The notes under the pieces: model-generated
The model's database searches: none
The model's input: only the letters and a program-made list of their open reading frames with translations
Told to the model about the DNA's origin: nothing
In this document: positions 1 to 64,000 of the stretch, in pieces
Position numbering within the stretch: position 1 is the first letter of the stretch
Layout: each line of letters starts with the position of its first letter
Program-made: the position numbers and the translations under genes
Source of the DNA: Escherichia phage vB_EcoM_ESCO49
Sequence record: OM386663.1
Length of the DNA: 64,000 nucleotides
Direction: 5' to 3' (one strand)

Positions 1-463
1 TTCTGATTGGTAATTTAGCCCATCCAATTAGACCATCATCAAATTTAGACTGGTACTTTCCTTTTTTACCCTGTCGCTTCTTATAAACTTTCTCGTTAAC
101 ACAGAATCCATAAGTGCAGAATGACATTACAGAGTTAATAAAATCTGCCCAATCATGCTCCATGTCATCCATTAAAGAATTAAAGAAGTCTGCTCTTTCA
201 AGCATTTTAGGGTCTTGCTCTTTTCCCTTTGGAGGTACGAATCTCCAGTTGACTTTTCTGACAAACATCTTAATAATATTTACAGATGCTGCTACAGCAG
301 GGTCACGCATCATTAATTGGAAAGTTTTAATACTTTCAGGGAACCTTAGTGCCTGACGAGGTTCTTCATAGATTCTTCCATTCTTAACCTTCAGACCCAA
401 AGAACCTACTTCACCCATCCTAAATGGTGGTAAGCTTTCTTGTGTTTCTGTAATATCTGCCAT
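1..463 (-). CDS. putative portal protein, N-terminal part (continues past the window start)
   Basis: Minus-strand ATG at 463..461 behind an AGGTGAG RBS; frame stays open to the window edge (MADITETQESLPPFRMGEV...). Sits directly downstream of the terminase large subunit. Absent from the ORF track because it has no in-window stop. Confidence 0.4.
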   Translation of the reverse strand, partial: MADITETQESLPPFRMGEVGSLGLKVKNGRIYEEPRQALRFPESIKTFQLMMRDPAVAASVNIIKMFVRKVNWRFVPPKGKEQDPKMLERADFFNSLMDDMEHDWADFINSVMSFCTYGFCVNEKVYKKRQGKKGKYQSKFDDGLIGWAKLPIR

Positions 464-479
464 TCTTCTCACCTAGCTA

Positions 480-2096
480 TCAACGTCTAAGCCCCTCATA
501 TGGGTTTCCTCTCACTAAGTCTGTGTGAACACCCATTGATGGTGGCTTGAATAATTTAACTTCATTAAGACTGTTGAAAGCATCACTGGTAGCATCCACT
601 TGGTCATCTTTAGTTTTGCCATCACCACAAAAGCCTTCAAGCTCTTGAAAGTAAGCTTCATTCCAACTACCTCTCAAGACTTTTACAAGTCCAGCTTCAG
701 AAGCAGCAGAAAATCCCGCAAAGCGGGTAACTTTATCTTTATTTGTTGGTTTAGCTCTTGCACGATAGCCTTTCTCGGCAAGTTTCCTGATGAGGGATGT
801 TGCGTAGGATTTACCAGCAGCGCCTGGGTCTTGAGGGATAAAAATACCAGTTCGCTTACCGTCACTTTCAGCAGTCAAATTAATTTGTGTTTCGACTCCA
901 GAGGGTCTATCTCTAAATCTTACTACATCAATGATATAATAGCAACCGTCTTTTTTAGATTTACCCATCTTAACACCTGCTGTCCAGTCTGGATTAGGGT
1001 TAACCTCAGATGGTAAAGTTGCTGCTAAGTCCCATGCTCTAACATCAAATACATCTTCTGGGAGTGAATCAACAATCTCACACCATTGTCTTTGCCAATA
1101 GTTTGAACCTTCTGCACGAGCCTTCCAGTTACCAAAACGAAGTCTTGCAACGTTTACAGGAGTGTTGTTTTCCAACTTACCACGGTACTTAGGTTCTAAG
1201 AAGTCAAGGATTGGGTTATCATCAATCGTACCAGAGATAAAGGTGTATGTTTGAGGAATCTCAAGAGGGAACATTTCAAGAATCTTATCCCTTTCCCAAT
1301 CAGAAACCATCACACCATCATTCATTACATACCAACGAATACGACCACACTTTTCAGGGTCTGGATAACCTTCTTCATCTAAGAATGGTTCTACCCAATC
1401 GTAAATAAAGTGGTCTCTATCTGGGTTCATGGAAATCTTCATGTATGAATCACCTTCAGCACCAGAACGTAGACGGGTTTGTAGGTATGAAATCTGTGAA
1501 GCAGAGAAGTGTGTACCTTCGTCAAAGTAAATAGCTGAGTATTCAATACCCTGATGACCTTCAGCGTGCTTTTCAAGTTCTAGGTAGGTAAACTTGATAG
1601 TTGCCCCAGAAGGGAATGTGATAGTCATTTTCTGCTCGTGAGGAATCCCACCAAACTTACCAAATAGTTTCTTTGCAGCAGGCCATAAACCACCTTGTAA
1701 CTGTGTTGTGTTTCGACGGAAATACACAGCATTATAGTTGGGGTCTTCAATAAATCTTAAAGAGTCCATTAACAATGCGGCAGTCTTACCAGCACCAGCA
1801 GCACCACCATAAAGAACCAAGTCAGCATTAGTGTTTAAAAAAACCTCTTGAGAACCCGGCTGAGGGGCTACATAGTTCTTATCAGTCATCAATTTAAAGA
1901 TGAGGCGAACTTGGTCTGGTGTGTATCTTAATAAAGTCAGAATTTGAGTTGGAAGGAATTTAGAGGGGTCTTTACCGAATGATTTAATAATTTCTTTTAC
2001 TTCATCAGAAAGCCCCAACTCTCCAGCTAGGACTTTCCTAACATCTTCCACTCGCTTCTGCTTAACAGTATTTAAGTCCATTAAGCGCCTCCGCAA
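480..2096 (-). CDS. terL: terminase large subunit
   Basis: 538 aa; Walker A LYGGAAGAGKT near the N-terminus; size and C-terminal acidic nuclease-like region typical of TerL. Confidence 0.8.
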   Translation of the reverse strand: MRRRLMDLNTVKQKRVEDVRKVLAGELGLSDEVKEIIKSFGKDPSKFLPTQILTLLRYTPDQVRLIFKLMTDKNYVAPQPGSQEVFLNTNADLVLYGGAAGAGKTAALLMDSLRFIEDPNYNAVYFRRNTTQLQGGLWPAAKKLFGKFGGIPHEQKMTITFPSGATIKFTYLELEKHAEGHQGIEYSAIYFDEGTHFSASQISYLQTRLRSGAEGDSYMKISMNPDRDHFIYDWVEPFLDEEGYPDPEKCGRIRWYVMNDGVMVSDWERDKILEMFPLEIPQTYTFISGTIDDNPILDFLEPKYRGKLENNTPVNVARLRFGNWKARAEGSNYWQRQWCEIVDSLPEDVFDVRAWDLAATLPSEVNPNPDWTAGVKMGKSKKDGCYYIIDVVRFRDRPSGVETQINLTAESDGKRTGIFIPQDPGAAGKSYATSLIRKLAEKGYRARAKPTNKDKVTRFAGFSAASEAGLVKVLRGSWNEAYFQELEGFCGDGKTKDDQVDATSDAFNSLNEVKLFKPPSMGVHTDLVRGNPYEGLRR

Positions 2097-2102
2097 ATAG
2101 AA

Positions 2103-2303
2103 TTATTCAGAGTCTGTCGCAGTCTCTTCTTTCTTAACTTCGAACTTTTCATCAACAGCATCAAGAAGTGCATCCATAGATGCTTCTTTAATATCAATAC
2201 CTGTTGCTACAGATAATCTATCTGCAATTGCCATGATAGTATTCTGCATAAACTCTAACTTCTTGTTAGCTTCATAAAGTTCTTTATAAACGTTCTCGCT
2301 CAT
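2103..2303 (-). CDS. small hypothetical protein (66 aa)
   Basis: Track ORF 2103..2378 trimmed to the internal ATG at 2303..2301, which has a GGAGA RBS; the upstream part of the track ORF overlaps a terminator hairpin. Confidence 0.4.
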   Translation of the reverse strand: MSENVYKELYEANKKLEFMQNTIMAIADRLSVATGIDIKEASMDALLDAVDEKFEVKKEETATDSE

Positions 2304-2338
2304 TATGTTTTCTCCAAATAATAAATCTTGTTTCCCCT

Positions 2339-2363
2339 TAAAAAAGACGGCACGGAGACCGTC
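2339..2363 (-). terminator. rho-independent terminator at the end of the tRNA transcription unit
   Basis: Hairpin GACGG-CACGGAGA-CCGTC (2346-2363) followed on the minus strand by a U-run (plus-strand A-run 2339-2345). Confidence 0.5.
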
Positions 2364-2525
2364 AAGGAGAAACCACAATGTACGTCAGAGACATACTGTA
2401 TAAGTCTTCCTATAAAGTATAACTCTGTAAAAAAGCCCTGTCTAAAAATACTCTTCGGTAGCGAAAGGAAGAATACTTATAGCAGGGCATTATTATTATT
2501 TTAATTGAGAGAGAGTAAAATAACT

Positions 2526-2601
2526 TGGAGAATCCGAAGGGACTTGAACCCTTATAAACCTGTTTTGCAGACAGGCACATATCCATTTCTGTCACGGATT
2601 C
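2526..2601 (-). tRNA. tRNA-Cys (anticodon GCA)
   Basis: CCA encoded; perfect 7-bp acceptor (2530-2536 with 2595-2601); T-arm AAGGG/ACTTGAA/CCCTT; anticodon stem CCTGT/ACAGG, loop reads CUGCAAA. Confidence 0.75.
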
Positions 2602-2606
2602 GAAAT

Positions 2607-2697
2607 TGGGGGAAGATACCAGACTTGAACTGGTACACCGATTTCTCAGCTACTGGCAGTTTAGCAAACTGCTCCCTTACCTTTAGGGTTAATCTTC
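2607..2697 (-). tRNA. tRNA-Ser (anticodon GCU), type II
   Basis: Perfect acceptor (2611-2617 with 2691-2697); T-arm ACCAG/ACTTGAA/CTGGT; 21-nt variable arm; anticodon loop UUGCUAA. Confidence 0.7.
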
Positions 2698-2699
2698 CA

Positions 2700-3434
2700 T
2701 TATCTCTGTAATGCGCTCTTCATTTCTGGTGTTGCAATAGTATCAATCACACCAGTTTTACAAGCATCATCAAACCAGTCTGGTAAGATACCTGCTAAGA
2801 ACCCATTGATATTCGTTTTAAGGTACTCTGCAATAAGGGCAGCTTCTTCTTCAATCATCTGCACAACTTCATCTGCATAAGCTGTAATCTTTGAGATACC
2901 TTCATTAATCTTACTAACAGCCTGATTAGCTAAATCAGAAACAGTCTCAAGACCCTTATCAATAGCGTCTTGTAAGTCACTTAACACACCATTAACACTG
3001 TCTAGTGTGCTGTTAATCATGTCAATAGCTTGCTGACCATACTCTGTAGCAACACCCATAATACCACTAAATGGTGTACAACCAACTTGTTCTCCTGCTG
3101 CACCCATAACATTGGAGTATCCCTTTGCTACCTGCATACGTGATGAAAACTCATCAATAGACTTTTGACCGTAGTCTGTTAGGGTCTTAGTAGTTGCTGT
3201 AGTGCTTGTAAGGCTTGTTGTAAAGCTGTTTAGAAGGACTGTTGTGAGTCCAGCAGCAACAAGCTTCTCCTTCATTGTAGGGTCTGTTACAGAGCTAATA
3301 GAGCTTACAAGTGATGTAGAGGCAGCTACGGTTCCACCGAGAACTGCTGCACCAGTAATAAGTGGGTTAGAAAACCCTCTACCGGTTTTTAAGAGATTAA
3401 AAATCTCCTTACCTTGTTCTGTCATCTCTTTCAT
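2700..3434 (-). CDS. hypothetical protein (Ala/Ser/Thr/Gly-rich, about 244 aa)
   Basis: Track ORF 2700..3482 trimmed to the ATG at 3434..3432 because the upstream part overlaps a tRNA; low-complexity N-terminal half, helical C-terminal half. Confidence 0.4.
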   Translation of the reverse strand: MKEMTEQGKEIFNLLKTGRGFSNPLITGAAVLGGTVAASTSLVSSISSVTDPTMKEKLVAAGLTTVLLNSFTTSLTSTTATTKTLTDYGQKSIDEFSSRMQVAKGYSNVMGAAGEQVGCTPFSGIMGVATEYGQQAIDMINSTLDSVNGVLSDLQDAIDKGLETVSDLANQAVSKINEGISKITAYADEVVQMIEEEAALIAEYLKTNINGFLAGILPDWFDDACKTGVIDTIATPEMKSALQR

Positions 3435-3450
3435 TAAGCACCTTTGAAAT

Positions 3451-3521
3451 TGGTACTCCATATCGGATTCGAACCGATACATAACACAGATTTTAAGTCT
3501 GGCCTCTCTGCCAATTGGAGT
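3451..3521 (-). tRNA. compact tRNA, anticodon UAA (Leu by anticodon; atypical)
   Basis: CCA encoded; T-arm ATCGG/ATTCGAA/CCGAT; 6 of 7 acceptor pairs; short D-arm; 4-bp anticodon stem, loop CUUAAAA. Fold is non-canonical, so isotype is uncertain. Confidence 0.45.
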
Positions 3522-3531
3522 AATGGAGCAT

Positions 3532-3607
3532 TGGCTGGGGATGTTGGAATTGAACCAACTTCTTCGATTTCAAAGACCGAGGTTTTAACCTTGTAAACTA
3601 ATCCCCT
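3532..3607 (-). tRNA. tRNA-Gln (anticodon UUG)
   Basis: CCA encoded; T-arm GTTGG/AATTGAA/CCAAC; acceptor 3536-3542 with 3601-3607 (1:72 unpaired); anticodon loop CUUUGAA. Confidence 0.6.
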
Positions 3608-3615
3608 TTAAATCT

Positions 3616-4173
3616 TTACTTTCTCAGTGGATGAATAAAGAATGCCAACATAACTCTTTCCCTTGAGAATGCTCTTTCTTCTGGGACAACACTTTTTAGT
3701 TTCCATCCAATATAAATTCTCCAGTAAAACTGTTTACCAAAGATTTTAATTGATGGGATAAAAGCGAATAATCCCCAAGCATTGCTATTCCACATTAGGA
3801 GATAACCAGTCTGATTATCTTCAGGGTCAGAACTTACGCTGATATTACCTTTCCACTTAGTAACATCTTTTACATCTCTTCCTAATACATGGTAAGAGAA
3901 GTTATAAGCTTTGTTTCTCCAGAGCCATCCAACTCTCTGCATGTAGACACCCAGCTTACCAATCTTTCTAATCTTAGCCCATCTTTTAACGTGGCCTTCA
4001 TCACCATCAATCGGGTTGTCATAGGTCTCCATCCATCTGAATCCAAAAGGTAGATGCCCTTTCTTCTCACTGTAGAATGGAACCACGAAAGGTGCTAAGA
4101 TGACTGCTAGGGTTGCTGCAAATGGTTCTAGTAAAGCTAGGAAAATCCATGAAGCATACTTCAAATATCTCAT
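3616..4173 (-). CDS. hypothetical membrane protein embedded in the tRNA cluster
   Basis: 185-aa ORF with a hydrophobic N-terminal segment (WIFLALLEPFAATLAVILAPFVVPF); fills the gap between tRNAs without overlapping them. Confidence 0.35.
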   Translation of the reverse strand: MRYLKYASWIFLALLEPFAATLAVILAPFVVPFYSEKKGHLPFGFRWMETYDNPIDGDEGHVKRWAKIRKIGKLGVYMQRVGWLWRNKAYNFSYHVLGRDVKDVTKWKGNISVSSDPEDNQTGYLLMWNSNAWGLFAFIPSIKIFGKQFYWRIYIGWKLKSVVPEERAFSRERVMLAFFIHPLRK

Positions 4174-4192
4174 CTAAATAGCCTCTTAAAAT

Positions 4193-4270
4193 TGGTGTTC
4201 CAAGACGGATTCGAACCGTCACTAATACAAGGTTTGAGCTTGCATCCTCTGCCAATTGGGATACTGGAAC
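4193..4270 (-). tRNA. tRNA with anticodon CAA (Leu by anticodon; short variable arm)
   Basis: CCA encoded; T-arm GACGG/ATTCGAA/CCGTC; acceptor 4197-4203 with 4264-4270 (one G-U); anticodon stem 5 bp including G-U, loop CUCAAAC. Confidence 0.55.
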
Positions 4271-4271
4271 A

Positions 4272-4346
4272 TGGTACTCACTAAAGGACTTGAACCTTTT
4301 TCTTCATCTTGTAAGGGTGATGTTTTACCATATAAACTAAGCGAGT
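4272..4346 (-). tRNA. tRNA-Val (anticodon UAC)
   Basis: CCA encoded; T-arm AAAGG/ACTTGAA/CCTTT; acceptor with one mismatch; anticodon loop CUUACAA. Confidence 0.6.
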
Positions 4347-4441
4347 GTGAAAGAGGTCTGAAGTTGTGCCGCTAACTCAACTCCGTGGAATTTGTTACGG
4401 TCTTCAGTTGACACCAGCGGTCTTTCACTTGACCTCTGAAT

Positions 4442-4518
4442 TGGTGCTGCTCACAGGACTCGAACCTGCATTTCCATCCTTACAAGGGATGTGTAATAGC
4501 CAATTATACGAAAGCAGC
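4442..4518 (-). tRNA. tRNA-Thr (anticodon UGU)
   Basis: CCA encoded; T-loop ACTCGAA; perfect anticodon stem CATCC/GGATG, loop CUUGUAA; acceptor 6 bp plus G-U. Confidence 0.7.
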
Positions 4519-4524
4519 ATTATT

Positions 4525-4599
4525 TGGAGCATCCAGAGGGAATCGAACCCTCAACCTCAGTTTGGAAGACTGTAATTTTCCCGTTTAAACTATGGATGC
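4525..4599 (-). tRNA. tRNA-Gly (anticodon UCC)
   Basis: CCA encoded; perfect acceptor (4529-4535 with 4593-4599); T-arm GAGGG/AATCGAA/CCCTC; anticodon loop CUUCCAA. Confidence 0.7.
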
Positions 4600-4605
4600 A
4601 CTAAT

Positions 4606-4681
4606 TGGTGGAGAAGCAGGGAATTGAACCCTGTACTTAAGTTTGCAAAACTTATGTTTTAACCATGTAAACTACATCCCC
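4606..4681 (-). tRNA. tRNA-Ala (anticodon UGC)
   Basis: CCA encoded; T-arm CAGGG/AATTGAA/CCCTG; D-stem GUUU/AAAC; perfect anticodon stem UAAGU/ACUUA, loop UUUGCAA. Confidence 0.7.
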
Positions 4682-4687
4682 AATGTT

Positions 4688-4763
4688 TGGTACAGGTGGA
4701 GGGAATTGAACCCATCGTCTTACTGATTAAGAGTCAGCCGCATAACCATTTTGCTACACCTGC
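4688..4763 (-). tRNA. tRNA-Lys (anticodon CUU)
   Basis: CCA encoded; acceptor GCAGGUG/CACCUGU with G1-U72; T-loop UUCAAUU; anticodon stem GCUGA/UCAGU, loop CUCUUAA. Confidence 0.6.
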
Positions 4764-4770
4764 ATTAATT

Positions 4771-4847
4771 TGGTACACCTAGAGAGATTCGAACTCACAC
4801 TGAGCAGATTCTAAGTCTGCTGCCTCTACCAGTTGGGCTATAGGTGC
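4771..4847 (-). tRNA. tRNA with anticodon UAG (Leu by anticodon; short variable arm)
   Basis: CCA encoded; T-arm GAGAG/ATTCGAA/CTCAC; perfect anticodon stem GCAGA/TCTGC, loop CUUAGAA; canonical D-loop AACUGGUAG; 5-nt variable region. Confidence 0.6.
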
Positions 4848-5102
4848 ATTAAACCTTTTTAGAGAACTTCTAAGAACCTAAGCAACAAGGTTCCACAACA
4901 AGCCGTAATAACCTTAGAAGCCCTCTAAAAAGACCTAAAAAGGTCTTTGCATAGTCTTGTTTAATCCGGTGACTAGAACCTTTGGAGAGCTTGATATTAT
5001 CTCTTCTCCGTGACACCTGCTAGGTGCTTTATGAGTGTGTACGACAATACACGCGGGATACCAAAGCAACACCCTAATGAAGCTTGGCTTTAAATCTTAT
5101 TA

Positions 5103-5192
5103 GGCGGTAAGTAAAGGAGTCGAACCCTCACCGTATCTCTACAGTGGCAACTGTTTTCAAGACAGTTTGGCTACCATTAGCCGCTACCTACC
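5103..5192 (-). tRNA. tRNA-Ser (anticodon UGA), type II
   Basis: Acceptor GGUAGGU/ACUUACC; 3-bp D-stem; perfect anticodon stem ACUGU/ACAGU, loop CUUGAAA; about 20-nt variable arm; T-loop UUCGACU; 3' end CC without the final A. Confidence 0.65.
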
Positions 5193-5205
5193 CCTAATAA
5201 GACTT

Positions 5206-5288
5206 TGGCATGGGACGGAGGAGTTGAACCCCTTTGAAACGGTGTTGGAAGCCGTTGCTCATGCCTTAGAGTCTTAACATCGTCCCAT
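5206..5288 (-). tRNA. tRNA, probably Trp (anticodon CCA), 80 nt with enlarged D region
   Basis: CCA encoded; perfect acceptor (5210-5216 with 5282-5288); T-loop AGTTGAA; best anticodon loop UUCCAAC; D region is about 7 nt longer than canonical. Confidence 0.45.
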
Positions 5289-5431
5289 ACTATAATTCGA
5301 AGCTTACCGTATTATCTCAACACTGTAAAGCCCCTTCTCAGATTATTTACATGTTCTGGAAAACATGAGATACAGACCACCTCCCTACAGGAAGACCCGC
5401 TTAGGTCGTCTAAGTAATCTGCTAACTAAAT

Positions 5432-5518
5432 TGGTCGAGGCGGCAGGACTCGAACCCGCATACTCCACTTACTCGGTTAACGTCTGTTTAGAAGACAGAT
5501 GAGATACGCCCCGTAATT
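5432..5518 (-). tRNA. atypical tRNA-like gene (anticodon-type loop UCU; canonical D-arm not foldable)
   Basis: CCA encoded; good acceptor CGGGGCG/CGCCUCG and T-arm GCGGG/UUCGAGU/CCUGC; perfect hairpin UCUGU/ACAGA with loop CUUCUAA; only 7 nt where the D-arm should be and 23 nt between that hairpin and the T-arm. Confidence 0.4.
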
Positions 5519-5850
5519 ATCTTTAAAGACTCTCTTAGAAAGCCCTTAAAGATGCCCACCTTATTAATCATACCGTGGGCTAGTACGCCAAATTCTTTGA
5601 TGAGGGATTGGAAGACCTCACTGGTGTTTAGCCTATCAAGCTACTGCCAGAAAAACATTGTCGTTTGCATTTATTTTAAATTTGCAAAATAGACGCTACG
5701 CAACGAAAACTATTCAGAATATGTACAACAAATTTCCCCACATTGTGTTACGTCTAACGCTCATGTATTGGTGTTTGAATTATACATATTATGAAGTATT
5801 TTAGTTACTATAAAGTGGTCACATCTCAATGTCAACAACTTTATTGAAAT

Positions 5851-5926
5851 TGGTACTGGTAGGTGGAATCGAACCACCGACGTTCCCTTATCAGGGGAGT
5901 GTTATAACCTTCTTAACTATACCAGC
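5851..5926 (-). tRNA. tRNA-Ile (anticodon GAU)
   Basis: CCA encoded; perfect T-arm GGTGG/AATCGAA/CCACC; acceptor with G1-U72; anticodon loop CUGAUAA. Confidence 0.65.
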
Positions 5927-5927
5927 T

Positions 5928-6004
5928 TGGAGGTTCAGATGGGAATCGAACCCACATTCATAGGGCTTATGAGACCCTTGCATTACCTTATCTGCGACTG
6001 AACC
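5928..6004 (-). tRNA. tRNA-Met (anticodon CAU; elongator-type, or Ile2 if lysidinylated)
   Basis: CCA encoded; perfect acceptor (5932-5938 with 5998-6004); T-loop AATCGAA; anticodon stem AGGGU/GCCCU, loop CUCAUAA. Confidence 0.65.
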
Positions 6005-6008
6005 ATTT

Positions 6009-6084
6009 TGGTAGAAGTGGAGGGACTCGAACCCATCGCCTGTCAGATTAAAAGTCTGCCACATCACTATTCTGCTACACTTCC
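6009..6084 (-). tRNA. tRNA-Lys (anticodon UUU)
   Basis: CCA encoded; T-loop ACTCGAA; acceptor with G1-U72; anticodon loop CUUUUAA. Confidence 0.6.
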
Positions 6085-6278
6085 ATTAAATTATCTTTGT
6101 AGATAAGCTACCCAGACTTGCTTAAGGTCTGTAGCGATGTGACTTTTTGGGTTTAAATCTAGAATTTACCCTTTCACCCTTTGTGGTCGCATACTCACAG
6201 GTAAGCTTAATAACTTATCTACAAAGATAATTACCAGACCATTGTTTATCATCTTAACTAGATATCTCATAAAGTGTT

Positions 6279-6366
6279 TGGTGTGCCGTGTAGGAGTCGA
6301 ACCTACCGAGTCTCAATGACAAGGGATTTACAGTCCCCACCGCTACCATCTACGGGATAACGACAC
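6279..6366 (-). tRNA. tRNA-Tyr (anticodon GUA), type II
   Basis: CCA encoded; perfect T-arm GTAGG/AGTCGAA/CCTAC; 3-bp D-stem; anticodon stem GGGGA/UCCCU, loop CUGUAAA; about 15-nt variable arm. Confidence 0.6.
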
Positions 6367-6435
6367 ATCTAATTTCTATTCAGGCTAAGGACTTGCACCT
6401 TACAAATCGGTGAGTAATCGCTTCTCTCCTAAATT

Positions 6436-6512
6436 TGGCGGTTAGTCAGGGATTCGAACCCTGTGCCATTCGCTTAACAGGCGACCGCACATACCTTATG
6501 TGCTTCCTAACC
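6436..6512 (-). tRNA. tRNA-Asn (anticodon GUU)
   Basis: CCA encoded; perfect T-arm CAGGG/ATTCGAA/CCCTG; acceptor 6 bp; anticodon stem UCGC/GCGA, loop CUGUUAA. Confidence 0.6.
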
Positions 6513-6597
6513 ATGTTTAGTATTACCAGACCGTATCTTTCAATTTTTTCTGCTAAAAATTTAATAAATATTGCTGTAAACGGTCTTCTGTAAAATT

Positions 6598-6674
6598 TGG
6601 AGGCGGGTGCAGGAGTCGAACCTGCCGATACCATGCTAATGAGACATGTGAGACGCCCTTTCTCTATACCCGCA
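6598..6674 (-). tRNA. second CAU-anticodon tRNA (Met, fMet or Ile2)
   Basis: CCA encoded; perfect T-arm GCAGG/AGTCGAA/CCTGC; acceptor 6 bp with 1:72 unpaired; anticodon stem CAUGU/GCAUG, loop CUCAUUA. Confidence 0.6.
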
Positions 6675-6804
6675 ATTCTTAATGACCAGACCAAATCTCT
6701 TCTTTGTCCGATTTACCTTCAGATGAATAAGATTAAGTTTGCTGTAATTGGTCTTCTGTCAAAACTGGCGTTCCAGAAGGGATTTGTCTACTGGAACATT
6801 AATT

Positions 6805-6881
6805 TGGTCTCTGTTGGAGGACTTGAACCTCCGGCCTTACCGCCCCAAACGGAACGCTCTACCAAGCTGAGCTAAACAGAG
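6805..6881 (-). tRNA. tRNA-Pro (anticodon UGG)
   Basis: CCA encoded; perfect acceptor (6809-6815 with 6875-6881); perfect T-arm GGAGG/ACTTGAA/CCTCC; anticodon loop UUUGGGG. Confidence 0.65.
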
Positions 6882-7045
6882 ATAAACTTTTCAAACTCTA
6901 TGTAACCACTTTAACACTATTTTTTAGTGGCTGTCAAGAACTTTTTTAAAATATTTTCAGTATCTTAGAAAAGCTCTCGTTTCGTTTCTATGTAGAACAT
7001 ATTAAAGGGTATTAAACACATTGTCAATACCCTTTTTAAAACTTT

Positions 7046-8461
7046 TTACCAGATATAACGGTCAATCATTACTGCTTTGAGCATTACGCTGATTGGGTCA
7101 AACTTCTCACCACCAAGCAGAGCTTTTAAAGTAGCTGGAGAGAAACCAGATACCATTGCTACACCGTTATCCTTAACAGATACTTCGCAAGTACCATTAC
7201 GGTTTGCTAAGTACCAGAATACCAGTTGTGGCATCTCATATCCAGCTTTTTTGTACTTACTCTGAATTTCTTCAAAGTTTGTACGACCGTTAGCTCCATC
7301 AACCTGATTGAACTCCATATCGGAGAATATGATAAGCTTACTTGGCATATCTTTCTGAGTCAAGTTATTTCTTTTACCTGTCTCAAGAATGCGGTCAAAA
7401 GCTGCTTGTAAGTTAGTTGAGCCATATTCAACGTGTCGCATCACCTGACGATGACGGTTTTGTAAATCACCACTCAGTTCGATGAAGTGAGGGTTTGTTG
7501 AATAAACCATCAACTCATTCTTAAAGCAACCTGTATTACGTTCTGCTACATACAAGGCAAGTGATACACCAATATCAAGAGCAGTAATTGAACCAAAATT
7601 CACCCAAGACATTGAGCCTGAAACATCAGACATACATAAGATGTTTTCACCTTCTGCCATCCAGTTTGGTAGTGCCTTCCACTGCTCATTAGCAACATCT
7701 GCATCACCATACTTAACAGATTTAATCACATCATATGGGTAAACAGCACCAGCATTAATCTTAGCCTCACCCTTTGATAAGGACTCTATGTAGGCTTTGT
7801 AGCGTTCTCCATCCTTACGGTTAAACAGCTTTTGGTAACGTGCAGCAGCAAGTGAAGGAATCTTACTGTAGTCAATCTTACCAAACTCGTTAGCAGAGAT
7901 TTTTTGCTCAACTGTATCAGAGAGTGCAGACAACAGTGTGCGGTACTCTTTCTCACTCAAGTTGGCAAACTTGCAGAAACGTTTTACAAACTGCTTATGA
8001 CGTGGTTTGACTCGTGGTAACCACTTGGCTGCCAAACCTGCTGTTGCAGGGTCTAGTAATGCTGCTTCTAAATGCTTGAAGGTATCTGTCTCAAAACGAG
8101 TACCTACGAAGATTTTGAAGTCATCAAAACGACCAAGTTCTGCAATCTTATCCATAATGCGAAGAACCTGTGTAGGCTCTAAAACTTTATCTTCAATCGC
8201 TTGAAGCAAAACAGTTCTGAAGGCTTTACGCTCACCCATACCTTCTCGTACATCTCGCATATGAAGCAAAATACGAACTGCAACATCAACATCCTCACGC
8301 AAAGCTTTGTAGAACAGGTCTGGTAAGAATTCTACATTGCTACGGCTTGAACCAGCAGCTTTGTAAAAGTCTACAAGAGCAGACATTGATGAAGTATGGT
8401 TTACAGCACCATTTTCAGTTCGACCTGCATGAAGGTGCGCATGTTTAAATAACTCGCTCAT
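7046..8461 (-). CDS. vWA-domain protein with MIDAS motif (possibly TROVE/Ro60-like)
   Basis: 471 aa; DxSGS MIDAS motif in ILCMSDVSGSMSW and a second vWA strand LIIFSDMEF; N-terminal about 270-aa helical domain; sits next to the tRNA cluster. The TROVE assignment is recalled architecture, not an alignment. Confidence 0.5.
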   Translation of the reverse strand: MSELFKHAHLHAGRTENGAVNHTSSMSALVDFYKAAGSSRSNVEFLPDLFYKALREDVDVAVRILLHMRDVREGMGERKAFRTVLLQAIEDKVLEPTQVLRIMDKIAELGRFDDFKIFVGTRFETDTFKHLEAALLDPATAGLAAKWLPRVKPRHKQFVKRFCKFANLSEKEYRTLLSALSDTVEQKISANEFGKIDYSKIPSLAAARYQKLFNRKDGERYKAYIESLSKGEAKINAGAVYPYDVIKSVKYGDADVANEQWKALPNWMAEGENILCMSDVSGSMSWVNFGSITALDIGVSLALYVAERNTGCFKNELMVYSTNPHFIELSGDLQNRHRQVMRHVEYGSTNLQAAFDRILETGKRNNLTQKDMPSKLIIFSDMEFNQVDGANGRTNFEEIQSKYKKAGYEMPQLVFWYLANRNGTCEVSVKDNGVAMVSGFSPATLKALLGGEKFDPISVMLKAVMIDRYIW

Positions 8462-8542
8462 ATTTTACTCTCTTCTCTCATTTGTTGTTTGATGTGACAG
8501 ACTCTAGAGTAACTTTGTAGAGCCTGTCAACATCTTTTAAAA

Positions 8543-8914
8543 TTATTTTTTGAGAGTCGCTACAGCAGAGAACGTTGGTTTGTTATCTGTCTGAGACTGA
8601 CCACCGTTATCAGAGGTCTTCTTAGTGTCTGCTGCAAGTGCTTTCATCTCACCTGCTGAGTGAGTAAAGATGGTTTTACCGACCTCAATCATGCTCTTGA
8701 TGGTTACGTCATCTGTGTTTAACCCGAACTCTGCAAGCTTAGCAGCGTCCCTTGTAACAATCGCTTCAAACAACTTTGCAGCAAACTCAGCAGAATTATC
8801 AATGGTCAGTTGAGCTTTTACGAGAGAGCTTTTGTTACGGGAGCCTTTTGGTCTTCCAGATGGGTTTCCAGACTGGCCTTTTTTAAACTGGCCTTTGTTT
8901 GTTCTGTTTTTCAT
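8543..8914 (-). CDS. hypothetical protein with basic Gly/Pro-rich N-terminus
   Basis: 123 aa; N-terminal KGQFKKGQSGNPSGRPKGSRNK motif, helical remainder. Confidence 0.5.
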   Translation of the reverse strand: MKNRTNKGQFKKGQSGNPSGRPKGSRNKSSLVKAQLTIDNSAEFAAKLFEAIVTRDAAKLAEFGLNTDDVTIKSMIEVGKTIFTHSAGEMKALAADTKKTSDNGGQSQTDNKPTFSAVATLKK

Positions 8915-8954
8915 TGGTATGCCTCTTATAAGACCTCTTAAAAGGCTTTTAAGA

Positions 8955-8990
8955 TAAAAGATAGATATCCAGAAAGATATCTATTTAAAT
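8955..8990. promoter_or_regulatory. palindromic operator-like site in a divergent intergenic region
   Basis: Inverted repeat TAGATATC-N6-GATATCTA between the divergent genes ending at 8914 (minus) and starting at 9164 (plus). Confidence 0.3.
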
Positions 8991-9163
8991 AGCCTTTTTA
9001 GAGGAACCTTTTAAGTTATCTTCTAAGTATTTATAAGCCTATACCTTGTCAAGTGCTTTGTCAACAACTTTTTTAACTTGCAATAGTTCTTGACTTGTTG
9101 TATGGATTACTGTACCATCTTACTTAAAGCTGTAGGTCTGCCTTGTTCTACAAAGGAGACTTA

Positions 9164-9325
9164 ATGAGAAAATCAAATAAACCGAAGAAAGGTAAGAATA
9201 CCAATCACTGTAAGGAATCAAAAAGGGTAGAATTAATCTACTATTCATCCTCTGAAATTGGTCTGTACCTGTTCTTTCAAAATTACAGAAGACAAGAGGA
9301 TTATCTATGTGTAGTTCCCAATTAG
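9164..9325 (+). CDS. small basic hypothetical protein
   Basis: Track ORF 9143..9325 trimmed to the second ATG, which follows an AGGAG RBS. Confidence 0.35.
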   Translation: MRKSNKPKKGKNTNHCKESKRVELIYYSSSEIGLYLFFQNYRRQEDYLCVVPN

Positions 9326-9540
9326 AAATCGCAGATATTATAGACTTATATCAAACTGCAAAGAGTCATGGCTATATAACCTCAATTGGAAAGAATAGTC
9401 ACTATGATGCTTTGACTGGAATGTATTTCAGGGCAATGGCTCAATCTAGTGAACAACACTTAATGGTTTCTTCCAGTGAGTTTACTTCGTTTCTCTATTG
9501 CAGCAAAATTATAAACCGCAGGAGAACTGAAAAATGTTAA
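9307..9540 (+). CDS. hypothetical protein
   Basis: 77-aa ORF with AGAGGA RBS; start overlaps the upstream stop. Confidence 0.4.
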   Translation: MCSSQLEIADIIDLYQTAKSHGYITSIGKNSHYDALTGMYFRAMAQSSEQHLMVSSSEFTSFLYCSKIINRRRTEKC

Positions 9541-10124
9541 CAGTAAGTTTTAATTACAATAGTGATGGCTCTGTATCAATTAATTCACCGTATGCAAATG
9601 ACCTATTGAAAGAGTTAGTTAATCAGTGCTGTAGAGGTCTTCACTATGTCCCAACTTCTTTTAAACAGAAGACTATTGCTAATAACTTGATGCGTATAAC
9701 AGTGACGACATCGAATCCAAATTATAACTTTGATAGTGAAAGTCCGTACTCATTAGTTGCGCTTGGAGAGAGCAGCCAATTCAAACTTGTTTGCCACGAC
9801 TCAGAAACATTTCTTAAGGTATTTTCCAGCCTTATCCATAATAATAAGTACAGCTACGTTGATGGTAGTGTAAACTTCTATCCAGCAAACTATACATGTT
9901 TGTTGGTTGATAATATGCGAAAAAGTAAGCAAGAGCCTACAAAAATTTCATTTGATGTGAACTCTAGTCCAGACGCAGAAACAAGTAAGAACTTTGATAT
10001 GAGTTACGCATTGTCACTCAGTAAGAAATCCGAGTTCATTGATTATGTCAATGGATTTGGTTTTAAGTTTGATGAGAGTATGAATCTTAAAAAACTTAAG
10101 AACCTACTTAAGACCAAAACTTAA
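9534..10124 (+). CDS. hypothetical protein
   Basis: 196-aa ORF with AGGAGA RBS; followed by a hairpin terminator. Confidence 0.5.
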   Translation: MLTVSFNYNSDGSVSINSPYANDLLKELVNQCCRGLHYVPTSFKQKTIANNLMRITVTTSNPNYNFDSESPYSLVALGESSQFKLVCHDSETFLKVFSSLIHNNKYSYVDGSVNFYPANYTCLLVDNMRKSKQEPTKISFDVNSSPDAETSKNFDMSYALSLSKKSEFIDYVNGFGFKFDESMNLKKLKNLLKTKT

Positions 10125-10131
10125 GTGTGAA

Positions 10132-10160
10132 TAGGGGCTAATGCCCCTTTAACTATTTAT
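10132..10160 (+). terminator. putative rho-independent terminator
   Basis: Hairpin AGGGGC-TAAT-GCCCCT followed by a T-rich tract. Confidence 0.4.
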
Positions 10161-10171
10161 AAGGGTATTTA

Positions 10172-10546
10172 ATGCAAGCTAAGAGTGCAAAAGACTTTTA
10201 TTGCTTCCTACAAACCTATATCAATTCCGTGCAAAATGGTGAAAGGTACAACCTTAATGATGTTATCCCAACACCTTTGACATGGAGGCTTGATAAATGG
10301 CCTGAAGTAGAAATTACACCAACAAGCGAACAGTGTACCTACAATCCTGAAATCAATCTTCCAGACTCTGAGAATCTATTATATCCAATGTTCCATATTG
10401 TTGGTCTTGGAAGATTTCTTATGGATATCCAGTATGTAATTGGTAAAGATTATAAGGTTAAAGGTATTGTTGTTGGTGATGTATCTCCGCATCACAAAGG
10501 TTATTTTAGACTAAACGCACATTTAGAGGCTAAAAGAAATGATTAA
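10172..10546 (+). CDS. hypothetical protein, paralogous to the N-terminal domain of the next gene
   Basis: 124 aa; shares a conserved block with the 10539..11672 product (FLMDIQYVIGKDYKV versus FFMDLQYAIINDKDV). Confidence 0.5.
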   Translation: MQAKSAKDFYCFLQTYINSVQNGERYNLNDVIPTPLTWRLDKWPEVEITPTSEQCTYNPEINLPDSENLLYPMFHIVGLGRFLMDIQYVIGKDYKVKGIVVGDVSPHHKGYFRLNAHLEAKRND

Positions 10547-11672
10547 AGCAAAGACTTACCCAGACTTCAAAGAGTTTGTGAATGGCTTCGTTGCAAATGT
10601 AAAGGCTGGTAAGAGATATGATTTTAGAACATATCAGGAGGCTATTTTACCGCTTACCTATAGTTCATATTGGCCTGAAGCTGATATTGCAGAAGTTGAG
10701 GAGTTTGACTACGAGCCAGACTACAAAGTTCCATTTAGTGATGAGTTGCTTTACAGCATCGGTGCTCAAATGAGGACTTCTGACTTCTTCATGGACTTAC
10801 AATATGCAATTATCAATGATAAAGACGTTGATACGGTTTATTGTGAATGGTTGGCAAGAGTTAAACCATTCTCAATGCTGAATGCTAAGTTGAAGGATGC
10901 TATCAAGCCACCAGTAATCACTCAGCAGCCAACTAATCAAACAGTAAATGAAGGTGGTACACTTACCCTAAGTGTTGTTGCAACGAATGCTACTGGATAT
11001 CAATGGAAAAAGGATGGTGAGGATATCACTAGTGCCACATCTGCAACCTACACCAAAGAAAGTGCAACCACTGCTGATGCTGGTTCTTATACTTGTGTTG
11101 TGTCTGGAGAGGCTGGTACAAGTGTTACCTCAGATGCGGCAACAGTCACTGTCAACGCACTGCCTGTGATTACACAGCAACCTTCTAGCCAGACCATCAA
11201 TGAGGGTGGAAACATCAGCTTGGAAGTGACTGCAACAGGTGCAACAGGCTATCAGTGGAAGAAAGATGGTTCTGACATTCCTTCGGCTACAGAGGCCACC
11301 TATAGCAAGTCTGGTGCGCTTCCAGCAGATGCAGGTTCATATACTTGCGTTGTAACAGGTGCAGGTGGTTCTGTGGAATCTGATGCTGCAACAGTTACTG
11401 TGAACGCACTTCCAGTAATTACTCAACAGCCAACCAATCAAGAAATCACTGAAGGTGATACCTTAACGCTGAGTGTTGAGGCAACTGGTGCAACAGGTTA
11501 CCAGTGGAAGAAAGGTGAGGAAGACATCCTCGATGCAACTGCTGCAACTTACACCAAAGAAGATGCAACCGCTGCTGATGCAGGAAGCTACACCTGTGTA
11601 GTTACTGGTGCAGGTGGCTCTGTAACATCTGATGCAGCAACAGTTACAGTTAACCCAGCAGGGGAGGCATAA
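10539..11672 (+). CDS. protein with three tandem Ig-like repeats
   Basis: 377 aa; three near-identical about 82-aa repeats (PVITQQP(T/S)NQ...ATGYQWKKDG...AGSYTCVV(T/S)G...DAATVTVN) typical of an Ig I-set-like fold. Confidence 0.6.
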   Translation: MIKAKTYPDFKEFVNGFVANVKAGKRYDFRTYQEAILPLTYSSYWPEADIAEVEEFDYEPDYKVPFSDELLYSIGAQMRTSDFFMDLQYAIINDKDVDTVYCEWLARVKPFSMLNAKLKDAIKPPVITQQPTNQTVNEGGTLTLSVVATNATGYQWKKDGEDITSATSATYTKESATTADAGSYTCVVSGEAGTSVTSDAATVTVNALPVITQQPSSQTINEGGNISLEVTATGATGYQWKKDGSDIPSATEATYSKSGALPADAGSYTCVVTGAGGSVESDAATVTVNALPVITQQPTNQEITEGDTLTLSVEATGATGYQWKKGEEDILDATAATYTKEDATAADAGSYTCVVTGAGGSVTSDAATVTVNPAGEA

Positions 11673-12136
11673 TGCAACTCTCAAGAAAAGGCTTAGAAGC
11701 TATTAAGTTCTTTGAAGGTCTTAAGCTAGAGGCTTACGAAGATTCTGCTGGAATCCCTACAATTGGGTACGGAACAATCCGTATTTCTGGCAAACCTGTT
11801 AAGATGGGTATGAAGATTACCGCTGAACAAGCTGAACAGTATCTTCTTGCAGATGTTGAAAAGTTCGTTGCAGCAGTGAACAAAGCCATCAAGGTTCCAA
11901 CTTCTCAGAATGAGTTTGACGCACTTGTAAGTGAAACATACAACATTGGCATCACAGCTATGCAGGATTCCACATTTATCAAGCGCCACAATGCTGGTAA
12001 TAAGGTCGGTTGTGCAGAAGCTATGCAGTGGTGGAACAAGGTTACAGTCAAAGGTAAGAAGGTCACTTCAAACGGACTGAAAAACAGACGTAGAATGGAA
12101 GCTGACATTTATCTTGACAGTGTATACCCAAAGTAA
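11672..12136 (+). CDS. lysozyme, glycoside hydrolase family 24 (endolysin)
   Basis: 154 aa; GH24 signature FEGLKLEAYEDSAGIPTIGYGT with the catalytic Glu context, as in T4 E and lambda R. Confidence 0.75.
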   Translation: MQLSRKGLEAIKFFEGLKLEAYEDSAGIPTIGYGTIRISGKPVKMGMKITAEQAEQYLLADVEKFVAAVNKAIKVPTSQNEFDALVSETYNIGITAMQDSTFIKRHNAGNKVGCAEAMQWWNKVTVKGKKVTSNGLKNRRRMEADIYLDSVYPK

Positions 12137-12145
12137 TATCTTCAT

Positions 12146-12172
12146 AGGCTCCTTCGGGAGCCTTTTTATTTT
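12146..12172 (+). terminator. rho-independent terminator after the lysozyme gene
   Basis: Hairpin AGGCTCC-TTCG-GGAGCCT followed by TTTTTATTTT. Confidence 0.6.
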
Positions 12173-12186
12173 CTAAGGAGAAAACT

Positions 12187-12585
12187 ATGAAACTTTGGGC
12201 TAGTGACTTTGGAACTTTTAAGTACACTCGTGATGGTTCAATGGTGAGGATTATTGGCAGCCAGATTGTAGTAAGTGGTGATGAGGTTTGTACAAAGTTC
12301 ACTGTAGAGTTAGCTGAACTATCACCTATTACCCGTGCTAAGAATGGGTTTTTCAGGTTCGAGATTTACAAAGTAGATGAGTGCGGTCGGTTCAACCCTC
12401 TTGGAGAGAGTGGATTAGATATTATTTCTGAACACCCATTGACAGCAGAGCAATTGTCAGGTTATTATAAAACTCTACTTGAAAGAGAGTTAGCAACCCA
12501 CGAGTGTGAAGCAAAATATCACATAGAGCGTTGTGAAACACTCAAAGAAAAGATAAAACTAGCAGAGAGAGGTTTTTATGAATAA
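12187..12585 (+). CDS. hypothetical protein
   Basis: 132-aa ORF with AGGAGA RBS, co-oriented with neighbours. Confidence 0.45.
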   Translation: MKLWASDFGTFKYTRDGSMVRIIGSQIVVSGDEVCTKFTVELAELSPITRAKNGFFRFEIYKVDECGRFNPLGESGLDIISEHPLTAEQLSGYYKTLLERELATHECEAKYHIERCETLKEKIKLAERGFYE

Positions 12586-12973
12586 TAACAGTCATATTCA
12601 CGTTAAAGTTGATGTCAGCCGTTACAGCGAAAATGAGGAACTAGACCTGCAAGATGCTATTCTATTTGAGAAGAATGGTAATCTCCATCTGCACTTCGAA
12701 GGTACAAACACATATCTCCACAGATGTCGAGATGATGCAGATGGTTGCCCTGTTTTTGCTTGGTATAATTTAGAGTTCCCTCTTTACGCAATCCACTACC
12801 CAGATGGTGGAGAAGACTGGACAACTCAGTCAATTTTTGATGAGCTTAACGGTGTTCCGGTTGAGCAAGAAGAGCAAGAGCCTGTTGAACTGACCTTCAC
12901 CTTCGTCAAAGAAGAAACGGTTGGTGATTTGTCTGTAACTGAAGCAATTCAAGTCACACAGGTTATTCGTTAA
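12578..12973 (+). CDS. hypothetical protein
   Basis: 131-aa ORF; start overlaps the upstream stop. Confidence 0.45.
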   Translation: MNNNSHIHVKVDVSRYSENEELDLQDAILFEKNGNLHLHFEGTNTYLHRCRDDADGCPVFAWYNLEFPLYAIHYPDGGEDWTTQSIFDELNGVPVEQEEQEPVELTFTFVKEETVGDLSVTEAIQVTQVIR

Positions 12974-13266
12974 TGAGTAAAGTACAGGTTGTTTTCCCTA
13001 TTTGTGACTTCTCACTAGAGCGTGAACTTGACCTGTACGAAGAAATTACTGACGAAATTATCTGGTCTGTTGTAGAAGAGGCTATCAAGAAACTATATGG
13101 TGGCCTCTTAAACCCATCAAGTAAGAAGTTAAGCACTAAGCAAGTAGCTGACCCATATGTTTCATACGATGCCTACAACAAACCTTTTGAGAATACCTGC
13201 TTTGACCTTATGGTAGGTAATAACAAAGTCAACTATTTCTTCGTCAGAGAGTTTAACGATGAGTAA
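12973..13266 (+). CDS. hypothetical protein
   Basis: 97-aa ORF; ATGA stop/start overlap with the upstream gene. Confidence 0.4.
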   Translation: MSKVQVVFPICDFSLERELDLYEEITDEIIWSVVEEAIKKLYGGLLNPSSKKLSTKQVADPYVSYDAYNKPFENTCFDLMVGNNKVNYFFVREFNDE

Positions 13267-13603
13267 GCTCCATGTCACAGTGTACAAAAACTTCTCAGAT
13301 ATCAAAGATTCTTTAACAAATAAGCTTGACTTACAACGTAAAAGGCTCTTTTTAATGTATGACATAGACAACTACGACCATCCTAAAGAGTTTAACTACA
13401 AAGGTGGTACAAAGGTTGTTGAATTTGAAGATTCTGTGACGGTATATGTCAAGCATGACTTACCAGCAAAGGACATAGGGATGTTAGAGTATTACATATT
13501 CAAACATACCGGTATGCGTGGTGAATCTGTTAAGATATCTTCTATAGAAGTTTTTGAGAAACCTAACACACAACTTAAAAAGTATTTAATGAGGAAACTG
13601 TAA
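13259..13603 (+). CDS. hypothetical protein
   Basis: 114-aa ORF overlapping the upstream stop. Confidence 0.4.
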   Translation: MSKLHVTVYKNFSDIKDSLTNKLDLQRKRLFLMYDIDNYDHPKEFNYKGGTKVVEFEDSVTVYVKHDLPAKDIGMLEYYIFKHTGMRGESVKISSIEVFEKPNTQLKKYLMRKL

Positions 13604-14184
13604 TGTCCGAAGAGCAACAGGATATCATTCCACAAGTAACACTGGTACAACATTTTGGAAATATTGAAGGGTGTATTGCACTTTTTCAACCAAGTATCAA
13701 CTCTCCTGCAAAAGTTTGCAAGTTGACTATGAATGTTAACAATATCAGTGTTTGCCTTGTGGAAGAAGTTCAATATTTCAAGTTTAATGACAGAGAGGTT
13801 GATGCTGCACTATTGAAGTATCGAGCAAACCTCGAAAAAGATATTGACCACAAAGGACTTGTAACACTATTTGGTGACCTTCACAAGCTTCTTGAAAAGG
13901 TTATGAAACGCACATATTACATGAATAATGGTTCAATCATCACCACTTTGATTTCACCATGTATTTCAGAGCCAATTTTAACTGATGACGGTGGACACTA
14001 CGTGGTAGCATCAGCAGATTCTGATTGGTGGATGAAGAACACAGCACTTAAAACAGTGATTGATGCTATCAGAGAACACATCCCTACATTTAGTCCGTGG
14101 AAGGGTAAAAGTGATGATTTTATCGCACTGTTGAGTGAAGAGAGTAACAAGCGCAGTGCATTGCTGCCTAAAAAATACTCTTGA
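13603..14184 (+). CDS. hypothetical protein
   Basis: 193-aa ORF; ATGTCCG start overlaps the preceding stop. Confidence 0.45.
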   Translation: MSEEQQDIIPQVTLVQHFGNIEGCIALFQPSINSPAKVCKLTMNVNNISVCLVEEVQYFKFNDREVDAALLKYRANLEKDIDHKGLVTLFGDLHKLLEKVMKRTYYMNNGSIITTLISPCISEPILTDDGGHYVVASADSDWWMKNTALKTVIDAIREHIPTFSPWKGKSDDFIALLSEESNKRSALLPKKYS

Positions 14185-14256
14185 CCGAGTATACAAAACT
14201 GATTATGATGGGAGCTATTGAGAGGTAGTTCCCTTTTTAGTTTCTGGAGAATAGAT

Positions 14257-14802
14257 ATGGCTAAAGTGAAAGAACACGATAAAATTATTTTGTATGTTAA
14301 ACAGAGTCCTTCAAAGAGTGTTGAGGCTGTTGTAACACACATCTCACACAATGGAACAGTTTATTTTCGACCACTGAAGAACTTAGACTTTGACACAACA
14401 CCAAACCACACATTCAGTTCTCCTGCAAGACTGTGTGCAGGGATTGTATACTCAACCGCTGAGATTGAGTCCTTATCTTTCACAGGTGCTTACAAAAACT
14501 TTATAGGGATTGCTTTAAAGGACTCTGAGGAATCTTTTAAATTCTTCATAGAGACCAACAAAGGTTGTTACGCACATGTTATGCCAGTCTATAAGAAAGT
14601 TGACACAGAACTTACAAGCAAGTGCGAAGAGCTTAGTAGTGACCTGAAGGAGCGTAAAACAGCTATTCAGAATACCATTTACATCATTGAGAGGGACCAC
14701 TTAGAAGTTCTTTTCAGAGATATGCTAAAAGCAGGGTTTACCCCAAACGAAATTACAAGAGAAACACAACGCCAGTTCAGAAATGCTATGGTGAAAGAAT
14801 GA
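14257..14802 (+). CDS. hypothetical protein
   Basis: Track ORF 14218..14802 trimmed to the ATG preceded by a GGAGA RBS (MAKVKEHDK...). Confidence 0.45.
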   Translation: MAKVKEHDKIILYVKQSPSKSVEAVVTHISHNGTVYFRPLKNLDFDTTPNHTFSSPARLCAGIVYSTAEIESLSFTGAYKNFIGIALKDSEESFKFFIETNKGCYAHVMPVYKKVDTELTSKCEELSSDLKERKTAIQNTIYIIERDHLEVLFRDMLKAGFTPNEITRETQRQFRNAMVKE

Positions 14803-15017
14803 AAAAATTAACTACAGTTGAAGATTACTACAAACTGTCCTTGTTAGAACAGTATCGCAGAAGCCAGAATATCAGAAAATGCTACGGTAGACACGCTGAA
14901 TGTGACTTTTACCATTGCTATGATGCAGATTTAAAAGGTGTAACACCTAGAGGTAAAGTCCTACAAAGGTTTGTTGACCTTGAATGGAACAAACGATTGA
15001 GAGAGGTTGGAAAATGA
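14799..15017 (+). CDS. hypothetical protein
   Basis: 72-aa ORF; ATGA overlap with the upstream gene. Confidence 0.35.
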   Translation: MKKLTTVEDYYKLSLLEQYRRSQNIRKCYGRHAECDFYHCYDADLKGVTPRGKVLQRFVDLEWNKRLREVGK

Positions 15018-15517
15018 TTTACGAAGAAAGATACAAGATAGATTACCAGAAGACTGGTCATCATGTCTCCCTAAGAGTAACAAAACCGAATGGAGATACC
15101 GGTATCATAGCACATTTTGGTGGTGATTATTGGTACGGTACAGGTTGCTTTGAAGGCTACACTCAAGAATACTTGAAAGCTTTCTACAGAGACTTTACAA
15201 ATGACTACAACAGGCTTGTTGACGAAAAGAATAAGTGCATTAAGCATGAACACCGTGCCAGAGGTTGCCTAAGTATTGTTATGGTACTGGCGTTCTTCTT
15301 AGCAATGTTACTGACAGTATCAGTAATTAGCTGCATAGCTCAAGATTTGACAATTACACAGATTACTGCAAAGCTACATGATATCTGGTACTTGTATGTT
15401 GTTCCTTTAGCTGGTATCATCATCTCACTAATGAGGTTCAGAGTTCATAAGAAACGACTTAAGGACTCTGAAGTTAAACTTGAAGAGGTAAGTAAAGAAT
15501 GCAACCTACAATTATAG
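14984..15517 (+). CDS. hypothetical protein with C-terminal transmembrane segments
   Basis: 177 aa; hydrophobic stretch LSIVMVLAFFLAMLLTVSVISCIA and a second one near the C-terminus. Confidence 0.45.
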   Translation: MEQTIERGWKMIYEERYKIDYQKTGHHVSLRVTKPNGDTGIIAHFGGDYWYGTGCFEGYTQEYLKAFYRDFTNDYNRLVDEKNKCIKHEHRARGCLSIVMVLAFFLAMLLTVSVISCIAQDLTITQITAKLHDIWYLYVVPLAGIIISLMRFRVHKKRLKDSEVKLEEVSKECNLQL

Positions 15518-15593
15518 CTTTATGTGTTCGTTTTGCAATCGCTGAAATGATTAACAAGGCAATCTTAAAAGACGCCTATGGAGAGACTAAGTA

Positions 15594-15818
15594 ATGATTA
15601 AGACACCTGTACCAATTTTTGGATTTCCTTCTATAGAAGAATTTAAAGTTTATCTTGACAAAAACTTCTACAACGAGCAGCCTGTTACTTTACTGAAGAG
15701 TGACTTATCAGAGCTTCTTGATATGATTATCAAGGCAACTCCTGAGAAGGAACCTGAACAGAAAGCTGAGAAGAAGACTAGTAAGAAATCCGATAAGAAG
15801 ACTGAAAAGTCTGAGTAA
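15594..15818 (+). CDS. hypothetical protein with Lys/Glu-rich tail
   Basis: 74-aa ORF with AGGAGA-type RBS. Confidence 0.4.
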   Translation: MIKTPVPIFGFPSIEEFKVYLDKNFYNEQPVTLLKSDLSELLDMIIKATPEKEPEQKAEKKTSKKSDKKTEKSE

Positions 15819-15870
15819 TAACTTAGGGGTTACTTGATAGCCCCTTTGTAGAAACTTAGAAGGTAGCGAA

Positions 15871-16281
15871 ATGAAAATTAAAGAAGTAGTCCAAAAAGCA
15901 ATGCTTGACAACTCAACTAAAGATGAAATGTACAATGATATTTGTGATAAGTTGAATTGCTCAAGACATGCTGCTAAGATTCTTGTGCACTGTTTTATCT
16001 GGGAATGCTCAGAAGCTGGTGAGAATCTAAAAGAACCTGAAGTGAAAACAGTCCCTAAAGTTGGTAATGTATACCGTCTTAAAGACTTCAAGACTGGAAA
16101 GATTGTTGCAAAAGGTGTAGTAGAGTCTGTCTATCATGATGGTAAATACTTACTTAAAATATTTGAATATGATAGCCGCTATACACACTTGTGCGGTCTT
16201 ACATTCTTAGTAACAGAAGAAGACCTCATTAAAAACAATGACAACAAGTTTGCAGTACCAGATTACCAAGTTTTACGATAA
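15871..16281 (+). CDS. hypothetical protein
   Basis: 136-aa ORF with RBS. Confidence 0.45.
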   Translation: MKIKEVVQKAMLDNSTKDEMYNDICDKLNCSRHAAKILVHCFIWECSEAGENLKEPEVKTVPKVGNVYRLKDFKTGKIVAKGVVESVYHDGKYLLKIFEYDSRYTHLCGLTFLVTEEDLIKNNDNKFAVPDYQVLR

Positions 16282-16294
16282 TGGTGTGATAGCT

Positions 16295-16843
16295 ATGGAA
16301 AAAGATAACTTAAAAGAAGTTGAAGGTAACTACCTAGTCCTTGACTGGAGTGATATTCGAGAAGCATTATCCAAAGAAAGCCTTGACATACTGGAGCAGC
16401 TTGTCTTCTCAGTACGACATATCAGAGAAGTTAGGAATGGTAAAGAGCCACTTGAAGGAATCTTTGTAGAGAAGTCTTATCCGTTCTATGAAGACACTTT
16501 ACAGAAAGTTAAAATGTACTTTAAACAGAAGAACCGTAAAGTGGTCACTATGGTATCTCTTGGTGGGCAGAGTATGTCTATTATGGAAGATATCAATCCT
16601 AAGAGACCAAGTAAGGGTGTCTGTATAAAAATCACAGGGCATGAAGAGTATATCTCAATTGATGATTTTAGTGCACTCTGTAATGGTTCTGCTGTCTTTA
16701 ATGGGTTTCACTATGATATCCGAGTGTACCCAATCAAGGGAGATGCTGTTATGATGCAGATATTTGATATCAATGGTGGATTTACTCATTTTTATCAGAC
16801 AACCAAGTCATCATTGAAGACAGTTTTAGAAAGTCTGATTTAA
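16295..16843 (+). CDS. hypothetical protein
   Basis: Track ORF 16238..16843 trimmed to the internal ATG (MEKDNLKEV...) just after the upstream stop. Confidence 0.4.
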   Translation: MEKDNLKEVEGNYLVLDWSDIREALSKESLDILEQLVFSVRHIREVRNGKEPLEGIFVEKSYPFYEDTLQKVKMYFKQKNRKVVTMVSLGGQSMSIMEDINPKRPSKGVCIKITGHEEYISIDDFSALCNGSAVFNGFHYDIRVYPIKGDAVMMQIFDINGGFTHFYQTTKSSLKTVLESLI

Positions 16844-16851
16844 AATATCTT

Positions 16852-16882
16852 AAGAGCCTCCTTAATTGGGGGCTTTTTATTG
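16852..16882 (+). terminator. putative rho-independent terminator ending the plus-strand block
   Basis: GC-rich hairpin GAGCCTCC...GGGGGCT followed by TTTTTATT. Confidence 0.45.
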
Positions 16883-16889
16883 AGTGAAA

Positions 16890-18480
16890 ATTACGAAATT
16901 TATAATTTTTATAAAATTTTATCGGTTGTCCCAACCTCTGGGTCACCATCATACGTGAATAAAATATCTATCCTTCTTAACAACCTTCTTAATCTTACTC
17001 TCTATATAGTTATATAGTACTATATAGTATCTTAGTAACTATCTAGTGGTCTTAATAGCCTCTCTGTATAACCCTTCTAACAAGCCTTCTAACAAGCCCT
17101 CTAAACACTCTTCTAACAAGCCTTCTTAATAACCTATACAATCACCTTAACCATCCCTCTATACCCTCTTAGAAGCTCCTATACACCTCTTAATCTCTAT
17201 GTTACCTATGATACCCTCTATAGGTGTTCACTAGGCACTACTAAGCCTCTATATAGACTGTTTTAACAAACTTAACAGGAATATCTTTACAGACCTTATC
17301 TCACAAGGCCTAACACGGTACTAACAAGGTATCTTATAAACCTGTTTATGCCTGTATTTTAGAAAGACTGTATAGGTAATTATTCAGAATTTTAATTTTT
17401 TTTATAAAATAGGACTGTCAAGTCATTTTTTAGGGTCTTTGAAGGAACTCAAAAATATCTGTCTAGGATGTATATCTGCTTGGTAGCCCTTAACAGCCCT
17501 GTAACATCCCCTTTGCAAAATTTTAAAATATCATTAACAAACTCTTAACAACTCTCTCAAGCTCTTAACATCTCTCCAAAGGTCTTAACAAATTCTTAAT
17601 AGTTTTAACAAGAGGGTAACAAATTTCTAACAAGTGCTGAAAAGGCTTTACAGAATCTTAACAGATGATTAACAAGAGCTAACAAGTTAATTTTTAAGGG
17701 TTATTTTGTTAAGATAATTAACAAGTTCCTAACAAGTATTTAACCTTTTTAACAAGCTATTAACATGGTCACTACTCTTTTCTTATCGTTCCCTTTCTCT
17801 CTTAGTGATTCTCTAAACATACCTTTTAAAAGCTCTCTATAGCTCCTTGTAAGCTCTTTTAAGCCTCTTCCTAGTAATTACACCCCAACTATACAGACAC
17901 CTCTTTATAGAGCTTTACAGGAGCTTTTAAGGCTATGTCAAAGACTCTTACAAGGCTTTTACATGGTATTAACAGAGATTTAACAAGGGGCTAACAAGTT
18001 GCTAACAAGCATAACTATGTAGGGATTGTTAAGAATTTGTTAAAAAGATGTTAAAGGGGCTAGCATTTACGTAACTTTTACGTAACTTTTGAGTAACTTT
18101 ATAGCCCCTATAACATACTTTTAAGACACTATCAAGCCCTTTTTAGTAGTTCACGAGATACTAGTCAGCCTATAAGCTTATACCCTTATAAGGTTCTTTT
18201 AAGCCTCTAGAAAGCTTTATAAAGGGCTTTTAAGGGTGAGGTAATGCAATCCCTTAAGTTATATTGATAAGGCTGTTATAGGGCTTTATAGGGCGTTTTA
18301 GGGGTTGCCCTTCCCTTTCGGGTTATGGGCTTGTATTTAAGGGAAAGATTAGTTGATTTGATAAAAGGCTATAGAATAAGCTATAGAGTTATTGCTTTTT
18401 AAGGTATGGGATAGAGTCTATCGAACCAGTGGGGAGATTCTGGAAAGGTGAGGGAAAGGGTTGTATAAGGATTCGATAGA
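16890..18480. repeat. ORF-free region dense in short direct repeats (TAACAAG/TAACAG family and a triplicated ACGTAACTTTT)
   Basis: About 1.6 kb with no ORF over 60 aa on either strand; more than 25 copies of (C/T)TAACA(A/G)G, mostly in one orientation (for example CTAACAAGCC three times within 17060-17110, clustered copies 17540-17790 and 17960-18010); TACGTAACTTTT repeated around 18070-18105. Confidence 0.6.
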
Positions 18481-18482
18481 CG

Positions 18483-18540
18483 TAAAAAAGCCCCATTTAA
18501 GGGGCTGTATAAAGGTATCTGGGGCTATTTAGCCCCGCTG
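18483..18540 (-). terminator. tandem hairpin terminators ending the small-gene array
   Basis: Hairpins AGCCCC-ATTTA-AGGGGCT and GGGGCT-ATTT-AGCCCC; the first is followed on the minus strand by a U-run (plus AAAAAA 18483-18488). Confidence 0.45.
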
Positions 18541-18546
18541 CGTCGA

Positions 18547-18795
18547 TTAGTTGTAACCTTGTTTGCTGTAGTACAGAGAGATAATCAAGTCACCCCAATA
18601 ATGATAGTGATGCTCATCGTTTAGTGCCTCTTTTACGGCATCTTTCCAAAAGTCATCAGTTGGGTTATAGTCTGGGATAACTTGCTTGATAACTGTCTTC
18701 ACTAAGGAAAAGCATTCATCAGTTCCACCGATATCAAATTTAACATCCAGAGTATAACAGCCATAAGCGTTTACAGTTGCGCGGATAGTTGCCAT
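18547..18795 (-). CDS. small hypothetical protein (array gene 1)
   Basis: Track ORF 18547..18912 trimmed to the ATG at 18795, which follows the conserved leader CCTAAACTGGAGAaTCtAAAA; the track's N-terminal extension translates the conserved hairpin. Confidence 0.5.
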   Translation of the reverse strand: MATIRATVNAYGCYTLDVKFDIGGTDECFSLVKTVIKQVIPDYNPTDDFWKDAVKEALNDEHHYHYWGDLIISLYYSKQGYN

Positions 18796-18912
18796 TTTTA
18801 GATTCTCCAGTTTAGGAAGTAGTTTAAGGACTTTATTTAGTGGGGAGGTCATACCCTCCCCGTTGATTGACAATTTACAGATTTTTGATTGTATCGTCAA
18901 TGTCTTTTTCAA
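18796..18912 (-). promoter_or_regulatory. type A cassette: sigma70-like promoter, 5'UTR hairpin and RBS
   Basis: Minus-strand sense: TTGACG, 17 nt, TAAATT, then hairpin GGGGAGG-GTATGA-CCTCCCC, then CCTAAACTGGAGA RBS and ATG. Confidence 0.5.
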
Positions 18913-19405
18913 TATCTTTTAAAGTTTTTTCTAAGTTCTTGATATTGAAAGATAAGCCCTCTCCCAATGTCTTAGAGTAAACATCAGGGCGCAAGTCATG
19001 CAGTTCGATTTCTTCCACTTCAAAGAGACTAACCAGTTCACCGCTTACATTGTAAGCCATTGAAACAGTATTTACAGGGGCTTTGTAAAACTTGTTCAAC
19101 GACTTGATAGACCGTTCATAAGCCATTTTATAACCGTTTAAAAGGTTTTTAACGTGATTGCGAACGTTTTTACACTCATCTAAGTAAATCCCTAAGAATA
19201 ACGGCAATAACTCCGCTATAGCTTGCATAAAGTGAGAGACCACAACGGTTGCAACATTACGACGATGAACGTAATAAGCCCCTTTTCCTGATTTAGTGAT
19301 AGTTGCAAAGTGTACACCATTGCAGCGAAATTCGTAGGTATCTTTAACAGGTTTAGACATTACAGCATTTGAACGAATGAAGTTGATAGCTTTGAACTTG
19401 TTCAT
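18875..19405 (-). CDS. hypothetical protein (array gene 2)
   Basis: Track ORF 18875..19447 trimmed to the ATG at 19405 that follows the conserved leader GGAGATTCAAAATG. Confidence 0.5.
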   Translation of the reverse strand: MNKFKAINFIRSNAVMSKPVKDTYEFRCNGVHFATITKSGKGAYYVHRRNVATVVVSHFMQAIAELLPLFLGIYLDECKNVRNHVKNLLNGYKMAYERSIKSLNKFYKAPVNTVSMAYNVSGELVSLFEVEEIELHDLRPDVYSKTLGEGLSFNIKNLEKTLKDIEKDIDDTIKNL

Positions 19406-19470
19406 TTTGAATCTCCAGTTTAGGACTTTATTTAGCGGGGAGGTCATCCCTCCCGTTGATTAGTACTTTA
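19406..19470 (-). promoter_or_regulatory. type A cassette (5'UTR hairpin plus RBS)
   Basis: Conserved TTTGAATCTCCAGTTTAGG...GGGGAGGTCATCCCTCCC on the plus strand. Confidence 0.45.
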
Positions 19471-19621
19471 CTTGTTTTGATAGCTGATTGCAAGCAATTT
19501 TTTAAGTTTATCTATAAAGAGTCTTTTAAGTGAATCCCTTTTAGATAAACCCCCTCGAACAAATCTACCAATGTCAAGGGGTGTTGTCAATACTTTTTGA
19601 AAGTTTTTTGTAAGTTATTGA

Positions 19622-19963
19622 TTAACTGATAAATATTTTTTCAGGCTTTACATAGCTGATACGTTGGATTTTTAGTAGGTCATTCCAGATTAATGCGGCA
19701 ATATGAGAATAGCCGGATTCACGTAGAAGCTTCATTGTTTTACTTCTTGTTTCAAATCGGTTTACGTAGTACTCACTATTTAAAACCGTTTTATTGCCTT
19801 CATTGTCCACATGGATAATCTGCATTACTTGAAAGGGGCTTACATCCTCGCCTTTATTCCATTGTTCAAAGTATTTTAGGCACTGCATAGGTGACATCTT
19901 ATCACTAACCTGCGTTGACCAAGATGCGCCAGCTTTATCAGCAATTACGGTTACATAAGCCAT
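19622..19963 (-). CDS. hypothetical protein (array gene 3)
   Basis: 113-aa ORF starting exactly at the conserved leader. Confidence 0.5.
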   Translation of the reverse strand: MAYVTVIADKAGASWSTQVSDKMSPMQCLKYFEQWNKGEDVSPFQVMQIIHVDNEGNKTVLNSEYYVNRFETRSKTMKLLRESGYSHIAALIWNDLLKIQRISYVKPEKIFIS

Positions 19964-20045
19964 TTTTGAATCTCCAGTTTAGGGTTTTATTTAGTGGGGA
20001 GGTCATACCCTCCCCGTTGATTGACAATTTACAGATTTTTATCCG
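19964..20045 (-). promoter_or_regulatory. type A cassette
   Basis: Plus strand TTTTGAATCTCCAGTTTAGGGTTTTATTTAGTGGGGAGGTCATACCCTCCCCGTTGATTGACAATTTACAGATTTTTAT, near-identical to the copy at 18796-18912. Confidence 0.5.
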
Positions 20046-20051
20046 GCTTGT

Positions 20052-20285
20052 CTAGTCTTTTTCAATGATAATTTCATCTTGGCCGTCAACACTGTCAAAA
20101 TAGATTCCGTCGTCATCTTCTGTCTTAAAGTAGCATTTTATATCATCACTTGCGGGATAGTCTTGTCTTGCTATCTGGCAAACTTGAATAGCATTTTCTT
20201 TACTTCCTGAAAACTCCTCAAGCCCTTTAAAGTCGCATGAATACCCATTACAGGTGGAAAGGATGAGATAAACGGTTATAAGCAT
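20052..20285 (-). CDS. small Cys-rich protein with signal-peptide-like N-terminus (array gene 4)
   Basis: 77 aa; MLITVYLILSTCNG hydrophobic N-terminus, acidic C-terminal half. Confidence 0.4.
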   Translation of the reverse strand: MLITVYLILSTCNGYSCDFKGLEEFSGSKENAIQVCQIARQDYPASDDIKCYFKTEDDDGIYFDSVDGQDEIIIEKD

Positions 20286-20348
20286 GATTTAAGCCCCCTA
20301 AATGGCCCTGTACGGGCCTTAAGTTGGAAATTGGTGTCTTTGTATGGT

Positions 20349-20912
20349 TTAGCCTAAAAAGTCGCTCATATTGCGTTCTGTGAGGCTGTTGGTAATTTTG
20401 TCCAGTAGGTCACAATACACAGAGCTATCACCGCTATTCTGTACAATTTTTGCAATACTCAACAAATCATCGTCAATATAGCCCAAATTGCGGTTAGTTG
20501 TATCAGGTACAAAGAAAGGCGCATACATCGCACTAAAATTCGCGGAGTGGATACCAACAATCCAATTTTTATCAAAGTAACCTGTAAAGCTGGCGATGTC
20601 GCTCATATTGTCACAAGAATAATCGTCCTCAAGTTCTTCCTCTGGGATATCCATCTCAATTACAATCACTTCCTGCGTTTCCATTTGGAAAGCTGCCGTA
20701 ATAAGCCCCGACTCTAAAGCATTTTGAATGCAGCGTTCACGGATGTAAGAAGCTTCTTCATCTTCCAGGCATTCCGTTTTGATAATCTTATCCATCGGGT
20801 AAACGTAAAAACAATCATCCATGTAAGAGCAGTTCCAGATACCCTCCGGCTTGTCGCCACCTTTAAGCAGGTTTACAAAGTTTTTCAGAGTAGTGCCGTG
20901 ATAGCATTTCAT
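20349..20912 (-). CDS. hypothetical acidic protein (array gene 5)
   Basis: 187-aa ORF starting at the conserved leader. Confidence 0.5.
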   Translation of the reverse strand: MKCYHGTTLKNFVNLLKGGDKPEGIWNCSYMDDCFYVYPMDKIIKTECLEDEEASYIRERCIQNALESGLITAAFQMETQEVIVIEMDIPEEELEDDYSCDNMSDIASFTGYFDKNWIVGIHSANFSAMYAPFFVPDTTNRNLGYIDDDLLSIAKIVQNSGDSSVYCDLLDKITNSLTERNMSDFLG

Positions 20913-20997
20913 TTTTGAATCTCCAGTTTAGGATTTAGTGGTAAAGCTCTTTATCTGGGGCTTACTATATCGAACTATAAGCCCCTTGTAAAGTACT
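20913..20997 (-). promoter_or_regulatory. type B cassette: promoter embedded in a hairpin, plus RBS
   Basis: Minus-strand sense: TTTACA, 17 nt, TATAGT within hairpin GGGGCTTA-13 nt-TAAGCCCC, then ...ACCACTAAATCCTAAACTGGAGATTCAAAAATG. Confidence 0.5.
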
Positions 20998-21201
20998 TTA
21001 TTTGTTATTTTTTACAACTTTTAAAACTGCAAGATAGCCTAAGCAATAGGAATCACCAAAGAGAGTCCTACCCATGAAAGAATCTTCTTTAATATCCTTT
21101 GCAGTGACAGTTTTTTCTACGCCGTGGGAAAGGACTACATCACCAACTTTAATGTCTTTGATGTGTGTAGTTTCAATGGTTAAACCGTTAATAATAGCCA
21201 T
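20998..21201 (-). CDS. small hypothetical protein (array gene 6)
   Basis: 67-aa ORF starting at the conserved leader. Confidence 0.45.
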   Translation of the reverse strand: MAIINGLTIETTHIKDIKVGDVVLSHGVEKTVTAKDIKEDSFMGRTLFGDSYCLGYLAVLKVVKNNK

Positions 21202-21295
21202 TTTTGAATCTCCAGTTTAGGGTTTTATTTAGTGGGGAGGTCATACCCTCCCCGTTGATGTGTAATTTAATCTATCTAAAAACCAGTGTCAACAA
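21202..21295 (-). promoter_or_regulatory. type A cassette with clear TTGACA-17-TAAATT promoter
   Basis: Minus-strand sense: TTGACACTGGTTTTTAGATAGATTAAATTACACATCAACGGGGAGGGTATGACCTCCCC...GGAGATTCAAAAATG. Confidence 0.55.
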
Positions 21296-21300
21296 AATTT

Positions 21301-21705
21301 TTAGAGTTCTGCATAAATTGCATCACAGACATCACGAAAATCGTGATTTGTCAAATTACGCTGTAACCAAGTGGCGAAAAAATCAGCGATTGCATAATTG
21401 GCATCATACTCGACGGATAGCCATACTTTAACAGCAAATCGAAACATCTTTAAATCAAGCTCTTTATTCATTACCTTTGATTTGCCTAACATGTCGGACA
21501 TTTCATATTGTGCGCCGTCTAGCGTGATACCTGCTGCAACGTCAGCCAATGAACTTTTTACGTTTTTAACGTCTAAAATAACGCTTTGAATCTTTCCGAT
21601 AATGTTGTGCAATGTTTCATCTGGCGCTGCTGATGTCATCACATTAATCCGGTTGACGGTCAAACGTGCTTTTAAGATAGATAATTCACGGTTATTAATA
21701 GCCAT
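21301..21705 (-). CDS. hypothetical protein (array gene 7)
   Basis: 134-aa ORF starting at the conserved leader. Confidence 0.5.
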   Translation of the reverse strand: MAINNRELSILKARLTVNRINVMTSAAPDETLHNIIGKIQSVILDVKNVKSSLADVAAGITLDGAQYEMSDMLGKSKVMNKELDLKMFRFAVKVWLSVEYDANYAIADFFATWLQRNLTNHDFRDVCDAIYAEL

Positions 21706-21790
21706 TTTTGAATCTCCAATTTAGGATTTAGTGGTAAAGCTCTTTATCTGGGGCTTACTATATCGAACTATAAGCCCCTTGTAAAGTACT
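21706..21790 (-). promoter_or_regulatory. type B cassette
   Basis: Near-identical to 20913-20997. Confidence 0.5.
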
Positions 21791-22063
21791 TTAAACTAAA
21801 TGCAGCTTTTTGCCTTTTACCATGATGTAACTTGATGCGCTATTGCTACAAACATCCTGATAAATTCTGCGCAAACGCCCTTTATAGTGTACTTTCCAGC
21901 TGGTTGGAATCTTTTTACCGTATCCCGTAGCAGTTTTTTGGAATCCTGCAAGTTGCCAATTCAAAATATGCTGTTCAGCTTGTAAATCCTCAAAGTGCAT
22001 TATGCCGTTCACATAGTGGCGTAGGGTTACGTTTAAGGTGCGACCGTTGTTAGTAGTATACAT
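21791..22063 (-). CDS. hypothetical protein (array gene 8)
   Basis: Track ORF 21791..22126 trimmed to the ATG at 22063 after the leader GGAGATTCAAAAATG. Confidence 0.5.
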   Translation of the reverse strand: MYTTNNGRTLNVTLRHYVNGIMHFEDLQAEQHILNWQLAGFQKTATGYGKKIPTSWKVHYKGRLRRIYQDVCSNSASSYIMVKGKKLHLV

Positions 22064-22145
22064 TTTTGAATCTCCTAGTTTAAGGGTTTTATTTAGTGGG
22101 GGGTTATCGCCCCCGTTGATGTGCAATTTAATCTATCTAAAAACC
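22064..22145 (-). promoter_or_regulatory. type A cassette (variant hairpin GGGGGGTTATCGCCCCC)
   Basis: Same architecture as 21202-21295, with TTGACACTGGTTTTTAGATAGATTAAATTGCACATCAACGGGGGC. Confidence 0.5.
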
Positions 22146-22149
22146 AGTG

Positions 22150-22482
22150 TCAAGCATTTTGTTTTCGTTTGCTCATTTCTTGAGCAATTACAGCGTAGTA
22201 GTCTTTTAAGTCACTGGTATTTAAAGCATTTATCAGGGAATTATAATCATCAACTAACTGAAAATCATCTTTGAAGATGTCACTAATCTGGTATGTTCTC
22301 GCTTTAAATCTGAAGCTCATCTCTAGCCGCTTTATTTGCTCATCACTTAAACGCTCCAGGAAGCTCATTACAAGGCTATTATTAACCTGTTGTGTGATAG
22401 CCTTATCTGCTAAATTATAGGCTTTATATGCCTTATACAGCGCGAAAATGGCTATAATGGCGGTGACGCCGGTCATTAACAT
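22150..22482 (-). CDS. small membrane protein (array gene 9)
   Basis: 110 aa; N-terminal transmembrane helix LMTGVTAIIAIFALYKAY; its ATG overlaps the stop of a 26-codon upstream ORF. Confidence 0.5.
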   Translation of the reverse strand: MLMTGVTAIIAIFALYKAYKAYNLADKAITQQVNNSLVMSFLERLSDEQIKRLEMSFRFKARTYQISDIFKDDFQLVDDYNSLINALNTSDLKDYYAVIAQEMSKRKQNA

Positions 22483-22645
22483 GGTGTTTCCTCTTTGAAA
22501 TCAATTTTATTAAGTGACTTGCTTAGATTTTCACGGACCTTATTTGATAATTTCATTTTTTGAATCTCCAGTTTAGGATTTAGTGGTAAAGCTCTTTATC
22601 TGGGGCTATCTTATCAGCTTGATAACCCCGTGTAAAAAGGTCTAT

Positions 22646-23158
22646 TTAGTCCTTAAAGATATTCATCACTGAATCTTTTAATGCTTCCAATTGCTCCAGT
22701 ACTTCAGATTCTGCGCCTGAATTGCTCACTTCCTCTTTTAGTCTATCCTCTAAATCAACGCCGTCACTATAACACCAATCAAAAGCATAACCAAGATAAA
22801 AACTTTCTAAAACCGTTTTGCCGTTTACATCTACAACTTTCGCGGCAAGGATGTATTCTGAAGCCTCTAAATCTCTTTCTAGTTCTTCCTGTAAGCTGAC
22901 ATAAGCCTCTTTTGATGGATTTTCCCGGCCCTGTTTTGCATAGTCACTTGAAAGCTGTTTAAGGCTATAATTTAAAGGGATTGCATATTTAAAGGCATTA
23001 TGACGATAGTTGGGGTTTTTAATAGTCACGCCGCCTTGATGGTCGTCTGTAAACTCCCAATCAGCAAGATTATGGCTTGACTCGTAGCAGTTTACCGCTT
23101 CATAGATGATTGAAAATTTTTCTTTTACAACTTCAAAAGTAGCGTCTACAGTTTTCAT
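22646..23158 (-). CDS. hypothetical protein (array gene 10)
   Basis: 170-aa ORF starting at the conserved leader. Confidence 0.5.
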   Translation of the reverse strand: MKTVDATFEVVKEKFSIIYEAVNCYESSHNLADWEFTDDHQGGVTIKNPNYRHNAFKYAIPLNYSLKQLSSDYAKQGRENPSKEAYVSLQEELERDLEASEYILAAKVVDVNGKTVLESFYLGYAFDWCYSDGVDLEDRLKEEVSNSGAESEVLEQLEALKDSVMNIFKD

Positions 23159-23244
23159 TTTAGAATCTCCAGTTTAGGGGTTTAGTGATAAAGCTCTTTA
23201 TCTGGGGCTTACTATATCGAACTATAAGCCCCTTGTAAAGTACT
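23159..23244 (-). promoter_or_regulatory. type B cassette
   Basis: Near-identical to 20913-20997. Confidence 0.5.
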
Positions 23245-23628
23245 TTATTTGTTAATTTTGAAAATTGTCACATAGCCATCGCTCCCGATAATTTGAGATA
23301 CTCCAGCTTTTTCTACTGAATAGCCCATATTCTCAAGATGATAAACAGCATCATCATAACCATATGCGCCGCCCTGATAACGTCTCTTATCACATCTTAT
23401 CAGGTTTTTACCACGTCCTGCAAGTGCATTTAGTACGGCTTTTTCACTTGAAAGCGTACCATCTAACATTGTTGCCGTGTAGTGGTTGATTCTGTTCCCG
23501 TTAATATCATACTTAAAATTGAACGAGTGAACAACAACTATTTTATCGTTAAATTTTTCATCAAGCGCCTTCTCTAATACATTACGGAAATTTTCTTTAT
23601 TGATGAATTTAGGTGCACGATATGCCAT
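23245..23628 (-). CDS. hypothetical protein (array gene 11)
   Basis: 127-aa ORF starting at the conserved leader. Confidence 0.5.
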   Translation of the reverse strand: MAYRAPKFINKENFRNVLEKALDEKFNDKIVVVHSFNFKYDINGNRINHYTATMLDGTLSSEKAVLNALAGRGKNLIRCDKRRYQGGAYGYDDAVYHLENMGYSVEKAGVSQIIGSDGYVTIFKINK

Positions 23629-23716
23629 TTTTGAATCTCCTAGTTTAAGGTTGTTGATAAAGCTCTTTATCTGGGGCTTAAGATATCAACTTTTAAGCCC
23701 CTTGTAAAGTACTTTA
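23629..23716 (-). promoter_or_regulatory. type B cassette (variant)
   Basis: Hairpin GGGGCTTAAGATATCAACTTTTAAGCCCC within the same architecture. Confidence 0.45.
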
Positions 23717-23923
23717 TTAGATATCGTAGTAATAAACTGCTGTCTGTCTTATGTGCTTTCTTGTGTTTCTTGTAAGGTAGCAATTAGAGTTTATAGCCGT
23801 TTCTACATAATTGCAATAGTCAGACTCTGAAATTCTGGACCATGCGCCGCAAATTTGCATGTAAAAACGTTTTACATTTGTGTTAACGTTAGTTGTGACC
23901 ATCAATTCACGACCGTATAGCAT
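23717..23923 (-). CDS. small hypothetical protein (array gene 12)
   Basis: 68-aa ORF starting at the conserved leader. Confidence 0.45.
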   Translation of the reverse strand: MLYGRELMVTTNVNTNVKRFYMQICGAWSRISESDYCNYVETAINSNCYLTRNTRKHIRQTAVYYYDI

Positions 23924-24159
23924 TTTTAGATTCTCCTAGTTTAAGGCTATCGGGCTTATCGCCCTGTCTGATGCAAATACTAGATAACCCCGTTCAAATA
24001 GTCAATAAAATTTTTAAAAATATTTTTGGCAAAAATGTAATGAAACGGGTGCGCGCGAATACCACAAAACAGAACACAAATCAAGAATTATTTTTCAATC
24101 CGCTACAAATTTTTCTGTTGACTTTTCTTTTCGGATGTGGTAGCCTTGTGAGAAATGGC

Positions 24160-24370
24160 GACATCCCCACCTACACCCACCTACCTGCACAATTCTAAAA
24201 TGATTTTTCTTGCCCGACCTGATTTTTCTCTGCACGTTTTGAAAATGAAAAAGCTCTTTGGAGATTACCTGCACAGTTTGAAAATGAATTTTCTCTTTGG
24301 AGTTCAAGATTTTCTCTACAGATTTCTCTATAGAAATATACCTGCACAATTCTGAAATGAAAAAGCCCTC
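24160..24370. repeat. three direct repeats of about 22 bp, ACCTGCACA(A/G)TT(C/T)(T/G)AAAATGA
   Basis: Copies at about 24184-24205, 24271-24292 and 24342-24363 in an intergenic region; track ORFs here are repeat artefacts. Confidence 0.5.
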
Positions 24371-24434
24371 CTTACCTGAAAAAATCTACCAGATAAGAAA
24401 GGCTTAGTCTATTGTGAATATTATACAGAGTTTC

Positions 24435-25220
24435 TTAGTTCTTTGCGTCTAAGAAGGTTACTTCCGGTGAAGAGAAGACCGTCTCAATATCCTCATCAGT
24501 TCTTGCATAGATGTATGTATCTGCATCACTGCCAAATGTTACAGCTATCCTGTGATTGCTCTTCGACAGGTGGGTAACTAGAGCGTTACTTAGAGACATC
24601 TTTTCAACCGGAGGGTTACTTTGATGTATCTTACCTTTTCTTCGTCTGAAGAGGGTAACTGTATTGTCCGTGAACACAACTACACCTGCAAAGTATTCTG
24701 GTTCACAGTAGTTTTTCCAACCTGAGTGTAACTCGTTGTACATCTCTGTCTCGTAGACATACAGATAAACATCTACGCTCTTCATAACCTGATTGATGAT
24801 AACTGTGACAGCTTGAGGGTCCAGCCCACCGATACCTGCACCAATCATAGGTAGGCCAACCTTCTTCAACTGGTTAACTTCACAGTATCTGTTAAGTTGC
24901 TTCAAAGATGACTCTAAAGCACTGTATCGGGCGTCTTTACCAGTCTTAAGCTGAGTGTAAAGGTTAGCTATACGACCTTGTTTTAAACGTGCTACAGAGA
25001 AGTTACCCAGTAAATTTTCACAGGGTTTGTGGCCTATACCACCTGCATAGATGTAAACTTCTGTATCGGTCTCATATGCTTTTGGGTAAAGTTTAGAAAT
25101 CTTGTCAGCGATACCTGCACCCATTAAATTCATACAGTTGCAACCGTGACCAATGATGTCAAACTTACCTTTATCAAAGGCGTCAAAGATATCACCATTG
25201 ATGATTTTTACAATACCCAT
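24435..25220 (-). CDS. macro-domain protein (TARG1/DarG type, ADP-ribose binding or hydrolysing)
   Basis: 261 aa; N-terminal IINGDIFDAFDKGKFDIIGHGCNCMNLMGAGIADKISKLYP matches the NC..MGxGIA...YP pattern of TARG1/DarG-type macro domains (pattern recall, no alignment run). Confidence 0.5.
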   Translation of the reverse strand: MGIVKIINGDIFDAFDKGKFDIIGHGCNCMNLMGAGIADKISKLYPKAYETDTEVYIYAGGIGHKPCENLLGNFSVARLKQGRIANLYTQLKTGKDARYSALESSLKQLNRYCEVNQLKKVGLPMIGAGIGGLDPQAVTVIINQVMKSVDVYLYVYETEMYNELHSGWKNYCEPEYFAGVVVFTDNTVTLFRRRKGKIHQSNPPVEKMSLSNALVTHLSKSNHRIAVTFGSDADTYIYARTDEDIETVFSSPEVTFLDAKN

Positions 25221-25421
25221 TTAACATCTCTCCCAAGATTCTTTATCTTCTGAAGGCTTTACACGTTGCCCTTCGTGGTCTACCCAGATGCACCCACAGC
25301 CTTCACAGATTACTGGCATTGCATAACCAGCTTTAAAGTCATCTTCAGTGATAAGACCTTTTAAGTCACCTGTATCACGTCCAAACATTTCGATAGAACA
25401 GTCTTTGCAGAAGTCAGCCAT
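25221..25421 (-). CDS. small Cys-rich (zinc-binding-like) protein
   Basis: 66 aa with CxxC ... CEGCGC cysteine pairs. Confidence 0.4.
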   Translation of the reverse strand: MADFCKDCSIEMFGRDTGDLKGLITEDDFKAGYAMPVICEGCGCIWVDHEGQRVKPSEDKESWERC

Positions 25422-25433
25422 ACAATATACACC

Positions 25434-25661
25434 TTATAGTTCGGTTTCTCGTAATTCTTTACCTTCATCATAGAAGCATTTATAGAATGTGTCTATAGAG
25501 ATTCTGGCAAAGGTGAGGTCTTCAAAGTATTCCTCTGGAGTTGTCCCTGTAAAACTAAAACTGTCGAGGCTGTAAAATGGTATCACTGTGTCGTGACTCA
25601 CGAAAACACATGCTGACGTGACTTCTCCAGTATCTTTGTCAATTACCTCTAGAGCTTTCAT
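25434..25661 (-). CDS. hypothetical protein
   Basis: 75-aa ORF co-oriented in a tight operon. Confidence 0.4.
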   Translation of the reverse strand: MKALEVIDKDTGEVTSACVFVSHDTVIPFYSLDSFSFTGTTPEEYFEDLTFARISIDTFYKCFYDEGKELRETEL

Positions 25662-25962
25662 AGCTTACCTTTTCGGTTAGTTCATATAAATCAACATGCT
25701 CAATACTGTCAATGTTGATATCAATCTTTTTGAAACGTTCTATCACTTCGTTGGCAGTCATCCATATCAGACACCAATGATTCTTGATGGATTCTTCAAG
25801 AAGGTCAACACAATCTTTAAAGGTTTTTGTATCACTCCTTGTTCCAACTACTGCAATTGTCCCATATAGCCACTTACCATTGTCATAAGTTACTTGTGCT
25901 ACACCAACCTCTTTACCTTTCTCGTAGTAAACAGCTACAAAGTCTCTTCCATTAATCTGCAT
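25639..25962 (-). CDS. hypothetical protein
   Basis: 107-aa ORF. Confidence 0.4.
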   Translation of the reverse strand: MQINGRDFVAVYYEKGKEVGVAQVTYDNGKWLYGTIAVVGTRSDTKTFKDCVDLLEESIKNHWCLIWMTANEVIERFKKIDINIDSIEHVDLYELTEKVSYESSRGN

Positions 25963-25964
25963 AG

Positions 25965-26234
25965 TTACTTCCTCGTTTTAAGAACTGCTAAGATTTCTTT
26001 AGAGTCTGGTAAGAACCATGTGTAGTGATTTTCTTTGATTTCTGGATGAGTGTCAACCTTTATTTTGCACTCTTTACCAACATGCTTAAGCTGTGCTGTG
26101 ACACCTTGCATAAAGATATGGCACATCACATTATCCATAATGGTTGGTGAGAAATCAATTCGCATATAAGTTTCTTTTGGTCGTGGTAACAGTAAGTAAC
26201 CCTCTACATAGAAAGTATCTTGGTTCTCTGTCAT
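25965..26234 (-). CDS. hypothetical protein
   Basis: 89-aa ORF. Confidence 0.4.
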   Translation of the reverse strand: MTENQDTFYVEGYLLLPRPKETYMRIDFSPTIMDNVMCHIFMQGVTAQLKHVGKECKIKVDTHPEIKENHYTWFLPDSKEILAVLKTRK

Positions 26235-26500
26235 TGCTGCTTATTCCCTAGTAAAATCATGTCAATAAGGTTGTTAGCTTTGATTGTGCACTGGTAAAAG
26301 CCGTCACGATAGAACTCAAGTGCTGCTGCTACATCACTGCCTGTGTTGCCTTTGATGATATACCGTGACTCTTCTTGAGTGTACTTATCACTCTCACTTA
26401 CTTGGGAGTTTTTGAATGTACTGCTCACTTTGTTCGTTGAACACCCTGACATAATTATCAGTAACACAAACATTATAAAACTCTGGCTTAGTTTTTTCAT
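26231..26500 (-). CDS. outer-membrane lipoprotein, o-spanin-like (Rz1-like)
   Basis: 89 aa; signal peptide with lipobox LIIMSGC; overlaps the 3' part of the upstream i-spanin-like gene in another frame. Confidence 0.55.
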   Translation of the reverse strand: MKKLSQSFIMFVLLIIMSGCSTNKVSSTFKNSQVSESDKYTQEESRYIIKGNTGSDVAAALEFYRDGFYQCTIKANNLIDMILLGNKQQ

Positions 26501-26741
26501 ATGTTAGTACCTCTTTTGTATGCTTATTCTTAGCAAGCACATCTTTCAAATCATTTTTGTAATTGGTGCTCAGTGTGGCTAACCCTTCCTGATAAGCATC
26601 TTTAGCAACACTTATGAGCTTCTGATTGTTTAGCTCAGCTTCAGCAACTTGATAGTCTCTGTAAGAGTATCCTCCCCAGACACCTGCCCCAACTAAGAAA
26701 ACAATTATGAAAGTGGCTTGACAGAACTCTTTAAATGTCAT
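26394..26741 (-). CDS. i-spanin-like protein (Rz-like)
   Basis: 115 aa; N-terminal transmembrane helix FIIVFLVGAGVWGGY followed by a coiled-coil-like region; overlaps the lipoprotein gene. Confidence 0.5.
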   Translation of the reverse strand: MTFKEFCQATFIIVFLVGAGVWGGYSYRDYQVAEAELNNQKLISVAKDAYQEGLATLSTNYKNDLKDVLAKNKHTKEVLTYEKTKPEFYNVCVTDNYVRVFNEQSEQYIQKLPSK

Positions 26742-26759
26742 TTAACAATCTCCTGAAAT

Positions 26760-26785
26760 GAAAAAGGCTCCCGAAGGAGCCTGTA
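26760..26785 (-). terminator. rho-independent terminator
   Basis: Hairpin AGGCTCC-CGAA-GGAGCCT; on the minus strand it is followed by a U-run (plus AAAAA 26760-26764). Confidence 0.5.
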
Positions 26786-26793
26786 TCTTAACC

Positions 26794-27258
26794 TTAACCG
26801 AGGACTTTAGCAAGGATATTCGCAGCCATCGAAGAGGCTTTTGCAGCAGCAACTACGCCAGCTTTGATAGCACTATCCTTGATAGCAGATACCGTTGCAG
26901 CATCAGTAAAGAGATAAGTAGTTGTTTTAGAACCACTTGTAAAGGAAAGCATAAGAGCAGTTTCCAGATTGAAAGAGCGATACGGAGCACCTTCTTTAAC
27001 GATACCTTCAGCACCTAACTCTGAAGCCATACCCATATCATAGATAGTCATCAGGTTTTCTTTGTGTGCAGTCGTTGAACCAGCACCTTTGACGTGTTTC
27101 TTAACATTCAGAAGAGCACGATACTCCCGGATGTTACCGTCTGCTTTTACATTGACAGCACGGAAGATTTTACCTTCAAAGTTGCTCTTGATAATGTTAC
27201 GAACTACTTCAGATTTGTTTGCTGTAACGTCCAGTGCTACCGTAATGATACTGTTCAT
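26794..27258 (-). CDS. hypothetical protein
   Basis: 154-aa ORF, Ala-rich C-terminus. Confidence 0.45.
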   Translation of the reverse strand: MNSIITVALDVTANKSEVVRNIIKSNFEGKIFRAVNVKADGNIREYRALLNVKKHVKGAGSTTAHKENLMTIYDMGMASELGAEGIVKEGAPYRSFNLETALMLSFTSGSKTTTYLFTDAATVSAIKDSAIKAGVVAAAKASSMAANILAKVLG

Positions 27259-27267
27259 AAGTTTCTC

Positions 27268-27963
27268 TCAATGTTTAACTAACATGGTTTTAATGTGTGG
27301 AAGGATTCTGTTTACCTTCTGCACATTCTTCTCTGTATCTTCTATAAAACATACTATATTAAAGTAAGGCAGAATGCAAGACTGAATCATCCTCACTTTC
27401 AAACTTTCTGCACTTATAGAGTTAGCCCCAAAACCACGCATAAAAAGCATGTAGTCATGCTCTATGTAATGCCTTAAAAACATCTCAGTAGGTATTCTCT
27501 GAGATTCACCCCTCGCTGTCAAGAGTCCAATGGCAGCATGGTTGGCAATTGCATCAATAATATTGAAAACATACGTTGGTTTTGCACTTACAGAGTCAAG
27601 CAAATTAGTGTACTGTGAAAATGAACCATCAATCAGTTCCGTTGAGCAATCTTCGTGATTAAAATTTGTAAGGACACCATCAATATCTGCTAAGATGAGG
27701 TTACCTTTTTCTACAAGGTCTTTATTGACTATGACTAAACTGTCACGTCTTACACCTATAGATTGCCCCGTCTCTTTATCCACAACGTTCACAATCGGTT
27801 CTGAAGTGTGGAACTCTTCAAGTGAACATACAACTTCTCTTGCAGTGTCTTCAAAATCCCTACACTGTTCTGGAGTCCATACACCGGAATCAAGACCTAA
27901 CTCATGAGGGTGTAAGTCATAAGCATGACACAGTACTTCATCAGACTTTCTTAATTTTTTCAT
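27268..27963 (-). CDS. HAD-superfamily phosphatase (possible 5'-deoxynucleotidase)
   Basis: 231 aa; HAD motif I ILADIDGVLTNF (DxDG). Confidence 0.5.
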   Translation of the reverse strand: MKKLRKSDEVLCHAYDLHPHELGLDSGVWTPEQCRDFEDTAREVVCSLEEFHTSEPIVNVVDKETGQSIGVRRDSLVIVNKDLVEKGNLILADIDGVLTNFNHEDCSTELIDGSFSQYTNLLDSVSAKPTYVFNIIDAIANHAAIGLLTARGESQRIPTEMFLRHYIEHDYMLFMRGFGANSISAESLKVRMIQSCILPYFNIVCFIEDTEKNVQKVNRILPHIKTMLVKH

Positions 27964-28489
27964 GGTTTACCTTAGAAATGTTTGTTGCAAATTCACATTG
28001 AGCAATAACTTTCATGTTGTTATAGACATCTTGAGAATATTTCTTAGCTTTAGGGATTCTGTACGAATACCCAGCATTATATGATGCTAAAACTTTTTGT
28101 AAAGTCTTCTTTGACTTTGGCTGACCATGCACCTTTGTCCAAAACTCAAGTTCTTTGTGCGTTTCCTTTGCAGCATAGTCAAAATCTTTTAAGAGTTTCT
28201 TTTTAGCCACATTAGGACTAATTTTGTTACGCTTTACAACAGTCTTCAAGTGATTCTGGAAAATACCATAGTCGTGGGTCTTTTTATTCTCTACCTTCAG
28301 ACCTAACTCTGACTCTTGTAAGGCTATAGCTGCTAGAGTAATACCCCAGCCTTTCCCCATATTATTCTCACCATACTGGTAAGCTTTTAACATGTTTACT
28401 TTTTGGCTAATTGATAGCTCTGGGCAGTCAACTGCATAAGATAAGTGTGCTGTAAACATTAAGCACAAACCTAGAATCAATTTCTTCAT
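27941..28489 (-). CDS. secreted lytic transglycosylase-like protein
   Basis: 182 aa; N-terminal signal peptide MKKLILGLCLMFTAHLSYA; ALQESELGL...YGIFQN resembles the SLT catalytic Glu and G(L/I)(M/F)Q motif. Confidence 0.45.
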   Translation of the reverse strand: MKKLILGLCLMFTAHLSYAVDCPELSISQKVNMLKAYQYGENNMGKGWGITLAAIALQESELGLKVENKKTHDYGIFQNHLKTVVKRNKISPNVAKKKLLKDFDYAAKETHKELEFWTKVHGQPKSKKTLQKVLASYNAGYSYRIPKAKKYSQDVYNNMKVIAQCEFATNISKVNHEKIKKV

Positions 28490-28589
28490 TGGTTCTCCTG
28501 TTTAGTTTATCGTGACAACAATTATACAGCACTCTGCACAAAATACAAATAAAAAAGGCCGCCGAAGCAGCCTTTTAAGAAATTACTTA

Positions 28590-29699
28590 TTAGATTTCAC
28601 GTTTACGTTGGGAGATAAGTTCTCCAGCAGTACCAACGATGACATGTAAAGCTTCAGTCTTGCCATCCCATGCTTTCAGCACTTTACGTTGATTATCAAC
28701 GATTGCTGCAACTTCATAACGAGACGAGCGCATCTTCATATCGTTGTAATCAGTTGGTACGGATACAACGTCTCGTGGATGGACACGAACCTTCAGAATT
28801 GTGTCACCTGAGAAGCAACGAACATAATCCCAAGCACCAACATGAAGACCTTGAGAGCAAGTCACGTTACGATTATTATCAACCATCCAACGTGGCATTT
28901 CTACAATGTTACCCAAATCATTAGGTACTCTGTGGGTGTGGGAGTCAACCAGCTTGCCTTCACGAGTAGATACTTTCTTCCAACCAATGATGTAGCCTTC
29001 TTCATCAATTTCAACATCAAGGTGAGATACAAAGCCCCAAAGTTGTTCTACAGAGTCTTTAGATGGGTTTTCCATCAGTTTTTCGAAGAACATCACGAGG
29101 CGTTCAAAACCTTTATCTCCAGTCTTCATCATGTGAAGAATACGGTCAACCAGAGTAGAACGCATCTCAACAGCACCGTAGAATAGCTTGTCACCTTTGA
29201 TTGTGATAGCGCCCTGAGTGAAGTTTTCGATAGACTTACGAATATTCATCAGTTCAAATGCTTTCTTGAACTCACCTTTCACAACATGAACTACAATCTC
29301 TTGATAGTTCGGATGAGTAGACTCAACAATTTCAGATTCTGAACCATAAGTCATAATTACAGAATCACCAGTAATCATGTACTCAATATTGTCATCTTTC
29401 TGCATAGCTTCATGCAGTTTATTTACCGGAGCTTTCTGTACAGACTCTTTAACGACCTTTTCAACTTGTTTGCCAGATTTCTTTTTAAAGGTCTTAGCAA
29501 CTTGCTTCAAAGTCTTCGTAGCTGGTGTAGAAGTCGCCTTCTTTTTCCCTTTTAAGGTTGCTTCATGACGCTCTACAGCACGACCAACTGAACGGGTTGA
29601 AGTATTAAATTTCTGTGCAATAGCTGTTTTAGTCAGCTTACCTTCTTTAACCAGTTTGTAAATTTCTGCGTCAATCTGTGCTTTAGTTTTAGTAGTCAT
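28590..29699 (-). CDS. rIIB: rIIB-like protein
   Basis: 369 aa; C-terminal region matches T4 rIIB as recalled (LFY...RSGLVDRIL, CSQGLHV, KVRVHPRDVVSVPTDYNDMKMR); lies directly downstream of the rIIA-like gene. Confidence 0.75.
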   Translation of the reverse strand: MTTKTKAQIDAEIYKLVKEGKLTKTAIAQKFNTSTRSVGRAVERHEATLKGKKKATSTPATKTLKQVAKTFKKKSGKQVEKVVKESVQKAPVNKLHEAMQKDDNIEYMITGDSVIMTYGSESEIVESTHPNYQEIVVHVVKGEFKKAFELMNIRKSIENFTQGAITIKGDKLFYGAVEMRSTLVDRILHMMKTGDKGFERLVMFFEKLMENPSKDSVEQLWGFVSHLDVEIDEEGYIIGWKKVSTREGKLVDSHTHRVPNDLGNIVEMPRWMVDNNRNVTCSQGLHVGAWDYVRCFSGDTILKVRVHPRDVVSVPTDYNDMKMRSSRYEVAAIVDNQRKVLKAWDGKTEALHVIVGTAGELISQRKREI

Positions 29700-29778
29700 C
29701 TTATTACTCTCTCTTGTTAGTTAATCAATCAATTTGTGAGGCTATTCTAAGGGGCTTTGAAGCCCCTTGTCAAACACT

Positions 29779-32145
29779 TTAATCGTAAATTGTTGTACCT
29801 TCTGGAACACATTTCACATTAAAGCCTAAAAACTTACTCACTTCGATAGGTGATACCTTATTCCAATCTAAGTGTGAAAGCAAGAAGTTTTCTTGTTTTC
29901 TTTTTGAAAGATAGTTTGTCAGCTTGATAACCATGCGGTCACCTGCTTTCTTAATCTTTTTGTACAGTTTTGTGTCATTATCAAGGCATGACTTCAAATC
30001 CTGAAGAACACTGATAGTGTAAGTGTATGCAAACGGTGCAGCCACATACTGAATCTTACCAAACATTGCCTCAACAGCATCTTCATTCCCTTCTAAGAAG
30101 ATTGTCTTAATAGTATCCCTTGAATAACAATACCCGCGAGAAATCTTCCTGTTATTGAACGTAAAGTTTCTGGCAATAATCCTACTGCTTGTAAGGTCGA
30201 GGACACCATCCATGTAGATGCGTGTCATATACCTGTTATGGTTAATCCAATGAACATCAGTTAAGCTGTCGTTCAAGAGCTTCTCATCTACTTCAATCCA
30301 GTCTTCTGGTATCTTTTTCCAATTTGCTTTTCGGAAAACATAGACTGTCTTACCTGTAACATTAGCAACTGACTTAGCTACATCCTCTGGAGATGAGCAA
30401 AAACATCTACCATCAACTGTGTCACCTACTGCCTTAATATAAAGCTGAGGCTCTTCAATTGTGTCTAAGTCTTCTGACACCTCTTTGTATGAAGCTTTAG
30501 TTTCTGCTGGAACAGCTTTCCAGAGTTTTACAACACCTCTTACAGCTTCTTTACGCTGATAGTGATGTTCCTTATCAGACATCTTCACAATCTTTAACAA
30601 GCTTTTATCAAGTTTGTGCAGATTGATTAAGTCATCTAGCTCTTTCTCTGTAGAGAATACAAAGACAATACCATTGTATCTGTGAAACAGATTTGACTCA
30701 CTGGCGTAGTCTCGACATGCACCACGCAAAATTTGATTGCGTCCTACAGTCTTCTCAGTACCGTTTTTATTGCGACGGTCATTAATCACGAACAAAAACT
30801 GTTCAATTTGGCTTTTACGCATTGCACCAAAGATATTGAACATGCTTGCCTCTTGAGTGTAGGAAAGTGCTGTTACACGAATCTTACTCTCTAAAGAGTT
30901 GAACTTGACATAAGCAACTGGGTCATAAAGATAATCTACTTTAGGGATATTGTTCCCGTTCCTATCAACCTTAATATTGCCTTTACCGTCACGTTCATAA
31001 ATGACTGAGCCGTCTTCTGCGTAGATAATTCCACGACGAATGTTTAACAATTCTTCTTCCAGAGAATCAAGCTTAACGCCTCCCCACTCTAGCTTTGGAC
31101 ACACAGCATTAAACATCTCTCGTGAGTTCAAACGTAACTCTGCATAAGCCTGTGCAGCATCCATGAGTGTAGGTTGGCTATTAACTTTCTTGATAACATC
31201 CTTTGTAATTGCTTCAGTTATCTTTTTGGTAGCCTCGATGATAACATTTTTTGTCGTATCATTCATCTGCAATGCTTCACGAGAAGCTGCTATAGCAACT
31301 GAACCAATAGGCATGTAGATGTTTACAAGGTCTACGCTCCTACGGAAAAACTCTGGCAAGACTTTGAAGAAATCATCACCAAGTAATGCTTCCATGTTCA
31401 CTGGATAGGCAATATTACCCATCACCACATTAAACTCTATCCTATTACCACTAGAACGCCAGCTTTGCTTATGAATCATGGCATCATAAACACCTTCTTC
31501 ACGGGCAATGACGTTCATATCTGCTAATACATCGTCGTACTCAATATTACTTTCTGGTTTTACAGCAAAGTATGAGTACACATTTCCAGCTTCTTCAAAG
31601 AACTTTGAGATACGGTGGTCAGCAACTGCCACACGTACAGCTAAACCATTAGGTTCTTTTGTTGGGTTAGTGGTCAGCTTAGTTACTTGAGGGATACCAT
31701 TCTCAAGATAAACAGAGTACTTATTAACAACACCATCAACATAGCTAGATACTGTGAATGACTGAGCAATTGCAAATGGGGATTTTGAGCCGATACCCAT
31801 TGCACCAATGTAGTCATTAGAGTCATTCTTCGTAGAAGCCCCGTAGTTTAGGTACAAACTCATAACTTTATCATGAGTCAATCCAGTTCCAAAATCACGA
31901 ACTTCAAAGTAAGGCTCAAAACGAGTAGGTAAATGCACATGGAACGGGATATTCTCTTTTCCAGCTTCTTTCTGAGCATCTACTGCATTGCATGACAGTT
32001 CACGAATCACTGCCCTTTCTTTAAATGTGTATACACCAGAACTCAGAAGGCTGAACATTTCAGGTGTCATTGTAATCTGTGCTTGAGATGTCTCCAAAGA
32101 AGTTGAACTCTTAATCACTTCTGCGTGGTCATTTACCATGCGCAT
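29779..32145 (-). CDS. rIIA: rIIA-like protein (GHKL/Bergerat-fold ATPase N-terminus)
   Basis: 788 aa; N-box ERAVIRELSCNAVDA, G1 box RDFGTGL and G2 NDYIGAMGIGSKSPF, as in T4 rIIA. Confidence 0.75.
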   Translation of the reverse strand: MRMVNDHAEVIKSSTSLETSQAQITMTPEMFSLLSSGVYTFKERAVIRELSCNAVDAQKEAGKENIPFHVHLPTRFEPYFEVRDFGTGLTHDKVMSLYLNYGASTKNDSNDYIGAMGIGSKSPFAIAQSFTVSSYVDGVVNKYSVYLENGIPQVTKLTTNPTKEPNGLAVRVAVADHRISKFFEEAGNVYSYFAVKPESNIEYDDVLADMNVIAREEGVYDAMIHKQSWRSSGNRIEFNVVMGNIAYPVNMEALLGDDFFKVLPEFFRRSVDLVNIYMPIGSVAIAASREALQMNDTTKNVIIEATKKITEAITKDVIKKVNSQPTLMDAAQAYAELRLNSREMFNAVCPKLEWGGVKLDSLEEELLNIRRGIIYAEDGSVIYERDGKGNIKVDRNGNNIPKVDYLYDPVAYVKFNSLESKIRVTALSYTQEASMFNIFGAMRKSQIEQFLFVINDRRNKNGTEKTVGRNQILRGACRDYASESNLFHRYNGIVFVFSTEKELDDLINLHKLDKSLLKIVKMSDKEHHYQRKEAVRGVVKLWKAVPAETKASYKEVSEDLDTIEEPQLYIKAVGDTVDGRCFCSSPEDVAKSVANVTGKTVYVFRKANWKKIPEDWIEVDEKLLNDSLTDVHWINHNRYMTRIYMDGVLDLTSSRIIARNFTFNNRKISRGYCYSRDTIKTIFLEGNEDAVEAMFGKIQYVAAPFAYTYTISVLQDLKSCLDNDTKLYKKIKKAGDRMVIKLTNYLSKRKQENFLLSHLDWNKVSPIEVSKFLGFNVKCVPEGTTIYD

Positions 32146-32331
32146 AATACTTTCCTCTTAGTTTACTGTTAAATTACTTATTAAACATTCTACCAGAACC
32201 ACCACACATAGGGCAACAACCTGCTCTTGTATAACCTTCTCCATTACAGTAGTAACATCTCTTGTGCTCTGCATAGTACTTGCAAAGAAGGTAAACAAAA
32301 ACTGCTACACTACCAAGTGACAGTAAAATTT

Positions 32332-32667
32332 CTATCCAATATGCTTGCATGACTCACCTCTCATATTTTTGTAAAGGATAAAGCTTCTGTCATGGACGAT
32401 ACTTGTAGATACTGCAAAGTTACTTTCAAGCATCTGTTTGTTTGGATTGTAGAAGCTTTCTTTAAACTCGTCAAGCGCAAATTGGTGATGTTGTGGAAGA
32501 CCTTTTACACAGATTTTTATTGTGATTGCTGCTGCAATCTTGCCAGTCAGTTCTTCTTTAGCTGCTACTAAAATTTTGTTAAGAAACTTTTCACCATCTT
32601 CAGGTTTTTTAATGTTTTCCCAACGTTCTTCTAGGACAATGTTAATGTTCAACTCTTTGATTTTCAT
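32332..32667 (-). CDS. hypothetical protein
   Basis: 111-aa ORF. Confidence 0.45.
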   Translation of the reverse strand: MKIKELNINIVLEERWENIKKPEDGEKFLNKILVAAKEELTGKIAAAITIKICVKGLPQHHQFALDEFKESFYNPNKQMLESNFAVSTSIVHDRSFILYKNMRGESCKHIG

Positions 32668-32683
32668 AGTCTTCTCCAGAAAT

Positions 32684-32710
32684 TAAAAAGGCTCCCGTAG
32701 GAGCCTCTTA
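32684..32710 (-). terminator. rho-independent terminator downstream of the NAMPT-like gene
   Basis: Hairpin AGGCTCC-CGTA-GGAGCCT; U-run follows on the minus strand (plus AAAAA 32684-32688). Confidence 0.5.
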
Positions 32711-32720
32711 TCATATACTT

Positions 32721-34502
32721 TTAAAGCTGCTTGTCAATAATATTTCGAATATCACCAAGAGTTGTGTAACCGAACTGCTCAGAGTCGCTAAAGACTAAAC
32801 GTAAAGCACAAGCTGGGTGGTCAAGTACGTCTGCAAAACTCTGGAATCCATAGCCATCTACAGCTTTCAGCTTATCACCATCCCACATAGGTGCTACACC
32901 ACCAAAGGCAGACTTCTTAACACCACTATCTGTTTTAGGGTCTTTTGCAAGCATAATCTCTTTACCACCAATGCTTGCAAGAGTTGCTTTGACAGCAAAT
33001 GCAAAGGTGTCACGAGTCATGTACTGGTAAGTGTAAGAGCCTACACCAAATACTACGTTAGAGCTTGCAAAACCCATTTCATACAGACGATTCAGGATTT
33101 CGTTTGCACGTTCCAGCGTGATAGAGTCACCATAGATAAGGCCGATGTGCTCATCCAGTACCTTAAACCCTTTAGAGTTAATAGTTCCCCCAAAGATGTT
33201 GTACAGTGTCTTAATAGCTCCATCAATTTCAGCTACAGGACGTGTTACAACATTTGCAGAACCAACCATATAAGCATTCTTCAACATCACCGTATCAGCA
33301 ACTTCAAAGTCTTCTCTGTCAACAACCATTTCGTAGCCTTCTGACAGTAGCCATCCAGCAATACCATAGTCGATGTTTTCAAGCTTCATGTTCAGAACAG
33401 CATTCAACATTGTGTCGCTGGCTTCCAGCTTGCTTAGGTGCTCGTAATAAGCCTTCTTAGCACATTCTAAGTGGATTGCTTTATAACCTGTGACAATATG
33501 TACAGGGTCTCCAGAGTCAGGACGAATTACCAGTTTGCCATCACGTTCCATAATTTCTTTACGAAGTGCTGGTAAAATTTCTGACACAGCTCTCCAGAAG
33601 TTATAAGTGTCTGAAACAATACTTGCAATACCAGTTGGGTAAGTTTCTGTTAAGAAACGACGGAAGGTTTGCAACTCACCTTTAAATCGTCTTTCTTCTT
33701 CAACCAACTCGTTACCACCTTCCCAAGCAATGTTTGCACACATTACAGAGTGTTCAGTGGCTGGTACAGAGCTTCCAATATCAGAGATTGGATAGGTCTG
33801 CCCATAGATACGTTTAGCCGTGTATACAGCAGGGAAGCTATCAGTCCCTTTAAAGCTGGTTAAGTGGCCTACAGCATTGAATGCGTCATCAGTAAAGCCT
33901 GACATACCACGCATAGCAAAGTCATGGCACTGATAAGGTAAATGCAAGTCATTGTCGCAAGTAAGGTCAGCCCACTTCTTACAGATACGTTTGTAGTGTA
34001 ATGCAATAGTAGCAATGGTGCAAGCTTTCCAAATCTCAGCAGAGAAAGCATCCTCCAGATACCCTGCTACCCAATGGAAACCTGAAACAGTGTTCTGGAA
34101 GACAATCATTGGGACACGCATCGGGACAACTGTGCCTTCTTCTACAGCGTATACTTCAACCGGTAGATAACCTAAGTCGTGAAGTGCTTCCCAATGCTCT
34201 CGACCGATAGCATCTTTACCCAGAACACCATTCATGACTTCTAAGATTTCGTCAACTGCTTCTTTTTTATCACGTTCAAAGAAAGTGGCGTTCCAGTGGT
34301 CTATTAAGTAATCTTTAACAAAACGTTGAATACCAAAAGCCACTACACCATCAATTGCTAAGGGGCTGTTAAACCATTTATCACTACGTGGTGTCAGGTT
34401 GAACATCAAGTATTCTGTTGCACTAGGGTACTGGTAAACATGACCAGATTTGTAAGCATCTGCGTTTAAACCTGCTGGTACTGCATAAAGTGATTTAGTC
34501 AT
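32721..34502 (-). CDS. nicotinamide phosphoribosyltransferase-family protein (NadV or Namat-like)
   Basis: 593 aa; NAMPT-like N-terminus (DAYKSGHVYQYP) and full NAMPT length; directly downstream of a Prs-like gene. Confidence 0.7.
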   Translation of the reverse strand: MTKSLYAVPAGLNADAYKSGHVYQYPSATEYLMFNLTPRSDKWFNSPLAIDGVVAFGIQRFVKDYLIDHWNATFFERDKKEAVDEILEVMNGVLGKDAIGREHWEALHDLGYLPVEVYAVEEGTVVPMRVPMIVFQNTVSGFHWVAGYLEDAFSAEIWKACTIATIALHYKRICKKWADLTCDNDLHLPYQCHDFAMRGMSGFTDDAFNAVGHLTSFKGTDSFPAVYTAKRIYGQTYPISDIGSSVPATEHSVMCANIAWEGGNELVEEERRFKGELQTFRRFLTETYPTGIASIVSDTYNFWRAVSEILPALRKEIMERDGKLVIRPDSGDPVHIVTGYKAIHLECAKKAYYEHLSKLEASDTMLNAVLNMKLENIDYGIAGWLLSEGYEMVVDREDFEVADTVMLKNAYMVGSANVVTRPVAEIDGAIKTLYNIFGGTINSKGFKVLDEHIGLIYGDSITLERANEILNRLYEMGFASSNVVFGVGSYTYQYMTRDTFAFAVKATLASIGGKEIMLAKDPKTDSGVKKSAFGGVAPMWDGDKLKAVDGYGFQSFADVLDHPACALRLVFSDSEQFGYTTLGDIRNIIDKQL

Positions 34503-34547
34503 CTTTTAATCTCTCTCAAAATGGGGTTTTTAAGCCCCTATAAAGTT

Positions 34548-35453
34548 TTAATCAAGGTTTGCTACAGTAACTTGACCATAATGTGTTAAGCCACGGTCTT
34601 TAGCTTCCCCTAAAGAGTTTGTAGTGTAGATATGGTCAATGCCATTGTCAAGAAGGTTTTCAACATCTTTAGAGAAGATACCATGTGTTACATAAAGTTC
34701 CACACGTTTTGCACCTGCTTCACGAAGATGTTTCGCTGCTTCTATGAAGGTTCGACCACCATCACAAATATCATCAAGAATCATGACAGTTTTATCTGTC
34801 AAATCAACATCATCAAGGATTCGCATACCAGTTATTTCACCAGTCTTAAGGTTGCGTACTTTAGACATTGTGATATATGGTTTATCCACCTCTTTAGCAG
34901 TCTCTGCAATCTTCTTAGAAGCACCTGCATCTGGGGCTACTAAGTAATCAATCAGAGGGTCATTTGCATAGTGGACTGCAATCTCCTTTTGAGGAATACT
35001 TTGGAAGCAGTTGAAAAGGTTATCTGGAACGTAACTATGAGGGTCAACTGCACAGACTGCATCAAAACCCATTGCATTAACCTGTTGTGCAAACACTTTC
35101 AAAGCTGCTGCATCACCTTTAAACATGTGACGGTCGTAACGTGCATTTGGCAAATAGTAAAAGATAGCAGTCTTCATAGCAAACTTATGAGGTACTAAAT
35201 CATCAATTGCTTCTTTAGCAAGTGCCACAGCAAACAATGTGTCCTTGTCATAGCCTTTTACAATAATAACCACATTGTTGATGGATGATGCTGCATAAGC
35301 AGTAAAATCAACAAGCTCTTGTGAAAAGTGTCCACCAATCTCACCAGAAGGGAACTGGATGATGTTAAACTCTTCTTCATGAGACCCTTTTGTCGGTGAA
35401 TGAATTATAACACGAATCGATGTCTTCATAGTTTTCCCTCTCTTTATTCCCAA
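34548..35453 (-). CDS. ribose-phosphate pyrophosphokinase (Prs)-family protein (possible ADP-ribose pyrophosphokinase, Adps-like)
   Basis: 301 aa; phosphoribosyltransferase binding loop VMILDDICDGGRTF; Prs-like two-domain length. Confidence 0.65.
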   Translation of the reverse strand: MGIKRGKTMKTSIRVIIHSPTKGSHEEEFNIIQFPSGEIGGHFSQELVDFTAYAASSINNVVIIVKGYDKDTLFAVALAKEAIDDLVPHKFAMKTAIFYYLPNARYDRHMFKGDAAALKVFAQQVNAMGFDAVCAVDPHSYVPDNLFNCFQSIPQKEIAVHYANDPLIDYLVAPDAGASKKIAETAKEVDKPYITMSKVRNLKTGEITGMRILDDVDLTDKTVMILDDICDGGRTFIEAAKHLREAGAKRVELYVTHGIFSKDVENLLDNGIDHIYTTNSLGEAKDRGLTHYGQVTVANLD

Positions 35454-35851
35454 ATAACCTTTCTACGCTTTATCTGGATAATGTTCTTTTTACAATATTC
35501 GATAGCTTCATCTATTGACCCAAAACTTTCCTTCTCCACAAAGAAGCGAACTTCACCATCTTGTATCTTTTGTTCTTCGGCTGTTGGCTCTTCAAGTATT
35601 TTACTTGATACTTCTCTGTTAATCTGCATTACATACTCGAAAGAGTTCTTCTTGTACCCAACTATTTTAATGTAACCCCTCTGGCGAAGACGATTGAACC
35701 GAGTTGACTTGTTTGTCTTGGATACATCTGGAAATTCCTTGTCATGGATACTACGTATCTGTGAGCAAGTAAATGTTTTATCATAACCAAACTCATTATA
35801 CAGGACTTTTAACAGTTCAATCATAACATCACTCCCAAATAACTTTTGCAT
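35444..35851 (-). CDS. paralogue A2 of a four-gene winged-helix-like family
   Basis: Track ORF 35444..35896 trimmed to MQKLFGSDVMIELLKVLYNEFGYDKTF, matching paralogue 36315..36737; shared C-terminal motif EAIEYCKKNIIQIKRRKVIWE. Confidence 0.5.
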   Translation of the reverse strand: MQKLFGSDVMIELLKVLYNEFGYDKTFTCSQIRSIHDKEFPDVSKTNKSTRFNRLRQRGYIKIVGYKKNSFEYVMQINREVSSKILEEPTAEEQKIQDGEVRFFVEKESFGSIDEAIEYCKKNIIQIKRRKVIWE

Positions 35852-36293
35852 GTTTAACTTTAATAAGATGCTCTTTGCAGTGCTCAATAGCTTCATCTAG
35901 TGTTTTAAACATAACATCCGCGATAAAGTATCTTACGTCAGGTTGTACATCAACATCTTTAACCTCAGATAAGTTTGATTTTTGTGAACTCCCCAACTCT
36001 TCACGCGTGTTATTTAGCATCCTTGACAGTTGTATGTGCTTCTCCATAAAGGCTCGATTTAATTGATTAATACTTAGTCTACCTTTGCTTTTTACCTGCC
36101 CTACAGTCAGCAGTACACCAGACTGTCTTAACATTGTTAGATACCCACGGGTATTACTGATTGACTGGCCTCGTATAAAAAGGCTATTCTCTCTTAATGC
36201 GTCAATTGCTTCGTTAGAGTCAAAAGTGTTTTCTGTCCCGAAGGTTTTGTATAAAATCTCTATTACGTGCTTCTGTAAATTGCAAAAAATCAT
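35829..36293 (-). CDS. paralogue B2 of the same family
   Basis: MIFCNLQKHVIEILYKTFGTENTFDSNEAIDAL... matches 36715..37167; C-terminus EAIEHCKEHLIKVKHAKVIWE. Confidence 0.5.
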   Translation of the reverse strand: MIFCNLQKHVIEILYKTFGTENTFDSNEAIDALRENSLFIRGQSISNTRGYLTMLRQSGVLLTVGQVKSKGRLSINQLNRAFMEKHIQLSRMLNNTREELGSSQKSNLSEVKDVDVQPDVRYFIADVMFKTLDEAIEHCKEHLIKVKHAKVIWE

Positions 36294-36314
36294 AGTGTAT
36301 TCCTAATCAAATGT

Positions 36315-36737
36315 TTAAACTTCTTCCCAAACAATACGCTTTCTTTTTGTTTGGATAACCGTTCTCTTACAATGCTCAACTGCTGCCTCCATACTGGTAA
36401 AGTGTATGTCACCTATGAAGTATCCTACTTCACCTACACTAACCTCTTCATCCTTTTGTTGATGGCCATTACAATTTAGAAGCACATTTTTAGCTTTGCT
36501 TTCATTGATTCTCATAAGATACTCATTATTAAATCCTGTCGCTCCAACAACACTAATGTACCCACTTTTACGTAATCTGTGAGACCAATTAGCTTTATCC
36601 CTGATTGAAGCATGTGGTAGATATTTATTAAAAACCTTAGTTAGTTGTGAGCCAGAAAATGTTTTATCATAGCCAAAATTTATATACAGAACCTTCAGAA
36701 GCTCAAACATGTTATTACTCCCAAATAATTTTTGCAC
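36315..36737 (-). CDS. paralogue A1
   Basis: MQKLFGSNNMFELLKVLYINFGYDKTF...; C-terminus EAAVEHCKRTVIQTKRKRIVWEEV. Confidence 0.5.
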   Translation of the reverse strand: MQKLFGSNNMFELLKVLYINFGYDKTFSGSQLTKVFNKYLPHASIRDKANWSHRLRKSGYISVVGATGFNNEYLMRINESKAKNVLLNCNGHQQKDEEVSVGEVGYFIGDIHFTSMEAAVEHCKRTVIQTKRKRIVWEEV

Positions 36738-37167
36738 GTTTTACTTTGATAATATACTTTTTGCAGTGTTCAACAGCATCTTGGAGTGTATCAAACATCA
36801 ACTCACCAATAAAGAATTTTATGTCTGGAGACACACCTACACCACTTAAGTCTTTTTGCTGCTCTTCACGTTGGTTTCGTGGCTCTTTAAGTAAATAGTC
36901 TAGCTGAATGTGCTTCTCAATAAAACCTCTATTTAATTGGTTGATGAGCATCCTCCCTTGTTGCTTAATCTGTCCTACCACGATGAGCACACCCCACTTT
37001 CTCATCTGAGTCAAGTAGTACCTGATGTTTGCTATTGGCTGTTTTTTGATGTAATCACTTCCTTCTTGTAGGGCTTCAATAGCTTCATTTGAGTCAAATG
37101 TGTTATCTGTCCCAAACTTATTGTATAGAATCTCAATAATTCTTTTTTGGAAGCTGCAAAAAATCAT
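36715..37167 (-). CDS. paralogue B1
   Basis: MIFCSFQKRIIEILYNKFGTDNTFDSNEAIEAL...; C-terminus DAVEHCKKYIIKVKRAKIIWE. Confidence 0.5.
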   Translation of the reverse strand: MIFCSFQKRIIEILYNKFGTDNTFDSNEAIEALQEGSDYIKKQPIANIRYYLTQMRKWGVLIVVGQIKQQGRMLINQLNRGFIEKHIQLDYLLKEPRNQREEQQKDLSGVGVSPDIKFFIGELMFDTLQDAVEHCKKYIIKVKRAKIIWE

Positions 37168-37176
37168 AATTTTCTC

Positions 37177-37455
37177 TCAATCAAAAGTTACGTTTGTTAC
37201 TGCCATTGCAGATTTGCATTTTACAGGGTCTACAACGTGATAAAGTACACTACAGTTACCTGTGCTGTCTGGTACAGGCTTTACCCATTGCTGCTTTATA
37301 GTTGGTTCTCCTAAGTCTTTGTAAGAGCCGTCTGTAAAATTGTTTACCATCTCAAGTGCAATTGGTTCTGGGACATGACCACGTATCATGTACATTTCAC
37401 AACCATTACCACCATCGCTGACTAGTGGTAAAATCTCCCACTTTTCTTTAGCCAT
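37177..37455 (-). CDS. hypothetical protein
   Basis: 92-aa ORF. Confidence 0.4.
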   Translation of the reverse strand: MAKEKWEILPLVSDGGNGCEMYMIRGHVPEPIALEMVNNFTDGSYKDLGEPTIKQQWVKPVPDSTGNCSVLYHVVDPVKCKSAMAVTNVTFD

Positions 37456-37963
37456 TGTAAGTCGCCCTATAAACTGTCTCGAACTTCAACAGGAGAGATA
37501 TTGCCAAATCTGTATAGTTGTTGTCAAGCACATCTGGCATATTATTTTTGATATATTTCTCTTGCTCTTCATAGGTCATCTTAGGAGTGCTTAGAAGGTT
37601 ATCTCCTTGCTTCTGGTTATCAAGTTTAGTCTGGATAAACCAGTTTGCACAGTGATGCTCACCACCCTTTGTAACAGGTTTGTGGTGGCCTAATGTGAAG
37701 GATTGACTACCTGTGTATCTGCAAAGTTTATTGAGTACTGTAATGGTGTTCTTCACAACAAAACATTCATACAGGTTGTCTATGGTGTAGTGTGGGTAGT
37801 AGCGGAATAGTGCTCTTTCACGAGTGCTATCACGATTCCAGAGAATCATGTGATTAGAGTTTGAAGGGTCATATTGGTGGGAGTCAATGAACTCTTGGCG
37901 TTCCTCAAAGCTGAGTCTTAACACTGACATTGCAGCAGAACGTTTCAGGTTTGACAGGTACAT
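37448..37963 (-). CDS. putative HNH-type endonuclease
   Basis: 171 aa; GHHKPVTKGGEHHCANWFIQTKLDNQKQG resembles an HNH core (His-His ... Asn ... His). Weak call. Confidence 0.35.
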   Translation of the reverse strand: MYLSNLKRSAAMSVLRLSFEERQEFIDSHQYDPSNSNHMILWNRDSTRERALFRYYPHYTIDNLYECFVVKNTITVLNKLCRYTGSQSFTLGHHKPVTKGGEHHCANWFIQTKLDNQKQGDNLLSTPKMTYEEQEKYIKNNMPDVLDNNYTDLAISLLLKFETVYRATYNG

Positions 37964-38014
37964 ATTATCTCCAAAATAAAAAGGGAACCTTTACAGTTCC
38001 CTTATAGTATTTGT

Positions 38015-38335
38015 TTACTGAGCTACTTTCAAGATGCTTGTGAACGAGATTTCACTCTCATCCATAAACTCTTTTGCTTCTCCAGTAACTTTTACAAAGT
38101 TATCTAGGCAGAGAATCTTCTTATCTTTCTTGCTGTAGGTTAGCTTAACCTTTTCAATATCTTTCTTAGAGCTTTCCTCTTCATTAAAGAGCTTTACAGC
38201 TTCTTTGAATGGGAGGTATGAGCCATCATCATCGCTAATAAAACCTGTACCACAATAGTAGAAGTTATATTCTTTAGCCATAAACTGGCACAGTACGAAA
38301 ATCTGTAATTTGCGAGTGTTATAAACTTTACCCAT
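38015..38335 (-). CDS. hypothetical protein
   Basis: 106-aa ORF. Confidence 0.4.
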   Translation of the reverse strand: MGKVYNTRKLQIFVLCQFMAKEYNFYYCGTGFISDDDGSYLPFKEAVKLFNEEESSKKDIEKVKLTYSKKDKKILCLDNFVKVTGEAKEFMDESEISFTSILKVAQ

Positions 38336-38337
38336 GA

Positions 38338-38679
38338 TTATTTAGCCTTCTTATTACGTTTATGGTTACGAGCTTTCTTAGCTGCTCGTTTAATAGCTGC
38401 TGCACCAGACGGACGGTGGGCTTGTTTCTTACCACCTTTATCACGGCCTACATAGATACTTTTCATAACCTCATTAGCCAGCTTCTCCTCCATCTTAAAG
38501 TTCTGCATAAGATGAGTCACATCAACACCAGTGAGCATACCTAATGAAGCTAGTGCTGCTTTTACTTTTGATTTAAAACTATTCCAGAGTCCCATTTCAT
38601 ATCTCTCTCTCAATCTTTTCACAAATGTTTTAAGTTCTCCTTCAGTGACACCAATGGTTAAGTTTGTTCTGTAGAACAT
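38338..38679 (-). CDS. hypothetical protein with basic C-terminal tail
   Basis: 113 aa; C-terminus RPSGAAAIKRAAKKARNHKRNKKAK. Confidence 0.4.
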   Translation of the reverse strand: MFYRTNLTIGVTEGELKTFVKRLRERYEMGLWNSFKSKVKAALASLGMLTGVDVTHLMQNFKMEEKLANEVMKSIYVGRDKGGKKQAHRPSGAAAIKRAAKKARNHKRNKKAK

Positions 38680-38720
38680 TGTAAAGTGGTCTTTACCGAT
38701 AACCTACTTTACAACGAGAT

Positions 38721-39206
38721 TTACTCTGCTCTCCACTGGCAATCACCTTGCCATCCATACTCTTTTCTCCAGAGGTTTTGGTTATCAGAACCACGATATG
38801 GTTTAGCTGTTGGTTTAGATAAATCATACTTGCCATCAATCACCACGTCAATGTATTTCATCACATCAAGGTGAATTTTTTCGTGTAGTTGAAAACCTGT
38901 CCAAAGCCATATAGACTTCTCTGGATAAACAGTTTTAATACGTTTACATATATTGGTAACCTCTTGAATATTTCTATCATCCAGAGGTTCTCCACCAAGT
39001 ATTGACAAACCACTGACAGCATTATCACCCATTAGTTGGATGATTCCGTAGAGGTTTGCATAAGTAAACTCTTTACCAGCATTAAACTTCCAAGACTCCC
39101 TGTTAAAGCAGCCTTCGCAGTGATGCTTACAACCAGCTACGAAGAGGCTTACACGAACCCCTTCACCATTAGCTGTGTCAAATGGTCTAATCTCCATGTA
39201 ATTCAT
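38721..39206 (-). CDS. nrdG: anaerobic ribonucleotide reductase activating protein (radical SAM)
   Basis: 161 aa; CxxxCxxC cluster in VAGCKHHCEGCFN; immediately downstream of nrdD. Confidence 0.75.
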   Translation of the reverse strand: MNYMEIRPFDTANGEGVRVSLFVAGCKHHCEGCFNRESWKFNAGKEFTYANLYGIIQLMGDNAVSGLSILGGEPLDDRNIQEVTNICKRIKTVYPEKSIWLWTGFQLHEKIHLDVMKYIDVVIDGKYDLSKPTAKPYRGSDNQNLWRKEYGWQGDCQWRAE

Positions 39207-39270
39207 CTAGTCACCTCACCAATAAAAAGGTGGTGTAAGCCTATCAAGGCCCACACCACCTTGTCAAGTT

Positions 39271-41415
39271 TTACATAGAAACCCTATCCTTAATTTCTGC
39301 CATCTTAGCGTCATTCATTCGAGACTGACCTTTAATTTTTGTGAATGACAAGTACCCGCACACCCTGTTAATCACAGAGATATCGTGTGAATGACAAACC
39401 TCACATTCTTCAACATCAGCCTTTGGTCTGTTACCACAATGTTCACAGATTGCTAAGTCAAAGTTAAGTCCCTGATAGAAACCTTTCAACATCCCTCTGG
39501 TAATACAACTTTTAAGTGCTGATAAGTTTTCTGGATTAGCCACCCTTACATACTGGATTCTGCCGCCTCTACAGATATGGAAGAATGGCTCTTCTAAGTC
39601 CTGCTTCTCAAATGGTGTAATGTCTGCTGCAACATTCATATGGAAACTATTTGTAAAGTATTCCTTATCAGAAACACCTTTGATAACGCCAAACATATCT
39701 CTGAACTGTTTTAGCTGAGTTCCACAAAGTGATTCTGCTGGAGTGCCATATACCGCATACAAGAAGCCATCTTCGTTCTTAAACTCTTCAGTTTTCATGT
39801 TAATGTATGCCAGAACATCATATGCAAAACTACAGCTTCCAACTTCATGGAGTCGTTTACCCTCAGCAAGAACAGATAGCTCATCAAGCGCAGTAACCCC
39901 AAAAGAGGCTGTGAAAGATTTCACGATATCCCAACCAACCTTATCAGTAGGCTTCTTAGTCCCTTTGTACAGACCACCTTGCGTAAATGCAAGAGGGTTA
40001 GAACTTGCTGGCATATTAGCAATCATTTCGTAACGTTTCTTGTGGAAGCTGCGAATCATCTCTAGGTACTTATCAAGCTCTTTCCAGAAATCTAAACCAT
40101 TCTCTTTAGAATACTGGTAAATCATTGGTAAGTTCAAAGATACAGCACCAATGTTAGCACGACCAACGTAGAACTCTTCCCCATTCTCGTTAAAATATGG
40201 AGATAAGAAGGCTCTGCAACCCATCGGGGAAATTACCTTACCAGAACGCTCAAAAGCCTCTGCTACAGCACCATGACCAGATACACTTAAGAAATCTGGA
40301 TACATTGCTTTAGAGCAACACTCAATGGCTTTACTGTACAGGTGTCCTTGACAGATATTCTCATCGTGTCTCTTCTGGTCATAAATATAAACCAGTTTAG
40401 GGAATACAACAGGCTTCTTGCTCTTACCTTGTCCATTCATACGAACATCTAGGAGGGTACTTGCAATCATGTATTGTAGTCGGTTATCTTCATTGGCCAT
40501 ATCTGAGTCAAGTAACCCGAATGTCAAAGTTGTGAATGCAAAATCCCCACGGCTACAAGGCACAGTGTTTAGTTTCATTTCAAGTGACTGGAAACCTTGA
40601 GTCAGTTCAATCTGTAGCTGCTCCATGACATAATTGTGGTAATGTTCTTTAGGAATACCATAAGATGCTGCTTTCTCAGCATGATAGCGTAGAGACTTCT
40701 TAGCATATGGCACAAGTACCTTATCAATCTCTGCTAAAGTAAAACCACCAAATTGCTGTGCAGTTGCTGAAAGAACTACATCACCAATAACCTGTAATGC
40801 CGACAGTACAGACTTCGGTTCACAATATTCGATGCCAGACATTTCAAAGCCACCTTTCAGGACTTTACCAATGTCAAACAGACAACAGTTGATACCACCG
40901 AAAATTAGGTCTCTTAAATCATGGATATAGATAAACCCTTTTTCAATGGCTTCAAGTTCCTCTGGTGTTAAATGGTACTGTTTAAAGATTTCTTTAGTCA
41001 GATAACCACGAATAATTGAGCCTTTTGTAGAAATTAAACTGCTGTCAAAGTTAGCATTCTCTCTGTCACCTAAGAAGAGTGTATCTTTGGTCTTCTGGTA
41101 AAGTTCATCCCAATTTTGAGCAACTTCTTTACGGTAATTTCTATATGTTGAGTAAGACTCATAAATCTCGTGATTGACTTCTGCCAAAGCACCCTCAACA
41201 ATACTGTGAATATCATTTACTGAAATGAGTAAATTATTCTGCTTAGTGGATTTTACCAGAACCCTCATAAATGCTGACTCAAGAGCTTGGGTAACATCTG
41301 GCGGGAGTTCTTTATACCCAACCCTATTAGCTGACTTTGTGACTGCTGTTAAAACTTTTTTGATATCAGGTTCTTCGAGTGAGCCATTCTTTTTAATAAT
41401 CTGTACTTTGTTCAT
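39271..41415 (-). CDS. nrdD: anaerobic ribonucleoside-triphosphate reductase
   Basis: 714 aa; C-terminal Zn-ribbon CEHCGN...CEVCHSHD and glycyl-radical region RVCGYLS. Confidence 0.8.
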   Translation of the reverse strand: MNKVQIIKKNGSLEEPDIKKVLTAVTKSANRVGYKELPPDVTQALESAFMRVLVKSTKQNNLLISVNDIHSIVEGALAEVNHEIYESYSTYRNYRKEVAQNWDELYQKTKDTLFLGDRENANFDSSLISTKGSIIRGYLTKEIFKQYHLTPEELEAIEKGFIYIHDLRDLIFGGINCCLFDIGKVLKGGFEMSGIEYCEPKSVLSALQVIGDVVLSATAQQFGGFTLAEIDKVLVPYAKKSLRYHAEKAASYGIPKEHYHNYVMEQLQIELTQGFQSLEMKLNTVPCSRGDFAFTTLTFGLLDSDMANEDNRLQYMIASTLLDVRMNGQGKSKKPVVFPKLVYIYDQKRHDENICQGHLYSKAIECCSKAMYPDFLSVSGHGAVAEAFERSGKVISPMGCRAFLSPYFNENGEEFYVGRANIGAVSLNLPMIYQYSKENGLDFWKELDKYLEMIRSFHKKRYEMIANMPASSNPLAFTQGGLYKGTKKPTDKVGWDIVKSFTASFGVTALDELSVLAEGKRLHEVGSCSFAYDVLAYINMKTEEFKNEDGFLYAVYGTPAESLCGTQLKQFRDMFGVIKGVSDKEYFTNSFHMNVAADITPFEKQDLEEPFFHICRGGRIQYVRVANPENLSALKSCITRGMLKGFYQGLNFDLAICEHCGNRPKADVEECEVCHSHDISVINRVCGYLSFTKIKGQSRMNDAKMAEIKDRVSM

Positions 41416-41436
41416 TATTGCCCCTTTACATTCTAA

Positions 41437-41462
41437 AAAGGTCTCCGAAGAGACCCTTTCAT
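41437..41462. terminator. hairpin terminator
   Basis: GGTCTC-CGAA-GAGACC flanked by A-run and T-run. Confidence 0.45.
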
Positions 41463-41463
41463 T

Positions 41464-41670
41464 TTAAATCTTTTTAGAAAACTTCGCAAAGAGTTCTCTT
41501 AGTTTTTCAGTGATACCTAACTGTATCTCTAATATTTCAAAGATAACCCATAGTAACATGGCTCCAAACAACGAACCTTGTTCAAAGTCAGTAAATAGGT
41601 TAACAATAAACATACCAATCACAATAGCTGGTGCATCAACAACCAAACCTTCCCAAATGCGTTTAAGCAT
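41464..41670 (-). CDS. small membrane protein
   Basis: 68 aa with two hydrophobic segments. Confidence 0.4.
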   Translation of the reverse strand: MLKRIWEGLVVDAPAIVIGMFIVNLFTDFEQGSLFGAMLLWVIFEILEIQLGITEKLRELFAKFSKKI

Positions 41671-41905
41671 TATTCACCTCTGCCATAAAATTCTGTAGCG
41701 TCCCAACAGGTTTTAGGTTTTGTCCATCAGTTTTCATGATGAATGGCATCTGACGAACTGGCATCTGTGCAATATCCATTAGTTCTGATAGCTCATAATC
41801 CTGCCCTAACATTCTCACAACATGGTCAATACCACGAGCTTTTGCAAAATTCTTTGCAGTCTCACACTGAGGGCATCCAGTTTTGGAGTAAATTACATAA
41901 GTCAT
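41663..41905 (-). CDS. glutaredoxin-like protein (NrdH/NrdC-like)
   Basis: 80 aa; CPQC active-site motif in YSKTGCPQCETAK; adjacent to nrdB. Confidence 0.7.
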   Translation of the reverse strand: MTYVIYSKTGCPQCETAKNFAKARGIDHVVRMLGQDYELSELMDIAQMPVRQMPFIMKTDGQNLKPVGTLQNFMAEVNNA

Positions 41906-43038
41906 TAAGGAACCTCTAAAAATCCACTATTCAAATCGTCTACAACAGTATTCAATAGGTACGCACCGTTCTGTTGCTCCTGATTAGCATTCTGCTCTTT
42001 ATCAATTTCCATCTTCTTAATCATGTACTTCAAAGGTGGTTCTTTAGGAGCTACAAAATCTCTTTGAATACCAAACATATCATACAGCGGGGCAGCATTA
42101 TAGTAAACCCACTCATGAAGAAGCTTTGTATTTAAGCCAACTACAGCACGTCCTTCGGAGAAGATATAATACGACCATTTCTCTTCACTTTCAACTACTT
42201 CATCTAAGATTACTTTAATCTCTGGAAGAATTTGTTGAAAGGCTTTCTGCCACTCATCGTCTCTTAAAGTTTCTTTTAAAACTTCAATATCAATTTTAGT
42301 GTGAAGGATTTCGTCAAGCATAATTTTCTGGACAGCTTGAGCAATACCCTGAAATTTATCTTGAGCATCAAGTGCAAAGGTACATGCAAAGGATGCCATA
42401 AAAGATATACCTTCCAGTGCAGTCACTGCAAATAGACCTTTCAGAATCACTTTATGGAAGTGTAAAGGGTCTTTGTCCAGAAGTGAGTCACGCACATAAC
42501 TCAGACGATAGTTTATACCTTCATCCAGTAATTCTTCAAGAACACGATTCACAGTTTTTAATCGGTCTTGCACAGCAACATTCTGGTTAATCTCATCTAA
42601 GATTGTTTCAGGGTTTTTAATACATTGTCTTACAATCTCTGAGTAAGTAAGAGCATGTAGGTTTTCAATCTCAGACTGCTTCATAATTGCAGTTGCATAG
42701 ATGTCATCAGAGATAAATGGTGCAAAGGCAAATGCCAAGCTCTTAGCAACTTGAGTGTCTGCTTCCCATTGCCACTTAAGAATCTCAAGCATTACACCTG
42801 ACATAGATGCTGGAACACTCTCAAAATCAAGACGTGATTGTTCAAAAGGGAACTCATCTTCTGACCAGTCTTGTGCTTTTTGTTGTTTATAAAGTTCAAA
42901 GATTTTTGGGTAGTGCTTGTTAAGTGAGTCAAAAGTTTTTCTCTCACCACCTAAAAAGATTGGGTGCTGGTTAATCATAGTGTGATTTCTCCTTTCTTTA
43001 TCATTTCTGAGGCTTGTTTTCTGTCTAAAACTTCCCAA
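41905..43038 (-). CDS. nrdB: ribonucleotide reductase class I beta subunit
   Basis: 377 aa; ferritin-like fold with conserved Glu/His iron ligands and C-terminal Tyr region; downstream of nrdA. Confidence 0.8.
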   Translation of the reverse strand: MGSFRQKTSLRNDKERRNHTMINQHPIFLGGERKTFDSLNKHYPKIFELYKQQKAQDWSEDEFPFEQSRLDFESVPASMSGVMLEILKWQWEADTQVAKSLAFAFAPFISDDIYATAIMKQSEIENLHALTYSEIVRQCIKNPETILDEINQNVAVQDRLKTVNRVLEELLDEGINYRLSYVRDSLLDKDPLHFHKVILKGLFAVTALEGISFMASFACTFALDAQDKFQGIAQAVQKIMLDEILHTKIDIEVLKETLRDDEWQKAFQQILPEIKVILDEVVESEEKWSYYIFSEGRAVVGLNTKLLHEWVYYNAAPLYDMFGIQRDFVAPKEPPLKYMIKKMEIDKEQNANQEQQNGAYLLNTVVDDLNSGFLEVP

Positions 43039-43232
43039 TTTTCTTTGTTGAACATCTCATAAGGTCTTGCGTAGACTTTACCATCTGCTGTAGAGATGTA
43101 AGAGATACCAGCAACCCATGAGTCATCCTTTTGTTTTATCATCATATCTGTGCTACTCACATAGTACATCGTTTTCCGAGGCTTGTGAAGCAAGTATATA
43201 GGCCGCTCATGTTTTTCTATTAAATCTTTCAT
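42975..43232 (-). CDS. small hypothetical protein between nrdA and nrdB (uncertain)
   Basis: Track ORF 42975..43316 trimmed to an internal ATG; overlaps the nrdB start, so it may be spurious. Confidence 0.25.
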   Translation of the reverse strand: MKDLIEKHERPIYLLHKPRKTMYYVSSTDMMIKQKDDSWVAGISYISTADGKVYARPYEMFNKENWEVLDRKQASEMIKKGEITL

Positions 43233-43287
43233 GGTCTTTCCAAAGTTATTTTTAGAGGGTCTTTTACGACCCTCATAGTTGTTAAAA

Positions 43288-45522
43288 CTAAACACCACAA
43301 CCCTCGCAATAAGCATCTTGCAGTGCAGATTTACCTACACCAATGCGACTGTTAAGGTAGTACATGGTTTTCATACCTACCGAGTTGGCATAAATCATGT
43401 ACTTCAAAGCTTGAGCCAATGATACCTTCTTAGACTTTGCATAGTCAACATAGAAATCTGAAGAGATAGCTTGACCAGTGAACTTTTGAACAATTGCATA
43501 ACAATCAATCAGGTCAAAGGTGTCAATATCCCAAGCAATTTCATAAACATACTTCAACTCTTCATAATCTGGAACAATAAACAGCACGTTACCAGTTGCA
43601 GACTTTTTAGTTAAAATAAAGTCACGAATTGGGTACAAGCCATTTGTCGTATTAGTTGCTAGTGAAGAACTCTCATTAGGCATGTAAGCTTCTAATACAG
43701 AGTTTCGGATTCCACCATTTTCTTTGATACGTTGTGCTAAGTCATCCCAATCATATCGTAGTTTTGCATCATGCTTTTCATCAATCTTCTTGTTAGCTGT
43801 TTTTGGAGGAACCCAGCCTTCAGGATACTTAGTGAACTTCATGTACTCTGGAACACCACGCTCTCTAGCAAGTCTCAGAGAGGCTTCATGCAGATAGTAA
43901 GAGTGCATCTCTGCAAGTTCATGAAGCTTCGTCTTACCTGCTCGTGAAGAGTAGTTCACGTAGTTCTTCGCAAGGTAATGAGCCACATTTGTAAGGCCAA
44001 TCCCAACAGAACGACGCTTCTGTACATGGTTACGCATCGACGGATACGGATAATCCATAAGGTCAATAACGGAATCAACCATTGCAAGAGCATAATAAGC
44101 AACGTCAGCGTATTCATCTTCTGAAATTCTCCCTGCAACCAAACTAGCTAGGAAGCAAAGAGCCACCTCACCATCCTCTTTCACAGCATCGTCTCTGTAA
44201 AGGTCTGTCTCTTTCTCAAAACCATACACTGGCAACACAATTTCCATACAAAGATTTGACATCTTCAATGGCTCTTTAAATGGTGTATGTGTGTTCGCAT
44301 TGTTAGTGAAGAATGGATACACACGACCTGTAGCATAACGCTGTTGGATAAACAGCTTAGCAATTTCACGAGCCTTTACCCGTCTGTGCTTAACTCCTGA
44401 ATGTACTGCGTGACCAACTGCCATAGCAAACTCATCAGCAGATGCTGTGTAGAACATGTCATAGAGTTTTGGTGCATCTTTGTAAGAGAATAGCAACCAA
44501 TCTGTATCATACTGAACACACTGCCAGAAATAATCGTTTGTGCCGAAGGAGTAGTCCATCTCATTAATACGCTTAGAAGGAACCGTTGTAGGGTGCTTCA
44601 AACGCAGTAAATCTTCAATCTGCGGGTCTAGAGCAGTGTAGAAGTTATTAGCTGAACCACCACGGCTCTTCTGTTTGTTTGCCTCTACAGATGAACGTAC
44701 AAGCTTGTAATAAGGTAGTTTACCCATGTGCTCAATCGTATTTTGACGGATACCATCACCAATAGTGCGAGTCTCCATCAGCATACCGATACCAGCTTGC
44801 TTCGTAGTCATATCATAAGCAACCTTTGCAGCAATACCAAGTGATTCAGCAGTGTCATTCGCCTTAATCAAACAGCATGACGCATAACCTGATTTAGTTG
44901 CTCTTAAACCATTTAAATAAGGCGTAGGAGCGTTAATCTTCAGGTCAGATAGGTAAGTGTACAGCTTGATAACATCTTGTAACCTACGGTGCTTTGGTTG
45001 CTTCTCAAAGGCTTTCATAGCCATACCCATAAACATAAACTGTGGTGACTCAAAAAGTCTTCCAGTTTTAATATCACGGATACCATACTTGTCTCTGAAC
45101 TGTTTCAAGACTGCATAACCGTAAGAGATATCTTTTGAGTGTACGATGTAACCTTGCAGGTATTCAAGCTCTTCCTGTGAATAATCCATCTTCTCCCAAA
45201 GTCCTGCTCTCTCCATATTTTTAACGAAGGTAATCAGCGTAGGAACCTTAGTAAAGCCTCCAAAGGCTTCTTTGTAGATAATACCCAAAAGTAGCCGTCC
45301 AGCCATATCTGAGTATTCTTGAGTTTGTTTATCAACACAAACATCAATCATGGCTTGGTGCATCTCTTTTGTAGTGCAACCTTCATAGATACGTTTCATA
45401 GCTTCCATAGTGACTTCTGACCAGATAATTCCACGTTTATCTGCCCATGATGCCCACTTATTCAGTCTTTCTGGGTCAAAGCTTACTACTGTACCGTTTG
45501 ATTTTTTAATTGTCTTAATCAT
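43288..45522 (-). CDS. nrdA: ribonucleotide reductase class I alpha subunit
   Basis: 744 aa; ATP-cone-like N-terminus, active-site region NLCMEI, C-terminal CEGC redox pair. Confidence 0.85.
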   Translation of the reverse strand: MIKTIKKSNGTVVSFDPERLNKWASWADKRGIIWSEVTMEAMKRIYEGCTTKEMHQAMIDVCVDKQTQEYSDMAGRLLLGIIYKEAFGGFTKVPTLITFVKNMERAGLWEKMDYSQEELEYLQGYIVHSKDISYGYAVLKQFRDKYGIRDIKTGRLFESPQFMFMGMAMKAFEKQPKHRRLQDVIKLYTYLSDLKINAPTPYLNGLRATKSGYASCCLIKANDTAESLGIAAKVAYDMTTKQAGIGMLMETRTIGDGIRQNTIEHMGKLPYYKLVRSSVEANKQKSRGGSANNFYTALDPQIEDLLRLKHPTTVPSKRINEMDYSFGTNDYFWQCVQYDTDWLLFSYKDAPKLYDMFYTASADEFAMAVGHAVHSGVKHRRVKAREIAKLFIQQRYATGRVYPFFTNNANTHTPFKEPLKMSNLCMEIVLPVYGFEKETDLYRDDAVKEDGEVALCFLASLVAGRISEDEYADVAYYALAMVDSVIDLMDYPYPSMRNHVQKRRSVGIGLTNVAHYLAKNYVNYSSRAGKTKLHELAEMHSYYLHEASLRLARERGVPEYMKFTKYPEGWVPPKTANKKIDEKHDAKLRYDWDDLAQRIKENGGIRNSVLEAYMPNESSSLATNTTNGLYPIRDFILTKKSATGNVLFIVPDYEELKYVYEIAWDIDTFDLIDCYAIVQKFTGQAISSDFYVDYAKSKKVSLAQALKYMIYANSVGMKTMYYLNSRIGVGKSALQDAYCEGCGV

Positions 45523-45540
45523 TTTCGAATCCTACAGATG

Positions 45541-45566
45541 AAAAGAGCCTCCGAAGAGGCTCCCTA
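45541..45566 (-). terminator. rho-independent terminator
   Basis: Hairpin GAGCCTC-CGAA-GAGGCTC; U-run on the minus strand. Confidence 0.45.
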
Positions 45567-45568
45567 GT

Positions 45569-45907
45569 TTAAATCTTGAAAATTTGCTCATTCTGCCACA
45601 TATCGTAAAACTTATCACTTACTTTTGTGACTGAAGAGGTGTGCATACAATTCAGGGAGAACCATGATGATGTATTATCATCCCTAAGTGTTTCAAGTTT
45701 TTGTGTAGCGTTCACATCCATGTCTGCAACAACGTAATTACCTCGCATCTTGCAAACAATTCTTCCAAACAAGATTGCACTTCTGCCTCTTCGGTCATCA
45801 CAGTACATAACTGTGTCTCCGTGCTTGATGTCTTGTCCGATACTGTCAACACCTAACTTAGCACCTGAGATGATGTCATCATAAGATAGCTTTTTTGTTT
45901 TAGACAC
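45569..45907 (-). CDS. hypothetical protein
   Basis: 112-aa ORF. Confidence 0.45.
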   Translation of the reverse strand: MSKTKKLSYDDIISGAKLGVDSIGQDIKHGDTVMYCDDRRGRSAILFGRIVCKMRGNYVVADMDVNATQKLETLRDDNTSSWFSLNCMHTSSVTKVSDKFYDMWQNEQIFKI

Positions 45908-46232
45908 GGTATTTCTCCAAGTTTCTTTTCAGATACAGCCAACCATAGTCAGTCCTTTCTACACCCATAAAGAGCGGAGCCATCACAACTTTACCAAAAG
46001 TATTCCTGTGTTGGCAGATTTCAAAAGAATACTCTTTTTCAATGTCAATCCCGTATTTGTACAGGACTGCTTTTAAAACTTGTTCATTATCCAGAAGTGT
46101 ATCTGGAGTCTCACCATACTTTTCAAGTAACGGGTCATTCATAAACACCGTCATAGAAATATTGTAGTTTGAGAAGTGGCTCTTCTGAGCCACACCCTCT
46201 TTATTAATGTTCTGTGAATCCATTATAACCAA
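45900..46232 (-). CDS. hypothetical protein
   Basis: 110-aa ORF. Confidence 0.45.
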   Translation of the reverse strand: MVIMDSQNINKEGVAQKSHFSNYNISMTVFMNDPLLEKYGETPDTLLDNEQVLKAVLYKYGIDIEKEYSFEICQHRNTFGKVVMAPLFMGVERTDYGWLYLKRNLEKYRV

Positions 46233-46959
46233 CCCCTTTTAACCAGCACTTCAGGTTATTAGCATCATAATTCAGTTTCGGGTATGAGGTTACATGGAAC
46301 TGCTCACCATCATAGTAGACAATATCTGCAATCCATAGTCCATTCTCTTTACAGAAATCTTTATCTGCTTTAGAGGTAATTGGATTAACTTCTACAAAAC
46401 CATCTACACCCAAATCCTTTAAGCTACCTACAAGACCTTTGCAGATAACGCATGTCTCAGATACTACCACAAAAAGTTCTTGGCTTTCAAGTTCTACAAT
46501 GTATTCACCAAGCTGTACTTTAGGGAGATTCGATTGCTTCATAATCTTCCCATCTGCTGCACGAACAATCGCATACCACTCTTTACTATCAACTACTGAC
46601 ATTCTGATAGTACACTCTTGACCAGTACGCTTTTCAATGTCTGCAAGACGTTTTAAAGCTTCTTCATAGTCATCTGTGTACTTCAGGTCGTTATTATGGC
46701 AAACAGCTTCCATAGCACCATTATGGTCATGTTGTGACAGGTAAATCAAACCGTCAAGAACATATTGCAAATCTGCCTGAGCATCCAGTGTCTCAATGGG
46801 GTCTTTCTCTTCAATTGCTTTTACAAGCTCTTTTGCTTCTTCAAGCATACACAGAGATTGAGATTTTAAAGATTCCCAATACTCATCACTATAAGGTTGC
46901 TTTTGAGTGTTCCCACAACGAAGGTTCCAGTTTTTTACTGATTCTCTTGAGTTAAACAT
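46204..46959 (-). CDS. hypothetical two-domain protein (N-terminal MazG-like region possible; C-terminal CxxC region)
   Basis: 251 aa; N-terminal helical EEAKELVKAIEE...DAQADLQYVLDGLIYL; C-terminal SETCVICKG. Weak call. Confidence 0.3.
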   Translation of the reverse strand: MFNSRESVKNWNLRCGNTQKQPYSDEYWESLKSQSLCMLEEAKELVKAIEEKDPIETLDAQADLQYVLDGLIYLSQHDHNGAMEAVCHNNDLKYTDDYEEALKRLADIEKRTGQECTIRMSVVDSKEWYAIVRAADGKIMKQSNLPKVQLGEYIVELESQELFVVVSETCVICKGLVGSLKDLGVDGFVEVNPITSKADKDFCKENGLWIADIVYYDGEQFHVTSYPKLNYDANNLKCWLKGVGYNGFTEH

Positions 46960-47198
46960 TCGGACTCCTTAAAATATTTGTTAACCTTTAGCTCTCGTGT
47001 TTCAATATATTCTAGATGCTCACGTAGCTCTTGACGTTTAAGCATTAGGTGCTGTATTTGAGATTCAACAGCTTCAACTTCTTTAATTATTGACTCTCTA
47101 GCATTTGCAAGGATGCGCTCAAGTTCTTCAATCTTGCTGTCAACTTTTGCTACATGACTCACAGCTTTGCTTTTGTTAAACATTTTATTCTCTCTCAA
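46935..47198 (-). CDS. small coiled-coil protein
   Basis: 87 aa, heptad-like pattern. Confidence 0.4.
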   Translation of the reverse strand: MRENKMFNKSKAVSHVAKVDSKIEELERILANARESIIKEVEAVESQIQHLMLKRQELREHLEYIETRELKVNKYFKESECLTQENQ

Positions 47199-47204
47199 TA
47201 GTTA

Positions 47205-47702
47205 TCAAGCACAATTTGCTTTCATTACCTTGTGGATTCTTTTTTCAGCATCTTCATAAGTTTCTTTAGTAATAAACTTAATTGCTGCAATATTGGCATT
47301 GTAGAAGAGTCTGAGCTTCGAGTCAATCCTTTTTGTCATTACATCGAATTTATGTTGAAGGTTTGCTTCACCATAGACTAGGCCACCTTTTGTGTAGTAG
47401 GTCTGAATAATGTAAAAGTCAAAAAATTCTTTCCCAAAGCTCTCAATATCTTTTTTAATATACTCAGAAGAGGTTTCGTAAGTCATCCAATCGCTTTCCT
47501 TAGTGACTATCTTCTTCCGAGTCTTACCAGCAACTTTTCTTTTGGTCACGCTATTAAACTGTTTCCTTCCTATATAATATTGTCCAGTCTTCTTACAGTG
47601 TACTAAATAGACAAAGCCAAAATGTTTAGTGGGGTCAACTTCCCCACATAAAGATACCCAATGACCATAGGTGGGGCAATTGCCAAATCCTTTAATCTTC
47701 AT
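47205..47702 (-). CDS. GIY-YIG domain nuclease
   Basis: 165 aa; GFVYLVHCKKTGQYYIGRK matches the GIY-(x10)-YIG core. Confidence 0.55.
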   Translation of the reverse strand: MKIKGFGNCPTYGHWVSLCGEVDPTKHFGFVYLVHCKKTGQYYIGRKQFNSVTKRKVAGKTRKKIVTKESDWMTYETSSEYIKKDIESFGKEFFDFYIIQTYYTKGGLVYGEANLQHKFDVMTKRIDSKLRLFYNANIAAIKFITKETYEDAEKRIHKVMKANCA

Positions 47703-48732
47703 TCATACACGGCTCCCAATTATATTTCTTGAAAGAGAAATCGTCTTTCTTATTTCTTTCCTGATAAGCTAAGAAAAAGTGTTGCTGCATTAACTCTAAG
47801 GGTGTTCTGGTAATTGTTTGACCATCCCACGAGACATAAGTGTACGACTCTTTCTTAGCATAAAGCTCATAAATTGCATCAAGACACTCTTTGTAAGTGG
47901 TTTTACCTTCAAGGGCTTTCATTACAGTAGCCTTACCAACGCCCTTTAAACCAAAATAATTATCCGCGTTATCACCAGCCACAGCTTGATAACAAAGGAA
48001 TTTGAAACCTACACCAACTGTCTTCTTAGCTTTTGGTGTTGATTTTATTGGGCAATCCCAAATTTCACCAACGTTGTTATCAGCAATGAAAATCAAAGGT
48101 GACTTTTCATAGGTCATATCAATGCAGTAAGTCCCTTCAGCTTGGCGAAGGTCTTTATCAATACTCATTAAGGCAGCCTTTTTACCCATCTTTTCAGCTT
48201 TAGCAATAACGATAGAGTCAGCTTCAAATCCATCAAGAATTAGTTTGAACTCTGGTCTTGACAGAAGATATTCACGACAAGCAACTAAGTGTGTTGGTGT
48301 GACAGCATCTTTGCGGTTACCTTGATATTGGTGCTCAAGACCTTTAATGTCTTTATGCTTATGCACACCTTTCTCTGTTAAATAGCCTACCCAAGTTCTC
48401 TCTTTACCAACAACCTTAAGCCATTCCTGAAGCACCTGTTGAGTAGCCATGATAGCTTCTTTTTCACTCTTAGCTTCTTTCCAAGTCTGTCTTTCCCATT
48501 CATCTTCATCAAATGTCAGGCCAAGCTCTTCCACAAGGATTCTCTGGTCTGCTAACCATCTTGCAGCATCTTTCGCATTATCAAATGGCTCAGACTCTTC
48601 TGCTGTGAGTTTATTGACGTATTTATATTTTGCTTTCTCAACTACACAAGCACCTTTATAGGCAATACTGTCAGAGTCAATAAAGACGTGTGTAACTGAA
48701 TCGGGAAGTTTTGTTAATGTGTACTTCTCCAT
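47692..48732 (-). CDS. 5'-3' exonuclease / flap endonuclease (FEN family, RNase H-like)
   Basis: 346 aa; acidic N-terminal active-site cluster VFIDSDSIAYKG and H3TH-type motif AGDNADNYFGLKGVGKATVMKAL. Confidence 0.6.
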   Translation of the reverse strand: MEKYTLTKLPDSVTHVFIDSDSIAYKGACVVEKAKYKYVNKLTAEESEPFDNAKDAARWLADQRILVEELGLTFDEDEWERQTWKEAKSEKEAIMATQQVLQEWLKVVGKERTWVGYLTEKGVHKHKDIKGLEHQYQGNRKDAVTPTHLVACREYLLSRPEFKLILDGFEADSIVIAKAEKMGKKAALMSIDKDLRQAEGTYCIDMTYEKSPLIFIADNNVGEIWDCPIKSTPKAKKTVGVGFKFLCYQAVAGDNADNYFGLKGVGKATVMKALEGKTTYKECLDAIYELYAKKESYTYVSWDGQTITRTPLELMQQHFFLAYQERNKKDDFSFKKYNWEPCMNED

Positions 48733-48794
48733 TATGGCTCTCCATATGAAAAAGCCCCATACTGAGTACAGGGCTTTAAAGTAACTTTTAGAGA

Positions 48795-49649
48795 TTAGTC
48801 TTCTGTATCGAAGTCTTCATCTTCTTCGTCATCTGGGTCTGGCAAATCTTCTTCATCATCATCAGAATCATTCGAAGGTTTGTGGTCTGTTGCGTCTTCT
48901 TCAGTGATTTCACCGTTATCTTCAACACCATCAAGACCAAGCATAGCCAGTTCATCTTCATCCAGTTCAGGTTCACCATTAGCACCGTTACCACCAGCGT
49001 AAGGTACAAGAGTATCAATGATAAACTGTTCCTGAATAGGTTTTGTCAGAACATTGTTCTCAAAAGTGTAGAAGTGAGTAGAAAGAATCACACTACCAAA
49101 AGAACCGTTACCAACTGCAATATCTGGATGAATTACATCATAGTTCTTGTCATCTTCATGTTTATCAGATGCTTGAGCTTTGATTTTCTTCATCGGCTGT
49201 TTAACAGCTACACGCTTACCATTTACTTCTTCAATCAGCATTACAGGGAATGACTGTTTAGCTGTCCATACAGCACCATCTTTATAAGCTGCTGCACGAC
49301 TTACTTTCAAGATGTGGTAAGTGTCTGCTTCAAAAGGTGGTTTACAACCAAACTTCTCTTCGAAGTCATCTGCATCAACTGCTTCAGTAGTGACTTTATC
49401 CCAACCTTCTGGGTTCTTCTTAGACTTAGTAAACTCTTTAAATAGTTTGTTACCGTCTTCTGCCAGAATTGATACGCTGTAGTTACAGTCTTTGCCTGGG
49501 AATTTCTTATCAATAGACTTACCTTTCCCCGGACGTGGTGAAGTGTTCAGGTAATAAAACCAGACATCTTTCAGCAGGTAACGCAGAGTTTGACGTTCAG
49601 TACCATTGTACTTCTCTACCGGAGCTTTCATTTTAACAACTTTAGACAT
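48795..49649 (-). CDS. single-stranded DNA-binding protein with acidic C-terminal tail
   Basis: 284 aa; C-terminus DDDEEDLPDPDDEEDEDFDTED; located beside primase-helicase and FEN genes. Confidence 0.5.
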   Translation of the reverse strand: MSKVVKMKAPVEKYNGTERQTLRYLLKDVWFYYLNTSPRPGKGKSIDKKFPGKDCNYSVSILAEDGNKLFKEFTKSKKNPEGWDKVTTEAVDADDFEEKFGCKPPFEADTYHILKVSRAAAYKDGAVWTAKQSFPVMLIEEVNGKRVAVKQPMKKIKAQASDKHEDDKNYDVIHPDIAVGNGSFGSVILSTHFYTFENNVLTKPIQEQFIIDTLVPYAGGNGANGEPELDEDELAMLGLDGVEDNGEITEEDATDHKPSNDSDDDEEDLPDPDDEEDEDFDTED

Positions 49650-49868
49650 TATTTTAAACCTCTATCTCAATTTATGAAGAGTACCAATTCTAATTTGTTG
49701 ACACTCTATTGTCAAATACTAATTACTGGAAGTTGTGCTTATCTTTAGAAGCTGCTTTACGTGCAGTTTTTCCAGTTCTTACACGTTTTTCTTCATAGTA
49801 TTTTGCTGGTTTTCCAGCAGTGGCTTTTAAGGAATCCCCAAAAACTTTTTCAAATGCTTTAGAGTGTT

Positions 49869-50162
49869 TCATGATATTCTCCGATATACTTGATATTCAA
49901 ACACGTTTTCTTTCATTATAAACAGCCAGCTAATGTTATGCTGATGCAGCGCAATGACGACTGTAATCATGTTCTGGTGGAAATCTTCTTTTGCCTCAAC
50001 TTCCCCATCGCATTTCATGAGGAGCATTCTATAGAACCTATCAAGCTTTGTCAAACACTCTTCCTGAAATTTATTTAAACTTTTTTCTTCAAAGAAGGGT
50101 GTGAACCCCTCTCTTTTATAACTATCACTCAGTTTCGAATGGGCAGTCATCTGCATCCTCAC
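49869..50162 (-). CDS. hypothetical protein
   Basis: 97-aa ORF. Confidence 0.4.
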   Translation of the reverse strand: MRMQMTAHSKLSDSYKREGFTPFFEEKSLNKFQEECLTKLDRFYRMLLMKCDGEVEAKEDFHQNMITVVIALHQHNISWLFIMKENVFEYQVYRRIS

Positions 50163-52116
50163 TTAATACAGGTGGAATCGTTGAGCTTTGACGCTGCTCT
50201 TCAGTATAGACTTCACCAGTATCACGGTCAAACACTTCATCCTCATAATGTGGCAGAGAGTCATCGTAATGGTCTTCAGCTTCACCAATACCAAACTGTT
50301 GGCGAATATTCTCTGCTGCACCATCAATGTCAACTCCACAACCAGATGCTTTGATAAGACGCCCTGTATCTGGATTGTACCAAGTATGACCAGCAATACC
50401 AGTTGACTTACCGTGACGACGACACTTAGTTAACTTGATTTTTGTCAAGTTTTTCTTAACAGGGTCTGGGTCAACCTTGTTACGCATTAACAGAATGTTG
50501 TTCATAGAAATCTGGAAATACGCACCAGAGCCTTTAATATCCTCTTCAGAGATATCTCCACCTTCAGAGTTAGCCTTCTGACCACCTGCACTCTTACGAA
50601 CGTGACAGACGTTTACCTGTGCATACTGGTAGCGTTTGCAACGACGCAATAGCTCAGATAAAACTTCCTCTTCATCCGTATCTGAACGTGACAGAGCCAA
50701 CGTAATAGGGTCAAGAATAATAATCTTACAGTCTAAGCTGTTAACAAGATAGTCAACAAACTCCAGCAAGTTATCTTGGTCAATTGCCCCTTGATGGTCT
50801 ACGATGTGGATACGACGACCTTTAGATAGTTCTGCGTGTGCTTCCTTCAATTCATCCCAATCACGTTCGTCATAAGGAATCTCAGAAATCTGCTTACTCA
50901 GGTGGATTGCACAGAGCATCTCCATCAACTCTTCATAGGTATCTTCTACAGGAATTACACCAATGTTGTAATCGGTATCTTTCCAAGCAGTATAAATCAT
51001 TTCACGAGTGTATGCAGATTTACCCACTGAAGATGGTGCTGCCAGAGTTGTAATCTCACCTAAACCATAACCACCATAAGTCAGCCTGTTCAAATCTCCG
51101 AAAGACTCTGGGAAAGGAATCAATGGAATCTGACCACGATTCTTCATTGCCTCAAAACCATCTGCAAAGTTCTTGATACCAGCAGGACAGTAACGAGGTG
51201 CATTGTAGATACGCTGCTTAAACCCTTCCAGAACTGTATCTTTCTCTTTATAGAACTTTGTCCACCACTCGTTAAGGTCTTTTACACCTTCTGGATACTG
51301 GAATAAACGAACCTTCTCAATAGGTAGGATACCAGCAGCCTCTTTAGTGGCTTTAGCACCTGCTTCATCGTTATCAAAGCACAAGTAAATCTCATCAAAT
51401 GATGTGATGTACTGATAGTTATCCTTGATAGACTTGATGTTTGCACCTGATGGAACAGATACGTGACAGTAATTCTTACGACGAGACTTGTCCTTAATCG
51501 CAAGAGAAGTCATATAGATTGCTGTCGCACATTCCATCTCACCTTCCCAGATGAATAGACGGTTACCACCTTCTGGAGCAATCCATGAACCGAACATTGC
51601 CAGTTCACCTTTAATGTCTCCAACACCACCTGAGAAGTCTTTTAGCTTACCGCGTAGGTGCTCTTTTGGATGGTCTTCTGGATAACGATGACGTACACGG
51701 TAACCGACGTGCTCTAGCTTACCATCTTCATTACGTTTGTAAGTTGGATAGAAATGCGCATCAATTTCACCATCACTGTCAATGTCAACCTTGATACCTA
51801 AGCGTTCAAGGACTTTTGCAGGAATCTTCCTGTCTTTCAAGTCCATTGCTTCAAGGTTTTCTTTCACATCGTCTAAATCCATTCCACGGAAAGTACGGTT
51901 TTTATTGTCTGAACCAGTAGAATAAGTGCTCACGATTTGTCCTTTATCAAAATCCCACTCTGGGAAACCTTTGTTACAACTAAAGCAAGTCATCGAATAA
52001 GAATCATCGTCATGATGATAGATTGAACCAGCATCTGATGAACCACAACGTGGACATGCACAATGACCAATAAACTGACCAGCCTCTTTCAATTTACGAC
52101 CTTTAGACATTAGCAC
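50125..52116 (-). CDS. bifunctional DNA primase/helicase (T7 gp4-like)
   Basis: 663 aa; N-terminal Zn-ribbon CPRCGSS...CFSCNKG, TOPRIM-like middle region, C-terminal DnaB-type Walker A AAPSSVGKSAY. Confidence 0.75.
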   Translation of the reverse strand: MLMSKGRKLKEAGQFIGHCACPRCGSSDAGSIYHHDDDSYSMTCFSCNKGFPEWDFDKGQIVSTYSTGSDNKNRTFRGMDLDDVKENLEAMDLKDRKIPAKVLERLGIKVDIDSDGEIDAHFYPTYKRNEDGKLEHVGYRVRHRYPEDHPKEHLRGKLKDFSGGVGDIKGELAMFGSWIAPEGGNRLFIWEGEMECATAIYMTSLAIKDKSRRKNYCHVSVPSGANIKSIKDNYQYITSFDEIYLCFDNDEAGAKATKEAAGILPIEKVRLFQYPEGVKDLNEWWTKFYKEKDTVLEGFKQRIYNAPRYCPAGIKNFADGFEAMKNRGQIPLIPFPESFGDLNRLTYGGYGLGEITTLAAPSSVGKSAYTREMIYTAWKDTDYNIGVIPVEDTYEELMEMLCAIHLSKQISEIPYDERDWDELKEAHAELSKGRRIHIVDHQGAIDQDNLLEFVDYLVNSLDCKIIILDPITLALSRSDTDEEEVLSELLRRCKRYQYAQVNVCHVRKSAGGQKANSEGGDISEEDIKGSGAYFQISMNNILLMRNKVDPDPVKKNLTKIKLTKCRRHGKSTGIAGHTWYNPDTGRLIKASGCGVDIDGAAENIRQQFGIGEAEDHYDDSLPHYEDEVFDRDTGEVYTEEQRQSSTIPPVLSEDADDCPFETE

Positions 52117-52303
52117 CTCTTCGTTGTAGTTCTACCTTCAGTCCATTTTCAATCTTGTTCAGTTCATGAATTTCATCTGCAATCTCTTTCCTTCGTGATT
52201 CAACTCTCTTAAGACGTTCAATCATTACCTCATTGGAAAGAGATGAGAGTTCCACTAAACGGTGGTCAATAACTTTAAAATTGTCTTTTACTCTCATCTT
52301 CAT
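52103..52303 (-). CDS. small hypothetical protein
   Basis: 66-aa helical ORF. Confidence 0.4.
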   Translation of the reverse strand: MKMRVKDNFKVIDHRLVELSSLSNEVMIERLKRVESRRKEIADEIHELNKIENGLKVELQRRGANV

Positions 52304-52311
52304 TCTCTCTT

Positions 52312-53055
52312 TTAAATCTTCAGGATAGCTCTTAGCTTGCCCTCAAGGTCTTCAATAGTACCATTATTATGAATAATGTCACGCTCATATTTTGTAGAAA
52401 TGCCATTTTCTGAGACATGTGATGAAACTTTGTCCACATTGTCTCTTTTTACTTCAATAGTTTGGTGTGCAAATCTACTCAACCACTCAGCTTCAGAGTC
52501 AAATCTTAAATCACTGATTAAAACAACACCTTCTTGATTTCTAAGTGAGCACATTTCATAGAATCTAACCATTCGTTTTTCGAGGTCTTTAGCCCAGAAC
52601 TTGTCACCCATAACTTTACGGATAACTTCAGTGCCCCAAATCTGTTGAATTTGTCTTGATGAGAATTTATACTTTTTGCTAAACCCCAGACGTGTCAATA
52701 GAGTCGGTTTAGCAACCTTCTTAAGCTCCATGATTAATCGTCCGGTTAACTCTGACATAAGCTTAAAATCCATATGGTAACGTTCACCTTTGAAGGTGAA
52801 CTCCGTAGCTTCGGTAACTTTTAACATTAGTTCAGGATATGATAAGTCAAAAACCTGTGGAGTCTCTTTAGTTTCACCATACAGGTCATTCCAAGTCAAG
52901 TCAAATATCTTTGATGCAGATAGTTTAAGGTTGTCTGCAAAGGCCATTACTTCAACATTGTAGCCATACTCATCCTCTAAGATGTTCTTCACAATAGAAC
53001 ATGAGGTGTCTTTTCCAGAACGTGCCTTTCCAGTAAATGCAATGATTTTACTCAT
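52312..53055 (-). CDS. deoxynucleoside monophosphate kinase (T4 gp1-like)
   Basis: 247 aa; N-terminal P-loop IAFTGKARSGKDT resembles T4 gp1 (FLSGVKRSGKDT). Confidence 0.65.
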   Translation of the reverse strand: MSKIIAFTGKARSGKDTSCSIVKNILEDEYGYNVEVMAFADNLKLSASKIFDLTWNDLYGETKETPQVFDLSYPELMLKVTEATEFTFKGERYHMDFKLMSELTGRLIMELKKVAKPTLLTRLGFSKKYKFSSRQIQQIWGTEVIRKVMGDKFWAKDLEKRMVRFYEMCSLRNQEGVVLISDLRFDSEAEWLSRFAHQTIEVKRDNVDKVSSHVSENGISTKYERDIIHNNGTIEDLEGKLRAILKI

Positions 53056-53116
53056 TTTATCTCCCTTAATTACTAAAAAGCCCCCAACTAAGGAGGCTTG
53101 TAAGATTTATAAAGGC

Positions 53117-53917
53117 TTAGTGCAGTTGCTCAGCAGACTCTTTTTCAGCCATAGCTGAGAGTTGCTTCACAAAATCATCACCGAAGTTAATGCGCAGTTT
53201 CTCTTCAATGATTGAAGCACCAATGTTCACCAAAACATCATTGATTGCTTGCATACTAACACCACCAGTCATCTCCTCAATGAACTCCATACTCACACCC
53301 ATCATCTGTGAAAGTTGGATTAGTGCAACGATATTCATCATTGTAGAGATAGCTGGAATCATCAGTGCAACTTTCACCTGAAGTGGCTCTATATCAGCTA
53401 CAAAGTCATTCTCAACAGCTTCTTTCAAAGATTCTTTAGTTTGCTGGACAATCTCCTTGATTCGTGGGTTTAGTTCTTCTACACCCCAATCAAGCTTTTC
53501 ATATCGTGACAGCTTTTCTTCCATACGCTTCTCAAGAACAGCCATAACAGCACTTGTTGATGAGATAAGTGTATCAATAATGAAATCAGTGTCCTTAGTC
53601 AGCAACAGTTCCTTATCTTCGTCTGACATCCTGATATAGTCATTCTTTTGCATTTCATAAAAAATGAACTCAGCAAGTGCATCAACACCAACCGCAATAG
53701 ATGCCAGAGCAAGTGTAGTGTCTGTCAACATCATGTTAACCTGTTCTGCAAAAGCATCGTTATCAGACTTGTCTTTAGGCAGATTGTAGCTTGCAGGCAT
53801 AAACTGTTCTGTGTAGTTGTTTCCACGAAGAATCATAGCCATACTTTCTACGGCATTGATTAAGAACGCTTCGTCAATACCCTTTTCTTCAAGCATCTTT
53901 TCTACATCGATATTCAT
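53117..53917 (-). CDS. hypothetical protein
   Basis: 266-aa ORF. Confidence 0.45.
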   Translation of the reverse strand: MNIDVEKMLEEKGIDEAFLINAVESMAMILRGNNYTEQFMPASYNLPKDKSDNDAFAEQVNMMLTDTTLALASIAVGVDALAEFIFYEMQKNDYIRMSDEDKELLLTKDTDFIIDTLISSTSAVMAVLEKRMEEKLSRYEKLDWGVEELNPRIKEIVQQTKESLKEAVENDFVADIEPLQVKVALMIPAISTMMNIVALIQLSQMMGVSMEFIEEMTGGVSMQAINDVLVNIGASIIEEKLRINFGDDFVKQLSAMAEKESAEQLH

Positions 53918-53918
53918 A

Positions 53919-54341
53919 TTATTTCTCTCTCAGTTGGTTAAGTTTCTTTCTAGAACATTTTAAGTTTTCGGATGAAGAAAAGTCAAGTGTCTTTTCAGAA
54001 CGTGGATAATAGTGCCTATCCCAAGAAGTTTCAACATCATTAATCAGTGACGCTAGATTACACAGGTCTGTACCACTTTGCAACCTCTTTTTAAGAGAAT
54101 CTAGTAAAGCAACTGTGTCTTTAGCTTTACGTCTCGCTGTAGCAACATCTTTCATATGCTCAAATACAGAGCATTTTAAGTCATCTTCATAGTTTTCAGA
54201 TAACTCTATTTCATGTTGTATATCAACCATTCTCCTGTGATGGTGAGCATATTCCCGTTGAGCAGCAATGTCAAGTTCTTCCAACTTCTGCAAAGCTCTA
54301 ACAAAGTCAGCTATGTCTGGGTGAACAAACATTTTCTGCAT
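53919..54341 (-). CDS. hypothetical protein
   Basis: 140-aa ORF. Confidence 0.45.
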   Translation of the reverse strand: MQKMFVHPDIADFVRALQKLEELDIAAQREYAHHHRRMVDIQHEIELSENYEDDLKCSVFEHMKDVATARRKAKDTVALLDSLKKRLQSGTDLCNLASLINDVETSWDRHYYPRSEKTLDFSSSENLKCSRKKLNQLREK

Positions 54342-54598
54342 GTAAGCCTCTTTTAAGTAACTATTAAGTTTTAATCTTTTATCTTAACGTATTCTATACG
54401 TTATACTTTAAAGCTTTTTAAAAGCTATTAAATAATCTTTTAAGAGTTTTAAAGTATCTGTATAGTTAAACTGTTAAGTAACCTTTTAAGTAAAAACCCA
54501 CTTCGCAAAGATTAACACCTTGTCAAGTACATTGTCAACTTGCTTTTTATAATTTTTTGCAGTAATGTATGAGGTTAATGATTGTAGAGGGAGTAAAA

Positions 54599-57298
54599 AT
54601 GGAAAACGTAGATTTTAAAAACTTACATTTAGTTGGCGATACAGAAACTGATGGTTTGCTCCTTGAGTTCACTAAAGTGCACGTAATGGCTTTCGCAGAC
54701 TATAAATCTGACGATGAAGAGCCACCTGTATGGGTCTTTACAGATGAGCCTATCCTCGGTCACAAGTACACTAAGTACATCAAGGGTGGTTTGCGTGAAG
54801 GTGTTGAGTTTGCGTTAAAGGCAAAACGTCTTTGCATCCATAACGGTCTAGGTTATGACTGGTGGGTTTTCAATCACATTGCACCGGATTTATGGAACTT
54901 TGATAATCCAAAGTGTAAGCCGTGGAGTAATTTCTTTCAGGATTCTCTTATCCAGTCCCGTGTTCAGTGGATGGATAGACCAACTCCAAAGGGTTATAAA
55001 GGTGCTCATGGCTTGGCTGCATGGGGTGCTCGTGTTGGTGTTCGTAAACCAGAGATTGAGCATTGGGGTGTGTGGAATGCAGAAATCTTCACTCGTGTTG
55101 TAGAAGATATCCGTATTAACGCCAAAACTAAACGGGCACTTGATAATGAATATCTCAAGCTTAAGAAGTGTGGCATAGACACTTATGAAACCTACATGCG
55201 AGCTAAAGAAACATCTTTCTGGATGAGTCAACAAGCTATCAATGGTTGGAAAGCTGATAAAGAGCTTATGGAGTTCCATGTGAAGGAACTTGACAAGTTG
55301 ACTAATGAGCTTGCTTCAGAGGTTGAACCACATCTACCTCCAACTATTAAGACTAAAGGTAAAGTCACTGGAGAAGAGTTTGCAAAAGCTTGGAATGAGT
55401 ATGTTGAAACATTTGGTCATGCAGATGGACTGAAAAGAATTACCAAGTACCCTAAGACAAAGTATCGTCAGCAGGTACGTAACGGTGAGATGCAAACATA
55501 CGAAATCAAACCATTTGGTAAGCCAACTACAAAGATTTTTAACATTGAAAAGAGAAATTGCTATACACCAACCAACTCTGTAACTGGTGAAGAGTACAAG
55601 GAAGGTTTTGTAGCAATGAAGGATGCTCGTGCAATTTGCAATGAGTTGAATGCAAAGATTGGTAAGAAGTGCAAAGACTGGAAGCCAGTAAAAACAGTCA
55701 AAACTGTGAAGTATTATAACAGCCACGTTGTTAACCACTTTGAACTTGAGTCAAGTCGCTACACAGGTTTGATTGATGCACCATATACACCAATTGAGTT
55801 TGAAGTTTCTCGTATGACTCAGGTAGCAGTTGTTAAAGACTACTTGAAATCAGTTGGTTGGATTCCAGATGACTGGAACTACAAGAAAGACTCAGACGGT
55901 CGCCCTGTCAAAGTTTGTCGTTTCAAAGACAATAAAAAGATGATTACAAAACATCCTAAGTGGCAGGAGATGGTTGAACGGTGTGGTTTGAGTTATGTTG
56001 AACATGAAGGTGTACAGTACATTGAGCATAACTGGTCTGTGAAGAAATACACAGATTTGCTTGAACCTTGCTTAATCCGTACTTCACCAAAACTTACTGA
56101 ATCATCTTATGACACGATTGAAGGTGAGCTTGGACAGAAGATTGCGAAATACTACACTTTGATGCACAGACGCAGAACTATTGAGAACTCAAAGGATGAT
56201 GAAAAAGGTTGGTTAAACCAGATTCGTCCCGATGGTCGCCTTAGTGCTGGTGCAATGGTGTTTGGTACTTCAACTGGACGTATGACACAATATGGTATTG
56301 TAAACGTACCATCTGGTGCTGCTGTCTATGGAGCACCTATGAGGGAGGTTTGGATTTGTGAGGAAGGGACTAATGTTGTCTCTGTTGATATGAACTCAGC
56401 CCAGCTAGTTCTTCTTTGTAACTTTATGGGTGATAAAGAGTTCACTAAAGCGGTAACGCAAGGTAAAGAAGAGATTGAGTTCATTCGTCAAGAAGATGGA
56501 CGCTATTACTGTAAACATTTTGATGAGTACCTCAATCCAGAGATTGATAAGTACCTTCGCTATGACTCTGAGAATGACCTGTACGTTGTCTATTCAGGGA
56601 CTGATGCACATACACTGAACAGTATCTACTTTAGCTTGAACGATGAGCAGGACATCTTGACTTGTCGAGCTACTCAGGATGAGAACCTTCTTCATGAGAT
56701 TAGCAAAGGTCGTAAGAAAGCTAAGAATGGTATCTATGCACTGCTGTTCGGTGCAGGTGACGAGAAGTTTGCTAAGACGATTAAAGCTGCAACTACTCAG
56801 GAAGGTGCGCTAACTAAACAGACTTACTTTATTCGTTTGCCTAAAATTAAGAAGCTGTTAGATGACTTGGAAGCTGACTACAAAGCAACTAAAAAGGCAC
56901 TTGAAGAGGTATTTGGTAAGACTGCTGCAATTTCTAAAGGGGGTTTTGTAAAGGTTGCTGGAGCTTGGTTGTGGTGTAAATCTCCACATAAGTTATTGAA
57001 TTATTTGCTCATGGGTTCGGAAAGTCAGATTCAGAACGAGGCAATTAACCTTGCTTGTAGAAGAGCATGTGAAGAAGGATTGACAAAATTAAATGGACGA
57101 AAACCAGCAATCGGTGCTAGGCTTTTGCTGGCATACCACGATGAAAACAGTTGGGAATGCCCAGAAAGTATGACTCAAGAAGTTAAAGCCATAACTGACT
57201 GGATGTATGGTCAGGCATCTAAGAATTTAGGTTTGAAGAGTGAGACGCTTGTAACTGGCACAGGTAAGGTTGGTAAGAGCTGGTATGAGGTACACTAA
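54599..57298 (+). CDS. DNA polymerase, family A, with 3'-5' exonuclease domain
   Basis: Track ORF trimmed to the ATG after an AGGGAG RBS; Exo I motif GDTETDGL; polymerase motifs A (VSVDMNSAQL), B (RKKAKNGIYALLFGAG) and C (YHDENSWE). Confidence 0.85.
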   Translation: MENVDFKNLHLVGDTETDGLLLEFTKVHVMAFADYKSDDEEPPVWVFTDEPILGHKYTKYIKGGLREGVEFALKAKRLCIHNGLGYDWWVFNHIAPDLWNFDNPKCKPWSNFFQDSLIQSRVQWMDRPTPKGYKGAHGLAAWGARVGVRKPEIEHWGVWNAEIFTRVVEDIRINAKTKRALDNEYLKLKKCGIDTYETYMRAKETSFWMSQQAINGWKADKELMEFHVKELDKLTNELASEVEPHLPPTIKTKGKVTGEEFAKAWNEYVETFGHADGLKRITKYPKTKYRQQVRNGEMQTYEIKPFGKPTTKIFNIEKRNCYTPTNSVTGEEYKEGFVAMKDARAICNELNAKIGKKCKDWKPVKTVKTVKYYNSHVVNHFELESSRYTGLIDAPYTPIEFEVSRMTQVAVVKDYLKSVGWIPDDWNYKKDSDGRPVKVCRFKDNKKMITKHPKWQEMVERCGLSYVEHEGVQYIEHNWSVKKYTDLLEPCLIRTSPKLTESSYDTIEGELGQKIAKYYTLMHRRRTIENSKDDEKGWLNQIRPDGRLSAGAMVFGTSTGRMTQYGIVNVPSGAAVYGAPMREVWICEEGTNVVSVDMNSAQLVLLCNFMGDKEFTKAVTQGKEEIEFIRQEDGRYYCKHFDEYLNPEIDKYLRYDSENDLYVVYSGTDAHTLNSIYFSLNDEQDILTCRATQDENLLHEISKGRKKAKNGIYALLFGAGDEKFAKTIKAATTQEGALTKQTYFIRLPKIKKLLDDLEADYKATKKALEEVFGKTAAISKGGFVKVAGAWLWCKSPHKLLNYLLMGSESQIQNEAINLACRRACEEGLTKLNGRKPAIGARLLLAYHDENSWECPESMTQEVKAITDWMYGQASKNLGLKSETLVTGTGKVGKSWYEVH

Positions 57299-57359
57299 TT
57301 AGTATTGACAAGGTGCTCAGGGAAGAGTACCTTATACTATATCTTGTATAGGAGGGCTT

Positions 57360-57578
57360 ATGACACTTTCAGAGATTGAAGTTCAGTTGCAATGTGCTGG
57401 TTATTCTCAAAAAGAGATTGAAGGAATGTTTATTGTTCTTTGCAGTGGTTCTAGAAATTTGAAGGTAAGTCCTGAATTTCTTCGTCGAGTAGATATCTTT
57501 ATTGCTGGAGGCAAAATTGCAAAAGACAAGACAGGGTACTTAAAAGGTGAACGTGTAGACATCGAGAATTTGCTATGA
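57360..57578 (+). CDS. small protein, paralogue 1 (shared C-terminal GGKIAKD(K/R)TG.LKGER.DI motif)
   Basis: 72 aa; C-terminus IAGGKIAKDKTGYLKGERVDIENLL matches the 57766..57999 product. Confidence 0.5.
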   Translation: MTLSEIEVQLQCAGYSQKEIEGMFIVLCSGSRNLKVSPEFLRRVDIFIAGGKIAKDKTGYLKGERVDIENLL

Positions 57579-57784
57579 GCCACCGTGGAAGAACCCATGC
57601 AGCGATGATGAAAGGTGCTTCAAAGGAAACTATCAAGAATCGTAAACAGAAGTTGTTTGAGAGAATGAACAGGTTAATTGACAATTCATCTCTTTCAGGT
57701 TCTGAGAAGGTTTTCTTGAAAGGTAATCTGAAAAGCATTGCACAAGAACTTATTGACATTGAGTATTGGAGACATCAAAAATGA
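57575..57784 (+). CDS. small basic hypothetical protein
   Basis: 69-aa ORF between the two paralogues; ATGA overlaps on both sides. Confidence 0.4.
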   Translation: MSHRGRTHAAMMKGASKETIKNRKQKLFERMNRLIDNSSLSGSEKVFLKGNLKSIAQELIDIEYWRHQK

Positions 57785-57999
57785 CACTTGCAGACGTTAT
57801 TCAGCAACTTCACGACAATTGCTACACTCCAGAGATGATTCAGGAGATGCCCATTGTAGTGATGCCTAGTAAGTTTGTAAAAGCTTTTAATGGTGATGCT
57901 TTAAGGTCTGCGCATATCCTTATTGTTGACGGTAAGATTGCAAGAGACCGTACAGGAGTCCTTAAGGGTGAACGTATTGATATTCTGGAGTTGATATGA
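57766..57999 (+). CDS. small protein, paralogue 2
   Basis: 77 aa; C-terminus VDGKIARDRTGVLKGERIDILELI. Confidence 0.5.
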   Translation: METSKMTLADVIQQLHDNCYTPEMIQEMPIVVMPSKFVKAFNGDALRSAHILIVDGKIARDRTGVLKGERIDILELI

Positions 58000-58265
58000 A
58001 TAGACTGTATAGTCTCTGGAGAAGTATTATGTGGAAAGCAGTAATTGCACTTGGTGTTATTTTTCTATCTGGCTGCAATCCTTCTTATGAAGATAAAAAT
58101 GCTTCTTACAGTCTCCCACCAGAGATGCAAGATTGCATAGTCTATGAGTTATATGGTGATACTACAAGTAGAGATATTGTTGTTGTAAGATGTCCAAACT
58201 CTCAAACAACAACATCTTATAGCTATGGCAAAAATGGCCAATCACATACTACGGTTATTGAGTGA
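57996..58265 (+). CDS. putative lipoprotein
   Basis: 89 aa; signal peptide with lipobox FLSGC. Confidence 0.45.
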   Translation: MNRLYSLWRSIMWKAVIALGVIFLSGCNPSYEDKNASYSLPPEMQDCIVYELYGDTTSRDIVVVRCPNSQTTTSYSYGKNGQSHTTVIE

Positions 58266-58272
58266 GGTTTTC

Positions 58273-58482
58273 ACGATGGAAGTCCTAGTAAACTATATCT
58301 ATCGTTATGATGTTGTTCACTCCACTACAACCATAGCTCAACGTAATCCAATCGTCCCACGAGAAGGTGAGTTTGTTCGCATTGAGGGTTGGACTTACAC
58401 TGTGGAAAGCATCATTCATAAGTTTGATGTTGCTGGCGATGTTCAAGTTATCGACGTAGAAATTGGTAGTAAGAGAAAATGA
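58273..58482 (+). CDS. small hypothetical protein
   Basis: Track ORF 58225..58482 trimmed to the ATG after a GAGG RBS. Confidence 0.35.
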   Translation, partial: TMEVLVNYIYRYDVVHSTTTIAQRNPIVPREGEFVRIEGWTYTVESIIHKFDVAGDVQVIDVEIGSKRK

Positions 58483-59579
58483 CAACACTGTACAAACAAA
58501 ATAAAGATGGCTCTTTCAACGTCTGGTCATGTACTGCTGTAGGTGATAAAGTTATTACAACCTACGGTAAAGAAAATGGCAAGATGATGTTTGAAGAGTA
58601 TACAGCAGAACCTAAAAACATCGGTAAAAAGAATGAGCGTAACGCTGAACAGCAAGCTCTCTTTGAAGTTGCTGCTAAGTATAAAAAGCAAGTTGACCGT
58701 AAAGGGTATGCTTACACAAAAGAGTCTGCACAGAATACTGAAAAGGTAGGTGTACAGCTTGCTCATGATGCTGCAAAGGTTAGTCATGCAAAGTATCTGA
58801 AGTTCCCTGCTGATGCCCAACCAAAACTTGATGGTGTCCGTTGTAGAATTTCAAGAGATGCTGATTCAGTCAGTTTCACAGCTTATTCTCGTGAGAATAC
58901 TGTTTACAACGTTCCAGCAGAACTAATTCCAGATTTGCTTTTGTTGCTTAAATTACATCCACAAGTTGAAGACTTTGATGGTGAGATTTATGCTCATGGT
59001 TGGGACTTAGAAGATATTGTGTCTATGGTTAAGAATGCTGACAATCCAGACCGTCACCTGCTTAAATTCTACTGGTATGATATCTGTGACAATTCAAAAT
59101 CTTGGCCTGAGCGTCGTGAAGTTATTGATAACTCACCCATTGTTGAACTTGGGGATACCTGTAGAGTTGTTCCTGTACAGACTGTCCGTGTAAATTCTTG
59201 GGAAGAGTTTGATGAAGCTCACGATAAGTGGGTTGAAGCTAAGTTTGAAGGTGCAATGTACCGTTCAATCTCTGAAGACTCCTTCTATGAGTGTTGTCAC
59301 CGTTCATACTTCTTGATTAAGCACAAGAAGATGCACACTGAAGAGTTTAAAGTGACTGGTGTCAAGACCGATAAGCGTGGTCATGGTAAGTTCGTTGTAG
59401 AGACTCTTCCTAACGTCTTTGTAGATGTCTCATGGAAGACTACTCATGAGAAGAAACAGTATCTTGCTGAACATCCTGAAGAGTTTATCGGGAAACCTTT
59501 AACGGTTCAGTTCCAGAAGATGACTCGTAAGGGTTCTTTACAGTTTCCTGTTGGCCTCGTTATTCGAGATTATGAATAA
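58479..59579 (+). CDS. ATP-dependent DNA ligase
   Basis: 366 aa; adenylation motif I KLDGVR in AQPKLDGVRCRI; T7-ligase-like size. Confidence 0.75.
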   Translation: MTTLYKQNKDGSFNVWSCTAVGDKVITTYGKENGKMMFEEYTAEPKNIGKKNERNAEQQALFEVAAKYKKQVDRKGYAYTKESAQNTEKVGVQLAHDAAKVSHAKYLKFPADAQPKLDGVRCRISRDADSVSFTAYSRENTVYNVPAELIPDLLLLLKLHPQVEDFDGEIYAHGWDLEDIVSMVKNADNPDRHLLKFYWYDICDNSKSWPERREVIDNSPIVELGDTCRVVPVQTVRVNSWEEFDEAHDKWVEAKFEGAMYRSISEDSFYECCHRSYFLIKHKKMHTEEFKVTGVKTDKRGHGKFVVETLPNVFVDVSWKTTHEKKQYLAEHPEEFIGKPLTVQFQKMTRKGSLQFPVGLVIRDYE

Positions 59580-59861
59580 AAGTTGTTGACATAAAAAATT
59601 TGGTGAGTATACTGAGCAGCATAAACCAACGGGTACTCACCAGCATCACTTAAGAGTCTTTTAAGAGGGTTTTTAAGTGATGTCCAGTGTTGTATGGTTT
59701 GGTATGGTTTGGTAAGGTAGGGTTTGGTAAAGTATGGAAGGATGGCAGTAGCCTTATAAAAAATCTGCCAAGTAAGCTATAAAATCTGTTGACAAGTCAG
59801 GTGTTATAGCTTATTTTTATACTCAATGTAATACAAAATTTAATATAACTTTGAGGTCATT

Positions 59862-60245
59862 ATGAAAAAGATTTTATTAGCTGCTGCAATGGTTATGGCA
59901 ATGAATTTACCAGTCAATGCAACAGAACTTCCAAATGTGAACTTATCAGGTGTTCCAGAAGACACTTGCCAGATTGTTAAAGGTGTTGCTCTATATAAAG
60001 GTGAGCTACTTAAACCAATCTCTGAAGAGTCTTTAACAGAGATGACTGATAAGGTGACTGACTACCAGTATCGCGTTCTTGCAGAGTATTTCCTGCAATC
60101 TGCAAATATTAAAGAGAAACACCATGATGATATTGATGTACAGGTTATGCTCAATCATCGTATCCAGTTTAAAGAAGATTTGATGCAAAAAGCTATGTAT
60201 GGTGTTGAGTATTTCTTAGAAAACAGAAGCTGCACAGGTATTTGA
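59862..60245 (+). CDS. secreted hypothetical protein
   Basis: 127 aa; N-terminal signal peptide MKKILLAAAMVMAMNLPVNA. Confidence 0.45.
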   Translation: MKKILLAAAMVMAMNLPVNATELPNVNLSGVPEDTCQIVKGVALYKGELLKPISEESLTEMTDKVTDYQYRVLAEYFLQSANIKEKHHDDIDVQVMLNHRIQFKEDLMQKAMYGVEYFLENRSCTGI

Positions 60246-60246
60246 T

Positions 60247-60459
60247 ATGGCTCTTAAAAAGTTACATCCCAGAAGCGGTTATGGTAAGATAATTGACGAT
60301 ACAGACGGCTTTACAGTCTTTACAGTTATCTGTCAAGATGATTCACAGATTGAAAAGACTCTTGATGATTATCTTAACGATGAACGTGAAAAGGTTAGGG
60401 CTACAAACATAGACTCACTGATTGACACTTCACGCAAACGGAAGAAGAAAGATGAATGA
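60247..60459 (+). CDS. hypothetical protein
   Basis: 70-aa ORF. Confidence 0.4.
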   Translation: MALKKLHPRSGYGKIIDDTDGFTVFTVICQDDSQIEKTLDDYLNDEREKVRATNIDSLIDTSRKRKKKDE

Positions 60460-60751
60460 GGTTTTTGACCCTTATGCCCCACAAGATGATTGGGAGGCTG
60501 ATAGAGAGGCTGAAATGGAGAGTTATATTTGTCCAATGGATGTAGACGAAATGAGAGACTTCGTTGCACATCGTTTTAAGAGAGAGATTAAATCCAGAGG
60601 TCTTTCTCAAGAGCAAGTTGCTAAAATTTGTGGTATCTCTCAGGCTCGTGTATCCAACATAATCCATCTCACTGGTAACGTCTCCCTTGAGTATATGTTG
60701 GAAGTGTGTGAAAAATTTGGTGTTAATTTCAATTTAAGGTTGGCAGATTAA
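60422..60751 (+). CDS. HTH (XRE-like) DNA-binding protein
   Basis: 109 aa; helix-turn-helix LSQEQVAKICGISQARVSNIIH. Confidence 0.55.
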   Translation: MTLHANGRRKMNEVFDPYAPQDDWEADREAEMESYICPMDVDEMRDFVAHRFKREIKSRGLSQEQVAKICGISQARVSNIIHLTGNVSLEYMLEVCEKFGVNFNLRLAD

Positions 60752-60752
60752 T

Positions 60753-61112
60753 ATGAAACGTGAAAACATTATCTACTCTGAAAACTTCGCATTAGGCTTT
60801 TACGGTGCACCTACTCACCTTGAAAAGTATTATGGTGTAAAGATTCTTTCCAATCTCATTATGGCTTACAAAGATGGTAAGATTAAGCACACTGAGAAGA
60901 AACGTGTCATGGGTTATATGGCTGTAGGTTCAGCAATCTCGAACATTAAGCTGGAAACAACTAGCAGTCAGATTGTGAAAGACCACTTCATCAAAGAGCT
61001 TTACCAGAATCTTGATGGTGTAGATGTTCAGGCTGTTTGGCTGGATGTTGATGGTCATAACTACACAAGTTTTGTTTTCAAAAACGATGACATTAAGTGC
61101 TTGTTCCCATAA
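60753..61112 (+). CDS. hypothetical protein
   Basis: 119-aa ORF. Confidence 0.45.
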   Translation: MKRENIIYSENFALGFYGAPTHLEKYYGVKILSNLIMAYKDGKIKHTEKKRVMGYMAVGSAISNIKLETTSSQIVKDHFIKELYQNLDGVDVQAVWLDVDGHNYTSFVFKNDDIKCLFP

Positions 61113-61125
61113 TAGGTGATTAGCT

Positions 61126-61641
61126 ATGATTGATATCTTCTTACAAGATGCTCATGCAGATTTCCTTAAAGAGATGCTTAAAAAGTTTATGGCTTCACAG
61201 TATGAGAATGAAACATCTTTTAAAATAGTTACATGTGGCGATGAAGCTGGTTTTGTTGAGATTGAACATGAAGGTACTGGAAAGACTGTTTGTAAGCTAC
61301 CTGATAGTATGTTCTCTAACACATTCTTAACAAAGACTAGTATAAATGTTAAGCTTGTACCGCAGATTGAAACATACTCTGGTACAGATTACCCTAAAGG
61401 TTTCAAGTCACTGATGAAGTATTTCTTAGATGACTTTGTGAGTAATCTTATGAGGGAGGTAAAAGAAAGTCGTACAGTGTTAACTGTAGAGAATATGGGA
61501 GGCACTATAAGGGTTACTTCTGACTGTTTTGTTATGAACCTCTTCGACTTCGTTCCTAAGAACTTTGATGGAATTCTGGATGAAGAAGATGACTGTGTAG
61601 ACTTTATATTGGTTCTTGAACCAGTTTTTGAGGTTAAATAG
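61126..61641 (+). CDS. hypothetical protein
   Basis: 171-aa ORF. Confidence 0.45.
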   Translation: MIDIFLQDAHADFLKEMLKKFMASQYENETSFKIVTCGDEAGFVEIEHEGTGKTVCKLPDSMFSNTFLTKTSINVKLVPQIETYSGTDYPKGFKSLMKYFLDDFVSNLMREVKESRTVLTVENMGGTIRVTSDCFVMNLFDFVPKNFDGILDEEDDCVDFILVLEPVFEVK

Positions 61642-61902
61642 ATGAAAATTGAACACTGCTATGGGTCTGACGGAACACCTATCCGATGTCCACATTGTGG
61701 GTGTACAGACTTACAAGGTGAGGTAAGTGAAATAGTCAACGGTCATATTGCTGAAGAGAGTACAAGGTGTACAGGATGTAATGAAATCATTGCTTTCTGG
61801 GCTTATGGTTCATACCAACCTACACCACACTTAATCTACCATAGCAATAAAGCTGTGAAGAATGTTATCAACTGGTTTATTAAGAAAGGATTTACAAAAT
61901 GA
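61642..61902 (+). CDS. small zinc-ribbon protein
   Basis: 86 aa; CPHCGC ... CTGC cysteine pairs. Confidence 0.4.
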   Translation: MKIEHCYGSDGTPIRCPHCGCTDLQGEVSEIVNGHIAEESTRCTGCNEIIAFWAYGSYQPTPHLIYHSNKAVKNVINWFIKKGFTK

Positions 61903-62444
61903 TTAAATTAATCTTTGCAAGTGGTGAAAATGGAGAGTTTGGTACTCCAACTGGTATGCCGTGGCCTCGACATAAGCAAGATATGCAAGAGTTTAAGAGA
62001 CTCACTAAAGACAACTTAGTAGTTATGGGTAATGAGACTTTTAAGACTCTAGGTAGTAAGCCTTTACCAGAACGTGAAAATCTTATCTTAACAAACTCTG
62101 TTCCATATTTGGGTATAGACTTTGACAAAGACGATGTAATGTATGCTAAGGCTAGTAAAGAGTCCTTTGGAGCATTTTTGAAGTATCTTGATAGCTCTAT
62201 TGATGAAGATGTCTTTGTAATTGGTGGTGCAGGTGTTCTTGTCGATGCTTTGCCGTATGCTGGTGTAGTTTTCCATACAGTTTTCCATAAAGTTACTGAA
62301 GAGGCCACTGTGTATTTACCTTTTGAAAACTTCTTCGATAAACTGTATGATAGCCGTGTATTTGCAAAGGTGCAGTCAAGACCCTCAGATGATGGTAAAG
62401 CAACCTTTGAGATTTATGTTCCACAAGTAAAAGGACACTTTTGA
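61899..62444 (+). CDS. frd: dihydrofolate reductase
   Basis: 181 aa; DHFR N-terminus LIFASGENGEFGTPTGMPW and NADPH-binding GGAGVL; directly upstream of thymidylate synthase. Confidence 0.75.
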   Translation: MIKLIFASGENGEFGTPTGMPWPRHKQDMQEFKRLTKDNLVVMGNETFKTLGSKPLPERENLILTNSVPYLGIDFDKDDVMYAKASKESFGAFLKYLDSSIDEDVFVIGGAGVLVDALPYAGVVFHTVFHKVTEEATVYLPFENFFDKLYDSRVFAKVQSRPSDDGKATFEIYVPQVKGHF

Positions 62445-62445
62445 T

Positions 62446-63345
62446 ATGTCACAAGCTGATTTGAGTTATAAAAATATCCTGAACCATGTTTTATCAGTCG
62501 GTGAACTGCGTACTACACGAACTGGAGATGTTATCTCTGCATTTGCTCCACCACAATTTCGTTTTGATATGAGAACTGGTTTCCCACTCTTAACATCTAA
62601 ACAGGTGTTTACACGGCAAGTTATTGGGGAAGCTTTATGGTTCCTGAATGGTGAGAATAAGCTTGGTGAACTCCGTTATCGTACTTGGGGTGAAAATGAT
62701 GGGGAACGCTGGACTATCTGGTCAGATGATTTTAAACGTTGGTTAAGCTCTAACTATTCTTCTGAACAAGACTGGTTAGAAGATGCAGGTGGTAGAATCT
62801 ACGGGGTTCAGTGGAGAAACTTTGAAGGTCATAATGGTTGTGTTGTAGACCAGTTAGAGACCTTAGTAACGAAGATGAAGGGTGATATCACAGACCGTTA
62901 CATGCTTGTTAATGCTTGGAATGCAGCAGACATTGCAGCCAACTCGATGGCTTTAGCACCTTGTCATGTTCTGTTTCAGATTTATATCACTAACGAAGGT
63001 GAAGTTGACTTACAATGGTATCAACGCTCTGTAGACACCTTTTTAGGACTTCCGTTTAACATTGCATCTTATGGTTTTATTCTGGAAGTTCTTTGCAAGA
63101 TGACTGGATACACTCCACGGTACTTGATAGGTGTCTTTGGAGATACTCAGATTTATCAGAACCATATGAAGCAGGTTTATGAACTGATGAACAATGAAGA
63201 GTTTCATGCACCTACTTTTGAGATTGGTGTGCAGCTTAATACTCTAAGTGATTTAAAACATCTTACTGCAAGTGATTTTATTGGTGGCATTAACAACTAC
63301 CAACATGCAGGAAAGATTGAAGCACCTTTGTCAGTAGGTAAGTAA
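62446..63345 (+). CDS. thyA: thymidylate synthase (ThyA type)
   Basis: 299 aa; conserved active-site region LAPCH and folate-binding regions. Confidence 0.8.
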   Translation: MSQADLSYKNILNHVLSVGELRTTRTGDVISAFAPPQFRFDMRTGFPLLTSKQVFTRQVIGEALWFLNGENKLGELRYRTWGENDGERWTIWSDDFKRWLSSNYSSEQDWLEDAGGRIYGVQWRNFEGHNGCVVDQLETLVTKMKGDITDRYMLVNAWNAADIAANSMALAPCHVLFQIYITNEGEVDLQWYQRSVDTFLGLPFNIASYGFILEVLCKMTGYTPRYLIGVFGDTQIYQNHMKQVYELMNNEEFHAPTFEIGVQLNTLSDLKHLTASDFIGGINNYQHAGKIEAPLSVGK

Positions 63346-63349
63346 AACA

Positions 63350-63380
63350 AAAAAGGCTCCCGTAAAAAGGAGCCTTAAAA
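63350..63380. terminator. bidirectional rho-independent terminator
   Basis: Hairpin AGGCTCC-CGTAAAA-GGAGCCT flanked by A-run and T-run, between convergent genes. Confidence 0.55.
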
Positions 63381-63388
63381 TTTTATTT

Positions 63389-63754
63389 TCAGTGTTCTTC
63401 TGTATTCTTCTCAGTAATAGCTTGGAGGGCTGATACTGATTGAGCCAGATTATTCACACTGTCAGAGAATTTATCAAGAGTTTTGGTAAGTTTTGCGTTT
63501 TCACCCTTAACATTCTCTAACTGAACTTTCTGGTTCTCCATCCCTAACTGAAGCAGTCTCATGTCAGACTGTAAATCACGAATAGCTGAATAGTTACTAC
63601 TTGTGTAATTATCCAACTGTTGTAACTTTGTTTTGACAGACACCTCTTGTTTACCACTTGACACTTGCATGGTGGTATACATTCCGATAACACTAAAAAT
63701 ACCAACTACAATTGCACCAATATTGTTTTTAAAAGCTTCCTCTAGCCACTTCAT
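63389..63754 (-). CDS. membrane-anchored coiled-coil protein
   Basis: 121 aa; N-terminal transmembrane helix IGAIVVGIFSVIGMY then heptad-rich region. Confidence 0.45.
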   Translation of the reverse strand: MKWLEEAFKNNIGAIVVGIFSVIGMYTTMQVSSGKQEVSVKTKLQQLDNYTSSNYSAIRDLQSDMRLLQLGMENQKVQLENVKGENAKLTKTLDKFSDSVNNLAQSVSALQAITEKNTEEH

Positions 63755-63949
63755 TTATTTCTCCCCCTTAAAAGCTTTTTCTAAGTTGTCTACGAACTCA
63801 TCATCAATAGGTGTGTCTGTTTTACTCGCAAGATATCTTGCAAGCTTAAAGAACACTTTCTCAATCATGTATTCACTTAGAAGGGATAAAATGAGTTTCC
63901 AGAAGAAACTACCTAGATTTTTTAGAAGAATTGCTAGGATTGTAGGCAT
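63755..63949 (-). CDS. small membrane protein (holin-like topology)
   Basis: 64 aa; hydrophobic N-terminal half and charged C-terminus. Confidence 0.35.
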   Translation of the reverse strand: MPTILAILLKNLGSFFWKLILSLLSEYMIEKVFFKLARYLASKTDTPIDDEFVDNLEKAFKGEK

Positions 63950-64000
63950 TTAATCACCTCATCAGCCAAGATGGTGAGAATACCCATAAAGAATATTAAC

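What the first reader, a model, noticed from the sequence alone, without database searches (positions are those of the whole stretch)
16890..18480. 1.6-kb ORF-free region saturated with TAACAAG-type direct repeats
No ORF over 60 aa on either strand, yet more than 25 copies of (C/T)TAACA(A/G)G, largely in one orientation, plus a triplicated TACGTAACTTTT and many AGCTCT/AAGCC-like short repeats. It lies between the plus-strand block and the divergently oriented small-gene array. The density and orientation bias suggest a protein-binding array (replication origin iterons, partition or packaging site, or injection-pause signal) rather than spacer DNA.
Basis: seen in the sequence. Interest (0 to 1): 0.7.

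Follow-up and report, generated by a model that had tools for sequence, protein, structure and literature searches.

The report
Phage genome-end region with phased repeats
The gene-free 1.6 kb is where the linear genome of this Felix O1-like phage begins and ends (a 579-bp terminal repeat), and it is packed with about 35 copies of TAACA spaced one DNA turn apart, which look like docking sites for the DNA-packaging machinery and also match the binding site of the host oxygen-response regulator ArcA.

Summary
Window 16880-18490 has no ORF over 56 aa. It carries TAACA 29 times on the + strand and 6 times inverted (2.4 expected), with 11 bp as the modal spacing.

The window is a Felixounavirus. 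By homology to two records deposited with real ends, 17482-18060 is the virion's 579-bp direct terminal repeat (DTR). The region is therefore the concatemer junction, insulated by convergent terminators.

The array is kept in 14 phages of four Ounavirinae genera, including Erwinia phages whose DNA is otherwise unalignable. The repeat boundaries are invariant and form an inverted repeat, G(G/C)TAGCCC..TTAACA.

Best explanation (0.5): a helically phased protein-binding array that marks and orients the terminase cuts. The likely binder is an unannotated small terminase (DUF5681, 8543-8914). The nearest known architecture is the CCTAAAG arrays at the phage T7 terminal repeat.

A serious rival (0.3) is the host regulator ArcA. 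Core, spacing and repeat number equal the ArcA-P box. A matrix built from published ArcA boxes gives 9 of the window's 10 sites at or above 15 bits, and one scores above every genuine box.

An iteron origin is less likely. The terminal repeat itself is already known; the array and its ArcA likeness appear undescribed.

The parts
16858..16880 (+). Rho-independent terminator that closes the + strand gene block. It shields the region from rightward transcription.
   Evidence: Stem-loop plus T run. The same position is annotated as a terminator in AYO145A and Moogle.
16960..17340 (+). Left flank outside the terminal repeat. It holds 8 TAACA repeats (16978, 17078, 17090, 17114, 17264, 17273, 17311, 17322) and a very conserved triple TATATAGT block at 16999-17030.
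   Evidence: Conservation is 0.94 over 17004-17043.
17380..17450 (.). A+T-rich tract (T8, TATAAAA) just left of the repeat boundary. It could be a bending or unwinding element.
   Evidence: Read directly from the sequence. Conserved at 0.83-0.86. No function was tested.
17482..18060 (.). Equivalent of the virion's direct terminal repeat (579 bp, single copy in the window). It contains 20 TAACA and 4 inverted TGTTA.
   Evidence: Position 1 of the Pr103Blw record maps to 18060 and its last base to 17482. Its 581-bp repeat was derived with PhageTerm (PMC8303462). CRP22 carries an exact 579-bp terminal duplication with the same boundaries. Single copy in the window.
17482..17506 (+). Left boundary element GGTAGCCCTTAACAGCCCTGTAACA. 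It holds the cut site and two inward-facing repeats.
   Evidence: GTATATCTGCTT|GGTAGCCCTTAACA is nearly invariant in 13 phages of three genera (KMM2 begins AGTAGCCC). The surrounding 100 bp is the only DNA shared with the Erwinia phages.
17535..17765 (+). Main array: 15 TAACA repeats in groups of 2-3 at 11 bp (or 20 bp), plus one inverted copy at 17707.
17770..17945 (.). Repeat-poor core of the terminal repeat, with an inverted repeat AAAGCTCTCTATAG / CTTTATAGAGCTTT at 17829-17842 and 17903-17916.
   Evidence: pair I25. Function unknown.
17947..18009 (+). Six repeats at strict 11-bp spacing: two TTACA variants, then four TAACA at 17970, 17981, 17992 and 18003.
18026..18060 (-). Three inverted repeats (TTGTTAAGAATTTGTTAAAAAGATGTTAA) that abut the right cut site GGGGC|TAGC.
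   Evidence: These are the strongest ArcA-matrix sites in the window, 21.9 and 20.2 bits. The block is conserved in 13 phages, 11-13 of which keep each of the three repeats exact. Together with the left boundary it forms the inverted repeat G(G/C)TAGCCC..TTAACA.
18061..18100 (+). Three 11-bp units, (T)ACGTAACTTTT, just outside the right boundary. On the - strand they read AGTTAC, pointing towards the cut.
   Evidence: family D10. ArcA-matrix score 14.2 bits for two of them on the - strand. Copy number varies between phages.
18100..18480 (+). Right flank with other short repeats (YTTTTAAGR, TATAGGGC/GCCCTATAA). In the Erwinia phage Hena2 this flank carries CTTAGAAG-type repeats instead (TTAGAAG 8 times, CTTAGAA 7 times).
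18489..18506 (-). Rho-independent terminator that closes the - strand small-gene array.
   Evidence: Annotated as a terminator in AYO145A.
8543..8914 (-). 123-aa DUF5681 protein, the candidate small terminase (TerS). It is the first ORF of at least 55 aa in the run of - strand genes that continues through the tRNA cluster to TerL.
   Evidence: Pfam DUF5681, E=2e-14. DUF5681 genes lie directly upstream of TerL in three unrelated contig families. The invariant N-terminal motif is FKKGQSGNPxGRPKGS.
480..2096 (-). Large terminase (TerL), the enzyme expected to cut at the repeat boundaries.
   Evidence: 99% identical to annotated TerL of felixounaviruses.

Best explanation
The region is the concatemer junction of a Felix O1-like phage. 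In replicating DNA, one copy of a 579-bp terminal repeat (17482-18060) joins successive genomes. Terminase cuts at its two boundaries, and the repeat ends up duplicated at both ends of each packaged genome.

The TAACA units are binding sites for one protein. They sit one helical turn (11 bp) apart, so they lie on one face of the DNA, in head-to-tail groups of 2-6. Groups point towards the cut sites. The right cut is flanked by 3+3 converging units. The left cut has two units just inside it, in mirror orientation to those at the right boundary.

I propose that the bound protein is the phage's small terminase, the DUF5681 protein at 8543-8914. An oligomer of this protein would present its basic GRP-containing N-terminal arms to successive turns of the DNA. 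That would mark the junction and position the large terminase to nick at G(G/C)TAGCCC. The convergent terminators keep RNA polymerase from stripping the complex.

Shown: the location of the ends (by homology), the phasing, the orientation, the conservation, and the TerS-type gene context of DUF5681.
Inferred: that the array is bound at all, that TerS is the binder, and the cutting geometry.
For: 1. The ends map inside the array.
- Pr103Blw has a PhageTerm-derived 581-bp DTR and CRP22 an exact 579-bp duplication. Both give boundaries at window 17482 and 18060.
- Other records start or stop at the same points, and the Hena2 record starts at the equivalent of the right boundary.
- Independent papers report short DTRs in felixounaviruses.

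2. The boundaries are almost invariant across three genera (one substitution in KMM2) and form an inverted repeat that includes a TTAACA unit. The strongest and best-conserved triple unit abuts the right cut.

3. The array is under selection.
- 31 unit positions are kept in at least 7 of 13 phages, and 361 of 399 cells keep the exact core.
- The same motif and spacing occur in the Erwinia phage Hena2, where the DNA is otherwise unalignable.

4. The spacing of 11 bp is far beyond chance.

5. DUF5681 occupies the TerS position next to TerL in three unrelated contexts.

6. The distant relative PAK_P2 (TerL 41% identical) has neither the array nor a DUF5681 protein.

7. Phage T7 has the same kind of one-orientation short-repeat array in and beside its terminal repeat.
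Against: - No binding data exist for any protein.
- About 35 sites over 1.2 kb is far more than any characterised terminase recognition site uses, and 8 units lie 160-500 bp outside the repeat.
- The wrap-around model of TerS binding is itself disputed (PMC9611059).
- The structure model of the DUF5681 protein is poor (pLDDT 68). No helix-turn-helix was found. Its AT-hook resemblance rests on E=0.66.
- Distant DUF5681 phages show no phased arrays within 4 kb of the gene.
- The PAK_P2 contrast is a single comparison.
- The motif matches a host regulator so well that the binder may not be a phage protein.
- The ends of this particular phage were not measured. They are inferred from relatives that are 87-89% identical in this region.
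Confidence: 0.5

Rival explanations
1. The array is bound by the host response regulator ArcA in its phosphorylated form (ArcA-P). ArcA-P could act as an accessory DNA-bending factor for end formation, as IHF does at the lambda cos site. Alternatively, it could tie packaging or replication to the host's redox state. Or the array could act as a sponge: hundreds of phage copies, each with about 35 sites, would titrate ArcA-P and lift repression of respiratory genes.
For: - The published ArcA site is a set of 2-5 direct repeats with core TGTTA at 11 bp centre to centre, with extra repeats at 11 or 22 bp (PMC4173790 and PMC3798270). The phage array has the same core, the same spacing, groups of 2-6, and 20-22 bp gaps.
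- A matrix built from 115 of the 128 published boxes puts 9 of the window's 10 sites at or above 15 bits in this region, where the mean genuine box scores 15.7. The best site scores 21.9 bits, above the best genuine box at 21.5.
- All 14 phages have 6-9 such sites, with best scores of 20.5-24.1. Dinucleotide shuffles give a mean of 0.03-0.16 and a maximum of 2.
- Single-base variants fall at core positions 1, 4 and 5 (21 cases) rather than 2 and 3 (4 cases), as the ArcA matrix tolerates.
- Only the core is constant across genera while the flanks drift. That pattern suits a conserved host protein.
- All hosts are Enterobacterales. The Pseudomonas relative lacks the array.
- No ArcA-like protein is encoded by the phage.
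Against: - Any TGTTAA array at 11 bp would score well, so the matrix result is not independent of the first observation.
- The phage spacers are not A+T-rich. C at position -1 (0.48) and G at position 6 (0.28) are bases ArcA boxes disfavour (0.02-0.06).
- These phages grow well on aerobic laboratory cultures, where ArcA-P is low.
- The sites are not at promoters.
- No paper links ArcA with Felix O1-like phages.
- That Pseudomonas lacks an ArcA orthologue is from my own knowledge and was not tested here.
Confidence: 0.3
2. The array is an iteron-type replication origin. An initiator protein binds the repeats and opens the adjacent A+T-rich tract at 17380-17450.
For: - Direct repeats in one orientation beside an A+T-rich tract.
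- Shielded from transcription by terminators on both sides.
- It is the only large gene-free stretch seen in the Bas63 annotation.
Against: - No initiator-like gene was found among the five flanking ORFs scanned (all without a Pfam match) or in the Bas63 annotation.
- No DnaA box with up to one mismatch lies in the region.
- The replication genes are of the T7 type (primase-helicase, family A polymerase). Such phages are known to start replication from promoters (my own knowledge).
- GC skew follows the direction of transcription and does not mark an origin.
- The tight link between the units and the two cut sites is not explained by an origin.
Confidence: 0.12
3. The array acts on the incoming linear DNA. 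It could be an injection-pause signal like that in the T5 terminal repeat, or a protein cap that protects the ends from RecBCD, or a device that pairs the two terminal repeats for recombination.
For: - The units lie at both virion ends, and both 5' ends read inward as GCCC..TTAACA-N6-TAACA.
- The authors of the PhageMaP study suggest that Bas63 lacks a RecBCD inhibitor.
Against: - There is no evidence for two-step DNA transfer in these phages.
- No DnaA boxes are present.
- Eight units lie outside the repeat, on one side only.
- Nothing here is testable by sequence alone.
Confidence: 0.05
4. The region encodes non-coding RNAs or a cluster of phage-specific promoters, and the repeats are promoter elements.
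For: - TATAGT/TATATAG-like blocks are present.
- Weak sigma-70-like matches number 11, against 8.1 expected.
Against: - No Rfam match was found. The best E-value was 0.74, at the terminator.
- Promoter-like matches are at the chance level.
- There are no good TTGACA/TATAAT pairs like those between the early genes.
- Repeats spaced 11 bp apart in groups of up to six are not a promoter layout.
Confidence: 0.03

Closest known systems
Short-repeat arrays at the phage T7 concatemer junction (CCTAAAG repeats in and beside the 160-bp terminal repeat)
   Same: - A short direct terminal repeat with a gene-free neighbourhood.
- A 5-7 bp unit repeated many times in one orientation, both inside the repeat and just outside it, at a regular spacing.
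- Read directly from T7: 11 CCTAAAG in bp 1-340 (3 inside the repeat, 8 to its right), with a modal spacing of 13 bp.
   Different: - The unit sequence differs (TAACA against CCTAAAG) and so does the spacing (11 bp against 13 bp).
- There are about three times more copies here.
- Inverted groups converge on the cut site here.
- The repeat is 579 bp against 160 bp.
- The T7 junction has no ArcA-like site.
- The phages are unrelated (myovirus against podovirus).
- To my knowledge, the function of the T7 arrays has not been settled either.
ArcA-P binding sites of Escherichia coli (ArcA box; OmpR/PhoB-family direct repeats)
   Same: - Core TGTTA.
- 11 bp centre to centre.
- Head-to-tail groups of 2-5, with extra units at 22 bp.
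- Scores equal to or above genuine boxes.
   Different: - Chromosomal sites have 2-5 units at promoters. Here about 35 units lie in a transcription-free zone at the genome ends.
- The spacers are not A+T-rich, and some flanking bases are disfavoured by ArcA.
- Binding has not been tested.
Terminase recognition sites built from repeated elements (P1 pac hexamers, lambda cosB R sites, SPP1 pacL/pacR)
   Same: Repeated short elements on both sides of a terminase cleavage site, read by the small terminase. This comparison is from my own knowledge. The general models of TerS binding are reviewed in PMC9611059.
   Different: - Those sites span about 100-200 bp with 3-7 elements and belong to cos or headful packaging phages.
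- This one spans 1.2 kb with about 35 elements in a terminal-repeat phage.
- The candidate TerS has no recognisable helix-turn-helix.
Iteron arrays of plasmid or phage origins, and the 11-bp iterons of type II partition sites (parC of plasmid R1)
   Same: Direct repeats with a period of one helical turn that bind a protein cooperatively. Unrelated viral contigs do carry exact 11-bp TGTTAA iterons in intergenic DNA.
   Different: - No initiator or ParM/ParR genes lie beside the array.
- The units here are short cores in variable 11-bp frames, not exact tandem copies.
- The array is tied to the genome ends.

Membership tests
Direct terminal repeat region of Felixounavirus genomes | The sequence is homologous to the stretch duplicated exactly at both ends of virion DNA in relatives. 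| tested here: met
   Pr103Blw (581 bp, PhageTerm) and CRP22 (579 bp, exact) both map to window 17482-18060.
Direct terminal repeat region of Felixounavirus genomes | The boundary sequences are conserved among relatives. | tested here: met
   Both boundaries are conserved in 13 phages of three genera; the only change is G to A at the first base of the left element in KMM2.
Direct terminal repeat region of Felixounavirus genomes | The physical ends of this phage's own DNA lie at these positions. | not testable with these tools
   This needs sequencing reads or restriction mapping of virion DNA. The window holds a single copy.
T7-type concatemer-junction short-repeat array | A short unit repeated in one orientation inside and next to the terminal repeat, at a regular spacing. 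| tested here: met
   20 units lie inside the repeat, 8 to its left and 1 TAACA plus 3 TAACT variants to its right (9 TAACA outside in all), with a modal spacing of 11 bp. T7 was read for comparison.
T7-type concatemer-junction short-repeat array | Sequence relatedness to the T7 unit (CCTAAAG) or to T7-like phages. | tested here: not met
   The unit and the spacing both differ. The phage is an Ounavirinae myovirus.
ArcA-P binding site | At least two direct repeats with core TGTTA at 11 bp centre to centre. | tested here: met
   11 adjacent pairs sit at exactly 11 bp. The definition is taken from PMC4173790 and PMC3798270.
ArcA-P binding site | A score of at least 9-10 bits against the published 18-bp ArcA box matrix (15 bits is average). 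| tested here: met
   29 sites at or above 9 bits and 9 at or above 15 bits, with a best score of 21.9. Shuffles give 0.14 sites at or above 15 bits.
ArcA-P binding site | An A+T-rich spacer and flanks as in the published logo. | tested here: inconclusive
   Position 0 (T) and position 6 (A) agree with the logo. Position -1 (C, 0.48) and G at position 6 (0.28) disagree.
ArcA-P binding site | Occupied by ArcA-P in vitro or in vivo. | not testable with these tools
   Needs footprinting or ChIP. No literature link was found.
Iteron-type replication origin | An iteron array next to an A+T-rich unwinding element. | tested here: inconclusive
   Both the array and an A+T-rich tract at 17380-17450 are present. 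Unwinding was not tested.
Iteron-type replication origin | A cognate initiator gene nearby, or host DnaA boxes. | tested here: not met
   The five flanking ORFs scanned have no Pfam match, and their PHROGs families have no known function. No DnaA box is present.
Terminase recognition (pac/cos-type) site | Repeated elements flanking the terminase cleavage site. | tested here: met
   3+3 converging units flank the right cut and 2 units lie just inside the left cut.
Terminase recognition (pac/cos-type) site | Bound by the phage's small terminase. | not testable with these tools
   Only a candidate TerS was identified, from gene context.
Type II partition centromere (parC-like) | 11-bp iterons beside a parM/parR operon. 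| tested here: not met
   No partition genes are annotated in the whole Bas63 genome, and the phage is strictly lytic.
T5-type injection stop signal | A repeat-rich non-coding stretch inside the terminal repeat that pauses DNA entry. | not testable with these tools
   The location in the terminal repeat is similar. The DnaA boxes I recall for T5 are absent here. Entry kinetics are unknown.

The most novel reading that the evidence does not exclude
A virulent enterobacterial phage has built its genome ends out of consensus binding sites for the host redox regulator ArcA. ArcA-P coats the terminal repeat and the concatemer junction. End formation, packaging or replication would then respond to oxygen and quinone status. 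Alternatively, the amplifying phage DNA soaks up ArcA-P and lifts repression of host respiratory metabolism without needing any phage protein.
Probability: 0.3. Interest if true: 0.85.

Novelty: new variant of a known kind. Interest (0 to 1): 0.6.

Why it matters
Felix O1-like phages are classic Salmonella typing phages and are widely used in biocontrol and therapy cocktails. Even so, their packaging signal, small terminase and origin of replication are unassigned.

This analysis does four things:
- It places the genome ends inside the array.
- It defines the two cut-site motifs.
- It proposes a small terminase, the DUF5681 protein.
- It gives a concrete set of sites to mutate.

This helps with correct genome annotation, where many records are opened arbitrarily. 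It also helps with engineering these phages and with understanding how terminal-repeat phages recognise a concatemer junction, a question that I believe is still open even for T7.

If the ArcA reading is right, it would be a rare case of a lytic phage using a host global regulator through DNA sites alone. It would also link phage production to oxygen availability in the gut.

Tried and rejected
- **RNA families.** An Rfam scan of 16000-19500 found nothing real.
- **Promoters.** Sigma-70-like matches are at the chance level.
- **Host-factor sites.** No IHF consensus and no DnaA boxes lie in the region.
- **GC skew.** It follows gene orientation and does not mark an origin.
- **Phage-encoded ArcA.** A phmmer search with ArcA and its DNA-binding domain, against all ORF segments of the window plus the rest of a Bas63 genome, found nothing.
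- **Structure of the DUF5681 protein.** The model had low confidence (pLDDT 68: a disordered basic N-terminus and two long helices), so I did not run a fold search. A profile search of solved structures gave only E=0.34-0.72 hits, including an AT-hook peptide.
- **Pattern scan of IMG/VR.** Three TGTTAA units at 11 bp hit many unrelated contigs. Some carry exact 11-bp iterons. This says nothing about ArcA.
- **Distant DUF5681 phages.** No phased arrays lie within 4 kb of the gene.
- **Pakpunavirus PAK_P2.** It has no phased array anywhere in its genome.
- **PhageMaP study of Bas63.** The text does not report scores for this intergenic region and no supplement is held.
- **Genome papers.** The Felix O1 and wV8 papers do not mention the region.
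- **KMM2 terminal overlap.** The 64-bp overlap is probably an assembly artefact, not a true repeat.
Full report
**What the window is.** The 1.7 kb around the finding matches 256 phage records at 80-91% identity. They are almost all Escherichia, Salmonella, Shigella and Citrobacter phages, and those examined in detail belong to the subfamily Ounavirinae. The window is therefore a Felix O1-like myovirus. It also carries TerL (480-2096, - strand), 19 tRNA genes and T7-type replication genes.

**Checking the observation.**
- No ORF over 56 aa lies in 16890-18480.
- TAACA occurs 29 times on the + strand and 6 times inverted in 16880-18490, against 2.4 expected. TAACAAG occurs 14 times against 0.15 expected.
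Eleven of the 28 nearest-neighbour distances are exactly 11 bp and four are 20 bp. Random placement gives a mean of 0.42 distances of 11 bp, and never more than 5 in 20,000 trials.
- 'TACGTAACTTTT' is two exact copies plus one variant, again 11 bp apart.
- The other short repeats are only mildly enriched.
- The flanking gene blocks are convergent, each ending in a terminator that faces the region.

**The region holds the genome ends.**
- Several GenBank records start or stop inside the region at the same two points.
- Escherichia phage Pr103Blw is deposited with a 581-bp direct terminal repeat derived with PhageTerm (PMC8303462). Its first base aligns to window 18060 and its last base to 17482.
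- Phage CRP22 carries an exact 579-bp duplication at its two ends, with the same boundaries.
- Two further papers report short terminal repeats in felixounaviruses.
- So 17482-18060 is the equivalent of the terminal repeat. It is present once in the window. The gene-free region is the junction between successive genomes in replicating DNA.
- For this particular phage, the ends are inferred by homology and were not measured.

**Anatomy relative to the ends.**
- The repeat holds 20 TAACA and 4 inverted copies.
- Reading left to right, the parts are:
  - eight units in the left flank;
  - an A+T-rich tract;
  - the left boundary, TT|GGTAGCCCTTAACAGCCCTGTAACA;
  - a main array of 15 units;
  - a repeat-poor core of about 180 bp with its own inverted repeat;
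  - six units at strict 11-bp spacing;
  - three inverted units ending at the right boundary, ...GATGTTAAAGGGGC|TAGC;
  - three GTAAC-type units outside the boundary that point back towards the cut.
- The two boundaries are conserved in 13 phages of three genera, the only change being one base in KMM2. Together they form an inverted repeat, G(G/C)TAGCCC(CC)TTAACA. Both virion 5' ends therefore read inward through the same element.

**Conservation.**
- Fourteen phages of four genera (Felixounavirus, Mooglevirus, Suspvirus and the Erwinia-infecting Kolesnikvirus) each have 21-32 forward and 5-10 inverted TAACA, with 11 bp as the commonest spacing.
- In a 13-phage alignment, 31 unit positions are shared by at least seven phages. 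Of 399 cells, 361 keep the exact core.
- Motif positions are more conserved than the rest of the region, 0.91 against 0.83.
- The region aligns end to end with the Suspvirus mistaenkt, at 78.6% over 1604 bp. The flanking genes align only in patches.
- With the Erwinia phages, the only DNA similarity is about 100 bp around the left boundary. The same motif and phasing are present there all the same.
The repeats are far above the expectation from composition, and the region is conserved.

**Who binds it? The phage candidate.**
- No small terminase is annotated in these phages.
- The 123-aa protein at 8543-8914 belongs to DUF5681.
- In three unrelated families of contigs, a DUF5681 gene lies directly upstream of a large terminase gene and overlaps it. 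That is the standard position of a small terminase.
- In this phage, the candidate is separated from TerL by a 471-aa gene, which the PhageMaP authors describe as structurally similar to Ro60, and by the tRNA cluster.
- Its invariant N-terminus, FKKGQSGNPxGRPKGS, is basic and contains a GRP core. The structure model shows a disordered N-terminus and two long helices at low confidence.
- An oligomer that presents such arms to successive turns of DNA would fit head-to-tail sites 11 bp apart. This is an inference, and the wrap-around model of small terminase binding is itself contested.
- The Pseudomonas phage PAK_P2, whose TerL is 41% identical, has neither a phased array nor a DUF5681 protein. 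That is one supporting contrast, no more.

**Who binds it? The host candidate.**
- The reverse complement of the unit is TGTTA at 11 bp centre to centre. That is the published definition of the binding site of phosphorylated ArcA, which has 2-5 direct repeats and extra ones at 11 or 22 bp.
- To test this rather than rely on memory, I built the 18-bp matrix from 115 of the 128 ArcA boxes in Table S3 of Park et al. and scanned the whole window.
- Of ten sites at or above 15 bits, where the mean genuine box scores 15.7, nine lie in this region. The best site, the triple unit at the right boundary, scores 21.9 bits. The best genuine box scores 21.5.
- All 14 phages have 6-9 such sites, with best scores of 20.5-24.1. 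Dinucleotide shuffles give 0.03-0.16.
- Single-base variants of the core fall at the positions ArcA tolerates, 21 against 4.
- Against this reading:
  - any TGTTAA array at 11 bp must score well;
  - the spacers are not A+T-rich;
  - C at position -1 and G at position 6 are disfavoured in real boxes;
  - the sites are not at promoters;
  - these phages grow well in air;
  - no paper connects ArcA with them.
- The phage encodes no detectable ArcA-like protein.
- I rate ArcA binding at about 0.3. It could coexist with the packaging role, as IHF does at the lambda cos site.

**Other readings.**
- An iteron origin is possible because of the adjacent A+T-rich tract. But there is no initiator gene and no DnaA box, and an origin does not explain why units converge on the cut sites.
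- A role on incoming DNA (pause, end protection or pairing of the two repeats) cannot be tested here.
- RNA or promoter readings have no support.

**Comparison with what is known.**
- I read the T7 ends directly. CCTAAAG occurs 11 times in one orientation within bp 1-340, three times inside the 160-bp terminal repeat and eight times just to its right, mostly 13 bp apart.
- That is the same kind of architecture with a different unit, spacing and scale, in an unrelated phage. It carries no ArcA-like sites.
- The short terminal repeat of felixounaviruses is already published. I found no description of the array, its phasing, the boundary inverted repeat, the DUF5681 small-terminase candidate or the ArcA likeness.
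- I therefore file this as a new variant of a known kind.

**Verdict.** The finding is real and functional.
- It is almost certainly (about 0.9) the concatemer junction and terminal repeat.
- The array is most likely the recognition platform for end formation and packaging (0.5).
- Host ArcA-P is a testable and more surprising alternative or partner (0.3).

Noticed in passing
window 8543-8914 (- strand): A 123-aa DUF5681 protein, annotated as hypothetical in the Bas63 record and in every named database homolog returned. In three unrelated contig families its homologues sit directly upstream of a large terminase gene. It is probably the missing small terminase of Felix O1-like phages. Here it lies 6.4 kb from TerL.
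   Followed up: partly
window 2526-8461 (- strand): Between the small-terminase candidate and TerL lie three kinds of insert: a 471-aa protein that the PhageMaP authors describe as Ro60-like, 19 tRNA genes, and two proteins of unknown function (DUF7338 and DUF7217). It is an unusual insertion into what is normally a tight terminase operon.
   Followed up: no
window 16999-17043: A triple TATATAGT block (CTATATAGTTATATAGTACTATATAGTATC) is the most conserved 40 bp of the whole region (0.94). It contains no TAACA unit, so a second, unidentified element lies here.
   Followed up: no
window 18100-18480; Hena2 junction positions 1000-1320 (window orientation): The right flank carries a different one-orientation repeat: YTTTTAAGR and TATAGGGC in this phage, and CTTAGAAG-type repeats in the Erwinia phage Hena2 (TTAGAAG 8 times, CTTAGAA 7 times). 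Unlike TAACA, this motif changes between genera.
   Followed up: partly
L076 12650-12890; L104 175-215; L087 7318-7360; L064 11270-11360: Unrelated viral contigs with about 50% G+C carry exact 11-12 bp iterons that contain TGTTAA/TTAACA in intergenic DNA. In L076 they form two mirrored sets of four.
   Followed up: partly
L007/L008 (Citrobacter phage KMM2, OP902295.1): The record has a 64-bp overlap between its two ends. It falls at the left boundary of the terminal repeat (window 17494-17557). The assembly probably broke at the step in read depth, so the true repeat is not represented in the record.
   Followed up: partly
window 60422-60751 (+ strand): A 109-aa Cro/C1-type helix-turn-helix protein (HTH_3, E=6e-10). 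It is the only recognisable DNA-binding regulator among the ten proteins scanned. Proteins of this type usually bind palindromes, so it is a poor match for the direct-repeat array.
   Followed up: no
window 61316-61333 (- strand) and 2981-2998 (- strand): Two isolated ArcA-matrix hits outside the region, 16.6 and 14.9 bits. The one at 2981 lies inside the DUF7217 ORF; the context of the other was not checked. Their number is consistent with chance.
   Followed up: no

What the first reader, a model, noticed from the sequence alone, without database searches (positions are those of the whole stretch)
18547..23970. Array of about 12 small genes, each behind one of two repeated promoter/leader cassettes
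Each small minus-strand gene starts right after a conserved leader (CCTAAACTGGAGATTCAAAA-ATG) and is preceded by one of two 70-90 bp cassettes repeated five or more times each. Type A carries TTGAC(A/G)-17 nt-TAAATT then a perfect hairpin GGGGAGG-GTATGA-CCTCCCC; type B carries TTTACA-17 nt-TATAGT embedded in hairpin GGGGCTTA-13 nt-TAAGCCCC. One gene per promoter with a conserved structured 5'UTR suggests coordinated high-level early expression and possibly post-transcriptional control at the hairpin. The products are unassigned and the ORF track over-extends several starts by translating through the hairpin.
Basis: seen in the sequence. Interest (0 to 1): 0.75.

Follow-up and report, generated by a model that had tools for sequence, protein, structure and literature searches.

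The report
Promoter–hairpin gene cassettes, Felix-O1-type phage
In this Felix O1-like phage, eleven small genes of unknown function each sit behind one of two repeated cassettes (host-type promoter, GC-clamped hairpin, standard ribosome-binding leader), and related phages have gained, lost or swapped these genes at the cassettes, much as with the 'PeSL' cassettes known from T4-type phages.

Summary
The window comes from a Felix O1-like phage (Felixounavirus). On the minus strand, 18.5-24.0 kb holds 13 small ORFs. Eleven are preceded by a 70-100 nt cassette: six type A and five type B. No full copy lies elsewhere in the 64 kb.

Both types carry a sigma-70-like promoter and share a roughly 35-nt leader ending in GGAG-8 nt-ATG. 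In type A a short G-run/C-run hairpin starts exactly 10 nt after the -10 box. It would therefore sit at the extreme 5' end of the transcript. In type B the promoter lies inside a long imperfect hairpin of about 20 bp, which can form only in read-through RNA. The type B leader is predicted to be unstructured, so "structured 5'UTR" holds for type A only.

Across 14 related phages from four genera, promoter hexamers and type B stem pairing are conserved, with compensatory changes and sense-strand G·U pairs. Whole gene modules are present, absent or replaced, with junctions inside the cassettes.

The closest known system is the PeSL of RB49/phi1. The architecture and behaviour match, but I found no sequence homology. 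The Felix O1 genome paper listed the repeats only as "direct repeats". I rate this a new member of a known kind, of moderate interest. Promoter, hairpin and recombination activities are all inferred, not measured.

The parts
23924..24045 (-). First cassette, a divergent type A, upstream of g3. It has an AT-rich upstream region, TTGACT(24005-24000)-17-TAGTAT(23982-23977), the hairpin GGGC-GATAA-GCCC (23964-23952), and the leader CCTTAAACTAGGAGAATCTAAAA.
   Evidence: (E 1.5e-12)
23717..23923 (-). g3, 68 aa, unknown function (phrog_5293)
23629..23716 (-). Type B cassette upstream of g4: TTTACA-17-TATCTT inside GGGGCTTAA..TTAAGCCCC, with an extended lower stem.
   Evidence: dG -24.9, z -4.4
23245..23628 (-). 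g4, 127 aa, unknown function (phrog_4495)
23159..23244 (-). Type B cassette upstream of g5 (TTTACA-17-TATAGT). Its left part matches the cassette that precedes g16 in phage dune and its right part matches the leader of dune's g5 cassette, so it is a deletion/insertion junction.
22646..23158 (-). g5, 170 aa, unknown function (phrog_4190)
22557..22645 (-). Type B cassette (g6 subtype): TTTACA-17-TAAGAT, with the stem GGGGTTATC/GATAGCCCC containing a U·G pair.
   Evidence: (dG -22, z -3.4)
22476..22556 (-). g6 remnant, 26 aa. It is an in-frame 72-codon deletion of a 98-aa gene, and its stop overlaps the start of g7.
22150..22482 (-). g7, 110 aa (phrog_4375). No cassette; translationally coupled to g6. 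Its TGA stop lies inside the -35 hexamer of the next cassette.
22064..22159 (-). Type A cassette upstream of g8: TTGACA(22153)-17-TAAATT, 10 nt, then the hairpin GGGGG-CGATAA-CCCCC.
21791..22063 (-). g8, 90 aa (phrog_3436)
21706..21790 (-). Type B cassette upstream of g9 (TTTACA-17-TATAGT)
21301..21705 (-). g9, 134 aa (phrog_4327)
21202..21300 (-). Type A cassette upstream of g10: TTGACA(21292)-17-TAAATT, 10 nt, then GGGGAGG-GTATGA-CCTCCCC.
20998..21201 (-). g10, 67 aa (phrog_3623)
20913..20997 (-). Type B cassette upstream of g11 (TTTACA(20992)-17-TATAGT). The long hairpin has dG -25.1 and z -4.85.
20349..20912 (-). g11, 187 aa (phrog_3303). A whole-module allele replacement is seen in GEP101 and radambza (60-62% identity against about 90% for the neighbouring genes). 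It is the homologue of Bas63 gene 0107.
20052..20285 (-). g12, 77 aa (phrog_4640). No cassette. It has its own ribosome-binding site after the small hairpin GGCCC-GTACA-GGGCC. Its TAG stop lies inside the -35 box (TAGACA) of the next cassette.
19964..20061 (-). Type A cassette upstream of g13: TAGACA(20054)-17-TAAATT, 10 nt, then GGGGAGG-GTATGA-CCTCCCC.
19622..19963 (-). g13, 113 aa (phrog_4318)
19406..19621 (-). Long intergenic region of 216 nt. It holds an extra promoter-like site, TTGACA(19590)-17-TAGATT, without a hairpin, and then a type A cassette (about 19406-19502): TTGCAA-17-TAAAGT, 10 nt, then GGGAGG-GATGA-CCTCCC.
18875..19405 (-). g14, 176 aa, no Pfam family
18796..18912 (-). Type A cassette upstream of g15. 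The -35 box TTGACG (18900) lies inside the 3' end of g14, followed by 17 nt, TAAATT, 10 nt and GGGGAGG-GTATGA-CCTCCCC. The leader has a partial duplication (CCTTAAACTACTTCCTAAACTGGAG).
18547..18795 (-). g15, 82 aa, no Pfam family. Two allele classes exist among related phages (about 70% against 90-94% identity), and the identity drop starts at the cassette/ATG boundary.
18483..18536 (-). End of the array. A promoter-less type-B-like hairpin, GGGGCT-AAAT-AGCCCC followed by AGATA (18536-18516), precedes a canonical intrinsic terminator, AGCCCC-TTAAAT-GGGGCT followed by TTTTTT (18506-18483). The terminator corresponds to Felix O1 t23.

Best explanation
The array is a hyperplastic early-gene region built from PeSL-type composite cassettes. 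Each cassette has three parts: a promoter for the host sigma-70 RNA polymerase, a GC-clamped stem-loop, and a standardised leader of about 35 nt ending in a GGAG Shine-Dalgarno sequence 8 nt before the ATG.

Inferred mechanism:
1. Soon after infection the host polymerase initiates at every cassette, so each ORFan is its own transcription unit. Transcription also reads through towards the one canonical terminator at the end of the array.
2. In type A, initiation about 7-8 nt after the -10 box puts the hairpin 3-4 nt from the 5' end. There it most likely protects the mRNA from 5'-end-dependent decay.
3. In type B, the hairpin forms only in read-through RNA, where it buries the -35 box, the -10 box and the start region. 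It most likely punctuates that RNA by attenuating it, by giving the upstream message a protective 3' hairpin, or by acting as an RNase III-type processing site. RNA started at the type B promoter has an open leader.
4. Because the same cassettes, and especially the shared leader, recur every 0.3-0.6 kb in direct orientation, they serve as portable homology. Recombination between them deletes, duplicates, inserts or replaces gene-plus-cassette modules, and any incoming gene arrives already equipped for expression.

Shown here: the anatomy, the conservation pattern, and the break-point association. Inferred: promoter activity, start sites, hairpin function, and the recombination mechanism.
For: Anatomy and non-randomness.

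Promoter signal: TTTACA is essentially invariant, and within the variable type B loop only the -12 T, -11 A and -7 T are conserved at a fixed 17-nt spacing, in 42 distinct copies from Felixounavirus, Mooglevirus, Suspvirus and Kolesnikvirus.

Type B helix:
- 97.2% of cells are paired, against 32-60% when the partner is slid.
- There are compensatory GC-to-UA changes at two pairs.
- One pair splits CG 22 : UG 20.
- The covariation score is 0.105 against 0.066 in shuffles (0 of 500 reach it).
- Non-Watson-Crick pairs are G·U on the sense strand in 66 cells against A·C in 4, so the structure is selected in the sense strand.
- Folding gives dG -22 to -25 kcal/mol and z -3.4 to -4.9.

Type A hairpin: it is always 10 nt after the -10 box. 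There are 35 stem-loop variants in 72 copies, and all but two keep a complementary GGG…CCC-type stem (for example GGGGAGG/CCTCCCC, GGGAAGG/CCTTCCC, GGGGC/GCCCC, GGGA/TCCC). It forms at nt 4-23 of the predicted transcript.

Not ordinary terminators: no cassette hairpin has a U-tract on the sense strand, whereas the array ends in a canonical terminator. TransTerm called terminators only at the flanks in Felix O1.

Plasticity: only 3 of 258 related records cover at least 80% of the array in one piece. The figures are 257 of 263 for the nrd region and 211 of 277 for the adjacent rII region.

Module indels bounded by cassettes of the same type are seen for g16, g5, g4, g21, g17, g18 and g10-12. Junctions lie inside cassettes. 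Allele replacements of g11 and g15 start at the cassette. Twenty of 57 type A cassettes, and 17-28 of 49 type B cassettes depending on how ties are counted, are closest to a non-orthologous copy.

All products lack Pfam families and fall in PHROGs of unknown function.

RT-PCR in Felix O1 put the homologous ORFs at 5 or 25 min. A Bas63 knockout screen describes the region (about 66-80 kb) that holds most of this array as small hypothetical genes of varying essentiality that may function independently.

The analogous RB49 cassettes were shown experimentally to be strong promoters and effective attenuators (PMC2839356).
Against: - No transcript ends have been mapped in any Felix O1-like phage in the searched library. 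Promoter use, start sites and read-through are therefore predictions.
- Several -10 boxes are weak (TAAAGT and TATCTT match 4 of 6). The generic promoter scan of the region is not enriched overall (27 sites against 20.9 expected).
- The formal covariation test for the type A stem is not significant: score 0.046 against 0.043 in shuffles, and 96.5% pairing when slid by -1. G-run/C-run stems pair in several registers.
- Gene order is colinear in all 10 arrays, so indels and replacements are shown but true shuffling of order is not.
- Whole-gene indels must end in intergenic DNA, and here nearly all intergenic DNA is cassette. The break-point association is therefore partly built in. The chimeric junctions are the informative part.
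- The right-hand break-point of the g11 replacement lies in the g11/g12 spacer, which is not a cassette.
Confidence: 0.7

Rival explanations
1. Punctuation only. The array is transcribed as one long early RNA from the promoter(s) at its upstream end. The cassettes are processing, attenuation or stabiliser hairpins plus a ribosome-binding leader, and the promoter-like hexamers are incidental.
For: - The type B hairpin is long and stable and forms only in read-through RNA.
- One GenBank record (KhF3) annotates a type A copy as a terminator.
- Many -10 boxes are weak, and the region is not enriched in promoter-like sites overall.
- The first cassette has the most obvious AT-rich upstream element.
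Against: - The only invariant loop positions are exactly the -12 T and -11 A (with the -7 T at 90% or more), at a fixed 17 nt from an invariant TTTACA, while the rest of the loop varies freely. A pure RNA hairpin has no reason to keep these.
- The type A hexamers TTGACA-17-TAAATT and the 10-nt distance to the hairpin are likewise conserved.
- Structurally equivalent RB49 cassettes are proven strong promoters.
Confidence: 0.1
2. DNA-level operators. The inverted repeats are binding sites for a dimeric phage or host regulator that switches this set of early promoters off (or on) together. The RNA hairpins are a by-product.
For: - The type B palindrome is centred on the promoter and covers the -35 box, the -10 box and +1, which is a classic operator position (I5, 25).
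- AGATAAAGAGCTTTA is more conserved than pairing alone requires.
- The Felix O1 paper states that temporal regulation is unexplained.
Against: - Departures from perfect symmetry are strongly strand-biased: 66 G·U against 4 A·C. This fits a sense-strand RNA (or single-strand) fold, not a symmetric duplex site.
- Type A stems vary widely in sequence (35 stem-loop variants) while staying complementary, which is unlike a sequence-specific operator.
- No candidate regulator was identified in the array.
Confidence: 0.1
3. Selfish or neutral repeat. The cassettes are a short mobile or recombinogenic repeat that has spread through the intergenic regions, with no regulatory role beyond carrying a ribosome-binding site.
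For: - Copies exchange between positions and are homogenised within genomes.
- Phage Michonne carries a perfect 430-bp tandem duplication of a module.
- The Felix O1 and wV8 records treat them simply as direct repeats.
Against: - All copies have the same orientation as the genes and end exactly at a start codon.
- There are no terminal inverted repeats, no target-site duplications and no transposase.
- Functional positions (promoter hexamers, stem pairing, GGAG spacing) are conserved across four genera, whereas the leader sequence itself changes in the Erwinia phages.
Confidence: 0.05

Closest known systems
PeSLs (promoter-early stem-loops) of T4-type phages RB49/phi1, later extended to PST/T4 and nt-1/KVP40 (Arbiol et al. 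2010, PMC2839356; Comeau et al. 2014, PMC4122927)
   Same: - The order of elements matches: the stop codon of the upstream gene in an AT-rich stretch, sigma-70 -35/-10 boxes, a stem-loop rich in poly-G…poly-C placed between the boxes, over the -10 box or just after it, then the Shine-Dalgarno sequence and ATG.
- They are concentrated in a hyperplastic region upstream of ORFans.
- They mark indels and replacements between close relatives.
- Even the ribosome-binding end is nearly the same: RB49 has GGAGAATCAAAAATG and this window has GGAGATTCAAAAATG.
   Different: - The host phage belongs to another lineage (Ounavirinae, not Straboviridae).
- There is no detectable sequence homology. An RB49-PeSL profile gives one hit at E 0.95 in the window, and the window's cassette profiles give only marginal hits in RB49 (E 0.009 or worse).
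- There are only two sharply defined, highly homogenised classes, which share a 35-nt leader.
- The type B stem-loop extends to about 20 bp and encloses the whole promoter.
- Promoter, attenuator and mini-circle activities are untested here.
Phage T4 early promoters (many small early genes, each with its own strong sigma-70 promoter and an A-rich upstream region); stated from my own knowledge
   Same: The -35 box resembles (G)TTTAC, the spacer is 17 bp, the upstream sequence is A-rich, and there is one promoter per small non-essential early gene.
   Different: T4 early promoters are not, as a class, coupled to a conserved hairpin and a common leader.
RNase III processing hairpins between phage T7 early genes (R-sites); stated from my own knowledge
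   Same: The type B read-through hairpin is an imperfect helix of about 20 bp with a conserved internal loop (CAN/AGA), sitting between adjacent cistrons. Cleavage on its 3' side would leave a 3' hairpin on the upstream message.
   Different: There is no evidence of cleavage. T7 sites are not promoters. The resemblance is one of size and shape only.
5'-terminal stabiliser stem-loops (E. coli ompA type: a hairpin within a few nucleotides of the 5' end blocks 5'-end-dependent RNase E decay); stated from my own knowledge
   Same: The type A hairpin is predicted to start 3-4 nt from the 5' end, at a distance from the -10 box that is fixed in essentially all of the 72 copies examined.
   Different: The start site is predicted rather than mapped, and no half-life data exist.
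Intrinsic (Rho-independent) terminators
   Same: A GC-rich stem-loop lies directly after the stop codon of the upstream gene.
   Different: No cassette has a U-tract after the stem on the sense strand, while the phage uses a canonical hairpin+TTTTTT where the array ends.

Membership tests
PeSL (promoter-early stem-loop) cassettes | Sigma-70-like -35 and -10 hexamers with 16-18 bp spacing | tested here: met
   TTGACA/TTGACG/TAGACA/TTGCAA-17-TAAATT/TAAAGT in type A, and TTTACA-17-TATAGT/TATCTT/TAAGAT in type B. The -35 box and the -12T/-11A/-7T positions are conserved in 42 distinct copies.
PeSL (promoter-early stem-loop) cassettes | [quoted passage not shown] | tested here: met
   For example AAATAAAGTACTTTACA and CTCTAAAAATTTTGTTGACA. 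Two stop codons lie inside the -35 hexamer itself.
PeSL (promoter-early stem-loop) cassettes | Stable stem-loop, often poly-G…poly-C, placed between the boxes, over the -10 box, or just downstream of it | tested here: met
   In type B the stem-loop spans the spacer and the -10 box. In type A it starts 10 nt after the -10 box. Both begin GGG(G) and end (C)CCC. Formal covariation is significant for type B and not for type A.
PeSL (promoter-early stem-loop) cassettes | Shine-Dalgarno sequence and start codon of the downstream gene at the 3' end | tested here: met
   GGAG-8 nt-ATG in all 11 copies.
PeSL (promoter-early stem-loop) cassettes | Concentrated in hyperplastic regions, upstream of ORFans | tested here: met
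   All 11 full copies lie in 5.5 kb of the 64 kb. No product has a Pfam family and all PHROGs are of unknown function. The array is covered at 80% or more in 3 of 258 relatives, against 257 of 263 and 211 of 277 for the control regions.
PeSL (promoter-early stem-loop) cassettes | Insertions, deletions and replacements between close relatives have their junctions in the cassettes | tested here: met
   At least 8 module indels are bounded by cassettes of the same type. Chimeric junction cassettes are seen. Allele swaps begin at the cassette. Caveat: almost all intergenic DNA here is cassette.
PeSL (promoter-early stem-loop) cassettes | Demonstrated promoter activity and terminator/attenuator activity of the stem-loop | not testable with these tools
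   This needs reporter fusions or transcript mapping. None was found for Felix O1-like phages in the library.
PeSL (promoter-early stem-loop) cassettes | Formation of encapsidated mini-circles by recombination between neighbouring cassettes | not testable with these tools
   This needs outward-facing PCR or long-read data. The only indirect hint is a 430-bp tandem module duplication in phage Michonne.
PeSL (promoter-early stem-loop) cassettes | Sequence relatedness to the RB49/phi1 cassettes (common descent) | tested here: not met
   An RB49 PeSL profile against the window gives one hit at E 0.95. The cassette profiles against 22 kb of RB49 give E 0.009 or worse. This is therefore an analogue of the same functional kind, not a homologue.
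Intrinsic terminator | GC-rich hairpin followed directly by a U-tract on the transcribed strand | tested here: not met
   The terminator scan flags none of the cassette hairpins on the minus (sense) strand, only the end-of-array terminator at 18506-18489. The sequence after the stems is ACTAAATAAA or AGATAAAGAG.
Any curated RNA family (Rfam 15) | Match to a covariance model | tested here: not met
   Only tRNAs pass at gathering score in the window. There is no match up to E = 1 in 18300-24400.
RNase III processing site (T7 R-site type) | Imperfect double helix of about 20 bp with an internal loop, cleaved by RNase III | tested here: inconclusive
   The shape is met for type B: 5-6 bp, a 1x1 mismatch, 5 bp, a 3x3 loop, then 8-9 bp. 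Cleavage cannot be tested here.
5'-terminal stabiliser hairpin | Stem-loop within about 4 nt of the mRNA 5' end | tested here: inconclusive
   The hairpin starts 10 nt after the -10 box in essentially all of the 72 type A copies, which implies 3-4 unpaired nt if initiation is 7-8 nt after the hexamer. The start site has not been mapped.

The most novel reading that the evidence does not exclude
The type B cassette may be a dual-route device. The promoter is encoded inside an RNase III-type hairpin whose 3'-side internal loop (CCCC|AGAUAAAG) coincides with the promoter's own +1. Initiation at the cassette and processing of read-through RNA would then yield the same monocistronic mRNA 5' end, and processing would leave a protective 3' hairpin on the upstream message. 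Together with the type A 5' hairpin, this would make the array an integrase-free, integron-like system. In it, any gene dropped between two cassettes is expressed at a standard level whatever the upstream transcription. The same design would have evolved independently in Ounavirinae and in T4-type phages.
Probability: 0.15. Interest if true: 0.7.

Novelty: new member of a known kind. Interest (0 to 1): 0.5.

Why it matters
If the reading holds, composite promoter/stem-loop cassettes that both express accessory genes and serve as recombination sites for exchanging them are not peculiar to T4-type phages. They would be a recurrent design of virulent enterobacterial phages. Here they occur in a lineage (Felix O1, wV8, Bas63 and more than 250 sequenced relatives) that is widely used for typing, biocontrol and therapy.

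The reading gives testable answers to two points the Felix O1 genome paper left open: where early transcription starts in this region, and how transcription is organised around hairpins.

It also explains why this 5-6 kb is the most variable part of the genome. It marks the cassettes as natural, pre-equipped insertion sites for engineering. Finally, it singles out about 20 ORFan families as likely host-takeover or anti-defence candidates. One of them, the homologue of g11, already shows host-dependent importance in a Bas63 knockout screen.

Tried and rejected
1. **RegB-type cleavage of the GGAG leaders.** An Erwinia relative annotates a 'putative RegB'. Its window homologue (27941-28489) shows only a weak similarity to lytic transglycosylase (SLT) domains (E 9e-4) and no RegB Pfam match, so I dropped the idea.

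2. **Common descent with RB49 PeSLs.** Not supported.

3. **Rfam.** Nothing at gathering score or up to E = 1.

4. **Function of the products.**
   - No Pfam family; all PHROGs are of unknown function.
   - g11 has no sequence match in the PDB, and its homologues occur only in similar phages.
   - The AlphaFold2 model of g11 is mediocre (pLDDT 71; the other four models score 45-49).
   - The PDB fold search gives nothing (best E 0.65, TM below 0.25). The NAD-binding/ADP-ribosyltransferase-like hint from the Bas63 preprint is therefore not confirmed.

5. **Formal covariation for the type A stem.** A covariance-model alignment gave an inconclusive result, because G-run/C-run stems pair in several registers.

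6. **Literature.**
   - I found no transcript mapping for Felix O1-like phages and no paper linking PeSLs to them.
   - The wV8 paper does not mention the repeats.
   - The Felix O1 paper lists two of them only as direct repeats.

7. **Integron attC sites or MITE-like elements.** I considered both and rejected them. There is no integrase or transposase, no terminal repeats and no target duplications, and the orientation is strictly that of the genes.

8. **A mini-hairpin sequestering the Shine-Dalgarno sequence** (CCU-UAAACU-AGG, 3 bp). It is too weak to interpret.

Full report
**Source of the window.** A 6-kb query over the finding matches 258 phage records. Nearly all are Felix O1-like phages of Escherichia, Salmonella, Shigella and Citrobacter, and the best are 87-90% identical. 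The window also carries the tRNA cluster typical of these phages, with 19 genes at 2.5-6.9 kb. The array corresponds to Felix O1 ORFs 15-23. It lies between the macro-domain gene ORF13 (window 24435-25220; Pfam Macro) and terminator t23.

**Checking the observation.**
- The leader CCTAAACTGGAGATTCAAAA occurs 8 times (up to 3 mismatches), always on the minus strand between 18797 and 23178, against 0.01 expected. Three more genes carry the variant CCTTAAACTAGGAGA(T/A)TC.
- Profile HMMs made from the cassettes find six type A and five type B copies (E 1e-12 to 1e-30). There is no other full copy in the 64 kb.
- The array has 13 ORFs. Eleven follow a cassette. g7 is translationally coupled to a 26-aa remnant of g6, which is an in-frame 72-codon deletion. 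g12 has its own ribosome-binding site.
- The mechanical ORF list does over-extend three starts through the hairpin. The annotated lengths in nine relatives agree with the ATG that follows the leader.
- A combined scan for a promoter-like site plus a GGG…CCC hairpin finds the array copies and four other sites. Shuffled sequence gives about 0.1.

**Anatomy of type A.** The order of elements is: an A-rich stretch, a -35 box (TTGACA, TTGACG, TAGACA or TTGCAA), 17 nt, a -10 box (TAAATT or TAAAGT), 10 nt ending in ATCAAC, a hairpin, and then CCACTAAATAAA(G/A)(T/C)CCTAAACTGGAGATTCAAAA-ATG. I examined 72 type A copies from the window and 11 related phages.
- The hairpin begins exactly 10 nt after the -10 box in essentially all of them.
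- There are 35 different stem-loops, and all but two keep a complementary stem that starts GGG and ends CCC. Examples are GGGGAGG/CCTCCCC, GGGGAGGG/CCTTCCCC (with a G·U pair), GGGAAGG/CCTTCCC, GGGGGA/TCCCCC, GGGGC/GCCCC, GGGC/GCCC and GGGA/TCCC. Mooglevirus and Suspvirus copies have a GAAA loop.
- With initiation 7-8 nt after the hexamer (established sigma-70 geometry; my inference here), the RNA would begin (C)AAC-GGGG…. The hairpin then folds at nt 4-23 and the rest of the leader is open.
- A formal covariation test on a covariance-model alignment is not significant (score 0.046 against 0.043; 96.5% paired when slid by one), because G-runs and C-runs pair in several registers. The case for selection on the type A hairpin therefore rests on its fixed position and on the complementary stem variants, not on statistics.

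**Anatomy of type B.** The order of elements is: stop codon, AAAGTAC, TTTACA, 17 nt, TAnnnT, AAGCCCC, AGATAAAGAGCTTTA, then CCACTAAATCCTAAACTGGAGATTCAAAA-ATG.
The RNA folds into a longer imperfect helix: 5-6 bp, a 1x1 mismatch, 5 bp (CUUUA of the -35 box pairing with UAAAG), a 3x3 internal loop, and 8-9 bp. This gives dG -22 to -25 kcal/mol and z -3.4 to -4.9.
- In 42 distinct copies from Felixounavirus, Mooglevirus, Suspvirus and the Erwinia Kolesnikvirus, 97.2% of pair cells are standard pairs, against 32-60% when the partner is slid.
- Two pairs show compensatory GC-to-UA changes, one in the g6 subtype and one in the Erwinia phages (GGTGTTTA…TAAGCACC). One pair splits CG 22: UG 20. The covariation score beats all 500 shuffles.
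- Non-Watson-Crick pairs are G·U on the gene strand in 66 cells and A·C in 4. The structure is therefore selected in the sense strand. This argues against a symmetric duplex operator.
- Inside the loop the sequence varies freely, except for a T and an A that are invariant and a T that is at least 90% conserved. These are exactly the -12, -11 and -7 positions of a -10 hexamer, 17 nt from the invariant TTTACA. This is the strongest sequence evidence that these are promoters.
- The predicted start lies at the 3' edge of the upper stem (CCCC|AGAUAAAG). RNA made from a type B promoter therefore cannot form the hairpin, and its leader is unstructured (z about 0). The hairpin exists only in RNA arriving from upstream.

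**Not ordinary terminators.** None of the cassette hairpins is followed by a U-tract on the sense strand, and the terminator scan flags none of them there. The array ends with a promoter-less type-B-like hairpin followed by a canonical hairpin+TTTTTT. In Felix O1, TransTerm called terminators only at the two flanks.

**Distribution.** The type B cassette matches 288 phage records at 1429 places, including 29 Erwinia phages. Type A matches 247 records at 1160 places and is absent from the Erwinia phages. Arrays in ten Felixounavirus genomes carry 7-15 cassettes each.

**The region is hyperplastic.** Equal-length queries give the following results:

| Region | Records covering at least 80% in one piece |
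|---|---|
| Cassette array | 3 of 258 |
| nrd region | 257 of 263 |
| Adjacent rIIA-to-ORF12 region | 211 of 277 |

**Module map of ten arrays.** The map shows conserved gene order but presence or absence of whole modules.
- g16, g5, g4 and g21 are each bounded by two type B cassettes.
- g17 and g18 are each bounded by two type A cassettes.
- g10-g11-g12, bounded by two type A cassettes, are missing from Felix O1.
- g3 is lost in three phages, leaving a type A promoter in front of g4.
- g15 is lost in two phages, leaving a truncated type A cassette.

**Junctions are inside the cassettes.**
- The window's cassette before g5 matches phage dune's cassette before g16 on the left (including its hairpin variant) and dune's g5 leader on the right.
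- radambza joins the g16-type cassette to g6.
- Felix O1 joins the g10-type promoter to g13.

**Whole-module allele replacements.** g11 is 60-62% identical to GEP101 and radambza, while its neighbours are about 90%. g15 is about 70% identical to four phages and 90-94% to three. The identity drop starts at the cassette/ATG boundary.

**Exchange between positions.** Twenty of 57 type A cassettes, and 17-28 of 49 type B cassettes depending on how ties are counted, are most similar to a copy at another position rather than to their positional orthologue. Several hairpin variants are shared only by paralogous copies within one genome. This indicates exchange between positions.

**Caveats on the recombination evidence.**
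- Nearly all intergenic DNA here is cassette, so whole-gene indels would end in cassettes anyway. The chimeric junctions are the informative evidence.
- The right end of the g11 swap lies in a non-cassette spacer.
- Reordering of genes was not seen.

**The products.** None of the 12 tested proteins has a Pfam family, and the ten tested against PHROGs fall in families of unknown function. For g11 I found homologues only in similar phages, no sequence match in the PDB, a mediocre AlphaFold2 model (pLDDT 71) and no fold match.

In Bas63 (JohannRWettstein) the array is genes 0098-0111. A knockout-screen preprint describes the region (about 66-80 kb) that holds most of this array as small hypothetical genes of varying essentiality that may function independently. 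It reports g107, the g11 homologue if the paper's numbering follows the locus tags, as more important on E. coli S17-1.

Felix O1 RT-PCR placed ORFs 16, 20, 21 and 22 at 5 min and ORFs 17, 19 and 23 at 25 min, with none late. There is no relation to cassette type.

**Comparison with what is known.** The closest described system is the PeSL (promoter-early stem-loop) of the T4-type phages RB49 and phi1. It consists of a stop codon in an AT-rich stretch, sigma-70 boxes, a stem-loop rich in poly-G/poly-C at one of five positions relative to the boxes, a Shine-Dalgarno sequence and a start codon. PeSLs are concentrated in hyperplastic regions before ORFans. They were shown to be strong promoters and effective attenuators, and they are implicated in indels and mini-circle formation (PMC2839356; PMC4122927).

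I read RB49's own cassettes, for example TAAAGTTGTTGACAGGGGATCGGTGATCCCCTATAATGCACACATACC…TAGGAGAATCAAAAATG. The architecture is the same, down to an almost identical Shine-Dalgarno-to-ATG segment. Profile searches in both directions are not significant. The Felix-type cassettes are therefore analogues of the same kind, not detectable homologues.

One RB49-style copy, with the hairpin inside the spacer, also sits between rIIA and rIIB in this window.

In the literature available to me:
- The Felix O1 genome paper lists a 57-bp and a 39-bp 'direct repeat' that are these two cassettes, without interpreting them. It states that temporal regulation is unknown.
- GenBank records variously label copies as DR_n (wV8), promoter (AYO145A) or terminator (KhF3).
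- I found no paper connecting them with PeSLs, and none mapping transcripts.

**Verdict.** My best explanation (confidence about 0.7) is a PeSL-type array with four features:
- one host-polymerase promoter per ORFan;
- a 5'-terminal hairpin on type A messages;
- a read-through-only punctuation hairpin around type B promoters;
- cassettes that double as the homology for module gain, loss and replacement.

The roles of the hairpins are the least certain part. Promoter activity, start sites, hairpin function and the recombination mechanism are all inferred.

I rate it a new member of a known kind, of moderate interest (0.5). The most novel reading not excluded is that the type B hairpin is an RNase III-type site whose cleavage point coincides with the promoter's +1 (probability about 0.15).

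Noticed in passing
window 16880-18480: A non-coding gap of about 1.6 kb lies between convergent terminators. It is packed with short repeats: 21 CTTAACAA-like matches in 16976-18044, about 7 times the window density, and 11-bp-periodic runs at 17954-18009. Several related GenBank records begin inside the equivalent gap, so it may hold the genome terminus, an origin or a packaging site.
   Followed up: partly
window 24182-24375: Three direct repeats of about 30 nt (TACCTGCACAATTCTAAAATGA…) lie between the macro-domain gene with its terminator and the first cassette. Their function is unknown (families D10/D11).
   Followed up: no
window 29737-29775 (minus strand, rIIA-rIIB intergenic region): TTGACA-18-TAGAAT with the hairpin GGGGCT-TCAA-AGCCCC inside the spacer. 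This is a single cassette of the RB49 PeSL layout, outside the array.
   Followed up: partly
window 41489 (-), 38032 (-), 14181 (+): Promoter-like hexamers lie 0-4 nt upstream of hairpins that resemble terminators listed for Felix O1 (t116, t124, t29). These may be composite terminator-promoter sites elsewhere in the genome.
   Followed up: no
L010 (Citrobacter phage Michonne) 3732-4602: A perfect 430-bp tandem duplication of a module (type B cassette plus a 258-nt gene). The junction is …GGAGAATCTAAAATG|CTTTACATGGGG…, that is, a cassette's ATG joined directly to the next cassette's -35 box.
   Followed up: partly
window 22476-22556: g6 is reduced to 26 aa by an in-frame deletion of 72 codons relative to the 98-aa gene of relatives. 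It keeps the overlap of its stop with the g7 start.
   Followed up: yes
window 27941-28489 and L012 49-561: The 'putative RegB endoribonuclease' annotated in Erwinia phage Panisse is 45% identical to this window protein. The window protein has only a weak similarity to lytic transglycosylase (SLT) domains and a hydrophobic N-terminus, so the RegB label looks wrong.
   Followed up: partly
window 22150-22153 and 20052-20054: The stop codons of g7 (TGA) and g12 (TAG) lie inside the -35 hexamers (TTGACA, TAGACA) of the following cassettes.
   Followed up: no
window 19562-19590 (minus strand): An extra promoter-like site, TTGACA-17-TAGATT (10 of 12 matches, with a TG before the second hexamer), lies in the 216-nt spacer before g14. 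It has no hairpin and is upstream of the regular type A cassette.
   Followed up: no
window 20349-20912 (g11): This is the homologue of Bas63 gene 0107. A knockout-screen preprint reports that gene as more important on E. coli S17-1 and as faintly resembling an NAD-binding domain. My structure prediction and PDB fold search could not confirm any fold.
   Followed up: partly
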